From NCBI RefSeq assembly GCF_018350175.1, contig NC_058382.1, forward strand, positions 50,098,001-50,162,000: DNA of 64,000 nt. Direction: 5' to 3'. Source of the DNA: Felis catus. Lineage: Eukaryota. The translations under genes were made by a program, and so were the position numbers. Each line of letters begins with the position of its first letter. Position 1 is the stretch's first letter. Below, piece after piece: positions 1 through 64,000 of this stretch. Below the pieces are notes generated by a model that saw nothing but the letters and a program-made list of their open reading frames with translations, was not told where the DNA came from and did not search any database.

Positions 1-336
1 CTTTTTTATGTATTTATGAATTATATTGAAATCAACTTTACAACTATGTTCACAAATAGATATTAATCTGTAATTTACTTTTCTTGCAATGTCCTTTTTA
101 GGTTTTAATATGAAACTTTGGTTGGCCTCATTAAATAAATTAGGGCATGTTCCCTCTTTACTTTGGATTTTTGAAAATCCTTTTGCCCTGGGTATCGTAG
201 GAATTATCAAGTACCTAAAGGGAAAGGGGCCCAGAATGCCGAGTTCACTTTTCTGGGCCTTTTGTCTTTCCAGCAACTTGGCTCTTTGAGTCATGGCTGC
301 CTTAGTAACTCTCTAATACCATTGACCTGATGTTTT

Positions 337-630
337 TTCTTTTCTTTTCTTTTCTTTTCTTTTCTTTTCTTTTCTTTTCTTTTCTTTTCTTTTCTTTTCT
401 TTTCTTTTTTTTTAATGTTTATTTATTTTTGAGAGGGAGAGAGAAAGAGAGAGAGAGACAGAGTGAGAGTGGGGGAGGGGCAGAGAGAGAGTGAGACACA
501 GAGTCTGAAGCAGGATCCAGGCTCCGAGCTGTCAGCACAGAGCCTGATGCTGGGCTCAAAGCCACCAACAGCAAGATCCTGGCCTGAGCCAAAGTTGGAT
601 GGCCAATTATCTGAGCCACCCAGGTGCTCC
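337..630 (-). mobile_element. CAN-SINE (feline SINEC) with (GAAAA)n-expanded tail
   Basis: Reverse-complement SINE body (…ctgagccacccaggtgctcc), GA-rich segment, (TTTTC)n tail at ~337-410; TSD TGACCTGATGTTTT at 323-336 and 631-644. Confidence 0.95.
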
Positions 631-1301
631 TGACCTGATGTTTTCTGTATTTCATTCATCTTTTAAAGATTTTCTTGCTGAGGGGTTCATTTTGCTACAA
701 GCTGGTCCATCACAGTTGGAAGTGAAAGCCCCTTCCTCATTTTTAACCCCATCTCTTCTCTTGGTATTTTTCACAGAGGGCATATAGATCAAGGATTTTT
801 TGGCTCGTGTGTTACAAGTATTCATTAGAGACTGTTCGACTGCTGTCTGTGCTTACCTTCTCATGGTTGAGTGCTTTAGGGATGAAGAAGAATATTTACT
901 GAGACAAATGCTTCCGTCAGCCTGACAATGCTCTTTTCAAACTGGGTGCCTCTCCAAGCAAGTGCTACATGGTTCATTACCCATATGTTGCCCTACCCTC
1001 ATCTTTTAAGATTTGCTTTAGATGACGCTAGTCTGTAGAGGTTTCTGTTTTCTGGCACATGCAAGCTTTAGTTGTTTTAGAAGTTGTAGAATAGTTAAGG
1101 AACATGTTCTTGGTTTCACTAATAAAGAATGCTTGTTTTAATTTTGGTAGAATCGCTTATAAACATGTCCCGGAGGGATTTCTTTGAGTGGAGTCTGGAA
1201 AGATGTTAAATCAGGCAGCAAGGCACACACATACACACACACACACACACATCAAATAATTTTAAAAGGGGAAATCAAATTTTTAACAAATAATATTTTG
1301 C

Positions 1302-2647
1302 AGGGAGTGACATGAGCAAGATGGCAGGATAGGAGGCCCCTGTCCGTGTACCTGCCCAACAACAATAATTTGGCAGCCATATTGGACAAAAGTGCCTCTG
1401 TGGGAGCTTTGGGCTCCTGGTAGGAGACTGCGAAATGCCAGCAGTGCCCAAGACCAAAGAGGGTTGTTTCGAGAAGGCAGGCCCATGCTCAGGATTTTGA
1501 ATCACCAACTGGGGTCCCAGCTACGGCCCCAGAAACTGCCCCTTCTCTCTGGACATATGGCTATATTTCTCTTTGCTCTTGATCCTGCCACTGGCGACAC
1601 CTGCCTAGGGCCCCTGCAGGAGTCATAGTGGCCCATGCCTCAGGTGTAGACAATGATACAGAATTGAGGGCCCCGAAATAAGCCCACATATACATAGCCC
1701 GCTCATATTTGACGAGGGAGCTGAGAATACTCAATGGAGAAAGGACAGTGTCTTCAATAAATGGTGTTGGGGAAATTGGATATGCGTATGCAAAAGAATG
1801 AAACTGGACCCCCCTCCTCCATCTTACGTCACTCACAAAAATGAACTCAAAATGGATTAAGGACTCAAATGGCAGACATGAAAGCATAAAACCTCTGGAT
1901 GAAAACATAGGGAAAAAGCCCCTTGACACTGGTCTTGGCAATGTTTTTTTTGGATATGACATCAAAAGTACAAGCAACAAAAGCAAAAATCAACAAGTGG
2001 GACTGCATCAAACTACAGGGCAAACTAAAAGGCACAGCAAAGGAAACGATCAATAAAATGAAAAGGCAACTTATGGAATGTGGGAAAGTATTTGCAAGCC
2101 ATCTATCTGATAAAGGGTTAATATCCAAAATATAGGAGGAACTCATACAACTCAAAAATCAAAATAACCTGATTAGAAAATGGGCGGAAGACCAACTAGA
2201 CATTTTTCCAAAGAAGACATGACAAACAGGTATATGAATGACAGGTATGTGAAAAGGTGCTCAGCGTCACTAACGGTCAGGGGAGTGCCAAGAAAAACCA
2301 CAATGAGATATCACCTCATAGCTGTTAGGATGGCTGTTACCAAAAGACAAGAGATAACAAACATTGGTTAAGGTTGGGAGAAAAGGAGATCTTGGTGCAC
2401 CGCTGGTGGGAATGTAAATTGGTACAGCCATTATGGAAAGCCGTATAAAGGGTCTTCAAAAAACTAAATATAGAACTATCACATGATCCAGCAATCCCAC
2501 TTCTGGATATATATCCAAAGGCGATGAAATGAAATCAGTATCTCAAAGAGATATCTGTACGCTCATGTTCTTTGCATGTTGTTCATAATAGCCAAGATAT
2601 GGAAACTTGCTAAAGGTCCATCAGTGGATAAATGGATAAAGAAAATG

Positions 2648-2693
<46 letters not shown>

Positions 2694-3188
2694 GAATGTT
2701 ATTCAGCCACAAAAAGAATGAAGTCCTGATCATTTGCAATGACAGGGATGAACCTAGAGGACATTATGCTAAGTGAAATAAGATGGGCACAGAAAGACAA
2801 ATCTTGCATGGTCTCACTTAGATGTGGAATCTAAAGATGTGAACTCAGAGAACCAGAGACTAGACCCGTGGTTGCCAGAGGGGAGGATGGGTGAAATGGT
2901 TGAAGGGGATCAAGTTATAAAATAAGTAAGTCATGGGGATGTGAAGTGCGGTGCGATGCCTCTAGTCAATAATATTGAATTGCAAATTTGAAAGTTGTTG
3001 AGAAAGAAAATCTGGAAAGTTCACATCACCAGATAAACGTTTTGTAACTTCCGATGGTGACAGATGGCACCTAGACTTAGTGTGGTGATCATGTTGCAAT
3101 ATATACAAGTGTCAATCACTATGCTGTACACCTGAAACTAATATAATATTGTGTGTCAATTATACTTCAATAAAACAATAAAAAAAAG
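1302..3188 (+). mobile_element. Old LINE-1 (L1MA/L1_Carn-like): 5'UTR start joined to ORF2 3' part and 3'UTR
   Basis: Begins gggagtgacatgagcaagatggc (L1 5'-end motif); from ~1650 degraded ORF2 C-terminal sequence (ATKAKINKWDCIKL, KGLISKI, HFSKED); 3'UTR ends aataaaacaataaaaaaaa; internal (CA)n at ~2649-2691. Confidence 0.85.
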
Positions 3189-3345
3189 AGAACCTGCTGC
3201 TGAGAGTGTAGTTGATTGGCATCACCAGCTGCCACCAGTTTGGTTTCTCCCCTGCATTCATGCTGAGATCGTGCTTCTCCTGGGCTGCTTTCAGTCAAGA
3301 CTGAGCATGGTATGGGCTATGTGTATGGGCTTAACACAAGAGTCC

Positions 3346-3577
3346 TTTAAATTTGTTTTTAATGTTTATTTATTTTTGAGAGACAGAGAGAGACAGAATG
3401 CAAGCGGCAGGGAGGGGCAGACAGAAAGGGAAACAGAATCCGAAGCAGGCTCCAGGGCTCAGAGCTGTCGGCACAGAGCCCTGACGCTACGCCTGCGGGG
3501 CTTGAACTCACGAACCATGAGGTCATGACCTGAGCCAAAGTAGGACACTCAACTGACTGAGCCACCCAGGAGCCGCT
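3346..3577 (-). mobile_element. CAN-SINE
   Basis: Typical reverse-complement body; TSD ACACAAGAGTCC at 3334-3345 and 3578-3589. Confidence 0.95.
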
Positions 3578-3659
3578 ACACAAGAGTCCGTTAACGAGTA
3601 ACTTTTAATCAGGTCATGCTCCATTCGCCTGGTTGAAATGTTCTCAAAACTCTGGTACA

Positions 3660-3850
3660 GGGGCACCTGAGTGGCTCTTGGGCTCAGGTTGTGATCTCGC
3701 GGTTCATGAGCCTGAGCCCTGCATCCGGCTCTCTGCTGTCAGTGCAGAGCCAGCTTTGGATCCGTGGTCTCCCCTCTCTCTGCCCCTCTCCTGTTCACGC
3801 TCATTCTCTCTCTCACAAAAACAAATAAACTTAAAAATATATTTTTTAAG
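3660..3850 (+). mobile_element. CAN-SINE (internally deleted head)
   Basis: ggggcacctgagtggctc… head, CT-rich segment, aataaa and A-rich tail. Confidence 0.9.
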
Positions 3851-4691
3851 AAAACTGTGCTGTAGGTGAAGTCTCTTCCCATCCCTTCCTCCTCTCTTTT
3901 CTTTCGCAGGTGTCATTCTGCACCACCGTCTGAAAGCACTCCCTACCTTTTTCTGCTCCGTCCCTCTTTATCCATCACAGGTTTGTCCCTCGTGCCTAAC
4001 CCCGACTTGGCTTCTCCTTCTGGGAAGACTAGTTGACAAAGGCATACACTGAAAAGATTGGTTGAGGATGTCCCTACACTCCCTTGGCTTGCACTGGGTC
4101 TTTGGTTTTTCCATTTCAATAAAAGTATCAAAGCAACAGGCTGTACAACTTAAACTTACACAACGTTACACATCAAATTAAAAAAAAGACAATCCAGATT
4201 AAATATAAATCTTATGCCATTACCTGATTTAGGTGGTTCTAAATTCCGTGGAATGTGACTATACAGTCCCTGATGTAATAAAATGAAAACAAAACCAAAA
4301 ACAAAAGAAGAAGGTAGTAAGGAAGTTAAATAAGCAAAGTGTGAATTATCATGCCACGTTCTCAAAGAAGGTCTGATTCTTGATGTACCTTGATGTACCT
4401 GGCTAGCCAAGGTGCACTGAAACTTGGCTTTGGATTTATGCATACAGTTAATTATTATTGTGGTGCTGCAAGTATTTGGAATTTGTTGCTTTCTGATCGG
4501 GTAGTATTTTTTCTTGGGGCACAAAGGTCCATCTTGAATGATCTGGTACCTACAAGTTTCATATTTAATTCCTCAGTAGAGAAGGTATATAATAAAATAG
4601 TTCGGATAAATATTTCAGGTATCTATTTCTAGAATGAGGGTTGCTACTAGTTTTCAGTTTATTGTAGGAATGTACTTTTCTCAAAATGTTC

Positions 4692-4864
4692 TTTGTTTAT
4701 TTTGAGAGAGAGAGCGTGTGTGCATGAGCGGGGGAGGGGCAGAGAGAGAGAGCTCTGTCAGCACAGAGCCATATGTGGGGCTCGATCTCAGGAACCACGA
4801 GATCATGACCTGAGCTGAAATCAAGAGTTGGACACTTAACTGACTGAGCTACCCAGAAACCCCA
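4692..4864 (-). mobile_element. CAN-SINE (internal deletion)
   Basis: tttattttgagagagag…gagatcatgacctgagctgaaatcaagag…ctgagctacccag. Confidence 0.9.
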
Positions 4865-5506
4865 GTAATATACTTTAGACTCTTGTTCATCCCTATCCAA
4901 ATTATTTCCCCCCTTTCAAGGTGGGCCAACTCTTATTGGTGGCGGGTAAGGGACAGACGGAGTGGTTTGTGCTGCTGCCTGCCTAACAACCCAAGCCAAT
5001 GTGGGAAAGCTTCCTGGAGAGTGAGCTCCACTCCTACTCAAAGTTCATATTCCACGCTCCCCCCCCGCCAACTGTTACATATAACAGTGGTGGCCAATAG
5101 GAACGGCATGAGACAACCTACTTTAATATACCCTGACTTATTTAGAGTGGTTACCAAGTCTGAGACAAACTCGGGTTCTTTGCCCAAACACATTCTCTTC
5201 CTCCTGGAGCCAAAATATTCCCCATATGGTTCCACTGACTTTGCTCTACACAAATACACTCTAAACCTCAGCCCTTCTCTTCCTTCTTTTTTGAGTCTCA
5301 AGATCGCCAGACCACATGTTCTCTTCCTGTTTTTCATGTCCGCATCTCCATGATGTAGACTGAGCCACGTCTGTTTCTACCATTCAATATGTTTTCTTTC
5401 CACAAAGCAACTAATCATACCAAACATGTCTAACTGTGTATGAATAAGTACAGAGATTTTGTTAATGTACATTTTCTATGAGTATATTTCTTAATATAGT
5501 TTTTAG

Positions 5507-5706
5507 TTTAATAAAATAAATTTCAGTACTGATCTTATCAGGATATTCAAATTTAGCTTTGTTTTTCCTCTTATCATGAGCACTAAGTATATACAGAATC
5601 TGTGATTGATATTAATCTGCATATACTTAGTGTTCATGATCAGAGGAAAAACAAAGCTAAATTTGAATACCCTGAAAAGATCAATAGGGAAATTTATTTT
5701 GTTAAA
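5507..5706. repeat. Long inverted repeat: 91-bp arms, 18-bp loop
   Basis: 5507-5597 matches the reverse complement of 5616-5706 without gaps, 9 mismatches by hand alignment. Confidence 0.95.
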
Positions 5707-5937
5707 ATGAAAGTAGTCTCATATACCCTCAAATTCTCAATACTTCCTTTGGGATAAGAATAAAACATATTTCCTTTTAATATTTTGGTGTTCATGCAAG
5801 TAAATACAGACAAGAACAACCCAAACCTGGTGCAAAAGCCACACATTTTGAATTGAAGGACAAAAAAGAAAACACATGACATTTATATAAACAACAGTAA
5901 GAAATTGTAGTTTCCAACACTTTGGTCAATATGGTGG

Positions 5938-6158
5938 TTTATTTATTTATTTATAAATGTTTATTTTTGAGAGAGAGAGAGAGCGAGCGAGCATGAGCGG
6001 GGAGGAGCAGAGAGATACAGAGACACAGAATCTGAAGTAGGCTCCAGGCTCTGAGCTGTCAACACAGACCCTGATGTGGGGCTCGAACTCACGAACCACG
6101 GAATCATGACATGAGCTAAAGTTGTGTGTTTAACTGACCGAGCCACACAGTCGCCCCT
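5938..6158 (-). mobile_element. CAN-SINE
   Basis: Full reverse-complement body ending …gagccacacagtcgcccc. Confidence 0.95.
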
Positions 6159-6167
6159 GGAAGGTGA

Positions 6168-6280
6168 TTTTTTTTAGAGTTTTATTTATTTAAGTAATCT
6201 CCACAACCAACATGGGGCTGGAACTCACCACCTGGACGTCAAGAGTCTCATGCTCCCCTAACTGAGCCAGCCAGGTGCCC
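6168..6280 (-). mobile_element. Short tRNA-Lys-derived CAN-SINE without CT tract
   Basis: taagtaatctccacaaccaacatggggctggaactc…caagagtctcatgctc…gagccagccaggtgcccc with poly-T. Confidence 0.9.
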
Positions 6281-6292
6281 CAGAAGGTAATC

Positions 6293-6505
6293 TTTTTTTT
6301 TTAATTTAACTTAATTTTTACTTTAGAGAGAAGAAGAGAGAGCAAGAGCAGGGGAAAGGGACAGAGGAAGAAAGAGAGAAAATCTTAAACAGGCTCCACA
6401 GTCAGTGTAGAGCCTGATGTGGGGCTCAACCCCACAATCCTAGGATCATGACCTGAGCTGAAATCAAGAGTTGGATGCCAAACCTACTGAACCACCCAGG
6501 CACGC
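6293..6505 (-). mobile_element. CAN-SINE (older subfamily)
   Basis: …aatcttaaacaggctccacagtcagtgtagagcc…gatcatgacctgagctgaaatcaagag. Confidence 0.9.
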
Positions 6506-6998
6506 ACAGGTGATTTTTAAAACAGGTGAGAGTTAGGATGGTTGGAATTAAAGCGGGAGCACAAACCTAATGCCATGTGTAAAAAGTCTCAGTTACCAAG
6601 AAAGGTCAAGATACCTGTGTCATCACCATCAGTCCAGACATTGTCCAAGTGAGAGTCTCACGGGCATGGCTAACACCAAGTACCCCTATATTATTCTTCA
6701 GTGATAGAAATCAGGGCTCCTTCAAAGGGAATGTGTTTTAAACCTTGGGATGGAAGGAAACATCATAACCCAGATGGTATTTTTGTTTTCATAATGTTAG
6801 TAGAATTTCAAAAATATTGTGGTATTGAAAAGAAAATAGGAGCAGAGTTTGGAATTATCCTAATAACCCAGTAGTGATAAGTTGCACGTGAAAAGTAATG
6901 ATCACAGTCAATTAGAACATGATATGTCCATAAAAAAATCCATGAGTATATGGCCACACAGAAACAGGACAAACTGTAATAATATGCATGCAAATTTT

Positions 6999-7201
6999 GG
7001 GGCACCTGGGTAGCGCAGTTGGTTGTGTCCAACTTTGGCTCAGGTCCTGATCTCATGGTTAGTGAGTTCGAGCCCACATAGGGCTCTGTGCTGACAGCTC
7101 AGCACACGAAGCCTGCTTCAGATTCTGGGTCTCCCTCTCTCTCTGCCCCTCCCTTGCTCATGCTCTCTCTCTCTTTCAAAAAAATAAATAAACATTAAAA
7201 A
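6999..7201 (+). mobile_element. CAN-SINE
   Basis: ggggcacctgggtagcgcag head, CT tract, A tail; TSD AATATGCA(T/C)GCAAATTT at 6981-6997 and 7202-7218. Confidence 0.95.
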
Positions 7202-9614
7202 AATATGCACGCAAATTTCTAGTGCTGTCTAGTGCCGTATATTGAGCAAATAAACTTTGTATGTCCTATAATTACATTTGGTTAGCATCATATTAACTGC
7301 TACGATATTGGATGTTGACAGGGATGATATTTGAAAATACATTTTTAAGAAGAAACGTAAGGAGTATTACTTTTATAAGGGGGTTGGTGACAAATATTAA
7401 TCGTGAGAAGAATATTCAAGAAACAGGCGAAGAAGTAATGTGTTGGAAGAAAAGCATCTTTTGTTAAAATGGGAAAAATGATAAGGTTAAGTTAAATACA
7501 TGGAAGCAAGATTTTTAATCCGTGGTCTGTGTATTTGGAAATGTGTTGCATATTAACTATTGTTAATAGAAATCAGTACCAATTAGGAAAAAAATGTGTA
7601 TACTCACAATATATTCCCACGTTGGGAGGAATTTGTCCCAGTGGACAAAGAATTAAATTTTGTGGTTACAGAATTTGAGAGGGAGATAAAGAGACATTGC
7701 GAACCGAAATGTCAGTATCTGAAGAGAGGTGTGATATTGTGCTTGTTATCAGCTTAGTGTATCAAACTTCCTTGGGTCAGGGTGGTGGCTTCATCATGGG
7801 TACAAGCCCTTTCACTGGGGCTTTCCTTGAAAACTGGCTGAGTTCTCAAGCCAAACCTTCCCATTTTAGGTTCTGAGATGTACACAATTTCTGCAGTAAC
7901 TTACTTTCTTCGATGGCAAGATCTTTTTCAATTTTGGATATTTAGTACGCTTGGTAAATGTTTATGAATTGTGTCGTTCGGCTCCATATTTTTTCTCCTC
8001 TCCGTATGGTTCATCTTGACCAGCGTTTGCAGACAGATGAGAGGCAAGCCTTGTACAGTTTGCCACGCACCCAGCCCTTCCTTAGTGTCTTCCAGATGGC
8101 CACTTACATTACCTGTCTGGGATGTGACGACATTTTAGTTTTCTTTTTCTGATCTCAGCCAGAGGTGCCAACGTAAACATGAATGGGAACTGGCTTTGGT
8201 CATTCACTGGATCAACAATGTTTATGGAATGCTAACACGTGCCAGGTTCAATGTAGATACCATGGTCTGGAGTCTGGAATAGACATATATGGAACAGTTT
8301 TGATTAGACAAAAAGAAACTAACCCACAAGTGGGTTATGCCTGGCATAGTTCCTGAGCTATTTTTCTTTGTTATGATGCTGATGCAAACGATCCAAAATT
8401 TTATGTAGTATTTGGTGCGTATTTTATGAGGATTAAATTTATGTTATGTCACCAATTACATCCCAACTTGAAGATTCAGGTTTTCTGAATATCTGTACAG
8501 TCCCTCCCTCCAAGTCCAGAGACTTCATTAGGAAGAAGTTCAATGGCATAGAGGAAAGGACTCTGGGTAATAGGATAGGTATGTCCTCGTCTTGGCATTG
8601 CGCCTGGAAAAGTGGCATCAGTCTTGTGTCTATTTCTTAATCTGGAAAATGAGGCAACTGGATTACACGTGCATTTCTCAAGGTGTGTATGTCCTAAGAA
8701 CTGTCTTCCTCACTCTTCTTCTGGAGTCCAGAAAGTCATAAAAAGCTGCATACTCTATTGGGGTATTCAAACTATAACTACATTTTAGCAACCACGAAGC
8801 TCAACACATGACAGCAATAACTGGCAATGCAACGTGTGTGTCCCCCAAATTTTTGAACTACAAACCCTGTTCTGAGCAATCTATCTACACTGCATGGGCC
8901 ACCTGGACGACTGGATATCCCCAGAAAGGCCCGGCTTTAGTGAAATGCAACAATGGCTCATATTTCAGGAGGTTGAGCTAATTTGGATCAAACTTTGCAA
9001 ACAGTGGGAAAACCTGCAATGTTCAGAGCGCACAGTGAGTGCACGGAGGCTAATGAGCTGCCTTCTGACTCATTCATGACAGGGTCAACACCCCCACAGC
9101 ATCTTCTTTGTTGGGAAGGCTGCACCGATATACGCATACTCTGCCCTTCCAATTTCCTCTTGATTCTCTGATTTGATGAGGGTATTGTCATGGAAGGTTT
9201 GTGTTATGGTGTATTCTCACAGCATTTTAAGTTTTCTTGGGGAGTCGTGGCTTCTATTTTTGCTTCTCAACTCCTTCTCTCCTTTGGCTCTGCTAAATGC
9301 CTAGGCGGGGCCTCCAAAATTGATTATGTCCCTTTTATTCCTATTATTCTGATTCTAGTCTGGGATATATTCTCAATTCACATTTATGTCACCCAAGAGT
9401 TTAAAAAACCGAGATCCTAATTTATTTTATAGTTGAAATCCTTCTCTCCTTAAGTCTGTTCAAATGGCTTTAGGCAGAAACTCATCTGCTTTTGAAGTCA
9501 TTGATGTGGCTTCTAGGAAACAGGGCTGCTGCGATTGATGTCTTGGTCCTAAAATACCCAATCTTCTCAGAACATGGTAGACAGACGCGAGAAGGCGTGA
9601 GTGCCCGGATACAA

Positions 9615-9995
9615 TGCTATGAGCTGAATTACATCCCCCCAGATTCATGTGCTTAAGTCCCAACCCCCAGAACCTCAGAATGGGACTGTATTTGGAGATA
9701 GGGTCTTTAAAGAGGTGGTTAAGTTAAAATGAGGTCATTAGGGTAGGTCCTAATCCAATATGTCTGGTGTCCTTATAAGAAGAGGAAATTAGGAAACAGG
9801 CGTGCGTGGAGCGAAGGCCATGTGAAGACACAGGGCGAGGTGGCCAGCTTCAAGCCAAGGAGAAAGGCCTCAGAAGAAGCCACCACTACCTAGATCTTGG
9901 ACTTCCAGCCCCCAGGATTGTGAGAAAGTAAATGTCTGCTGTTTAAGCCACCCAGTCACTGGTATTCATTATGGTAGCCCATGCAAATGACAACA
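9615..9995 (+). mobile_element. MaLR solo LTR (MLT1A/B-like)
   Basis: TG…CA ends; gtatttggagatagggtctttaaagagg, ggtgtccttataagaagagg, ttggacttccagcc motifs; near 5-bp TSD TACAA/TACAG. Confidence 0.9.
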
Positions 9996-11076
9996 TACAG
10001 GTGTCCGTGGACGCAGAATCCCACCACCTTCCTGCACGCAGATGCGCCATCACCCTGTAATTGTGATTCTTTTGGCCAAGGAAGAGTTCACCTAGCTTCT
10101 CAACTCCTACGTTGATGTGATCATGTTGGCAGTATCTTTCTCATGATTTCTGGAAGAATGATCCATGGATAAGCATCTTCATCAAGAAATAGCATCCAAA
10201 TACACGGGTGTTTATTTTCACAGAAAGCCATCTCTTGCCCACAAGCAGTTCTCATCACTTTCCTGACAAAGGAATATTATAGAAACAAAGTTGAAAAACA
10301 CTTTGTCGTGTGAGGCAGCTTTGGTTCAGCTGCAGAGCTAAACTCTCACCTCAGAACTAAATTGGAATTGGCTGTGAATGATTACAAATGAAAATCTGTC
10401 ACCGCTGAAGGGTCTCATCTGCAACACGAGGTAAGAACAGGTATTTTTTCATATTACTGTCTTCTAGCAGGTGGTTTATGTACCTGGGCTCCTGAATGCT
10501 TTCCTGGGCCTTGTTAAATTGATTGCTTTTCTGGACTCCATGGGAGAAAAATCACTTGAAGAAGCTCTGAGCAGCGCAGTGACAGGTTCCTGGATATACT
10601 CTTGCCTTTTTTCTAACCCCTTTGAATTTGCTCAGCAGATTAAAAAAAGACACCACCATTCTCCCATTTGTCTAAACATATTCAGTCTCTTAAATTAACT
10701 TCAGTCATATATTTGTTTCAAAATCTGGTTGAGTTTAAACTGCCATTAAACCTTTAATCAAATTCTTTTCTCTTGATTTAGTGTTACAAAGTACTTATTC
10801 TGGCATATAGGAATTATAGATGTAATTGTAGCTTTCTCTAGATCTCAGTCATTAGCTCCACCCTAAGTTTTATTCCTATATCCATCCAGGAACAAAGAGA
10901 ATGCAAAACATAACATGATATCAGAACTACAAAGGAAAACAAAATGCATATTGAAAGGTGAAAGTATCTTCCAGAGCTGCTCGAGACCTCCTAGCAAGCC
11001 CAGGAAGAAAGAGAACACGTTTGCAAAGAGAATATTGTAAGTAAAAAAAAAAAAAAGAAAAGAAAAGAAAAAGAGA

Positions 11077-11265
11077 TACTTATTAATTGTATGACCTTAG
11101 GCAAATTAAGTAATTACTCTGTGGCTCAGTTTCCTCATAAGTCAAACGCGGATGATAGAAGTAGTTTCTTTATATAGGCATGTGATGAGGATTGAATCAA
11201 ATATGCCAGTACTAGTAAAGCATTTAGGACAGTGGCTGGCACTAAGTAAGCACTATCTAACTGTT
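11077..11265 (+). mobile_element. MIR SINE
   Basis: tgaccttaggcaa…ctcagtttcctcat…gtgatgaggatt…ggcactaagtaagcact core. Confidence 0.8.
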
Positions 11266-11332
11266 TTAAAAATAAAAAAAATAAAGTACATGCTAAGGAA
11301 ATTTCTCTAGGAATGTAAAATTTTATCCAGTG

Positions 11333-11563
11333 TCTTTTTTTTTGTTAAAACAATTTTTTAAAATGTTTTGTTTATTTTTGCGCGAGAGAGACCCAGCACA
11401 AGCAGGGGAGGGGCAGAGAGAGAGAGGCAGACATAGAATCCGAAGCAGGCTCCAGGCTCTGACCTGTCAGCACAGAGCTCAATGTGGGGCTCGAACTCAC
11501 AAATTCAGGATCATGACCTGAGCTGAAGTCAGATGCTTAACTGACTGAGCCGCCCAGGCGCCC
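11333..11563 (-). mobile_element. CAN-SINE
   Basis: Full reverse-complement body ending gagccgcccaggcgcccc. Confidence 0.95.
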
Positions 11564-11586
11564 CTCCAGTACCTAATTAAAAAAAT

Positions 11587-11795
11587 ATTTTTTTAGTGTT
11601 TATTGATTTTGGAGACAGAGAGAGACAGAGCATGAGGGGGAAGGTCAGAGAGAGAGGGAGACCCGGAATCTGAAGCAGACTCCAGGCTCTGAGCTGTCAG
11701 CACAGAGCCCAACCCAGGGCTCGAACTCACAGACCGCGAGATCATGACCTGAGCCGAAGTCGGAAGCTCAACCGGCTGAGCCACCCAGGCGCTCT
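11587..11795 (-). mobile_element. CAN-SINE
   Basis: Full body; flanked by CCA(G/A)TACCTAATT direct repeat. Confidence 0.95.
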
Positions 11796-12189
11796 GGCCA
11801 ATACCTAATTTTAAAGGCTAATTCTCATTGGGAGCTTCACTCTCAGTAGGACAGTGAGAGGCAAGAGACTTCTCTATTGCAAACACATATATGGGATTCA
11901 CGGAATGTTTTCTCGACTCATCCTTCAGCAAGCACCGAGGCCAACACAGTACGTTCCAAACCTGCAATGTTCTGATGATCAGGCTTTTGATTCTAGATTT
12001 AAAAGAAATGGGTGGACTCATTTCCTTAAAAAAAAAAAACACCCTACATAAATATCACTTCTTTTGTCTAGGTATTTTATAAATTGTGCAGTAGAAGCGT
12101 GGGGTGACAGTGTCTGTTAGGGCTTCTCATGACCATACTGCATCCTGCTGGTAGCATCCGGCAGGGACTCAGTGTGTCCCTGAGCTTTC

Positions 12190-12520
12190 ATACCAGCTTT
12201 CCTACTATGGCTATACCCCTGGCTGCCTGGTGACCTTGGGCAAGATACTTCTTTGGATCCCTGGTTTCCATCTGAACCTCTGCCATCTCAAAAAAGTGCT
12301 TTGAGAATGAAGGAGATGATGTAAGTGTAGCATCAACTCCATAAGTGCTTACGTAGTCAGGACTAATGACAAGGGGAGACTCTGATTTTTGCTAATTTGG
12401 TGACCGTGTTGGGCCTCAGTCTCCCTATCTGTGATGGGGTTAGTAATGGCTCCTTTCCTATAAGGCTGCAAGGATTATACACAGGCGTGGACCACAGTGA
12501 TTAACATAGATTACCTGTTG
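12190..12520 (+). mobile_element. Two degraded MIR fragments
   Basis: tgaccttgggcaagatactt and gcctcagtctccctatctgt cores. Confidence 0.55.
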
Positions 12521-12839
12521 TTATGCTTGATTTAATCTTCTGTTAGATGCTGCACTCAATCCATTTTATTTGAATTAGCGCTGGGTAAAAATGGCATATT
12601 TGGGGGGCAGAAATGATTATTCAGCACTGTTGTCACAAAATGCAAATTATTCATACACACTTTTATCATAGAAACAGTTCTTGGGCATTGTACAAGATTA
12701 GAAAATGCCACGCAAGCAAAAACACAAAACAGAAACTGACGTTGCCATGGCACAGAGATTACCACAGTTGACACCCTAGAGCATATCCCCCTGCACTTTT
12801 CCTGCAAATATATGTGAGTAATATTATACATATATTTGA

Positions 12840-13150
12840 AAGTTTATTTTTTAGAGGAGTTTTCGGTTCACAGAAGGTTTGAGAGGAACATACAGAGATT
12901 TCACATATATCCTCTCTCCCAACGCATGCATGCACTCCTTCACTATCAACATCAACATCCCCTACGGGAGCGTGAACATTTGTTATGATTGATGATCCTA
13001 CATCGACACATCATTATCACCCACAGTCTGCAGTTTACATGAGGGTTCACCCTTGGTGAGTCTTCTATGGGTTGGATAAATGTATAATGACATGAGTCCA
13101 CCATGGTTGCATCATACAGAGTATTTTCATTGCTCTAAAAATCCTCTATA
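12840..13150 (-). mobile_element. Old L1 3'UTR fragment (L1MC-like)
   Basis: ttagaggagttttcggttcacagaa…tgatgatcctacatcgacacatcattatcac…gggttcac motif. Confidence 0.75.
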
Positions 13151-13409
13151 AGATACTTTCAACAGTGCAATATGATACCACGTGCATTGTTTTATAATAT
13201 GCTTTTTTCAGCTAGCTATCTTGTTCTTTACAGACCAAAAACATCTTACCTCACCTAATACCATAAACGCAATAAAATATTTCCAAATGTCCCAATTTTG
13301 TTTTTTTATAGCTAATTTACCCAAATCAGCCTCCAATCCAGAACTACACAAGTGCTTGTGTTTCAATAATATTTTATTTGTATCTTGACCAGTTCCATAT
13401 TGCTCTGCT

Positions 13410-13805
13410 CTAGTTTATATACAGTAAAGTACAAAAATCCTAAGGGTACAGTTCAGTGAGTTTTGACACATGTAAAAATTTATGAAAACAACATGAAAAT
13501 GAAGATACAGAATATTTCACCACCTCCAAAGTTTCTTTGTCCCTCATTTCAGTCCATCGCTCCTCCAGAGGCAAACGCTCTCCTGATTTCTGTCATTATT
13601 GATTTATTTTTTATTGTTCTTGAACTTCATCTAAATAGAGTGATTCCGTATTTACTCCTCCTTTGAGTCTGGCTTTCACTAAACATTATGTTTTTGAAAT
13701 ACATCCATGCTGTGTTTAGCAATGCCCCTTCCCTTTTATTGCTAAGTAGAAAATACATTGTACATTGTATCCATCAATATACCACGGTTTGATTATCCAT
13801 CCTTT
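13410..13805 (-). mobile_element. Old L1 3' fragment (L1ME-like)
   Basis: acagtaaagtacaaaaatcctaagggtacagttcagtgagttttgaca…tttttgaaatacatccatg. Confidence 0.7.
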
Positions 13806-13807
13806 GC

Positions 13808-14050
13808 TGTGGTGGGTTTAAGAGTGGTCCCCAAACTGTGACACTCCGCCCACTGACAAGTGAGGTCAATGTCTCCACTCTTGAATTTGGGTTCTGTGGC
13901 TGCTTGACACCAGAAACTGGCAGCTTTACTTCCTGTCTCTTGGGATGGTTGTTACTGGCACAACTTGTATCCACCCTTCTGCGAGGAAACCCCTGCGACA
14001 GTGTGGACAGGCCTCCACGAAGAGGTCCAGGCAGAGACAGTTGTAGCCTC
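13808..14050 (+). mobile_element. MaLR LTR fragment (MLT1F/G-like)
   Basis: tgtggtgggtttaagagtggtcccc…tgtctccactcttgaatttggg…tgtggctgcttgac. Confidence 0.55.
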
Positions 14051-15978
14051 TAGCAGGATTCAATTACCTTTTTAAAAACGTCATTTCTTTTCAGTTTGAT
14101 ACTTTGAATTTTATTTATTTTTGAGCTTACAGATCTGTCATAAAATCCACCATCATTTGATGATTTAACGGGTTCAATTTACCTTTTTAAAAAAAACACA
14201 TTTAAAACAGTTGTTTTTAAGTCTTTGCAGATTTCCATAGCGGGGTCATTAGTAGGTCTGCCTTTATTGAATTTCCTTCTATCGATTATGGGTCCATTTA
14301 TCTACTTCTTTACATATTTTGTAAGTTTTTATTCTATGCCAGTCCTTGAAGAACAGTGAAATATGATGTTTTTTCTTTCTTCTTTTCTTTTTTCCCCAGA
14401 GGGTACAAGAACTTTCTTCCATCAGGCAGCCTAGCCAGGGTCTGTTTCTTTAGATTCCTCTTACTTCGAATTGGGCCAGGGCTGGACTGCAGCTGCAGTT
14501 AGTTTATGTCTGATTTCAAATATGATTTAGGGATTTAAGTTTGTCCTTCAGCTCAATCCCCAACTTTCTTTACTGCTGTTGCTACAACTGAGGGACAAAT
14601 AAATCTCTTTGATCCTCTGAGGATTTGAACTTGAAGGGGTTTGATTTTTAGCTTAGTTGGTTATGATTCCCGTATGGATTCAAATTTTGCAGGGCCCTGG
14701 GATCTGAACACCATGAAAATGGTCCAAATTTTGTCTGTCTTTTAGCCCTGTCCTCATAACAATTTCTGCCGCTTTCTCAGAGAACGACTTCCAGGGGATG
14801 GAAGAGGGGGGAATATGTTGGGCTGAACAATGATTTTACTAGTTGAGCTCTTACAGATTCCACCTTCTTCTGCTGGCCTCACTGTTGCTAAAGTGTGGCT
14901 GGTTTCTCCTCACACTTCCCTCTTCCATCTATGACGAGTGTGCTCTTTTCCATATCCGCAGTCAGATTGGAATTTGCCGCTAGGTGTGGCGGCATCTGCA
15001 GCTCTTTGCTTGTCTCTCTCTGGAATTTAGCTCATTAAGGCTCTTTTTTTTTTTTTTTTTGCATCCATCCACTGATCTTTGATAGCTATATAGAAGTGTT
15101 TTTTTTCCCCCTTGTTGTTACCATGGGAATGACGGTCTTGTGCACCAATCCACATCCTAATCAGAGACAAAACTCCCCCAACAACTTTAGAGTATTTATT
15201 CTTTTCTGATTACAAACTTTGGGATCAGTTCTGTGATTTATAAGGTTTGCATTATAGGATTCCTTTAAATATTAAGCAGACAGAAGAGTATTGGAGATGC
15301 AATTGGAATTTCTAAACCACCAAATCTAGCGCTTAGGAGTTTTTGTGATTCTCTGTGTGTTTCTCACAGGGGAGAAAGTGATTGGCAGTGAGATATCAAC
15401 AGACACAGGCAAAGGCTGCAGATCCCGTTAATGTCAGTGAAGGATCAAAGATTTAACTGCATGGCGATGGCTATACCAAGCTGGAGACTCAGCAGCGTTC
15501 CACCTTTTGGAGATCAATTTTCATGGCCTCAAAATTCCTGGAACAGTGCTTGTCAGCCAATAACACAGCCTGTCTGTGGACAGGCTCTCCCCAGGCAGGT
15601 TTTTCAAGAGGCTCAACCTGGGTCCAAGAAGAGGCCATTGTGCCCCTCTGGCTTGTATGTTCCTGTGACTATATGGAGAAGCCCCAGTCATTCTCACTCT
15701 GTGCTATGTCCTCACCTCCTGGTCTGGGAAATCCAGTTAAAACCTTAAATTAACTCTCTCTGTTGTCCTGGGGATGTCATGTGCCTCTTTTATCACTGTG
15801 GGTGCACTCTGGTCCTAAAGTCCTTCTGGAAACATGCAGGTGTACAGAATCAAAGATTGATCTGTCATCCCTGGGAATCTGACCATCCCACAGAGAAATG
15901 GGCTTAAGGTCTTTCTTAAGTCCTATCCTGATACACAAGTAAAACCTTTAAACTCTCAGCATCTAATTGCGTATCTTT

Positions 15979-16190
15979 AAAAAAAAAATTTTTTTAACAT
16001 TTATTTATTAGAGAGAGACAGAGCATGAGCATGGGAGGGGCAGTGAGAGGGGTAGACACAGAATCCGAAGCAGGCTCTAGGCTCTGAGCTGTCAGCACAG
16101 AGCCCGACACAGGGCTCGAACTCACAAACCACGAGATCATGACCTGAGCTGAAGTTGGACGCCTAACCCACTGAGCCACCCAGGTGCCCC
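15979..16190 (-). mobile_element. CAN-SINE
   Basis: Full body; degenerate TSD TAA(T/C)TGC(G/A)TATCTT. Confidence 0.95.
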
Positions 16191-16962
16191 TAACTGCATA
16201 TCTTAAATCCGTGTAGGTTTCATATATTAACTATATCTTATAAAGCTGTAAAACTAAACTCCATTAGCATCAAGTTTCTCACAGGTTCTCACAAAGAACT
16301 TAGTAATAATAATATGTAACTCACTGCTAGTGAGGATAAGGATAATAGACGTGTCCTTGCTTTGAAAAATGTAGAGTACTGATCAGATTGGGATGGAAGG
16401 AGATTTCATAGGGCTTTTGGGTCTGGAGGTGACACAATGATTGCATTACCCATTTGCAAACCCTATTTGTAAACAAAGGTTTTAGGGAATGGTATTAAGA
16501 GATTTGGCTATTTCCGGTTCTTAGATATAGGGAGCAGTTCCTCCGTGTTCACCACAAGACACTGAGTGTCAGGGATGTAGGAACAAATGCAAAGCCAGTA
16601 AGGGGAGAAATTTGATCTGGTCCAGTTTTTGCCAAAAGGGTTGGTATGGTGAGGTGATTTACTTTATGCTTTAAGTAATTGGAAATTATTGAAGGATTTT
16701 AAGAGAGGAATTTTAGATTCCTTAGCTTTTTTCCCTAAGATACAGAACTGTTCTCATTCGTCTTGTTTCTGTGCTACATCTATTCTTTCTATTTCTTTCG
16801 GCACAAAACATTTTAGAGCTAAATTAACTATGTTTAAATTATATTTAATATTGACAAATGTTTGAAATGGCTATTTCTGGAAATTTGTACATTTACCTCT
16901 CTATAATACATCTCCCAAAGTCATCATTTTGTAGAGTTGTATTGAAATGTATTTTTATTTTG

Positions 16963-17908
16963 AAAGAAGACATACAAACAGCCATAGGTATATGAAAAGG
17001 GGCTCAAAATCACTAAACAGGGAAATGCAAATCAAAACCACCATGAGCTATCACCTCACACCTGTTATTAAAAAACATGAAAAAGCAAAAGGTAAAAATT
17101 GGGGAGGATGTGGAGAAAAGGGAACCTTTGTGTGCTGTTGGTGGTAATATAAACCGGGGCAGACACTGTGGAAAACAGGATGTGGTTTCTGAAAACATTA
17201 AAATAGAATGACCATATGATCCAGCAATTCTGCTCTGGATGTATATCCAAAGAAATTAAATCACTATGTTGAATAAATATCTGCACTCTTGTGTTTATTG
17301 CAACATTATTCACAATAGCTAAGAGAAGGAAGCAACCTAAATGTGCATCAACAGATGAATGAAAACGTGGCATACATATAAAATGAAATATTTGGTCTTA
17401 AAAGAAGAAGGAAATCCTGTCATTTGCAACAACATGGATGAACCCAGACGACATTGTGTGAAGTGAAATAAGCCAGGCACAGAAGGGTAAATACTACATG
17501 ATACCACTTACGTGAGGAATGTAGATCATAGAGGCAGCAAGTGGAAAGGTGGTTGCCAGGGACTGGGGGGGAAGGGCCACAGGGAAATATTAGTCTAAGA
17601 CAATAGGTTTCAGTTATAGAAGACGAATGATACCTAAAGATCTACTGTGCTTAGAGTGAACAGTACTGTATTGTATACTTAAAAATTTGCTATGAGGCTA
17701 AATCTTATGTTAAGTGTTCTTATCACACACACACAATAATAAAGAGGGTGCAAAGAAAGATTTGGAAGTGATAGGCATGTTGATGGCATAGACAGTGGTG
17801 AGCGTTTCATGGGTGTGTACTTATCTCCAAACTCAAGTTGTATGCCTTACATACGTACAGCTTTTGCTATCTCAATCAGACCTCAATAAAGTGGTTAAAA
17901 AAAAAAAA
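16963..17908 (+). mobile_element. 5'-truncated old L1 (L1MB2-like 3' end)
   Basis: ORF2 C-terminal remnant (REMQIKTTMSYHLTP, CGEKGTFVCCWW) and 3'UTR ending cctcaataaagtggtt + poly-A. Confidence 0.9.
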
Positions 17909-18136
17909 GAAATGCATTTATTTTGCAAGGTGCTTTGCAGCATCACCATAATGACATCCGTGGAAACATTTCAAGTGCTCCATATTCCAGTAAGTTAAAC
18001 CCTGAAATAGATTCAGGTACCGAAACAGTAATACTGCATGTTGATTCACATATATAAATACACGCTTATGTAGAGAGGCCATTGTTAGATGTGGTCAGTT
18101 CTTAGATTAGTCCTTCTGCTTCAGGAGGTTATAATC

Positions 18137-18167
18137 TTTTTTTTTTTTTTGGTAATGTTTGTTTATT

Positions 18168-18218
<51 letters not shown>

Positions 18219-18376
18219 GAGGGGCAGAGAGAGAGAGGAAGACACAGAATCCAAAGGTGGCTCCAGGTTCTGAGCTGTCAGCGCAGAGCCCGAAGCAGGG
18301 CTCCCACTCACAGACGACAAGATCATGACCTGAGCTGAAGTTGGATGCTTAACCAACTGAGCCACCCAGGAGCCCC
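18137..18376 (-). mobile_element. CAN-SINE with (GA)n expansion
   Basis: Perfect TSD AGGAGGTTATAATC at 18123-18136 and 18377-18390. Confidence 0.95.
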
Positions 18377-18509
18377 AGGAGGTTATAATCCATTAGAGAC
18401 CATTGTGAAATGTGACCAAGTGAGTCACAAGTGAGGCCGGGGGTTGTTAAATTTTATGGCAAACGCATCCCAGAATATTTTCATTCTTTTGCAAATATGT
18501 GTCAAAGCA

Positions 18510-19027
18510 AGGATTGTACAGGACTAAGTTTAGCAGGCAAGGACAACTTCATTCAAGGCTGTTGCAGTAGGGGAGAGAGCCCAGAACTTAAAGTGTGAAC
18601 TCAACTCTGCTTAGACAAAGGCTGGGAGAGCTTTTAATTTTGGGGGTATGGAGGGATCATAGGTCATTTGTGTTTGCTAATTTGGCCTTATCCAAAGGAA
18701 AAGTAAACTTTTCCTTATGTGCATGAGAGAAGATGTTTTACTTGGAGCAAAGTGCCCATGGAAGTTTGGCTCCTACCTTCTCCTGGAAAATGGGATCTAT
18801 CCCCTGATGTTAGCATTTCAAAAAGATGGCTCTCAGCTCTTAGATGAAGTCATTCCTGGATTGAAAAATGGGCAAGATGCCTTTAAAAAGATTTACATAT
18901 TTATAGAAGAAATTACAGGTTTTCTAAAGAAAACCCTCTGAGGAAAGGGAGGTCAATGCTCAGCGTTAGGAAGAGCCTGTCTAAAGTTTAATCAAGCTGA
19001 GGTGAACCTTAAGTCCCTCTTGGGTCA
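18510..19027 (-). mobile_element. ERV1 solo LTR (MER31/MER67-like)
   Basis: Minus strand begins tgacccaagagggacttaaggttcacctcagcttgattaaactttagacaggctcttcct, as I recall for MER31/MER67 LTR 5' ends. Confidence 0.7.
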
Positions 19028-19119
19028 TCTGCATGCTTGAAAGCTTTCTGTAAACCATATTGTCACATTTTATGTTAATTCAATAATAAGATAACAAACC
19101 AGCACTTGATAAAACTTAA

Positions 19120-19272
19120 CAGTTTGCAAAACATTTTCCTACATGTCATTTCTTTTTATCTTCACAGTCACCTGTGAATAGCATATAATTGTCTCCCCAA
19201 TCTATATATGAGAAACTTGAGTCTCAGAAATGGTGAGTGAATTAACAGAATCATATAGCTGGTGAATGGTAG
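19120..19272 (-). mobile_element. MIR fragment
   Basis: catttctttttatcttcacag…atgagaaacttgagtctcagaaatggtgagtga…atagctggtgaatggtagag. Confidence 0.7.
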
Positions 19273-19282
19273 AGAAGGTGGT

Positions 19283-19333
19283 ATTTTTTAAAAGTGTTTA
19301 TTTTGGTGGGGGGGGACAGAGAGAGGGGGAGAT

Positions 19334-19390
<57 letters not shown>

Positions 19391-19467
19391 TAAGCAGGCT
19401 CCATGCTGCCAGCCCAGAGTCCGGCGATGAGTTGGATGATTAATCGACTGAGCCACCCAGGTGCCCT
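19283..19467 (-). mobile_element. CAN-SINE, internally deleted, with (GA)n
   Basis: Body jumps from gcccagagtcc to gagttggatg; TSD-like GTAGAG(A/G)AGGTG on both sides. Confidence 0.9.
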
Positions 19468-20681
19468 AGTAGAGGAGGTGTTTTAAGGCATCTGATTCCT
19501 GTGCCCTCTCCAACTTGTCCTCCTTATTTAAGGGAACTCTTAAATGTGATAAATTCTTCAGGAAAACAACAAAAAACAATTGCTCTAACATTGTTCTTTT
19601 GATTTGAGATCTCTGTTTTGTTTCTTTAAATTGTATTAATATAGTTAGTAGATTAGTAGATAAACCTAACAGATAACTACTATCAACTTTGGATGATAAC
19701 AAGTCATGTCAATTCCCTATTAAAAGTGAGCTTATGAATCTATAAGAACATTATGTAGAAAAATTAACTCATGAAAACCAATTTTTATTTGCTATAAATA
19801 TCTAATCACTCAATTATTTCTCCTTATGCTCATTAAACTTATCTCCTGGAGTTTCTTGGTCAAAAATCTCCTATGGGATATGCTCTAAAATTTTAGCACA
19901 AATCAAGGAAGATGGGGACTTTTATTCAGGTGTGAGTTTTAATTTCATGAGCTATTTAACAGCTTCCAAATGGAGTTTCTCTGTAGCCAGAATCAAATAT
20001 AAAGATTTTCTTTGCCACGGTTTCAACTTAATTTGAAAATGATTTGGATGATAGAGAGAAGGGCTTGTCTCAACACTACTGTCTAGACTCTCTTGACAAA
20101 TTTTAACCAGCTTTCAAGTGCCTTTTTGTTCACCAGCAGCATCCGACCACTCCCTTTACAGCACTGTCAAAGTCTGAACAGCCCTCCTCACTTTCTTACG
20201 CATTGAGCATGTTCTCACTTGGGATTTTTCTACCAGTCCTTCAGGCCTCCTCCTCATCATTCTTCTCTTTTGAAATTTATTGCAGTTTTGATTTCCTGCC
20301 ATGGTAATGGGTTATCTTTTATAACTGTGAAGATGAGTGCTTTCATTTGGAGAAAGTCTACAGCATTCCTGTCGGGCTCCGGATAATAGCTTAGAAGCGC
20401 TATTCATCGAGTTTCTTAACTATGTCAATAGTTCAGGACACCCTGTTATCTATTTTACAGGGTCCGACGGTGTTTTCAATTCCTACGATACAGGTTTGGA
20501 ATGTTATTGAGGCAAACAGTTCAGCAAGTTTTACAACTGGGTACAGAAGAGGATGGCGTCTATAATTACAAAGGTTGGTTGAAAAGGGAGGATGAGGCAG
20601 GTTCAGCGTAGAGTGTTGTATTCTGGTGTCAGTATGATGATAAACGTTGGGAGCTGAAAGGTATCATCTATTGACTTTTGA

Positions 20682-20901
20682 AGTGGTTCTCAACGGGTGG
20701 GAGGGCGTGATTTTCTCTTTCCACCCTGGGACATTTGGCAATGTCCTGAGACATATTTGGTTATCACACTGGAGGAGGCATACTGGCATCTAGTGGGTGG
20801 AGGCCAGGGATTCTCGGAGACATTCCCCCATGCACTAGGAAGCCCCTACAACAGAGAATTGTCCAGTCCAAAATGTCAAGTGATAAGGATGAGACATCCT
20901 G
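20682..20901 (+). mobile_element. MER20 (hAT-Charlie MITE)
   Basis: gtggttctcaac…gggacatttggcaatgtcctgagaca…tactggcatctagtgggtggaggccaggga…acaacagagaattgtccagtccaaaatgtcaa. Confidence 0.9.
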
Positions 20902-20959
20902 TATTTAACACTATTTTATTACACTATTACAAGTAGTACCTTAGTACTACTTGTAGTAC

Positions 20960-22380
20960 TTTTCAGTATCGGATATTTTTCTTGTTGATTTATTTTTCCT
21001 GGTGTGTTTTTCTATCTTGACCGCGTAGGCCACCTCCATTTCTTCATTCCACTGATCAATGCTCAGTAAAATTTTCTTTACCAGGGAGATTATTTCCGTT
21101 TCTTTCGGGTTTTTTTTTCCCCTGAGGTTTTATCCGGTTCTCTTCTTTGTAGAATATTCCTGTTTCTTCATTCTGCTTGACTCTCTGTGTCGTGGACTCT
21201 GTGTACATTAGATAAAAGAATGCTTCCTGCGGGAGATGAACCTTATCATTCAACCCCGCCCTAGCCCTTGGCTGTCTTTCAAAGCTTTGTGATTGTCCAA
21301 GCAGCCTATTTTATTTTTAGAGGCCGCCAGAAGTTGAGGGAAGACCCCTCAGTGTCCCCAAGGGGGTGGGTGGGAGGAGAATCCCAGTGGGCTCCTGGAT
21401 GCAAGTTGATTGAAAGCCAGACCCTCATACAATAGTTTAAAAGTGTGCAAACGTATACGACTGTGAGACCGCCAGCTTAAGCCCTGCTGTCAACCAAAGC
21501 CAGGTGATAGAAGTATCCCCTGGTGGCCGCCGCAAAAACGGGGGCCTCAGACATAAAACCAGGGCCTCTGAAGTAAAACTGAGGCTCCGGTGTAAGACTG
21601 GGCATCCGACCTAAAAAGAGGGCATCCGACATAAAACCCAGGCACCTGTAAACCGGGCACCTGCTTTAAACCCCGGCACCTGACGTAAACTCAGCCATGT
21701 GACGTAAACCCAGGCACTTGACGTAAACTCAGCCACCTGACGTAAACCCAGGCACTTGACGTAAACTCAGCCACCTGACGTAAACCCAGGCACTTGACGT
21801 AAAATCAGCCACTTGATGGAAGACCCGCGCCTGCGGCCTATGAAATCTCCCGTCCAGGAGACCTGGGCGCCGGTCAGTCTCTCCCCGCCAGGACAACTTC
21901 AGCTGGCTTCCACACTCCAGTCAAACCCGATGTCTGCCCTCTCGGGTCCTCGCTCCGAGAAGCCAACGCTGTCGCACACAGGGTTTGGGCTTCCCCCTCG
22001 TCATCCCCGCATGGGACCCGGGTGAGTCTAAGCGCGGCCTGTGAGAACTGCCTCTCAGGTGTGTGGTCTGTGTGTTCAAAGCTGGGATTGTCTGATGCGG
22101 GGTTCAGACTCTTCAGTCTTCAGGGAGAGGCTCGGGTTTTGGGGTCGTCGGGGCTTAAGAGCCGGGGGGAGGGTCTGCGGGCCGACTGTGTCCCGGCCGC
22201 TCCTGGCGCGCTGCGCGTCTGTGTGGCCCTTCTCTCCTTCGCCTGAGGCACAGGAGGCCTCCAGCTCTTAGGGCTTTTTGTTTCCAGAGGAAGTTGTTCC
22301 ATAGGTAGCTGTAGACTTGGTCGGTTCCCAGAAGGAGCCGAGCTTAGGATCCTCTTCCGTCACCGTCTTGAACTGGAACG
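20960..22380 (-). mobile_element. Old L1-family 5'UTR plus degraded ORF1 start, 3'-truncated
   Basis: Minus strand starts gttccagttcaagacggtgacggaagaggatcctaagctc…tctacagctacctatggaacaa (L1M-type 5' end); near 21070-21175 degraded ORF1 N-terminus (aatgaagaaacagg…NNLPGKE). Confidence 0.75.
21535..21815. repeat. Minisatellite: ~19-20-bp units, homogeneous 38-bp dimer in 21681-21813
   Basis: Alternating TGACGTAAACTCAGCCACC / TGACGTAAACCCAGGCACT; TGACGTAA at 21681, 21700, 21719, 21738, 21757, 21776, 21795. Confidence 0.95.
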
Positions 22381-22400
22381 CCTCGGTAAGATGTTCTCGA
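21680..22400 (+). promoter_or_regulatory. CpG-island-like candidate promoter with CRE/ATF-like site array
   Basis: About 32 CpG in 21820-22260 by hand count in an otherwise CpG-poor window; seven TGACGTAA; donor CGG|GTGAGT at 22021/22022. Function is inferred. Confidence 0.55.
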
Positions 22401-23257
22401 ACGTTCTGTGTTCCACAGCCACCGTTGCTTTTCACAAGAGGGGAGACTGAGGCCAAAATGTTATAGACCCATGTGGTGGTAGTTCATATCAAGATACTGG
22501 TGTCTTGATTTAGAAGTGCGCGGCCCATCCTGCTGTTGTCCGAATGCAAGGCAGTTGCGTCCACTGGTTTGTTGTTAAATCTAGAAGTCAAGAGAAACCG
22601 TCATCTTCTCTTATGTATTCCTAATGTTTCAAGAGCCTCTCAAATTTTTTAGCAGTATTTTCCTGATAGCATTCACTTAGATGCTTGGTACAAAAGAACT
22701 GTACCCCGTTCTCTATTTTTCTGGAACATGTCATGTCCTCTTAGTGGCGACAGAAAAAAGCAAAAACAAAAACCAAAATTTCAGGAAAACGAAGACTTCA
22801 TAACAATTGTGGAGTATGTAAATATCTGTTCTCATACACTCCAGATAAATTGCTCCAAGAAACTTGTAGAAATGGCTTACAAATATTATGTTTTTGTTTT
22901 TTGTCACTTTAATTAAAAGGTATCATTATTTATTTATTATGCTAGTAAGCCTCAGCTTGACTTTGACTTTTGGTGATCCATACTTGAGGGGGAATTCCTG
23001 GAATCTTGCTGATGTCCATCTTGATTACAACTTTTAGAAAACATTTTTGTTTCTTCACCTATGATGTGTGTAATCAGAAGGAGTTCATAGTCTGCCATGG
23101 GCTATCTTTTTTGAATTAAGCTGGTAAGGTATAGCTTAGCACCTTTACTGTGGAATCAGCCGGTAAGCTACGACTTTACCACTTTCTAAAAACAGAGCAG
23201 TGATCCAACCACCATTTTGGATGAAACCTTTCTGTTTTAATTTACACCTGTATTAAA

Positions 23258-23708
<451 letters not shown>

Positions 23709-24484
23709 TTAATCTTTATAGGGCCCTTTTTAGGTATGCAGGAAATACATTTCTAATTCAGTATACTTTTTAATACATCATACAGATTTATCTCTGAATA
23801 ACCCCAACCAGTCTGTAAGCTTTTGTAAGGCTGGAAGCACATTTTATACCTCTTTGCATCACATCAGTGCCCTTAATAGGAAAAAGTAAATGTGTTTTTG
23901 TTGATTTAGCTATTGTAAAAATTTAATACCAGGGAACTCAAAATACGTAGACGACATGCAAGATTTGGCAGACTCTTTTAGGATTAAGCAAATTCTAAAT
24001 TTTTAGGACCCCAATCAGTCAATTCCCCATGTATGTTGGAAATGTGAAAACCAGAGAGTTAGTATGAAATCTAAGTTTCTTCATGCCTGTTTAAAATTCA
24101 GCTTGATTTCATTTCTTGAAACCTGGTCTGTTCCCTACAATGTTGAAGGTAAAAATCACGAGAAATCACCGTATTACAAATGTAAAGAAATAGCAAGCAT
24201 AGGACCAATGCTGTTAGTGTTTTATTGTCATCTAGCACTTTTTTAGCCACTTAAAATATTTCACCACATTTGAGAGTCAGCACAATGTTAAGTGCCCTGG
24301 GAATAAAATGATGTGGTTCTGAGTCCTGATTGTGATTTCAAGCATTTGTTTAAATCTCTGCAATTCATGATAATTATATATATTTCTCATGATGCTTGGA
24401 AAAATTAAATGAGATTATACGATTGTACTTTGTAAACTGAAAGGCATTATAAAATGTTAACTACGATTTGGAGGTTTGAGGAAT

Positions 24485-24988
24485 GATCAACAATGTTTTG
24501 CATAATAAATTATTCCAAGACTTAGTGGTGTGAAAAAGCAATCATTTTATTTGCTCATATTTGCATGGCTCAGCAATTGGGAAATGATTTGACTAGGCAG
24601 CTCTTGATTGGGTCTGTAGTGCAATTGTGATCACATGTTGGCTATCACTATAGTTGTCTAGACTTGACTGGCAGGATGTCCAAGAGGGTTCACTCACATG
24701 ACTGGGAGCTGAAGCTGGTGGTAAGCTGGGGACCATAGCTGGGGCTATGAGTACGAGTTTCTTTCTTTACTCCTCTGCTCCAGCTTGGTGATCGTAGGGT
24801 AGCCATTTATTAAATGAATTCCCTAGACTGAGTGTCCCAAGAGAACGAGATGGAAGCTGCCTAGCTGTGGAGGCCCTGTGGTATCACTTCTGCATCCCAT
24901 TGGTCCTGATATTTAAGAAGGGAGGATAAACTCCCATCTGTCAATGGGAGGAGTACCAGTGATATCACAGACATATTTTAAAACCACC
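24485..24988 (-). mobile_element. Old MaLR LTR (MLT1K/L-like)
   Basis: tgcataataaattattccaagacttagtgg…aatcattttatttgctca…gatgtccaaga…ttcactcacatgactgg…atcacttctgc…atttttaaaaccac. Confidence 0.7.
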
Positions 24989-26540
24989 TCTTGCCATTAG
25001 AAAACTCAGAGGAGAGAGAGAGAAATTAAATGGGCATGTTGTAGAAAATGAGACCATATATTTACAAAAATGTTAATACTTTCCTGTTCCTAATTCTGTA
25101 CCAACATTATTTTTTTGATGGTTTGGTGAAAATGGTGGTGGGGTTTCCTAGGTTTTACAGACATGCATCTTGTTCTCCAAGAAAATTCTCTGTATGCTGT
25201 TATTTGAGGGGAAGACCTATCCGTGGATATCTTCTTTGTCACTTAAAGGGATGTACAGTTGGTTTTTGTAGAGTTTCATTTGATTCACTTACTTGAACTT
25301 TGTTGCCATAGCTATTCTCAGGAATTGTGTAATCAATAGGCAAATATTCCTAACCTTTCGACAGTTTAATAACCTATGACTTGGTGCTATTATTAGCGTA
25401 TATCTTTTTCAGAGGCCAATTATCCCAGCAGGTGATTAGGTTTTATCTCAGGCATCCCAGGTGGGGATTTTCCCAGCCTGTTTTGTAGCAATCCCCCAGG
25501 TACCTCACAATCACATCTCCTCTCTCTGGTGCTCCTATAAACTGACTGCCAGGTGCAGTTTACTCTTCCAAAGAAGGATTAGCTTATTTGCATCCATATG
25601 TGCTTTGTCATGTAGAAGGATTGGCAGGGAAAGTTGCTGGTGGTGCAGTTCCTGCCCCCAGGTGAAGCCAAACCTCTCACTGTGAAGTCCAGTGGGCATA
25701 TTTTGAGGAGGCTGCCTGCCAAAGAGAAGCCTCTGCTGTTGTATTGTTCCCAGCAAAAAGCAAATCTTTTCTGTTAGAGCCTCAGAATTTCTAGAGTTAA
25801 GACCGTTGAAGAAAGTGCTGGTTCTTGGAAGAAATACGTCAATATGTGTGTTTCATAGAAGACTAGGACAATAGAGCTAGATATATTCTAGTGACATTTG
25901 GGGAAAAATGTTTTTGCGATTATTGTTATTGTCATTGTATTAATTTCATCTCCTTCAGTCAATCCTTTTGTTAGAGCTTTTCTGACTCTTGAGAACCCCT
26001 TTCACTGGACCCATGTGGCAGTAGGTTCTCATGACATCTTAGAACCACACATCTACCACCATGAGCTAGCTGGGAAAAATTCCACAATATCTGGCCGGAG
26101 GGGAGAGATTTGAGAAAGCAGATGCTGTCTCAAAACAGTGTATAGTTACCTTACATTGATTACCAAAACTGTTCCTATTGACCACTCTCTAACATTACTT
26201 ATTGACTATGGTGAAAAAATCAGTTACTGTGGCAGAAGGAGTTCAGATATAAGATGGTATCTAGTTTGATTTCTTCAAATTCTTCTAATTCCTGAATGTG
26301 GAACCAAGGGCAAGTCCTGCAGGATCTCGAAGCTTTGGTGTTTTTAACTATGAATTGGAGATGTATTAATGATTTATGGAGTCATTGTTAACATTCAATA
26401 AAGTGCACTGCCCAGTGGTCAAATGAGTGCTGGTGAATCAACTGATCATATGATAAATAATGTCAGATTGTGGCAGAGGGTGAAGGGTAGTTGAAATGAC
26501 TCAGTAGAAATATTTTCTTCTGACTCAGTAGGAACGTTAA

Positions 26541-26766
26541 TTTTTTTTTTTAATTTTTTTTTCAACGTTTATTTATTTTTGGGACAGAGAGAGACAGAGC
26601 ATGAATGGGGGAGGGGCAGAGAGAGAGGGAGACACAGAAATCGGAAACAGGCTCCAGGCTCTGAGCCATCAGCCCAGAGCCTGACGCGGGGCTCGAACTC
26701 ACGGACCGCGAGATCGTGACCTGGCTGAAGTCAGACGCTTAACCGACTGCGCCACCCAGGCGCCCC
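26541..26766 (-). mobile_element. Very young feline SINE (SINEC_Fc-type)
   Basis: CpG-rich near-consensus body (gagccatcagcccagagcctgacgcggggctcgaactcacggaccgcgagatcgtgacctggctgaag); TSD GGAAC(G/A)TTAATTT. Confidence 0.97.
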
Positions 26767-27961
26767 TGGAACATTAATTTTGAATTAAACCCTTTGTTTG
26801 GACTAAATAAAATTTCTCTTTTTAAACATCAAAATAATCAATCTGAGAATAATTTGTATTCCTTATTGGATTAGTCAGGAGTTGGTCAGGAGAAAGGAAA
26901 TTAGGTATTTCAAACTAGAAGGGAATGAATACAGGGGGTTAGAGGCTTTCAAAGTCAGTGGAAGGGCTAAGGGAGAGACTGTACTAAGGTCAGGAATTTC
27001 AAGATAACTGCTAATGAATCCATTTGCCCACATCCCTGAACTTGGTGATACGTAGGAGGACATTTTGAAAGGGTCGGCAAATTGTCATATCTGCCATTTG
27101 CTGAAACCCTCACTTTGCCCACCATTGGCTTCATGGGAATTGTTGGCTGTTTATTTTTCACTTTTCAGATTTTTGTGGAGTGTCCCTCATGTTGGTTCAA
27201 AGGACTGTAAGGTTGATAAATATTCTTTGATATTGTATTCATATTGTATATGAGGATTGATATTTGAAAATAACTTTGTAAACTTTAACATGCTGTATTA
27301 CGGGTTTTTCCCTAAAAGACAGCCTTTGTTCTGAGACTTAGTCTTTAGAAGAATTTAACCGGGAAATAGTAAACTGGTTGAATTTGTATCCACCTTTATT
27401 TTTTTTATTTTGAATTACATACCTTCCAAATTACTGCTTTGTGGCCGACGATGATCTGCCGTCCAAAGCTTTGCTCTGGATGGGGTTGATGAGGAAACAC
27501 AACGTGCGCACAAGGCCAAGCTGCTGGTCTCTTCTGAAGGGTGGATTCTCTGGATCTATAGCTCCTGGGCTCTACTTGAACAGAAAAATTGCTAGGTAAT
27601 CAGCTTTGAGCCAATAACTCAAATCCAGTAGGCATGTGAACTGCTTTGCAATCTATGTTGATAGTTTGAGTAATTGACAATATGGTATCTATAATAGAGT
27701 GAGAACAATCCATAAAAAAAATTCTACCATTTCAGGTCATTTTTCCTTTCAGGGAGTGCTCTCTGTAAATACGGAGTTAGGAAGGCAAGGCATGGAATGG
27801 AAAGGCTTTACAGCCTTTGATGAAAGGCTTTACAGCTTTGATGAAAAAGGCTTTCTGATGTAACTTGTGCTAAGCTTTGGGGGTTACAAAGATGAATGCT
27901 TTGAGGATTGGTGCCCTTTATGAAAAATTCTGTATGCATGTTTAGACAAAGCTCCCTCCCC

Positions 27962-28180
27962 TTTTTTTTTAAAGTTTATTTTATTTTTGAGAGAGGGCGA
28001 GTGAGCATGTGTGCATGAGCATGGAGGGATAGGAGAGGGAGAAGGAAAGAGAATCTCAAACAGGCTCTGAGCTATCAGCACGGAGCCCGATGTGGGGCTC
28101 AATCTTAGGAACCATGAGATCATGACCTGAGCTGAATTCAAGAGTTGGCTGCTTAACCGTCTGAGCTATTCAGGTGCCCC
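27962..28180 (-). mobile_element. CAN-SINE
   Basis: Full reverse-complement body; AGCTCC(C/T)TCC flanking repeat. Confidence 0.93.
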
Positions 28181-29467
28181 AGAGCTCCTTCCTTTTTAAG
28201 CAGCCTAGCATGTTTATTGGTGCGTTCCAGTTGTGTACTTCTTTTCGGCCTTCTTCCTTAAATATAATGACCAGATAGAGACCCCATTGTGCCTACCTGA
28301 TCTTCTGAGGATCCTGTTTCTGTCTCCATTTCCTAATTACCTTTCTGTGACTGCTTGTCCATAACATACCAGTTATATCCTTGATTGCCAAAACACTAAA
28401 GGAAACAGGCCTTTGTCCTAGAGAAGCTACAGTCCCATATAATTGGGCTAGAAGTAGTGATTTTAAATGAATTTTGAACTAGAAAGATGTAGAACCCTTT
28501 TGGGTATTACTTTGTTTTAAGACCTCTTACCCATCTTTAAAGCTCTATTAATCAGTCCTTCTTTTCTGTCCTAGCCCTGACTGCTGACCCTGAGCTGGCA
28601 GTAGAAGTTAAGTCCTTCTATGAAAGTGATTTGTTGTTACTTCTGTATGGGTAAAGACCCAAAATCATGGATAAAGACAAATAGAAATCTGATGGCTCTC
28701 ACAAAGTAGAAATTAAAATTATTAAAATTATTAGTGCTGGATAATGTATTATATGTATCCTATAATGAGTAGAGGCAGCTGGAGCTCTGGAAAGGGTAGA
28801 TTTTTTTTCTTTGTGTGTGTGTGTTTGTATATAGTTATATGTATATTGCCCATAGACTTTCACATTGTTAAAGAAACGTTTGAGACAATACTATAGTTCT
28901 TACATACTGTACTTTCCTTTGAGAGTTTATTGGGCAGTTACCATATTTTTTAATGTAATCTGTATTTCTAATGTGACAGATTGAGATTTTGGGCTCATGA
29001 GAGCTCCCTAAGATGACATTTAGTAAGGGTGTCCACTTGCCTTCAATGTCTATGAAAGAAATGAACTGAAACATCAGGTAGTGGAGCAATTGTGATACCC
29101 ATAATGTGTTTGAGTACTTGCTGGTCAGAGTGGTGTTGAGGAAGAAATAAAGGGAAAAGAAACAAGCAGCTTTACTCTGTCCCTACTCTTCCTTGCAAAG
29201 CATTGTATTCTCATCTCCATCCAGTTGCCCTGCACTTGTGCACATGCTTGTTATCCTGCTAGATTATAATAACCTTTAAAAGAGACTTAGTTCATTCCCC
29301 CATCCCCCCACCTCAAAGCACCTAGTGGTGCTCCTTGAACACCTTTCAATAACTCAGGAGCAGGAGGTAGACTTAATTATTCACAGTACTTAAGCTAAAT
29401 GATGTGTATGCTTTGTAAACCACCATGGTTAGTGGAAAAATTCAGGTAATTAGGTTATCATGATACT

Positions 29468-29921
29468 CTCAGTGGGTTGAATGGTGGCCTGCAAAAAGAT
29501 AAGTCCAAATGCTAATAACCAGAATGGTTGTGGATGTGACCTTATTGGGAAAAAGTCTTTGGAGCTCTAAGTAAGGTAAGTATCATAAGATAAAGACATC
29601 AGTCTGGATTACCCAGGTGCACCCTAAATGCAGTAAGTTTCTTTTAAGAGAAACCTAGGGAGATTCAAAGAGAAAAGAGAGGGATGCAGCATGACCATGG
29701 AGACAGGGATATCTCCAGCCAAGGAACAACATTGTGGGCAGCCATAAGAAGCTAGGAGAGACAGACAGAATAGATTATCAGTCTAGAGCCTCTGAGGCAT
29801 TGAGGTCCTGCTGGCATCTTGATTTTGGACTGTTGGGCTCCAAGACTGTAAGAGAACAGCTTTGTGTTAAATGACCCAAGTTTGGAGTAATTTTTTGCCA
29901 CTGCCCTAGGAAGCTAACACA
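29468..29921 (+). mobile_element. MaLR solo LTR (MLT1C/D-like)
   Basis: agtgggttgaatggtggcc…gtgaccttattgggaaaaagtcttt…ctggattacccaggt…ttgattttggact…ctaggaagctaacaca. Confidence 0.85.
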
Positions 29922-32359
29922 CCTTAGTTGTGGACAAGTCCCCCCAGAGACTACCCTCCCTGTATTACGAACACCTGAGAGGCTAAGTGGGTCTGTGGGC
30001 TTCCTGATGTTCCTTTCTTAAATGCTTTACAACCCCATGCTGGAGGGCTTCTCCTCAGCAGAGATTCTGGGGACAGGGGAAACCTGTCCTCACCGAAATT
30101 GAGGCTATAGCTGCTGCACTGTCCAGAGAAGAGCTGAGCCCCAGAGTTGAGGGTTGGGGAGGGTAGGTGCTGCTATGACAACTTCTTGCTTTTTGAATCC
30201 TCTGCTAGAACCCTGCATTTATTGTTGTTTGGAATTTAATCCCTGTAGGGAGACAAGGTACTTCTAGACAACAGAGACTGTTTGAAGATAACAGCTGAAC
30301 ACACTGATGACAGTGCAGTAGGGAAGGAAATCATAGGGAAGAGAGTATTTGTATGTAGACAGATACTTGTTGGAGGAAGTAAGTCCTTAGCTGGACTGTG
30401 ATAAAAAAGAGGTTTGAATAAGTGGCAAGTGGAAAGGAATACATTTTAGGTGGCAGCACAGAAGAACAAATGAATGAAAGGGATGGAAACTAGTGTCTGC
30501 TTGAAGGGGAGATCAGGAGAACTATATTGAATGCTAACTGAACTAGAGTGTTCAGTTGCCATCAGAGGAATTTGGGTTTATTAATCTTGGGGTGCACTGA
30601 GGTTTGGTGAACAAGGTAGTAGGGCTATAAGCCTCTTTTAAGTGTTATCACCAGTGAGGTGGGTGACATTGTGGGTCCACTACCACATCTAAGTTTCCTC
30701 ATTCAGCAAATATTCACTGATGCCTCTAGGCAAGGGGAAGTGCCCTCCTTCTTTCCATGTGTATCCCATGCATAACTCCATCACTGCTGTGGAGTATCGC
30801 TCTATGTGGTTTGGATTCTTCCTGACTTTGAAAGGCCCCCAAGGGAAGTGTATTCAAGCACCTAGCATTGGGTCTGGCCATAAAACTGTTGTATAGCCAT
30901 GAGCTGTACAAAAGAGTTTTAAGATACTTTTTGTGCTTGGTCAAAGCATGACCGTGGTGCCTAACTAAGGAAAACATTCTTTTCCCTTTTCAGTCTCTGC
31001 ATATGGCCCTCCTAAGTGGAAAGCATGTCTTCATTGAATCAACCTCAGGTTCATAGGAAATGTGTGGCAAAACTACTTTGTTCTAAGTGTGTAATGTGCT
31101 AGGGTGAGGGAAGAAAGGAGCTGGGACCGAAGGTTTACAGGAGGGGTTGGTGGGAAACGTGCCAATTACTCTGCTCTCTGAGACAAATGGATGGGAGACA
31201 CAAAGAGATGTGTAGGAGTGGGGTTGGAGAGGACAGAAGAGCATAACCTAACAGCCTGTGTGCTGTCTTTGCTGTGTGAGCTGCTGGATGACTGGAGAAG
31301 GCATTTGTTGTGACGGATGCACAAAACATCGTTCTTGCCTTTAAGGCAGTGGATGAGAGACAGGAGACAGATCTGTGCGTAAAGTTGTACTTCCTGGCTT
31401 TTGTGTATCTGAGCAGTTTGCAGATAACAGCTGCACTGCTTGGGTGGTAACTTTCCCCTCCTACCATGGCTGCCTCTTCATACTGATTAGTAACATAGAT
31501 GCATTGCCTAAAACAGGTTCCTAAATACCTGAATGTATTCAGTCCTTGTGAAAAAATGGAGAATAGTTGAAAACTGATAAAAATTTGATGTCCCCGATTC
31601 TACATTTCAACTCTGCCACTGTCCATTCTGAGTGTTGATATGTGAGCCTCTTTACCTTCTTAGTTTGGGAACTGTCAGGCATATAAATGGTGGTTTTCGA
31701 TCTGGGCTTAACCCATTTCCATACAGAGTGATTTGTTGGAACATACGATAATTTGTGTCTTCTGAAAAATTATTTCCTAATAATAGTCCTCTACCCTCTT
31801 CTCATGGGAGGCATTCCAGGATCAATTCTCAATATGATGAAATGACCGTATACTTTGCTACCCATCACCATTGTCTTATCCTGGAACTTGTCTTAGAAGA
31901 CATTTAGTTTAGTGTGTTTGCCTTTTAAAGGATAAGTGGATTTTCTTTATATACCTCACTGGATGATATGTGAAACATGGTTCAACAAAGTAAAATATTA
32001 ATACAGTTAGAAACTAATATTTTGAATTTCATAAAATGGTTTCATTCAAAGGGAAAGCCAGTTAAGAGAGTTAAGAGAGTTGAGGAAGTGATGTCATAAT
32101 ATATTAAACTCTCCTGAAGTATAGGCATAGATAGTGCAACATGTATGTCTCTCAGTGTTTGCTATTTACATGAAGTATGTAGTAAAATTATCTACTAAAA
32201 TGTATTTTCACTTTGTGTTGGAAAATCAAATATTTTATCCCCTAATATCATCAGTAAACCTTCCTACAAGGTTTTTAAAGAAAGAAAGAAAAGTAAATCT
32301 TGATATATCCACCAGAATATCCTAAATGAAAAATACTAACAGTATGTAGCATGGTTGAG

Positions 32360-33160
32360 GATAGAGAACAACTGGGATCCTTTTTTTTTTTTTTAAAGTT
32401 GCTTTATTAATTTCTACACCCAACGTGGGGCTCAAACTGACAACCCTGAGGCCAAGAGTCACATGCTTTTTCAACTGAGCTAGCCAAGTGCCTCACAACT
32501 GGTTCTTATGCACTGTGGATGGTAGTGTAAATTGGTACAGCCACTTGGAAAGACTGTTTCGTACTATCAGCCAAGCTAGGTATATGTGCACCCCTTAACC
32601 TAGTAATTTCATTGTTAGGTATAGAAACAGCTGAAAGGCCTATGCATATTCACCAAAAGACACCTACGAGAGTGCTTGTAGCAGGACTATTTGTAATATT
32701 CTCAAGCAGGAGACCACTCAAATATCAATCAAGAGTTGAATAAACAAGTATCTGTAAGGTATCCTACAATAACAAGAATGAATGAAGTATTGCTATAGGT
32801 GACAATAGGAATAAATCTAACAAAATAGTGAAAGAAGCCAGGTGATAATATACCTTAAATAAAAAAAAAAGGCAGATTAATACGTGATTGAAGAATTCAG
32901 CAAAGTGTTTAACTTTGGGGGGCAACTCAGAGGGGCACACAGGGCCTAGGAGAGGGGGCTTTCTGAAATGCTGGGTCGTGTTCTTGATCTGAGTGATGGT
33001 TCCATGGAGTTCCTTTGTGAAAATCCATCAACAACTCACCCTTTGGTTTTTTAAATTTTTGTATTTTTTCTTGTTTCATTTTTATTTTTTTGTCAGTCCA
33101 CCAATATACTTTTATTGACATTTATGTCTATATTATACTTCATAGGACATTTATAAAAAT
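32360..33160 (+). mobile_element. Old L1 3' fragment (L1ME-like)
   Basis: gtggatggtagtgtaaattggtacagccacttggaa…ttcaccaaaagacac…gggggctttctgaaatgctgg…tcttgatctgagtgatgg. Confidence 0.75.
32381..32494 (-). mobile_element. Short tRNA-Lys-derived CAN-SINE nested in the L1
   Basis: tctacacccaacgtggggctcaaact…caagagtcacatgct…ctgagctagccaagtgcc; ACAACTGG on both sides. Confidence 0.9.
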
Positions 33161-33296
33161 GAACATGAACCTAATGCTATGCCTATTTTGGGGTTATTGC
33201 TCTCAAAATAATTCAACAAAATAGTTCTGGTAATTGGATGAAAAAACATTTGAAAGAAATTAAAGGGTAAAAATTTTTTTAATTAAATGGCCACTT

Positions 33297-33507
33297 AATT
33301 ATTTAATGTTTATTTTTGAGAGAGAGAGAGAGACTGAGAGACTGAGAGTAGGGAAGGAGCAGAGAGAGGGAAACACAGAATCCGAAGCAAGCTCCAGGCT
33401 CTGAGCTGTCAGCACAGAGCCTGATGTGGGGCTCAAACTCAAGAACAGTGAGATCATGACCTGAGCCGAAGTAAGAGGCCCAACTGACTGAGCCACCCAG
33501 GTGCCCC
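33297..33507 (-). mobile_element. CAN-SINE
   Basis: Full reverse-complement body. Confidence 0.95.
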
Positions 33508-34622
33508 AGTAAATTACTATTTAATCAGAGCTTAAGAATATTAAGAATTAAGAACAGTCTTAGATTAGGAAAGAGATCTTTTTGTGCTAAAAGCCTGTAA
33601 AGTGTTAATGACTGAAAAAAACCCCAAAGTGTTTAAGAATAAGTTAAAACAACATGGTTTGACAGATTTGAGAGAGATGAGAACACATTTTCATTAAAAA
33701 CAACTGGTAATTTTAAGATAGTAGATATGCATACCTAGTTTGTAATGGCAAGTTGATTTATAGTATGTATAATACTTATCGGTGGAATAAATATTTGCTA
33801 TGCAAAATAAAGCACATCATATGGAAGTGAATGAGGTATCTACTTTGTTTTAAAGTAATCCTAAGAAATTTGAGGAAAAGATAATTAGCAGTTAGACTTG
33901 AAGATGTGGGAACAATATGACAAAGCCAAAATAAGGAAGCAATAAAATAAACAACAGTAGAACATTTTCGTAAAATAATTACCTGCATGTATTGCTTTCT
34001 GGGGAGGCAGAGAACAAAACAAAATCAAACACCTTCACTTGAATATATATTCAGGTCTTAAACCTTGAAAATTGGGGTGAAAGGTCCTAAACACTTATAA
34101 AAGGTGGCTTAAGGAATGTTACCAAAGACCAAGAATTTGGTGAAACAATTATGTGGAAATTAAAAAAACAAAAAACAAAAAACCAGACACCTTGAGAATT
34201 CTCTTTAGACTTTTCAGAAATACACATTGGTAAGTGAAGTATCTCTGCAATAACAGAGAAGATATTTAAAGGGCCATAACTGTTAGAATGTAAATGTGGT
34301 GAGTATCAAAAATAATGCAGATTTCCTGGGTGTAGGATTACCTAAAGTACCCCAAGGTCCCCTCTGTCTACCTGTGATAAGGCGTTTAGATAAAAAAATC
34401 AAGGCTTTTGCTTAGTATCTTCAAAAAATGAAATGACCAAATTATTCTTGGACATTTGACACATCGAATCGGAATATTCCTACTAACTAAGGTGGGTATG
34501 AATGGATGTTAAAGTGTACAGGTGCAGGATAGTCCTGGCCCTCATGTTCAGAATCTGCACCTATAACATAGTTTAGGAGAACACTACTTTTACCATATTT
34601 TATTTATGTTACTTAATTATTT

Positions 34623-34737
34623 GAAGAAGGAAGAGGAGGAGGAAGAAGGGGAGGAGAAGTAAGAGGAGGTAGAGGAGAATGAGAAGGGGAAGGTGAAAGA
34701 GAGGAGAGGAAAGGAAATGAGAAAAAGGAAATAGAAT
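34623..34737. repeat. Purine-rich (GAG/GAA) low-complexity tract
   Basis: Almost exclusively A/G on + strand. Confidence 0.85.
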
Positions 34738-35629
34738 AAACTTAAGGTTTTAGTTTCCGTATCTGGCTGCAGAAAATTCCTGGGCTTGACATCTAACCTG
34801 CTGAATTAATAAAAATCTCTTTGGTGATTCTGATGATCAGCAGAGCTGGGGATAACTGGGTTAGAGAATACTGAGATTGTCAGTGTTCTGACCCTCCTGG
34901 GTTCTACTCTGTAAGGTTTTATGAAGTGTTAATGAGATTGCATACTAGTATCCTCACCATTACTTTCAGTGCCTCACTCCACGAGAATGAAGTATGTGGA
35001 AATCTCTGACCCTATGGTCAGGCCATTTGGGGGAGTATTTTGGAACAGAGAGGGCTTCCTGGACTCCTTAAATTATAACAAATTTAGGGCAAGAAATGGG
35101 TCTTTTCTAACTCTACCTCTGGTGCCTAATGTAGAATGATAGTAAATGTACTGAATTTGATGCATTATGCAGATTTTGTGGGTGCTGCCCAAGACTGAAT
35201 TCTAGCAGAGACGCTGATTTGTTAGAAGTTATCATTGCTGATAAGAACAAGAAGCCCATGATGCAGGAATTAGATTTAGAATAAATCTATCTACACTATA
35301 AGAGCATTGGTTGAATTTGAACCCAGGGAATCACTATTTCTTTTATGCCCTCACTGGAACATATAAAACCCAGCCCTGTTTTGGGTGGGGTAGTGGTTTC
35401 ACAAGGGATGAAAAGTAGAAATGTCAGATGTAGGAAAACAGGAAAATGCAATTACTTTAATAGCATTTCTGGTATTGATTCTGGATGGGTAGCAAGCAGT
35501 GGTTAATAACCCAAAATACAGGAGAAGTTTAAACATAACTTTCATTTGAATCAAGTGGGAGATTTCTATATGCTCAGATACTGTAGTTTAAAACAAAACC
35601 TTTTTCTTTTCAACTTTCTCAAAATAAAG

Positions 35630-35808
35630 AAACATTAAAAAAATAGAGTGTGTGTGCACGGACATGTGCTCACAAGCAGGGGAGGGGGAGAGAGAGAATC
35701 CCAAGCAGGCAGCATGCTGTCCATGCAGAGCCCCATCCCATGAACGGTGAGATCATGACCTGAGCAGAAACCAAGAGTGGATGTTTGACTGATTGAGCCA
35801 CCTAGGCA
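35630..35808 (-). mobile_element. Degraded CAN-SINE
   Basis: gagaatcccaagcaggc…gagatcatgacctgagcagaaaccaagag…gagccacctaggca. Confidence 0.85.
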
Positions 35809-37199
35809 TTTCTGTTCAGCTTTAATTAAAATAAAATTAATTCATCCAAGAGAAGATTCTCAAGTAATCACAAAGTAAATTTCATGAGGAAACATGGTCA
35901 TCTTGAAATAACTCGTATTTATCTTTTCAAAAAAGTTACATTTTATAGCCCAGATCTACCATGAATTCTGATAGGATTCAAGTGTTTCAATATGATTAAG
36001 TGAAAGGATTTTTAATGCTGTGACTAGTTTTTAATTGGGACCTTATTAAATGTAAGGTAATATAATTCCCTGTAATATAAACAGGGAATAATTTCAGCTT
36101 AAAAGTGTTTTAATTTCCATAAATGTGTAACAGAAGGATTCCTAGAAAATTTTGCATTTAACAAAAGTAATTTTGGGACCCCATACCTTTGTGCAAAATA
36201 TGATATGTACTAGCCTTGTACAGTATTGTTTGTAACTTGCAGCATATGGCAAGATAACTGATTTAGAGTCCGATAGCATTACATTTTAGATAAGGCAGCC
36301 AACTGTATAAACACATTGTTTCTGTAAATTTCACACTGCCTTGTTATTCTGGCACCTGCTGTTCAAGGAGAGGAAAGTGAAGGAAATAAAACTCAGCACA
36401 AAATAGAGTGGGCGCTTGAAGTGGCCACTGCTGTGAGGTACAAAGAGGAGACACAAAATGGAAAGGCAAGGTATGTTTCTTACTGGTAGGGGAAGAGCTA
36501 ATATTCAGTAGAATATTATTTTGTTTAATTGAGAAAAAAATGAATAAGGTGAAGTGAAATTTGAGAGGAAAAACAAGATTTTAATTTAATTTAATTTAAT
36601 TTTATTTTTTTTACAAGATTTTAATTTTAGATCACAGACTTTTAGAGCTGGAATGGATTTATGGAATCCCAATCTAGTCATTTTACAATTAAAGAGAGGC
36701 TCAGAGAGGTTGGTACATGAAATACACATGATCCACATGATTTTAGGATTCTGTCTAAAGTATCATTTCTTTATTAATTTATTTTTGTAATTTTTCATTC
36801 TTGGAATAATGAAAGAATTGCGTTCACAGATGTTTGAGTGTTTTTGGAAGAGTGACTGGCCGGAGATCAGAGCTCTCCTTTCAGGAACAAGAGGGCTCTT
36901 TTTGGGTGCTGAGCCTCCAAGCCTTAGCCCTTTGGGGAGAGGCCTCTGTCCTGTGGCCAAACCCTGGTAGCAGAGGATGAGGGGAATTACTGGGCTTCTC
37001 AGACTTCACTATCTGATTCCTTAATCACCTTACAGACATAGAATCTAAGGGCCATGCTGGGACGCTAGAGATTCTTGTAATATAGACTGGTAGGGGAAAT
37101 TCTTCTAAAAATGTTAAGAGTCAGGGAGAGCAGAGTTTGACTGAGTGTCCCGTATCCACCTATGGAACTGGAGTGCCTGGAGTATTCTCCTGTGTGACC

Positions 37200-37360
37200 A
37201 GGTCACTGAAAAGAACATAGACTTGGAATCAGAACATCCTGGGATTGAATTTTGACTCCGTAAAGGGACATTCCTTGTGACCATGTATAAGTACCAAACT
37301 CTCTGGATCTCTGTTTATTGTGAGGGGAAAAAAGACAGATGGCATACAAAATACCTAGTA
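37200..37360 (+). mobile_element. MIR fragment
   Basis: gaaaagaacatagacttggaatcagaacatcctgggattgaattttgactc…tgtgacc. Confidence 0.6.
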
Positions 37361-37674
37361 ATGGCCTTCTCTGCCAAACACAGAAGAGTCCAACAGTAAA
37401 TTTGTATGAGTTTCCTTCAAATTCCTGAAGATTTCTTTGACGGTGTGCAGAATCTGATAGCATTAATTTCTTTTTGTTGTTACCTAATTTGCAAACTTGG
37501 AGCTAAGAACATTCAAAATCATCTTGGATCACCATATATTGAGACGATGAGCAATTTCCTTAAAAGCAGAGAACATTAATTATTAGTCACTATGTAAATA
37601 AGTTTTCAGTGTTGACTCCACTGATTTTCACATCCTTTTATCTGAACACCAATTCTGGCTTGAATGATGTTTTT

Positions 37675-39072
37675 TTTTTTTTTCAATATATGAAATTTAT
37701 TGTCAAATTGGTTTCCATACAACACCCAGTGCTCATCCCAAAAGGTGCCCTCCTCAATACCCATCACCCACCCTCCCCTCCCTCCCACCCCCCATCAGCC
37801 CTCAGTTTGTTCTCAGTTTTTAAGAGTCTCTTATGCTTTGGCTCTCTCCCACTCTAACCTCTTTTTTTTTTTTTTTCCTTCCCCTCCCCCATGGGTTTCT
37901 GTTAAGTTTCTCAGGATCCACCTAAGAGTGAAAACATATGGTATCTGTCTTTCTCTGTATGGCTTATTTCACTTAGCATCACACTCTCCAGTTCCATCCA
38001 CGTTGCTACAAAGGGCCATATTTCGTTCTTTCTCGTTGCCATGTAGTACTCCGTTGTGTATATAAACCACAGTTTCTTTATCCATTCATCAGTTGATGGA
38101 CATTTAGGCTCTTTCCATAATTTGGCTATTGTTGAGAGTGCTGCTATAAACATTGGGGTCCAAGTGCCCCTATGCATCAGTACTCCTGTATCCCTTGGGT
38201 AAATTCCTAGCTAGTGCTACTGCTGGGTCATAGGGTAGGTCTATTTTTAATTTTCTGAGCAACCTCCACACTGTTTTGCAGAGCGGCTGCACCAATTTGC
38301 ATCCCCACCAACAGTGCAAGAGGGTTCCCGTTTCTCCACATCCTCTCCAGCATCTATAGTCTCCTGATTTGTTCATTTTGGCCACTCTGACTGGCGTGAG
38401 GTGATACCTGAGTGTGGTTTTGATTTGTATTTCCCTAATGAGGAGCGACGTTGAGCATCTTTTCATGTGCCTGTTGGCCATCCGGATGTCTTCTATAGAG
38501 AAGTGTCTATTCATGTTTTCTGCCCATTTCTTCACTGGGTTATTTGTTTTTCGGGTGTGGAGTTTGGTGAGCTCTTTATAGATTTTGGATACTAGCCCTT
38601 TGTCTGATATGTCATTTGCAAATATCTTTTCCCATTCCGTGGGTTGCCTTTTAGTTTTGTTGGTTGTTTCCTTTGCTGTGCAGAAGCTTTTTATCTTCAT
38701 AAGGTCCCAGTAATTCATTTTTGCTTTTAATTCCCTTGCCTTTGGGGATGTGTCGAGTAAGAAATTGCTATGGCTGAGGTCAGAGAGGTCTTTTCCTGCT
38801 TTCTCCTCTAGGGTTTTGATGGTTTCCTGTCTCACATTCAGGTCCTTTATCCATTTTGAGTTTATTTTTGTGAATGGTGTGAGAAAGTGGTCTAGCTTCA
38901 ACCTTCTGCATGTTGCTGTCAAGTTAGGCCAGCACCATTTGTTAAAGAGACTGTCTTTTTTCCATTGGATGTTCTTTCCTGCTTTGTCAAAGATGAGTTG
39001 GCCATACGTTTGTGGGTCTAGTTCTGGGGTTTCTATTCTATTCCATTGGTCTATGTGTCTGTTTTTGTGCCA
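37675..39072 (-). mobile_element. Young 5'-truncated felid L1 (1.4 kb)
   Basis: ORF2 C-terminus ([14 protein letters not shown]…[16 protein letters not shown]), 3'UTR and poly-A; perfect TSD TTGAATGATGTTTTT at 37660-37674 and 39073-39087; TT/AAAA cut site. Confidence 0.98.
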
Positions 39073-39609
39073 TTGAATGATGTTTTTAAGATACATAAAG
39101 GGCTACAACAATTCACAATACTCAGAGGGGTGGGTAGTGCATGGGTAGAGCTGTAGTACAGCTGGCATAGAGATCAAGGTTCTGCGGAAGAATGGAGCTC
39201 ACTAATTTCTTTTTCATTTTTATTGAGTTGCCAGTATTTTGTGTATAATGTTGATGAATTTGAACATCTGTATACAACCTGTGATAATCATCATCACAAA
39301 CAAGGTAATAAGAATATCTGTCACCTCTAAAAGCATTCTTGTGTTCACATGCTTTATTATTACTATTTATGTTAACACTGAAACATGACATCTCCCCTGT
39401 TGACACCTTTTTAAGAGTACAACACTGTATGGTTAACTATGGGCTCTAAAGTTACAGTTCTACAAGATAACTAAGTTCTGGAAATCTGCCGTTACATGAT
39501 TTTTTAAAAAATGGTGGTTATTCACTGCAGTGTGCTTTGATTAGGTAGGTTGATCCAAGTGTAATCTTCTAGGAGGGAAAGGAAATTTAGAGTCATGTCA
39601 TCAAATTAC

Positions 39610-39610
39610 A

Positions 39611-39673
<63 letters not shown>
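39610..39673. repeat. (CA)n microsatellite
   Basis: About 31 CA units with one interruption. Confidence 0.97.
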
Positions 39674-39674
<1 letters not shown>

Positions 39675-39874
39675 TGGCAAAACCTTATATGAAAACAAAA
39701 ACCAACTACCAGAACAAAAAAGAATGTTGCATGGAATATAAATTACAGCTGAAAAGAAATACCATTTATAGTTTCAATTATATCATAAATATTTGAAAAG
39801 TAGTGTTAATGTTTCTTAATATTTCCCCAGTTCCTTTTTGCCAAAGGATTAAAAAATGTACTTTTATACTGTCC

Positions 39875-40330
39875 TTCATTTATTCAGTTTCATTAAGTGG
39901 GCACCAACAATTCACCTTGGTGCAGAAACTATTCAGCTATCCAGTAAGTAAAACTAGAGGTTTAAATGTTGGAATAAAGCAGTCTGGTGGGGCAAAGGGG
40001 GACAATGAACAAGCATACAATATGCTTCCAGACACTGATAAGTACTATGAAGGCAGATAGAGAGGGCTGAGAGAGTAATAAGGGGTCGTGGTCTGTTTGA
40101 CATATGGTGACCAGGATAGGCCTCCCAAGAAGGTGGCATTAGAGCAGAGACCTAGATTAAGTGAAGGCTGGAGACATGGAGTTCTGGGGGGAAGAGAATT
40201 ACAGGTACAAAGAACAGCAAAAAGGAAAAAGCACAGCATTTTTTTGTAGATAGGAAGGAACATATCACACATACCCAGTACCAGAAGGCTGGGTGATTCA
40301 AAGAATGGAGAAGGTGAGAGCAGAAAGGTA
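39875..40330 (-). mobile_element. LINE-2 fragment (appears to continue at ~41710-42170)
   Basis: ttcatttattca…gataagtactatgaag…ggcctcccaagaaggtggcattagagcagagacct…gggaagagaattacagg L2 motifs. Confidence 0.65.
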
Positions 40331-40334
40331 GACA

Positions 40335-40545
40335 GAGACAAACTGAGCATTGATTGGAGGGAGGCGGAGGAGAGGGGAAAATGAGTGATGGGCATTGAGG
40401 ACGGCACTTGTTGGCATGAGCACTGATTGTTGTATGTAAGTGACAAATCATGGGAATCTGCCCCTGAAACCAAGAGTAACTGTATACACTGTATGTTAGC
40501 TAACTTGACAATAAATTCTATTTAAAAAACAAATAAAAAAAAAAA
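40335..40545 (+). mobile_element. Carnivore L1 3'UTR fragment with poly-A
   Basis: acaaactgagcattgattggag…gtgatgggcattgaggacggcacttgttggcatgagcac…aataaa + A tail. Confidence 0.9.
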
Positions 40546-40561
40546 TCTCGGAGGTGGAGGG

Positions 40562-41190
40562 AAAGTTAAAAATAGAACTACCCTATGATGCAGCAATTGC
40601 ATTACTAGGCATTCACCCCAAGAATACTGATTTGAAGGGGTACCTGCACCCCAATGTTTATAACAGCATTATCAATAATAGCCAAACTATGGGAAAAGCC
40701 CAAATATTCATCAGTTGATGAATGACTAAAGAAGTGGTGTGTACACACACACACACACACACACACACCCCAGAATATTACTCACGCATCAAAAGGAATG
40801 AAATTTTTACATTTGTGACAACATGGTTGGAACTAGAGTGTGTTACGCTAAGCTAAATAATTTAGTCAGAGAAAGACAAATACCAAATGATTTCACTCAT
40901 GTGGATTTTAAGATACAAAACAGATGAACATATGGGAAGGAGGGGGAGGAAAGAGAGGAAAACAAACCCTAAGAGACTCTTAAAGATAGAGAACAAACTC
41001 AGAGTTGATGGAGGGAGGTGGGTGTGGGTTGGGCTAGATGAGTGATGGTCATTAAGGAGGACACTTGTTATGATGAGCACTGGGTGTTGTATGTAAGTGG
41101 TGAATCACTGAATTCTGTTCCTGAAACAAATATTGTGTTGTATGTTAACTAACTGGAATTTAAATAAAAACTTGAAAAGGGGGAAAAAAA
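40562..41190 (+). mobile_element. 5'-truncated carnivore L1 (ORF2 end + 3'UTR)
   Basis: aaaatagaactaccctatgatgcagcaattgc…cagagaaagacaaatacc…ggaatttaaataaaaacttg. Confidence 0.9.
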
Positions 41191-41235
41191 GGTAGGAAGA
41201 GTAGGCTATAGGTTTTTTTCTGAATTTTTGAAGCT

Positions 41236-41706
41236 GTGATTGTAAATTGTGTGACCTTTGCTAGTCTACAGTGCCCAATTGTTTGGTCAAACACCAGTAT
41301 AGGTGTGGCTGTGAAGGTGTTTTTTTGTTTTTTGTTTTCTTTTTTAAAGATGTGATTAACATTTATATCAGTAGACTTTGAGTAAAGCAGATTACTCTAC
41401 ATAATGTAGGTGGGCCTCATTTAATCAACTGAAGGCCCTACGAGGAAATATTGAAGTCCTCTAAAGAGGAAAGAATTCTTCCTCCAGACTGAAACATTGA
41501 AATTCTGCCTGAGCTTTCAGCTTTTGGACTCAAGACTATAACATTAACTCTAGCGGGAATTTCTAGCCTGTTAGCCCACTCTGCAGATTTTGGACTTGCC
41601 AGCTCCCAAAACTGCATCAGCCAGTTTTGTCAAGTAAACAAATCTTTCTCTAACTCTGTGTGTCCACCTTATTGGTTTTGTTTCTTTGGAGAACCCAGAC
41701 TAATAA
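41236..41706 (+). mobile_element. ERVL LTR MLT2B-like
   Basis: gtttggtcaaacaccagt…gatgtgattaacattt…gtaaagcagattac…ggtgggcctcatttaatca…tggagaacccagactaata. Confidence 0.85.
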
Positions 41707-42184
41707 GGAAGTCATAAGATTGATTTGAGCAAGGGCATAATATGATTTGATTTGCATTTCCAAAGATCACTAATAACTTCAAGGAGGGAGAATTGCCTAT
41801 TGGCAGCAAGAGGGAAGCAGACTAGCTAGAAAGTTGTTCTCTCTTGTAGGTGAGACCTGACAGTGGCCTGGAAGTGATTGGCGGTTGCTGGATTTGAGAA
41901 ATATGTTGCAGGATTTTCAGACAGATCAGACGAAGGTTGTAGAGACAAGCAGATAAATGAAAGCTTAAGTTTTGGGCCTGAGCAGCTGTGTGAATGGTGC
42001 TCTATTTATAAAGGCATTTCTGGAAGCCTGGGTAGGAACAGGTGTGCAGAGGTGGAAAAGAGTGGAGGGAAGATGTATGAAGGATCCAGAGTTTTGTTTT
42101 AGGCACATTAATTTCATGTAGACCATTTGCTGTCCAAATGGAGAAATCAGGAAGACTGTTGGCTGCAGGCACATGTCTCTCTAT

Positions 42185-42410
42185 ACGGTGGTAGCTAAGC
42201 GCACAGCCTCTGGAACTGGAACATCTGGTTTCAAATCCCAAATCCGTTCTTCAGGGTACCCTCACTGTCTTAGTCTACTTGTCTGAAAAACGGGTTGGTA
42301 ATAAGCCTTACTGGAGTGGCATGAGCCATTAAATAAGTCAACATATGTAAGCTCTTAGGATGTACCTGAATGATCACAGAATATTTTATGTAAATCTTAG
42401 CTACTATTAT
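42185..42410 (+). mobile_element. MIR SINE
   Basis: ggtggtagctaagcgcacagcctctgga…ggtttcaaatccca…atatgtaagctcttagga. Confidence 0.65.
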
Positions 42411-44339
42411 AGTCAGAGTTTTATCTTTCTGGCCCATCAAATGGCTAGATTGAGACAAGAGACTAGGGGATGATTGCTCTGTATGGGTTTTGGTTGCTAG
42501 CTCAGAGTTCAAACTATAAGCGAGAGTCTGGTGAAGCCATGTGAACCTCCCTTTGGACGGTGAGTGGTGATGGTGTTACTTGGAGTGGTGGCATCAGAAG
42601 ATTGTGCTTTAATAACCTACTTTATAGGTGATTGCAACATCGTATTGTCTGTTGCAGCCCCACTCTTCCCAGATTATCTCCCTGCCTTGGCTACTTTGTT
42701 TTTTTCCATTGTGCATATCCCTTTGTCATGTACTATATATGACCTGCTTATTTTTTTGTTAATTTCTGTCTCCTCTTGGTGGAATATAAGCTCTAGGAGG
42801 AGTGCCTGGAGGAATGAATGATATTTACTGGTGCTTATTATTCCCTTTCTGTTTCTTTATTCTATTTTGTCAAATATTTTCCTGTGAGAAAACCATATCA
42901 AAGAGAAGGTTGGACATTAATATGATTCTCTGGACCTTTCTGACTTGTGCAGAACTTGAGTTTTCATTGAGACAAACCTCCTTTATGAAAGGGAATTTCA
43001 GAGGAAGCCTCTGATGGCAGTTTCAATTTTGACTTTGGAAATCAATTCCGGAATTGACACACAGTCTCCTGAAAGTGATGGTACTTTTTGTTGTTGGTTA
43101 TCCACTCGGTTTCTCTGCCAGTCTATGTGTGGGCAGTGTTCCACTCCTTGCAAATTCTGATCACAGATTTTTTTTTTTTTTCTCAGCAATGCTTGTCGAT
43201 GAGAGGCATTGAAAGCTATGCAGAGTGGAGGTTGATACATGGCCCAGTCAATCTATGACTTATGAGACCTATTGCAAGTCCAAGGCATTGTATCGATTCT
43301 GCCGAATGGACTGGAAACTGACCTTCATTGCACAGAACCCTCTAACTTGCTCCTTGTCTGTTTATTCCCGATAGAGCACTTGCATCATGCAGCTTTGTTC
43401 CAAAATCATTACCTTTTATTTCCCTTTACATTCCATCCTGATTTTACCATAAGTGTGAAGAGTGGACAAATGGATGTCTTTATTTAGCACAAAAGCAGGG
43501 GTCCTGTTTCAATGTCAGCTTGTCAGAGGCAGTTGATTTTATCTTCTCTCACTGCATGATTTTAGTACATAGATACTCTTTCCTTGGTCATGTAGGCATT
43601 GTGTTGAAATAAATTAGAGTTGATCTTTATTTATGCCAGCCCTTATTAATGACCACCCTTCTCATATTGTATTACAAATAGTACTTAAAAATATTTTTCA
43701 ATTATCCTGATCAGATTAATATTATTAGAGCTGTTTTCTTATTTCTCATGGTGGTTGTACCAACCAGCACATTATGGCACATTGTTGGAGTTCCACAAAT
43801 GATGGTTCAAGTGAGTTAATTATTCATTCCTGAGGCTGTATGGGAAGGGGCACTGACAGTTTGCTCTCAAGTCTTACTTTTATCTATAGAATGAATTACA
43901 GTTTGAAATAGGACTTTCCTTATCAGCCATTCTCTTTGTTCTTGAAAGTAGGTGTGGAATGGACCTCAAGATACCACCTGGAAAAAATAACCTATTTCTG
44001 GATTAGGTTATAATCTTTTGTACCTTTTGAATTCCAGGCATGTTTTATATCATTAGAGAATGGTCATTCCATTCTAGTGACTAAAATTATAGGACATTCT
44101 AGTTTGAAGGAAGCTTGTAAATCCACTAGAGAATGTTCATTATAAGTAGTGGGAACTGAGAATTTAGGGACTTACTCCAGGCTACTGGGCCATCAGCTCA
44201 TGTAGGAAGGAAATTCATGGCTTCCGTGCTCCACCATGATATTAGAGCGTGGTTTGGAGGTAGTTAATTAACTTACCTAAGGCAGAACATTCTAAACAAA
44301 CCTGTGTTCTTACAAAAAAAATTTTTTTTAAATGTGAGT

Positions 44340-44638
44340 GTCTTATGTGGAACTTGAGAAACAACAGAAGACTATGGGGGAAGGGAAGGGGAAAAAATAG
44401 TTTGAAACAGAGAGAGAGGCAAACCCATAAGAGACTCTTAAATACAGAGAACAAACTGAGGGTTGATGGGTGGGCACGGGAGAGGGGAAAATGGGTGATG
44501 GGCATTAAGGAGGGCACTTGTTGGGATGAGCACTGGGTGTTGTATGTAAGTGGTGAATCATGGGAACTACCCCCAAAACCAAGAGCGCACCATTTACAAT
44601 GTATGTTAGCTAACATGACAATAAATTGTATTAAAAAA
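44340..44638 (+). mobile_element. Carnivore L1 3'UTR fragment
   Basis: cttatgtggaacttgagaaac…aagagactcttaaatacagagaacaaactgagggttgatgg…aataaa. Confidence 0.92.
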
Positions 44639-44643
44639 TTTTT

Positions 44644-44850
44644 GGGGGTGACTCACTTGGCTAAGTGTCCGACATCAGCTTAGGTCATGATTTTGCGGTT
44701 CATGAGTTGGAGCCCCATGATGGGCTCCGTGCTGACAGCTTGGAGCCTGGAACCTGCTTCACATTCTGTGTCTCCCTCTCTCTCTCCGCCCCACCCCCAC
44801 TCACACTCTGTCACTCAAAAATAAAGATTGAAAACGTTAAAAAAAATAAA
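44644..44850 (+). mobile_element. CAN-SINE
   Basis: ttggctaagtgtccgacatcagcttaggtcatgat…gagcctggaacctgcttc…CT tract, A tail. Confidence 0.9.
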
Positions 44851-45145
44851 TTTTTTGAGTGTAATTGACACACAGTGTAACAATAATGTCAAGTGTACAC
44901 CTTAGTGATTCAACTCTGTATGGTATACTGTGCTCACCGCGAGTGCAGCTGTGGTCTGTCACCATACAATACTATTACAATATTGGCTTTACTCTCTATG
45001 CTGTGCCTTTTGTTCCCTTGACTTACTCATTTGATAATTGGAAGCCCATATCTCCCTCTCCTCTTTGTCCATTTTGCCCATCCCTGTCCCCCTTCCCTCT
45101 AGCAACCATCAGTTTTCTGTATTTATGGGTCTGATTTTGCTGTTG
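44851..45145 (-). mobile_element. Older carnivore L1 3'UTR fragment
   Basis: taattgacacacagtg…ctgtcaccatacaatactattacaatattg…ctctagcaaccatcagtt. Confidence 0.8.
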
Positions 45146-45864
45146 GTTCATTTTACACCTGCATTCCTTTTCAGAGATGCCTTGATGTGCCTGCTGAAGG
45201 CTGTCAGGGAGGGACGAGGGACATTAGGCTGTGAGTTTGGTTTCTGCAAAACATACCCTGAGTCATTTTGTTATGGCTGTTGATACTCGGAATTGTCTTG
45301 ACCTCACCTGGGTCTTTGCTTTTGTTGTGCTCAATTTACCTGAGGGGAAGAAAAGTGAATTGATCAACAGAAGAGATGTGGACAATAAAATAGATAAACA
45401 CCACCCCCCCCCCATACACCCCAAGATAAAAAGGAAAGAGAAGAATTCAAATAAAACCTTGTAAGAATAATGATTCATTCACAATAAATGTCATATCCCT
45501 TGCCTTGGATCTGTGATGTCATCATTATTGTTTATGTAGCATTCCCGACTGTGCAACCTGTACTGTGGATAGTGCATCAAGGGGTGGGGAGCCTCATGGC
45601 CATTATTAGATGTCAGTATAGTCATTAATGCACAAGTTAATGAGCTTTTTATATGGCATGTGGAATAAGTGCTAGGGAGAAAAATGAAGTGAAGGAGGAG
45701 AGGTAATCTTGATGGACAACCATAGGAACATTTTATTTTGAATAAACTTCCCGGGTTTGCAAGTTATATCCTAGATAGCACCGTATGGAGCAGATGTGGG
45801 CAAAGCCACTGGCACTAAGAAAATGGGATCACAACCATTAAGATGAGGCATTTGGCTTTTTAAA

Positions 45865-46308
45865 AATTGGTTTTTCTTTTTGTTTATGTATTTACATCCA
45901 AGTTAGTTAGCTATATACAGTGCAATAATGATTTCGGGAGTAAATCCAGCAATTCATCGTCTACATATAACACCCAGTACTCATCCCAAGTGTCCCCCTT
46001 AATGCCCCTTTCCCATTTAGCCCTTTCCCCCACCCAAAATGTCTCCAGCAACCCTCAGTTCTCTATATTTAACAGTCTCTTATGTTTTGTCCCCATCCCT
46101 GTTATTATATTATTTTTGTTTCCCTTCCCTTAAGTTCATCTGTTTTGTATCTTAAATTCCACATATGAGTGAAGTCATACTATATTTGTCTTTCTCTCAC
46201 TAATTTCACTTTGCATCAACCCTCCAGTCATCCATGTTGTTGCAAATGGCAAGTTTTCATTGTTTTTGATTGCTGAGCCATATTCCATTATATATATATG
46301 TGTGTATA

Positions 46309-46341
<33 letters not shown>

Positions 46342-46693
46342 GCACACATACCACATCATCTTTATTCATTCATCTGTCAATGGACATTTGGTCTCTTTAC
46401 ATACCTTGGCTATTGTGAGTAGTGCTGCTATAAACATTGGGGTGCATGTGCCCCTTGGGAATAGTACATCTGTATCCTTTGGATAAATACCTAGTAGTGC
46501 AATTGCTGGGTCGGAGGGTAGTTCTATTTTTAAGTTTTTGAGGAACCTCCAGAGTGGCTGCACAGTTGGCATTTCCACCAGTAGTGCAAAAGGGTTCTTT
46601 TTCTCCTCATCCTCACCAACATCTGTCATTCATTGCCTGAGTTGTTACTTTTAGGCATTCTGACTGGTGTGCGGTGGTATCTCATTGTGGTTT
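45865..46693 (-). mobile_element. Older felid/carnivore L1, 3' part (continues at 52886)
   Basis: 3'UTR and ORF2 C-terminus on minus strand ([20 protein letters not shown]); ends at tctcattgtggttt. Confidence 0.95.
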
Positions 46694-46709
46694 AAAAAAA
46701 AATTGTTTT

Positions 46710-47640
46710 GGGGAGAAGCAGCAAGATGGCGGCTTAGGAGGACGCTGGGCTCACAGCGCGTCCTGCTGATCACTTAGATTCCACCTACACCTGCCTAAAT
46801 AACCCAGAAAACCGTCAGAGGATTAGCAGAACGGAGTCGCTGGAGTCAAACGCAGACGAGAGGCCCATGGAAGAGGGTAGGAAGGGCGGCAAGGCGATGC
46901 GCGCTCCACGGACTGGCGGGATGGAGCCGGGGCGGAGGGGCGGCTCGCCGGCCAAGCAGAGCCCCCGAGTCTGGCTGGCAAAAGCGGAGGGGCCTGACGG
47001 ACTGTGTTCCCACAATAAGCGCGACTTAGCGTCTGGGAGGTCATAAGTTAACAGCTCTGCTCGGAAAGCGGGAAGGCTGGGGGACAAAGGGAGGGAGAGC
47101 TGCTGAGCCCCCAGACAACAGAACTCAGTTTGGTGGGGAACAAAGGCGCTCACCAGCGCCATCTCCCCCGCCCATCCCCCAGCCAAAATCCCAAAGAGAA
47201 CCAGTTCCTGCCAGGGAACTTGCTCGCTCCGCGCAAACACCCAACTCTGTGCTTCTGCGGAGCCAAACCTCCGGCAGCGGATCTGACTCCCTCCCGCTGC
47301 CACAGAGCCCCTCCTGAAGTGGATCACCTAAGGAGAAGTGAGCTAAGCCTGCCCCCCCTGCCCCCGTGCACCTTGCCTACCCACCCCAGCTAATACGCCA
47401 GATCCCCAGCATCACAAGCCTGGCAGTGTGCAAGTAGCCCAGACGGGCCACCCCACCCCACAGTGAATCCCACCCCTAGGAGAGGGGAAGAGAAGGCACA
47501 CACCAGTCTGACTGTGGCCCCAGCGGTGGGCTGGGGGCAGACATCAGGTCTGACTGCGGCCCCGCCCACCAACTCCAGTTATACACCACAGCACAGGGGA
47601 AGTGCCCTGCAGGTCCTCACCACGCCAGGGACTATCCAAA
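46710..47640 (+). promoter_or_regulatory. L1 5'UTR internal promoter
   Basis: CAAGATGGCGG YY1-type motif at the 5' end, GC/CpG-rich sequence up to the ORF1 ATG. Confidence 0.8.
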
Positions 47641-48534
47641 ATGACCAAGCGGAAGAATTCCCCTCAGAAGAATCTCCAGGAAATAACAACAGCTAATGAG
47701 CTGATCAAAAAGGATTTAAATAATATAACAGAAAGTGAATTTAGAATAATAGTCATAAAATTAATCGCTGGGCTTGAAAACAGTATACAGGACAGCAGAG
47801 AATCTCTTGCTACAGAGATCAAGGGACTAAGGAACAGTCACAAGGAGCTGAAAAACGCTTTAAACGAAATGCATAACAAAATGGAAACCACCACAGCTCG
47901 GCTTGAAGAGGCAGAGGAGAGAATAGGTGAACCAGAAGATAAAGTTATGGAAAAAGAGGAAGCTGAGAAAAAGAGAGATAAAAAAATCCAGGAGTATGAG
48001 GGGAAAATTAGAGAACTAAGTGATACACTAAAAAGAAATAATATACGCATAATTGGTATCCCAGAGGAGGAAGAGAGAGGGAAAGGTGCTGAAGGGGTAC
48101 TTGAAGAAATAATAGGTGAGAATTTCCCTGAACTGGGGAAGGAAAAAGGCATTGAAATCCAAGAGGCACAGAGAACTTCCTTCAGACGTAACTTGAATCG
48201 ATCTTCTGCACGACATATCATAGTGAAACTGGCAAAATACAAGGATAAAGAGAAAATTCTGAAAGCAGCAAGGGGTAAACGTGCCCTCACATATAAAGGG
48301 AAACCTATAAGACTCGTGACTGATCTCTCTTTTGAAACTTGGCAGGCCAGAAAGAATTGGCACGAGATTTTCAGGGTGCTAGACAGAAAAAATATGCAGC
48401 CGAGAATCCTTTATCCAGCAAGTCTGTCATTTAGAATAGAAGGAGAGATAAAGGTCTTCCCAAACAAACAAAAACTGAAGGAATTTGTCACCACTAAACC
48501 AGCCCTACAAGAGATCCTAAGGGGGACCCTGTGA
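47641..48534 (+). CDS. LINE-1 ORF1p, RNA-binding/chaperone protein (297 aa, open)
   Basis: MTKRKNSPQ…coiled coil…RNNIRIIGIPE…ARHIIVKL…QPRILYPASL…KPALQEILRGTL; ATG at 47641, TGA at 48532-48534. Confidence 0.92.
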   Translation: MTKRKNSPQKNLQEITTANELIKKDLNNITESEFRIIVIKLIAGLENSIQDSRESLATEIKGLRNSHKELKNALNEMHNKMETTTARLEEAEERIGEPEDKVMEKEEAEKKRDKKIQEYEGKIRELSDTLKRNNIRIIGIPEEEERGKGAEGVLEEIIGENFPELGKEKGIEIQEAQRTSFRRNLNRSSARHIIVKLAKYKDKEKILKAARGKRALTYKGKPIRLVTDLSFETWQARKNWHEIFRVLDRKNMQPRILYPASLSFRIEGEIKVFPNKQKLKEFVTTKPALQEILRGTL

Positions 48535-48584
48535 GACAAAGTCCCAGAGACATCACTACAAGCAAAAAACATACAGACATCACA

Positions 48585-51500
48585 ATGACTCTAAACCCGT
48601 ATCTTTCTATAATAACAATGAATGTAAATGGATTAAATGCACCAACCAAAAGACATAGGGTATCAGAATGGATAAAAAAACAAGACCCATCTATTTGCTG
48701 TCTACAAGAGACTCATTTTAGACCTGAGGACACCTTTAGATTGAGAGTGAGGGGATGGAGAACTATTTATCATGCGACTGGAAGCCAAAAGAAAGCTGGA
48801 GTAGCCATACTTATATCAGACAAACTAGACTTTAAATTAAAGGCTGTAACAAGAGATGAAGAAGGACATTATATAATAGTTACAGGGTCTATCCATCAGG
48901 AAGAGCTAACAATTGTAAATGTCTATGCGCCGAATACCGGAGCCCCCAAATATATAAAACAATTACTCATAAACATAAGCAACCTTATTGATAAGAATAT
49001 GGTAATTGCAGGGGACTTTAACACCCCACTTACAGAAATGGATAGATCATCTAGACACACGGTCAATAAAGAAACAAGGGCCCTGAATGAGACATTGGAT
49101 CAGATGGACTTGACAGATATATTTAGAACTCTACATCCCAAAGCAACAGAGTATACTTTCTTCTCGAGTGCACATGGAACATTCTCCAAGATAGATCATA
49201 TACTGGGTCACAAAACAGCCCTTCATAAGTTTACAAGAATTGAAATTATACCATGCATACTTTGAGACCACAATGCTATGAAGCTTGAAATCAACCACAG
49301 AAAAAAGTCTGGAAAACCTCCAAAGGCATGGAGGTTAAAGAACACCCTACTAACGAATGAGTCGGTCAACCAGGCAATTAGAGAAGAAATTAAAAAATAT
49401 ATGGAAACAAACGAAAATGAAAATACAACAATCCAAACGCTTTGGGACGCAGCGAAGGCAGTCCTGAGAGGAAAATACATTGCAATCCAGGCCTATCTCA
49501 AGAAACAAGAAAAATCCCAAATACAAAATCTAACAGCACACCTAAAGGAACTAGAAGCAGAACAGCAAAGGCAGCCTAAACCCAGCAGAAGAAGAGAAAT
49601 AATAAAGATCAGAGCAGAAATAAACAATATAGAATCTAAAAAAACTGTAGAGCAGATCAACGAAACCAAGAGTTGGTTTTTTGAAAAAATAAACAAAATT
49701 GACAAACCTCTAGCCAGGCTTCTCAAAAAGAAAAGGGAGATGACCCAAATAGATAAAATCATGAATGAAAATGGAATTATTACAACCAATCCCTCAGAGA
49801 TACAAACAATTATCAGGGAATACTATGAAAAATTATATGCCAACAAATTGGACAACCTGGAAGAAATGGACTAATTCCTGAACACCCACACTCTTCCAAA
49901 ACTCAATCAGGAGGAAATAGAAAGCTTGAACAGACCCATAACCAGTGAAGAAATTGAATCGGTTATCAAAAATCTCCCAACAAATAAGAGTCCAGGACCA
50001 GATGGCTTCCCAGGGGAGTTCTACCAGACGTTTAAAGCAGATATAATACCTATTCTTCTCAAGCTATTCCAAGAAATAGAAAGGGAAGGAAAACTTCCAG
50101 ACTCATTCTATGAAGCCAGTATTACTTTGATTCCTAAACCAGACAGAGACCCAGTAAAAAAAGAGAACTACAGGCCGATATCCCTGATGAATATGGATGC
50201 AAAAATTCTCAATAAGATACTAGCAAATCGAATTCAACGGCATATAAAAAGAATTATTCTCTATGATCAAGTGGGATTCATTCCTGGGATGCAGGGCTGG
50301 TTCAGCATTCACAAATCAATCAACGTGATACATCACATTAACAAAAAAAAAAAAGAGAAGAACCATATGATCCTGTCAATCGATGCAGAAAAGGCCTTTA
50401 ACAAAATCCAGCACCCTTTCTTAATAAAAACCCTTGAGAAAGTCGGGATAGAAGGAACATACTTAAAGATCATAAAAGCCATTTATGAAAAGCCCACAGC
50501 TAACATCATCCTCAACGGGGAAAAACTGAGAGCTTTTTCCCTGAGATCAGGAACACGACAAGGATGCCCACTCTCACCGCTGCTGTTTAACATAGCGCTG
50601 GAAGTTCTAGCATCAGCAATCAGACAACAAAAGGAAATCAAAGGCATCAAAATTGGCAAAGATGAAGTCAAGCTTTCGCTTTTTGCAGATGACATGATAT
50701 TATACATGGAAAATCCGATAGACTCCACCAAAAGTCTGCTAGAACTGATACAGGAATTCAGCAAAGTTGCAGGATACAAAATCAATGTACAGAAATCAGT
50801 TGCATTCTTATACACTAACAATGAAGCAACAGAAAGACAAAAAAAGAAACTGATCCCATTCACAATTGCACCAAGAAGCATAAAATACCTAGGAATAAAT
50901 CTAACCAAAGAGGTAAAGGATCTGTATGCTGAAAACTATAGAAAGCTTATGAAGGAAATTGAAGAAGATTTAAAGAAATGGAAAGACATTCCCTGCTCAT
51001 GGATTGGAAAAATAAATATTGTCAAAATGTCAATACTACCCAAAGCTATCTACACATTCAGTGCAATCCCAGTCAAAATTGCACCAGCATTCTTCTCGAA
51101 ACTAGAACAAGCCATCCTAAAATTCATATGGAACCAGAAAAGGCCCCGAATAGCCAAAGGAATTTTGAAGAAGAAGACCAAAGCAGGAGGCATCACAATC
51201 CCAGACTTTAGCCTCTACTACAAAGCTGTCATCATCAAGACAGCATGGTATTAGCACGAAAACAGACACATAGACCAATGGAATAGAATAGAAACCCCAG
51301 AACTAGACCCACAAACGTATGGCCAACTCATCTTTGACAAAGCAGGAAAGAACATCCAATGGAAAAAAGACAGCCTCTTTAACAAATGGTGCTGGGAGAA
51401 CTGGACAGCAACATGCAGAAGGTTGAAACTAGACCACTTTCTCACACCATTCACAAAAATAAACTCAAAATGGATAAAGGACCTGAATGTGAGACAGGAA

Positions 51501-52412
51501 ACCATCAAAACCCTAGAGGAGAAAGCAGGAAAAGACCTCTCTGACCTCAGCCGTAGCAATCTCTTACTCGACACATCCCCAAAGGCAAGGGAATTAAAAG
51601 CAAAAGTGAATTACTGGGACCTTATGAAGATAAAAAGCTTCTGCACAGCAAAGGAAACAACCAACAAAACTAAAAGGCAACCCACGGAATGGGAAAAGAT
51701 ATTCGCAAATGACATATCAGACAAAGGGCTAGTATCCAAAATCTATAAAGAGCTCACCAAACTCCACACCCGAAAAACAAATAACCCAGTGAAGAAATGG
51801 GCAGAAAACATGAATAGACACTTCTCTATAGAAGACATCTGGATGGCCAACAGGCACATGAAAAGATGTTCAGCGTCGCTCCTTATCAGGGAAATACAAA
51901 TCAAAACCACACTCAGGTATCACCTCACGCCAGTCAGAGTGGCCAAAATGAACAAATCAGGAGACTATAGATGCTGGAGAGGATGTGGAGAAACGGGAAC
52001 CCTCTTGCACTGTTGGTGGGAATGCAAATTGGTGCAGCCGCTCTGGAAAGCAGTGTGGAGGTTCCTCAGAAAATTAAAAATAGACCTACCCTATGACCCA
52101 GCAATAGCACTGCTAGGAATTTATCCAAGGGATACAGGAGTACTGATGCATAGGGCCACTTGTACCCCAATGTTCATAGCAGCACTCTCAACAATAGCCA
52201 AATTATGGAAAGAGCCTAAATGTCCATCAACTGATGAATGGATAAAGAAATTGTGGTTTATATACACAATGGAGTACTACGTGGCAATGAGAAAAAACGA
52301 AATATGGCCTTTTGTAGCAACGTGGATGGAACTGGAGAGTGTGATGCTAAGTGAAATAAGCCATACAGAGAAAGACAGATACCATATGGTTTCACTCTTA
52401 TGTGGATCCTGA
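48585..52412 (+). pseudogene. LINE-1 ORF2p (APE endonuclease, reverse transcriptase, Cys-rich) with three premature stops
   Basis: NVNGLN, CCLQETH, GDFNTPL (EN); [12 protein letters not shown] (RT); CWRGC…HCWWEC. Four ORF-track pieces share one frame; stops at 49263-65, 49872-74, 51252-54. Confidence 0.97.
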
Positions 52413-52675
52413 GAAACTTAACAGGAACCCATGGGGGAGGGGAAGGAAAAAAAAAAGAGGTTAGAGTGGGAGAGAGCCAAAGCCTAAGAGACTGTTAAAA
52501 ACTGAGAACAAACTGAGGGCTGATGGGGGGTGGGAGGGAGGAGAGGGTGGGTGATGGGTATTGAGGAGGGCACCTTTTGGGATGAGCACTGGGTGTTGTA
52601 TGGAAACCAATTTGTCAATAAATTTCATATAAAAAAAACACTCTGTAAAAAAAAATAAATAAAAAAAATTGTTTT

Positions 52676-52885
52676 TACTATTTATTTTTGAAGGAGAGAG
52701 AGCGAGAGACAGAGTGTGAGTAGGGGAGGGGCAGAAAGAGAGACACACAGCATCTGAGGCAGGCTCCAGGCTCTGAGCTGTCAGCACCGAGCCCACTCAG
52801 CCTGATGTGGGGTCCAACTCATTAGCTGTGAGATCATGGCCTCAGCGCAAGTTGGATGCTTAACTGACTGAGCCACCCAGGTGCC
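52676..52885 (-). mobile_element. CAN-SINE whose tail was split by the young L1
   Basis: Full body; its TSD TCTCATTGT(G/A)GTTT lies at 46680-46693 and 52886-52899. Confidence 0.93.
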
Positions 52886-55624
52886 TCTCATTGTAGTTTT
52901 GATTTGTAATTCCCTGATGATGAGTGATAATTGAGCATTTTTTCATGTGTCTGTTGGGCATCTAGATGTCTTCTTTGGAAAAGTGTGTATTCATGTTTTT
53001 TGCCTTTTTCTTCACTAGATTACTTGTTTTTTGGATGTTGAGTTTGGTAAGTTCTTTATAGATTTAGATACTAACTCTTTATCTGATATGTCATCTGCAA
53101 ATATCTTCTCGCATCCTGTCAGTTGCCTTTTAGTTTTGCTGATTGTTTCCTTTGCCTTGTGGAAGCTTTTTATCTTGATGATGACCCAGTAGTTCATTTT
53201 TGCTTTTTGTTTCCCTTGCCTCAGGAGACATGTTGAGTAAGAAGTTGCTGCGGCCAAGGTCAAAGGGGTTTTTGCCTGCTTTCTTCTCGAGGATTTTGAT
53301 GGCTTCCTGTCTTACATTGAGGTCTTTCACCCATTTTGAGTTTATTTTTGTGTATGGCGTAAGAAAGTGGTCCAGGTTCCTTCTTCTGCATGTCACTGTG
53401 CAGTTTTCCCAACACCGTTTGCTGGAGACTGTCTTTTTTCCTTTGGATATTCTTTCCTGCTTTGTCAAAGATGAGTTGGCCATACGTTTGTGGGTCCATT
53501 TCTGGGTTCTCTATTCTGTTCTTTGATGTATGTCTGTTTTTGAGCTAGTACCATCTGTCTTAAGGATTATAGCTTTGTAATAAATCTTGAAGTCCGGAAT
53601 TTTGGTGCATCTAGCTTTGGTTTTCTTTTTCAGGATTGTTTTGGCTATTTGGGGTCTTTGCTGGTTCCATACAAATTTGAGGATTGTTTGTTCTAGCTCT
53701 GTGAAGAATGCTAGATAGGGATTGCATTGATAGGGATTACACTGAATACATGTAGATTGCTTGGGGTAGTATTGACATTTAAAAAAAATTGGTTCTTCCA
53801 ATTCATGACTGTGGAATATTTTTCTATTTTTTTGTGTCTCTTCAATTACTTTGAATTTTTTCTATAGTTTTCAGTGTGTACATTTTTTACCTCTTTGGTT
53901 AGGTTTATTCCGAGGTATCTTATGGTTTTTGGTGCAGTTGTTAATGGGATCAATTCCTTGATTTTCTCTTTTTGCTGCTTCATTATTGGTGTATAGAAAT
54001 GCAACTGAGTCTGTGCATTGATTTTTATATCCTGAACTTTGCTGAATTCGTGGATCAGTTCTAACAGTGTTTTGGTGGAATCTTGTGTGTTTTCTATATA
54101 GAATATCATGTCATCTGCGAAGAGTGAAAGTTTGACTTCCTTCTTGCCGATTTGGGTGCCTTTTTTTTTCTTGGTGGTGTTTTGATTACTGAGATGAGGA
54201 CTTCCAATACTATGTTGAATAACAGTGGCAAGAGTGGACATCCCTGTCATGTTCATAACCTTAAGGGGGAAGCTATGTTTTTACCATTTGAAGATGATAG
54301 CAGTGGTGGGTCTTTTGTATATGGTTTTTAGGATCTTGAGGTATGATCCTTCTATCCTTACTTTCCTGAGGGTTTTTATCAAGAAAGGGTGCTGTATTTT
54401 GTCAAATGCTTTCTCTGCATCTGTTGAGAGGATCATGTGGTTCTTGTCCTTTCTTTTTTTAATGTGATGGATCACATTGATTTATGGATATTGAACCAGC
54501 CCTACATCCCAGGTATAAATCCCACTTGATCGTGGTGAATAATTCTTTTAATGTATTGTTGGATCTGGTTGGCTAGTATCTTGTTGAGAATTTTAGTGTC
54601 CATGTTCATCAGGGAAATTGGTCATTAGTTACCCTTTTTAGTGGGGTCTCTGTCTGGTTTTGGAATCAAGATAATGCTGGCCTTGTAGAATGAGTTTGGT
54701 AGTTTTCCTTCCATTTCTATTTTTTCTGGAACAGCTTCAAAAGAATAGGTGTTAACTCTTCTTTAAGTGTTTGATAGAATTCCCCTGGAATTCCAGCAGG
54801 CCCTGGACTCTTGATTTTTGGGAGATTTTTGATTACTGATTCAATTTCTTAACTGGTTATGGGTCTGTTCAAATATTCTCTTTCTTCCTGTTTCAGTTTT
54901 GGTAGTTTGTGTTTCTAGAAATTTGTCCATTTCTTCCAGATTGCCCAATTTGTTGGCATATAATTGCTCTTAATATATTTTTTGTATTTCTGTGGTGTTG
55001 CGTGTGACCTGTACTCTTTCATTCTTGATTTTATTTATTTGGGTCTTTGCCTTTTTCCTTTTAAACAAACTGACTAGTGGTTTGTCATTTTCGTTTTTTT
55101 CTTTTTTCTTTTTTTATTTCAATATCGTTGATTTCTACTCTAATCTTAATTATTTCCCATCTTCTGCTGTTTTTGGGTTTTATTTGCTGTTCTTTTTCTA
55201 GCTCTTTAACATGTAAGGTTAGTTTGTGTATCTGAGACATTTCTTCTTTAAAAAAATTTTCTTTAACATTTATTTTGAGAGACAGAGAGAGCATTAGCAG
55301 GCAGAGAGGCAGAGAGAGAGGGAGACACAGAATCCGAAGCACACTGCAGGCTCTGAGCTGTCAGCATAGAGCCTGACACGGGGCCCAAACCCATGAGCTG
55401 TGAGATCATGACCTGAGCTGAAGTTGGACGCCTAACCGACTGAGCCGCTGAGGCACCCTGACCTTTCTTCCTTCTTTAGGATGGCCTGGATTGCTGTATA
55501 CTTCTCACTTATGAGTGCTTTTGCTGCATCCCAGAGGTTTTGGGCTGTGATGTTAACATTTTCATTGGCTTCCATGTACTTTTTAATTTCTTTTTAACTT
55601 CTTGGCTTATCTATTCATTCTTTA
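52886..55624 (-). mobile_element. Older felid/carnivore L1, ORF2 region (continuation of 45865-46693), 5'-truncated, many frameshifts
   Basis: Minus-strand fragments [51 protein letters not shown]. Confidence 0.95.
55245..55459 (-). mobile_element. CAN-SINE nested in the older L1
   Basis: Full body interrupting ORF2; GAC(A/C)TTTCTTC on both sides. Confidence 0.93.
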
Positions 55625-56362
55625 GGGCATTTGACTTTTTGACCTGCCCTTTAATCTTGTGCAGATTGCTCAAAGGTAAATGAATACATACCTGATCCCA
55701 TTTTCTTTAATTTTACTGAATTATGACGTTTATTTTTACTTGTATCTAGAAAGATTTCAGACCTAATGAAGAATATCTATTAGTTTTATTTTTCCAATAT
55801 AAAAGCCCCATCTTTGTATATGATTTTGATAGCGATTCAAGTGATAGATCAATTAACAAATTGTTTAGTTAAAAATTCATTTAACTTTAAAGAGGAATCT
55901 TTGCTTCCCCTCTTTTTATTTTTTTAATGTTCATTCAGACATTAAATTTTTTTTTCGTTTTAATTGAAGGCATTTTTGAAGCGCCTTTCCTGGAAGTAAT
56001 CTCTACCAAGTTATTGCTAGGTTCCTGCACCTTTTTCGTTTTATGTGAAAGTTAATGGTACATAAAAAGACTGTGTTCTGCTGGTAATGATGATAAATAT
56101 TGTGGAAATATCGCCTTGGATCCCCTCTGGAGAACCTGTAGCTGGAGTGGTGGCAAAGTCTGGTCTTAATTGAGGAACAGAGTCCACACCATTTAGGTGT
56201 CCACCAAATCTGAGAGGCTGAAAATCCAGTGCAAGTGAAAATGATAGCCCTTGTGCATCTAGCAGTGAGTGACCTTCTCTGCATGATAGGGAGGAGAGAA
56301 GAGAGCCTGAAAATGTTGCCGCAAGATGCCCAGAATGTGGACCGAAGACCTTCTTGCACTAG

Positions 56363-56883
56363 TGTGGTAGGCAGAATAATGGCCTTCTCAAAGATGTCCA
56401 CATTCTAATCCCAGGAACCTGTGAATATGTCACCTTCCGTGGAAAAAGGAGTTTTGAAGATGTAATTGAGACATTGCACCAGGAATTACCCTGGATATCC
56501 AGGTGGACCGAGTCTAATCTGGCTTGGTCATTGAGGGATGCTGTGGAAAAAGGTGGAGGATTCAAAGTGTGAGAGTCTGCCTTGAAAGGAGGAAGAGGGG
56601 CAATGAGCCAGGGAATGCGGGTATCCTATAGAGTCAGGGAATGACCCTCAGCTGCTTTCTAGGAAGCAGACAGATCTCAGTTCCACAGCTACAGGAACTG
56701 AATTTTGCTAGTAATCTGTATGAGCAAGGAAAAAAGTCCTCCCCTAACCCCTCCAGAAAGGGACCCAGTCCTTCTAATACCTTTATTGAAGCCTGATAAG
56801 ACCCTCACCAGATGTTTGACCTACAAAACTGTAAGCTGTTAATTTCGTGTTGATTTGTTACAACAGCGATAGGAAGCAAATAA
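56363..56883 (+). mobile_element. MaLR solo LTR (MLT1D/E-like)
   Basis: tgtggtaggcagaataatggcc…aaagatgtccacattctaatcccaggaacctgtgaatatgt…gacctacaaaactgtaag…acagcgataggaa. Confidence 0.9.
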
Positions 56884-57337
56884 AATGTTATGGAATAAAT
56901 GAAAAAGATTGAGAGAGCAGCCTCATTTGGTGGGTCGTTTTCAGCACTTGGAAGGGACTGCTATATTAAATAAGGCAAAACATTACTGACAACTCAGGCA
57001 AACATCCAGATCACTTAAAATAATAAAGGCCAGATGCACACAAGAGTCGGACATAGGAGACCTAGCCTTTTTATTGAGGTATTTATAAAAAATAATTATC
57101 AAATGATTTTAGTGAACTATTTGTTGTTTCTGGGTAAATGTCATATGTAGATAAATTGATTGCAATTACTCAGATGCTAACAATCATTGTGAAGGAAGAA
57201 TTGTGCACTTAGCAATTGGGTCAGGTGTTTTTATTTTGTTTTGGGTCAAATTTTGTGCCAACTTGTTTGCTTTTTCCTCTGTAGTTAATTGAATCTTCTC
57301 CAAAATGAGTGCTTGAGTGTAATCTTTTTTAGCTCAC

Positions 57338-57438
57338 TTTTTTTTTTTTTAAGTATTTTGACACCCAATGTGGGGCTTGAACTCAAAACCCTGGGATCAA
57401 GAGTCAAATGCTCTACCGACTGAGCCAGCCAGGCATCC
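57338..57438 (-). mobile_element. Short tRNA-Lys-derived CAN-SINE
   Basis: acacccaatgtggggcttgaactc…gatcaagagtcaaatgctctaccgactgagccagccaggca; TTAGCTCAC on both sides. Confidence 0.9.
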
Positions 57439-57884
57439 TTAGCTCACCTACTTTTAATTCACCATCTCTCCCTCTCCCTGGCTCTCTTCTTGGGGCTCCT
57501 GAGTACCACTTAGTTGTTCATTAGGATCCTGTGTTGGGATCATCCTGAGCATGCAGAACTCTATGCAAGTGTACTCAGGACTTGCATAGGGATGTAATGT
57601 GTAGGCACAGAAGGCATTTTGGCTGTTCCTAGATCATTGCTAGGTTTAAATTGTGGTGTGATTTCACTTGTTCAAAATAAGATTCCTATTTTGAGGATTT
57701 AAACTGCTCTGAGAGGTGGGGTCTAAGAGTCCATGAAAGTTATGCTTACACAGACGGGACTAGTGAAGTCCATCCTGAATTGATAAAGACTGTTAACATT
57801 TGTGCCTGTGTGTTGTGTTAGGTTATATATAAGCTAGAAAGATCTTTTCCTCCTTAGCCCCAGGCAGAGCATTTCAGGCCTATT

Positions 57885-58272
57885 ACTTATGGGCTGAATT
57901 ATGTCCCCCTACCCAAATTCACTTGTTGAAGCCCTAACCCCTGCCCCAGTTGACTAAATTTGGATATAGGGCTTCTAAGGAGGTAAATTAAGGTTAAATA
58001 AGCTCATAAGAGTGGGGTCCCACCTGGGAACTGCTGTTCTTATAAGGAGAAGGGACATCAAAGATCTTTCTCTCTGTGCTCACAGAGAAAAGACCATGTG
58101 AGCACACCACAAGAAGGAATTGTCTACAAGTCAGGAAGAGAGATCTTACCAGAAGCTGAATTTACTGATATTTAGATCATTGACTTCTAGCTTCCAGAAT
58201 TGGGAGAAAATAATTTTGTTTAAGCCTCGCTGTCTGTGGTATTTTGTTATAGAAGTCCTAGAAGATTCATAC
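57885..58272 (+). mobile_element. MaLR solo LTR (MLT1A-like)
   Basis: tatgggctgaattatgtcccc…aaattcacttgttgaagccctaaccc…ttgacttctagcttccagaa…tctgtggtattttgttatag. Confidence 0.85.
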
Positions 58273-58499
58273 AAGATGACTTTTGGGAGTCTGCATTTCA
58301 TCCTTGGAAGTCCTTGAAGCAAATTAAGCTTGGGACATATAGCATCATCCATTTTGCATTTGAAAGCAAGTATCTCTGGCTGTTGTGTAAACAGTGACAT
58401 AAAAGGAGGGCAAAAATGGAAGTGGAAAGCCAGTGGAGAGGATACTGTGGTGCTCCACAGGAGAGACAGTAACATTTTTCGCCATTTGATTATGTAGAG

Positions 58500-60155
58500 C
58501 ATAAATGATTACTCCAAATTGGGAAGTTTGTAACATATTCTACTTGTGCAGTTTATAACATAGGACGGTAAGAATATGTATCAACAATAGCACAGAAACT
58601 GGGGATTGGGGTTAATAGACTGATACTGTTGAAAATTAATACATTTTATGTAAGATATTACACTATTAACATAAAGTTGATAGTGATAATTGTATTATTC
58701 ATAATGTAACCTCTAAGTTGACATGAAACAGGTGAAGAGATTGCTAAAAAGCCAATATAGGAACTTAAATGAAATACTGAGGATATTTCATTAACTCAAA
58801 ATGAGGCAGAAAAGAAGGGATAGAGCAAACAGAAACAGATGGGACAATGAGGAATCAAATAGCAAAATGGTAAACCAAAATCAAGCTAGATCTAAAATAA
58901 TATTCAATGTAAATGGAATGAATGTGCCAGTTAAGTGATAGAGGTTGTCTGACAGGAGGGAAACAAAGCAAGATCCAATTAAGTTCTATCTACAGAAACA
59001 TACTTTAATTATAAAAACAAATAAAAGGTGACAGCAAAAGGCTAGGAATAGATAGGTCATACAAGCAATAAACATGAGAAGGAGGCAATAATATGTTAAT
59101 ATTAGACAATATCCACCTCAAAATGAGAATTGATAAGAAGGTAAATGTTATTTTTTTATTTTTATTTTTTTAATTATGTTTTTTATTTTATTTTTTAATA
59201 TTAAATATAATTTATTGTTAAATTGGTTTCCATACAACACCCAGTGCTCATCCTAACAGGTGCCCTCCTCAATGCCCATCACCCACTTTCCCCTCTTCCC
59301 TAAGCGCCATCAACCCTCAGTTCTCAATATTTAAGAGTCTCTTATGGTTTGCCAAGAGGGACATTTTATAATGGAAACAATGCTGTCTTATCACAATTAA
59401 TACACAGAATTAATACACATGTGCCTAATAATAGAGCTTCCGGTTACATGATACAAAAATAGCCAGAATTAAAGGGAAAATAGACAGTTGCACTATCATG
59501 GTTGAAGATATTAACACGTCCTCTCAATTAATATAAGTGGACATGAAAATCAATAAGGAATAGAAGATAGGAACAGTATCATCAACCTCCTTGATCGAAT
59601 TGTTTCTAAAACACATCCCTTTCAAGTGTGGTGGAGCTCTCAAGATGCATGCTGAGCTATAAAACAAATCTCAAGAAATTTAAATTGTTGCAACTAATTG
59701 GAACTATCTATTAAAGCTAAACTTAGGCCTACAATGTGGATCAGCAAACCTACTTATAGATATTTACCATTGAGAATTGAATCTACCAAAAAACAAGCAC
59801 AAGAGTGTGTACAGCAACTTTATTCCTAATACCCCAGTTCTAGAAAGCAGGTAAATGCCCATCAACAGGAGAATGGAGACCTACTTATTTAAGACAGTAT
59901 AACACGGAAAGAAAAACAGACTTTTGCTACACAGGGAAATATGGATGAGCTTGCATATATAATGAAAAGCTCAAGAATCCAGTTCTAAATATAGTCAAAC
60001 TGTACAATTCCATTCATGTGAAATTCAAGAACAGGTAAAATGAATCAACAGTTATAGAAAGCAGAAGAGTTGGAATAGCTATTCTTGGGGTGGGAGACAT
60101 TGCCTGGGAAGGGCCCAAGGGAGCCTTGTATATGCCGATAATTTATGTCTTCCAT
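58500..60155 (+). mobile_element. Very old L1 remnants (ORF2 5' region and 3'UTR pieces)
   Basis: aatgtaaatggaatgaatgtgccagttaa…gaattaaagggaaaatagacag…atgcccatcaacaggagaatgga…aattccattcatgtgaaattcaagaacagg. Confidence 0.65.
59148..59352 (-). mobile_element. Short felid L1 3'UTR insertion with T-rich tail
   Basis: aatttattgttaaattggtttccatacaacacccagtgctcatcc…taagagtctcttatgg, homologous to 37690-37835. Confidence 0.9.
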
Positions 60156-60318
60156 AGGTAGAAGTGAAGTCCAAGTCAAGACAAGTGACTGGTTCAAGAG
60201 ACTCAGCCTCCACCCAGGAAAATAATCTTTATAAAAAAATATGATTCATGATGACCTTGGTTTTCCAGTCAGAATTCTTAGGGGCTCCCAGGTGGTCCTC
60301 ACGGTAGTACTGGTAGAT

Positions 60319-60382
60319 CATTCCTCTGCCCCCTTCCCCTCACCTGTGCACATTCCTCTGCCCCCTTCCCCTCACCTGTGCA
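60319..60382. repeat. Perfect 32-bp tandem duplication
   Basis: CATTCCTCTGCCCCCTTCCCCTCACCTGTGCA at 60319-60350 and 60351-60382. Confidence 0.97.
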
Positions 60383-60535
60383 TTATTTCTAAATACCACG
60401 ACTTGAACTGTGTGCTCCTTTGGATAGAAGCTTGAAAACAAGTGATCTTTGTGCCAATCATAGATATTTTCTTGAGCAAATTATTGATTGAATCAATCTT
60501 ACAATGAGACCTTTTTTAAAAAAATGATAGTAGCA

Positions 60536-60654
60536 TTTATTTTTAAAGATTAAAAAAAAATTTCTAAGTCATCTCTACACCCAGTGTGGGGCTTGAACTC
60601 ACAACCTTGAGGTCAAGAGTCGTATGCTTCACCAACTGAGCCAGCCAGCTGCCA
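60536..60654 (-). mobile_element. Short tRNA-Lys-derived CAN-SINE
   Basis: taagtcatctctacacccagtgtggggcttgaactcacaacc…tcaagagtcgtatgc…ctgagccagccag. Confidence 0.9.
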
Positions 60655-61034
60655 CTAAAATGCAGCCTTTTGAATGACCTAAAAATATAAATTGTAAAGA
60701 ACCATTTCGAAGCACAGTCCTTCCCAAACTGATACACTGATGAATTTTTGAAGTATGGCCTTGATGGGCAAAACTTTTGGGCCAGTTGAAGTTACTGTGA
60801 ACTTGTGAAAATGAATTTTTTTTAATATGCTTTTCCTACTTTTCCTACGTTTCTTCTCATTAGCTGCCCCTTCTTGACTTCTCTTTCTCTTACTGCAGGT
60901 ATAAGTAGTAGGGGGCATCTCTTCACACAAGCCCAAACAAGCTTGGGCAGCCTTGCATAAAGCTTTTGATAGAAACACATTATACATTGGGATTTTCCCA
61001 GGGTACCATAGTGTTACCAATGGGAGAGGCTGTT

Positions 61035-61625
61035 GTGTGATGGGAGGTCTTGGTTCTGGGATTCCCTACGAAAGATTTACATGAGGATCTGTCCTCTAAT
61101 AAAGACAGCCAGAAGGAGAGTGGAGAGTGGTAAGCACAAAGCAGTTTATTAAGGACCGTACACTCTCAGGGTGGGAGAGTGGGCAGGCTCAGAGGTGGCA
61201 GCTGCACTGGCGTTAGGTCTTTTCTTTTTGTGTTTCCATCGGTTATGGGTCATAGCTAGAGCAGTCTCTGACTGAGGTTGTTTCCAGTCATTTAAGGGAC
61301 TCCCTCTACCAGTTGGGAGGGGGAGTTTTTTTACCTTACAAGGTTCTTGGCAGAACTGTCACGGCCATCGTTGGGTGGGGGGTGTCAAAATCACAATGTA
61401 AATATATTATAATGAAGCTATAGGTTACCCTGGCACAAAGGTTGAAGAGGAGACTGCACGTTATGTACCTATGGCTCTTGGTCTGTCAGCCCTGGGGTGT
61501 TGGAAGCAGCAAGGCCAAGATGTTAAGAGCCACAAAGTCGGGATTTAGTCCTCAGGCTTCTAATGGGTCACCTATTTATTCATCACCTTTCTCTCCATCT
61601 CATGTCTAACTGCCTATTCTATCTA
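61035..61625 (-). mobile_element. Probable ERV solo LTR
   Basis: ~600 bp with aaagcagtttattaag (poly-A signal on minus strand), tattataatga box and tctaactgccta end, typical of reverse-oriented ERV1-class LTRs. Confidence 0.5.
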
Positions 61626-61662
61626 TAGTAGCTTCAGGGAAATCATACACATACATGTGTGT

Positions 61663-61895
61663 TAGTATAGCATGGGTTAGGATAACAAGTGTTAGAGTCA
61701 GATCTGAATCTAAACAGTGGTTTGGTTCTCAGCCACTGTGCAATGTTAGGCAAGTTACTAAAACTCTCTGAGCTTCCGTTTCCTTATCTGTAAATGTAAT
61801 TAATAATCATTGCCTCATAGGGTTATTGTGAGGTTAAATATCTAGAATGGTGTCAGGCATATTGTAAAGGCTCAATAAACAATGGTTTTATTATT
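61663..61895 (+). mobile_element. MIR SINE
   Basis: agtatagcatgggttag…ttagagtcaga…ttaggcaagttactaaactctctgagcttccgtttccttatctgtaaa…cctcatagggttattgtgagg. Confidence 0.85.
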
Positions 61896-63093
61896 ATATG
61901 ATGATGATAATGCTGCTACTGGTGCTGCCATTAAACTTAGTGGAATTCTGACCTCCTCCTTCCGTAAATATAGGCAAAAACATCAGCACACAGTTATGCA
62001 CAATTAAATGAGTTCTTTTGCTCCTTACTTTCTGGATAATGGGGCTTATAAATTCTTCATAAAGCACTTTGGATTCTGGAGCTAAAGCTCTAAAGAAGTC
62101 TAATGACTAAATAAAATTTAAATGCCATTAGTACTTCACATAATTATCACAAAGTGCCAGAGGGATATTTGGAAAATAAATAAATGGAGTCGGCTCTTTT
62201 GTTCTCTTTAAGATTTCTACTGAGATGTTAACAGACAGAAAAACATTAAAAATACTTTATGAAATTTATTTTTGCTTTAATTTTTTAAAATCCCACATTG
62301 TTTAGCTCAGGAGGCTGTGACTATAAGCAAGTTTCAGAGTAGTTTATTAGCTTTTAGAATAAGAGTTAGCTTTGTGAATTACCTAATTACACTCAACCTT
62401 GGTGCTGTTGATATTTTGCATAATCACTGTAGAACAATGCATGTGTGGCATGTGTGCACTATAGTTTAATTTGGCAGAGTCATTCTTTCTCAATGTCTGG
62501 GGAATTTATGGACCATTGTAAAAATAATTGGTATGGAAACTCAAAGTGCTTTTTATCTTAAATAACAATATTTCACTTATACAACATATACAGACAAGGG
62601 TCTGGAAAGAGTATAGGCCACTAGTGGTAAAAAAATAAAATGATTATATATCATAAATTCTGTTATCATCAGTGAAAGAGAAGATTGAATGAAATGCTTA
62701 CATTTGTTTGAAAGAAGCAGGAATTTGATTCATGTGAAACAAGGGCTATATTTTATTTACTATTTAATTTGTGCAGGAAACTACACATTTTACATATATT
62801 ACCTGATTTAAACTCTCAATGCCCTTGTGAGGAGGTGCTCAGTGGAAAATACAGTATATTTTCAACAGCAAATTCTTACTGACCACTTACTCTGTTTCAG
62901 TTGTTATGCAGGACACTGGGAATTCACCAGTGGTTAAGACATGCCTTGTTATGTTTTCTGAACTCTCCCAAAAGGTGAGGATCATCCATATATAAATGAA
63001 AAAAAAGTTTGTGATAAGTAGGGAGGATAAGAAGAAACAAAGAAGTATGAGTATTGATTTCTAAGCATAATTCATTTGTGGGTAGGCATTCTT

Positions 63094-63310
63094 TTTTTTT
63101 TTAATTTTTTTTTAGTGTTTATTTATTTTTGAGACAGAGACAGAGCATGAATGGGGGAGGGGCAGAGAGAGGGAGACACAGAATCTGAAACAGGCTCCAG
63201 GCTCTGAGCTGTCAGCACAGAGCCTGACCCGGGGCTCGAACTCGCGGACCGCGAGATCATGACCTGAGCCAAAGTCGGCCGCTTAACCGACTGAGCCATC
63301 CAGGTGCCCC
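63094..63310 (-). mobile_element. Young feline CAN-SINE
   Basis: CpG-rich body; TSD GGTAGGCATTCTT at 63081-63093 and 63314-63326. Confidence 0.97.
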
Positions 63311-64000
63311 AAAGGTAGGCATTCTTAAAATAGTCACTGTATCACTTTGGCATTGGAAGATTCCCCAAGTTTTAGATTGTAGGACAGGGATGACTCAGAC
63401 CTCATTTACTCTCAGATTCAGTGACTGTTTTCTCTGCACATCTGGGCCAGGCCAGGCATTGTGGTACAGTATGTGGAGTACACAGCCATGCCCAAGTAGA
63501 GGGATCTGAAAGATGATGGCCTGGATGCACTTACTGTCCTCCTTTTCCAGTCAGGATCTACACAGTAAAACAGACCCTGGAGGTTGTGTTTCTGGAGGTG
63601 ATATTTCCCGAGATGTCTCTGAAAGAGGGCAGGTTCAGGGGACTTAATTATCTGGAATGATGGCCCAAGCCTCTCCTCAGCCAGCAGTTGGGGGCAGACC
63701 TCATAAAAGAGCTGTTCACTTCTTCTAGCCTGTGGTCCTTAGATGGGCTTTCTTGTTGTTTAAATCTGCACAGAGCTGGAGAGCAACTGGCCTGAGGGGC
63801 TGAATTAAATCTTCCCTTGTCTGGAAGCCATCTGTGTCCTAACAGCTTCAGGTAGTTTTTCTGTCTGTCATCCCCACAGGGCAGCAGCTTGATGCTCTGA
63901 CTCTGGCAGGGACTGTTTAGTTGTTCACTGCCCACTGGTTGGCCAGTGGCTTAGAGACCCTTGCAGCCTAGGTAGAGAGTGTAGGAATTACAACCATGGC

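Follow-up and report, generated by a model that had tools for sequence, protein, structure and literature searches.

Many orphan CpG islands of the cat overlap tracts of GC-biased gene conversion (gBGC) (PMC11170920, Kocher et al. 2024), and strong recombination at conserved hypomethylated loci has been described in 33 of 52 mammals, many with an intact PRDM9 (PMC11161765, Joseph et al. 2024); the text of the latter paper does not name felids among the high-hotspot species. Ancient human L1 subfamilies are reported to have only minor antisense activity in the 5'UTR (PMC4908685, Criscione et al. 2016), and human transcription starts derived from transposable elements (TEs) are described as mostly island-poor (PMC12963367). 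For unmethylated IAP LTRs, a perfect CRE has been shown to mediate activation by CREB1 (PMC9729108, Kaluscha et al. 2022). No paper on the locus described here, or on an antisense promoter of a feline L1, came up in our literature search; the locus may have an entry in the island and gBGC tables of PMC11170920.

The locus lies in a 64,000-nucleotide stretch of Felis catus DNA (the window; positions count from its first base, and features are collected in Table 1). It resembles the orphan islands of PMC11170920, a paper that names the cat among its high-overlap species, in being intergenic, within a transposon, and enriched in A/T-to-G/C (W>S) substitutions; it differs from them in having its ancestral state read from paralogous copies of the L1 and in having a CRE-like minisatellite at the border of the tract. 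Like the PRDM9-independent hotspots in PMC11161765, it combines a short, promoter-like extent with a high equilibrium GC (0.67-0.82, leaving out CpG sites), but those are mostly conserved promoters, whereas this locus is transposon-born. With the L1 antisense-promoter chimeras of PMC4908685 it shares an L1 5'UTR with an antisense donor and possible downstream splicing; the human activity, on the other hand, belongs mainly to young L1HS/L1PA elements using their own promoter, and here we have an old, rewritten copy. Like the IAP LTRs, whose promoter is active only when unmethylated (PMC9729108), it has a CRE-type motif in a retroelement; unlike their one perfect, LTR-inherited TGACGTCA, its seven TGACGTAA variants were amplified locally in tandem. 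We hypothesize that this is a germline-hypomethylated orphan island, both promoter and recombination hotspot, that would fire on the plus strand, antisense to the L1; we put the chances of this combined reading at about even.

Table 1. Features of the island, its array and its surroundings, in window coordinates.
Feature	Positions	Strand	Basis or remark
Old 3'-truncated L1 5' fragment	21076..22379	-	Paralogs L002-L020 and L049-L056 align colinearly to either side of the array
AATAAA	21310..21315	-	Some 500 bases before the core of the island; would terminate an upstream-antisense RNA
Minisatellite grown from a unit within the L1; units of 19-20 bp, about 14 in all	21531..21819		Related units in L015 and L052
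Seven CRE-like TGACGTAA sites, 19-bp spacing	21681..21802	+	Forms a higher-order repeat of 38 bp, the most recent section of the array
Core of the CpG island, with excess A/T-to-G/C change	21820..22385		GC 0.62, 38 CpG, o/e 0.71
ATG-started frame that enters the donor after 60 codons plus 2 bases	21840..22021	+	No coding sign
Single CCCCGCC, which we take to be a GC box	21883..21889		Motif scan
Candidate first-exon donor CGG/GTGAGT	22019..22027	+	8/9 consensus positions; from the L1 subfamily
Second donor-like site CAG/GTGTGT	22056..22064	+	8/9 consensus positions
CAAGACGGTG, changed form of the YY1-type motif in the L1 sense promoter	22361..22370	-	Change makes a CpG
Weak donor-like TCG/GTAAGA	22383..22391	+	6/9 consensus; on the L1 5' boundary or immediately beyond it
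G>C skew, lower-CpG domain, possibly body of a plus-strand transcript	24001..64000	+	GC skew, CpG o/e

Searches of the cat's own genome returned 19 further matches to the element, most of them sharing a 5' end on the minus strand at about 22379; dispersed copies that align from one common 5' end are what is expected of an L1 5'UTR. Homology to these paralogs picks up again beyond the array and stops at 21076, and its presence on both sides therefore identifies the element as the 3'-truncated 5' end of an L1 with the array inside it. The ORF1 of a young L1 in the window has no match in 20900-21200. From the look of the family, we presume an L1M-type 5'UTR. The motif at the shared 5' end, which we likewise assume to be YY1-type, is altered in the way that the initial annotation described: position 22365 is TG in 11 of 13 paralogs, and the motif is intact in the young L1, at 46722. 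That young L1 (46710-52640, plus strand) is nearly full-length, with an open ORF1 and an ORF2 containing in-frame stops, and it sits in the 3' end of an older minus-strand L1. Two other L1 pieces were observed in the window: a minus-strand 3' piece at 37677-39070 with 96.6% identity to 51254-52638, and an old, CpG-depleted plus-strand L1 at 1305-2830, in which an internal deletion has joined a short 5' end almost directly to the 3' part.

The 32 CpGs originally counted in 21820-22260 are indeed there (GC 0.64, CpG o/e 0.70), and the wider interval 21311-22600, with GC 0.557 and CpG o/e 0.65, is a CpG island by thresholds of at least 500 bp, GC at least 0.55 and CpG o/e at least 0.65. Equal CpG richness in other copies of the family would have spoken against the promoter reading of the initial annotation. 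None of the 19 paralogs is as rich: their first 565 bases hold 1-17 CpGs (o/e 0.04-0.40), versus 37 (0.69) here, and eight further 1.2-kb paralog pieces have o/e values of 0.04-0.45. The CpG-richer copies include L049 (0.45) and L015 (0.38); the former (G000:C31:15649330-15650530), an old L1 of the same family with 38 CpGs in 1.2 kb, is a possible second case. The accompanying claim that other old repeats of the window are CpG-depleted holds for eight such stretches (o/e 0.00-0.28; their identities are our assumption). CpGs are also plentiful at one more place in the window, 46710-47640, in the 5'UTR of the young L1 (45 CpGs, o/e 0.50). Over the next 200 kb no 500-bp bin exceeds 21 CpGs, against 29 and 27 in the island bins.

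Were these CpGs retained or gained? We counted substitutions against the majority state in an alignment of the window copy with 13 of the 19 paralogs; L007, L009, L011, L014, L019 and L020 were left out because they lose colinearity early. The initial annotation supposed that germline protection had preserved the element's CpGs, and did not consider GC gain; the counts go against it. Only 3 of 13 ancestral CpGs survive, 5 have become TG or CA, and some 25 CpGs stand at columns that carry no ancestral-CpG signature. The window copy has 68 W>S and 32 reverse (S>W) changes, compared to 417 and 492 in the paralogs (p 3e-5). In strict gap-free columns the W>S counts are 25/83 versus 147/1477 (p 8e-7), and the S>W counts 6/72 versus 192/1228. 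Removal of CpG-prone sites leaves W>S rates of 0.35-0.39 versus 0.12-0.17 (three settings, p 7e-8 to 2e-4), with W>S transversions also raised (p ~1e-3) and GC-neutral changes not raised. In the first ~560 bases, G/C has thus accumulated some 2.5 times as fast as normal. We rejected retention as the principal cause: most of the CpGs are new, and protection alone leaves the raised W>S transversions unexplained. Since the CpGs are mostly new rather than protected, a recombination-linked GC gain is needed.

This excess of A/T-to-G/C changes, at non-CpG sites and including transversions, with GC-neutral changes unchanged, is the footprint that GC-biased gene conversion would be expected to leave, and we consider it very likely that the island originated in this way. 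The lowered S>W rate that strong gBGC also predicts is not clearly seen (0.07-0.17 versus 0.16, a difference that is not significant). With CpG sites excluded, the paralogs have equilibrium GC values of 0.44-0.50, well below those given above, L008 reaching up to 0.63-0.67. The W>S excess is short and sharply bounded: it lies within 21900-22385, beyond which the flank is not polarisable, and is absent in 21231-21556, where the same copy is normal (8/64 and 11/63 at 21400-21556; 13/109 and 10/86 at 21231-21460). The paralog tree is star-like, and the window copy is its longest branch (0.43 versus 0.14-0.34); normal divergence elsewhere in the copy argues against greater age or a different subfamily.

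All seven TGACGTAA sites that had been noted upstream on the plus strand were found, starting at 21681, 21700, 21719, 21738, 21757, 21776 and 21795. However, they belong to a single tandem expansion (38-bp period, 94% matches), and therefore represent one recent event instead of seven independent ones. L015 and L052 contain one or two related units whose core is one position off the CRE-like form; the array was amplified from one L1 unit. TGACGTAA is itself one mismatch away from a perfect CRE, and we presume that CREB/ATF would bind this variant. A genome-wide search for doubled TGACGTAAA gave six overlapping matches at the array and, at the level of the reversed control (three matches), one elsewhere; that other locus, L047, is unrelated sequence, and no second array of this kind was found in the genome. 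A separate expansion was seen in a SINE at 23330-23516, in which a GA tract has grown to 21 copies of a 9-bp unit.

The strong donor at 22021/22022 is present as originally described. The paralogs have CAG/GTGAGT in 4 of 13, GTGAGT in 6 of 13 and GT in 11 of 13, so the donor is a subfamily feature and gives no sign of selection. The other proposed donor, TCG/GTAAGA, is where it was said to be, yet falls below our scan cut-off of 7 of 9 consensus positions, and the CAG/GTGTGT at 22059, which the initial annotation does not mention, is stronger. The candidate first exon has one stop in any frame, versus 1.46 in shuffles (P 0.55), which is the chance level, and its 21840-22021 frame has no Pfam match. 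A metagenome scan with the predicted exon end returned a sole match, L048, a 21-base chance match in bacterial-like DNA of 70% GC. A crude, strict exon scan found no plus-strand internal exon downstream in the window, and eight candidates on the minus strand; by eye, 60860-60900 is acceptor-like on the plus strand (a long pyrimidine tract followed by CAG), and it failed that scan.

The proposal that the island fires antisense to the L1 finds partial support. The layout of donors and polyA signals is a rule for the direction of transcription, and here it favours the plus strand: within the L1 the minus strand has no donor above 7/9 whereas the plus strand has two at 8/9 within 250 bases; further minus-strand AATAAA hexamers occur at 20994 and 20920, and the first plus-strand polyA hexamer past the island is at 22912. 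Relative to the array, the GC tract is confined to the plus-downstream side. Also in favour, GC skew is higher downstream (0.102 over 58 blocks, against 0.022 over 30 blocks upstream; block permutation p 0.008) and CpG o/e is lower there (0.15 against 0.28; p 0.0005), in an analysis in which repeats were masked by self-BLAST only. Against the proposal, the donor is inherited, and T/A skew, which transcription should raise downstream, drops there from 0.068 to 0.014; the best GC-skew change point is at 24-26 kb, and a CpG change point at 15.5 kb fits as well as one at 24.5 kb. Substitutions in 110 SINE heads gave no significant strand asymmetry, and CpG retention in SINEs (0.18 upstream, 0.25 downstream) did not differ in the predicted direction. 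Weighing these observations, we regard a plus-strand promoter as an evenly balanced prospect.

Two regional patterns were also observed. Non-repeat DNA in 1-15500 has roughly twice the CpG o/e of the downstream part (0.28-0.32 versus 0.15), and may be a broad low-methylation domain. SINE heads are on the minus strand in 70 of 91 cases in the window (p 2.5e-7), compared to 7 of 19 in paralog loci (L021-L040). Nine of the ten SINE heads upstream of the island are also minus, and the bias is therefore region-wide; it may reflect a long plus-strand unit or fork direction.

Sequencing runs may give a further indication of transcription. At least 50% of the words of 21500-22700 occur in 18 of the 24 runs listed, these being the best of a larger run set. 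Fourteen of the 24, from seven studies, are RNA or guessed to be RNA and contain 64-89% of 128 words, although runs ranked for containing the stretch may be DNA or chromatin libraries; uniform genomic sampling predicts at most 0.42 of the words in the seven of these 14 for which it was computed. Two run shares, 0.73 and 0.89, equal the query fractions lying after 21820 and 21634, and were given no weight. No more than two of the runs are recorded as RNA, and both are metatranscriptomes (gut and 'mammal'). The suggestion of a testis- or CREM-driven promoter has no support; we think such specificity unlikely.

The island is an orphan in a gene-poor interval. A Rap1_C (TERF2IP-type) exon lies ~145 kb before it, on the plus strand (C39:49,974,798), and a discoidin exon, which we assign to CNTNAP4 from gene order, ~392 kb after it, also on the plus strand (C39:50,512,196). 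Among 150 of the 207 stop-to-stop frames of at least 62 aa outside the young L1 blocks, Pfam gave one sub-threshold match, and no coding exon was recognised in the window; Rfam gave no match in 20300-64000. Homeodomain motif regexes over the window and the next 200 kb produced nothing convincing, and a homeodomain search that scored 150 of 385 candidates listed none near the locus. An open frame of 112 codons was noted on the minus strand at 5041-5376, in non-repeat DNA, with no Pfam match and no real PDB match.

Several other accounts of the locus deserve consideration. In one, a hotspot acted without any promoter: conversion made the GC tract, the minisatellite is a by-product of the hotspot's edge, and the CRE-like sites and donor are idle. 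Minisatellites adjoin human hotspots, and the GC gain, its local extent and the position of the array at the tract edge all fit; the donor, moreover, is inherited, and since the array looks younger than the slow GC gain, the hotspot may have given rise to the array and not the reverse. However, a CpG o/e of 0.71 in methylated DNA would need very strong ongoing conversion, the stretch is contained in RNA-labelled runs, and PRDM9-directed hotspots are described as short-lived (PMC11323403), long-lived ones being promoter-like; we rate this account as rather unlikely, though not negligible. It is improbable, too, that germline methylation spared the CpGs that the L1 came with and that the array drives a testis/CREM antisense promoter. 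The higher retention of ancestral CpGs here (3/13 versus 9/178 in the paralogs, p 0.04) is in its favour, as are the activation of unmethylated retroelements by CREB1 through CRE motifs, reported for TGACGTCA (PMC9729108), and the finding that TE-derived starts are most numerous in human testis (PMC12963367). The novelty of most CpGs, the W>S transversions and the metatranscriptome origin of the on-record RNA runs all count against it.

Instead of a plus-strand promoter, the island could be one that fires in both directions or on the minus strand (L1-sense), or an enhancer, in each case acting towards the TERF2IP side, where other mammals have DUXB, anchored at TERF2IP, with a Cphx homologue (a CPHX-like gene) beside it (PMC3004920). 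Orphan islands mark enhancers (PMC11170920), and the exon scan gave more minus-strand than plus-strand candidates; yet the YY1-type motif of the L1 sense promoter is broken, minus-strand donors in the L1 are weak and are followed by AATAAA at 21315, 20994 and 20920, and no homeobox motif was seen in the window. We judge this, too, to be improbable. Less probable again is a separate GC-rich L1 sub-lineage, from which the differences would be inherited and not local. The CpG-richer copies L049 and L015 could be taken to hint at one, and genome searches score only the best candidates; but among those best-scoring candidates no closer relative or sister copy was found, the 3' part of the copy diverges normally, and exclusion of states shared with L015 still leaves 56 W>S versus 31 S>W changes.

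The combined reading that we prefer, an island that is both promoter and hotspot, would run as follows. The 5' end of an old L1 landed on the minus strand and at first decayed as methylated DNA; its first ~560 bases later gained G/C, most likely by gBGC at a long-lived, promoter-type hotspot in germline-hypomethylated DNA; such hypomethylation of the island is, on the CpG evidence, probable. That gain would have built a new orphan CpG island, while the adjoining L1 unit became CRE-like and was amplified seven-fold, presumably to be bound by CREB/ATF. Plus-strand transcription, antisense to the L1, would start just past the array, and the inherited donor at 22021/22022 may yield a long non-coding RNA running into the TERF2IP-CNTNAP4 interval; we hold splicing at this donor to be possible, with the balance tilting against it. 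We also entertain, as a long shot, a self-reinforcing birth of a promoter: one base change makes an L1 repeat unit CRE-like, bound CREB/ATF would keep the germline DNA unmethylated, the open site would draw meiotic breaks despite PRDM9, and gene conversion would both build the island and amplify the site. Its end point would be a felid-lineage first exon spliced far downstream, which we liken to ORF0, and which is possibly a distant 5' exon of CNTNAP4.

Each ingredient of this scheme has already been described, and on present evidence the locus is an ordinary orphan island; we regard it as a plausible case, as yet unproven, of a route by which promoters are already known to originate. If it is a promoter, the dozens of sister L1 copies, which supply the starting sequence, would let the origin of a CpG-island promoter be followed base by base at a single locus. 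The locus separates 'CpGs kept' from 'CpGs made', and makes the order of events, array first or hotspot first, directly testable.
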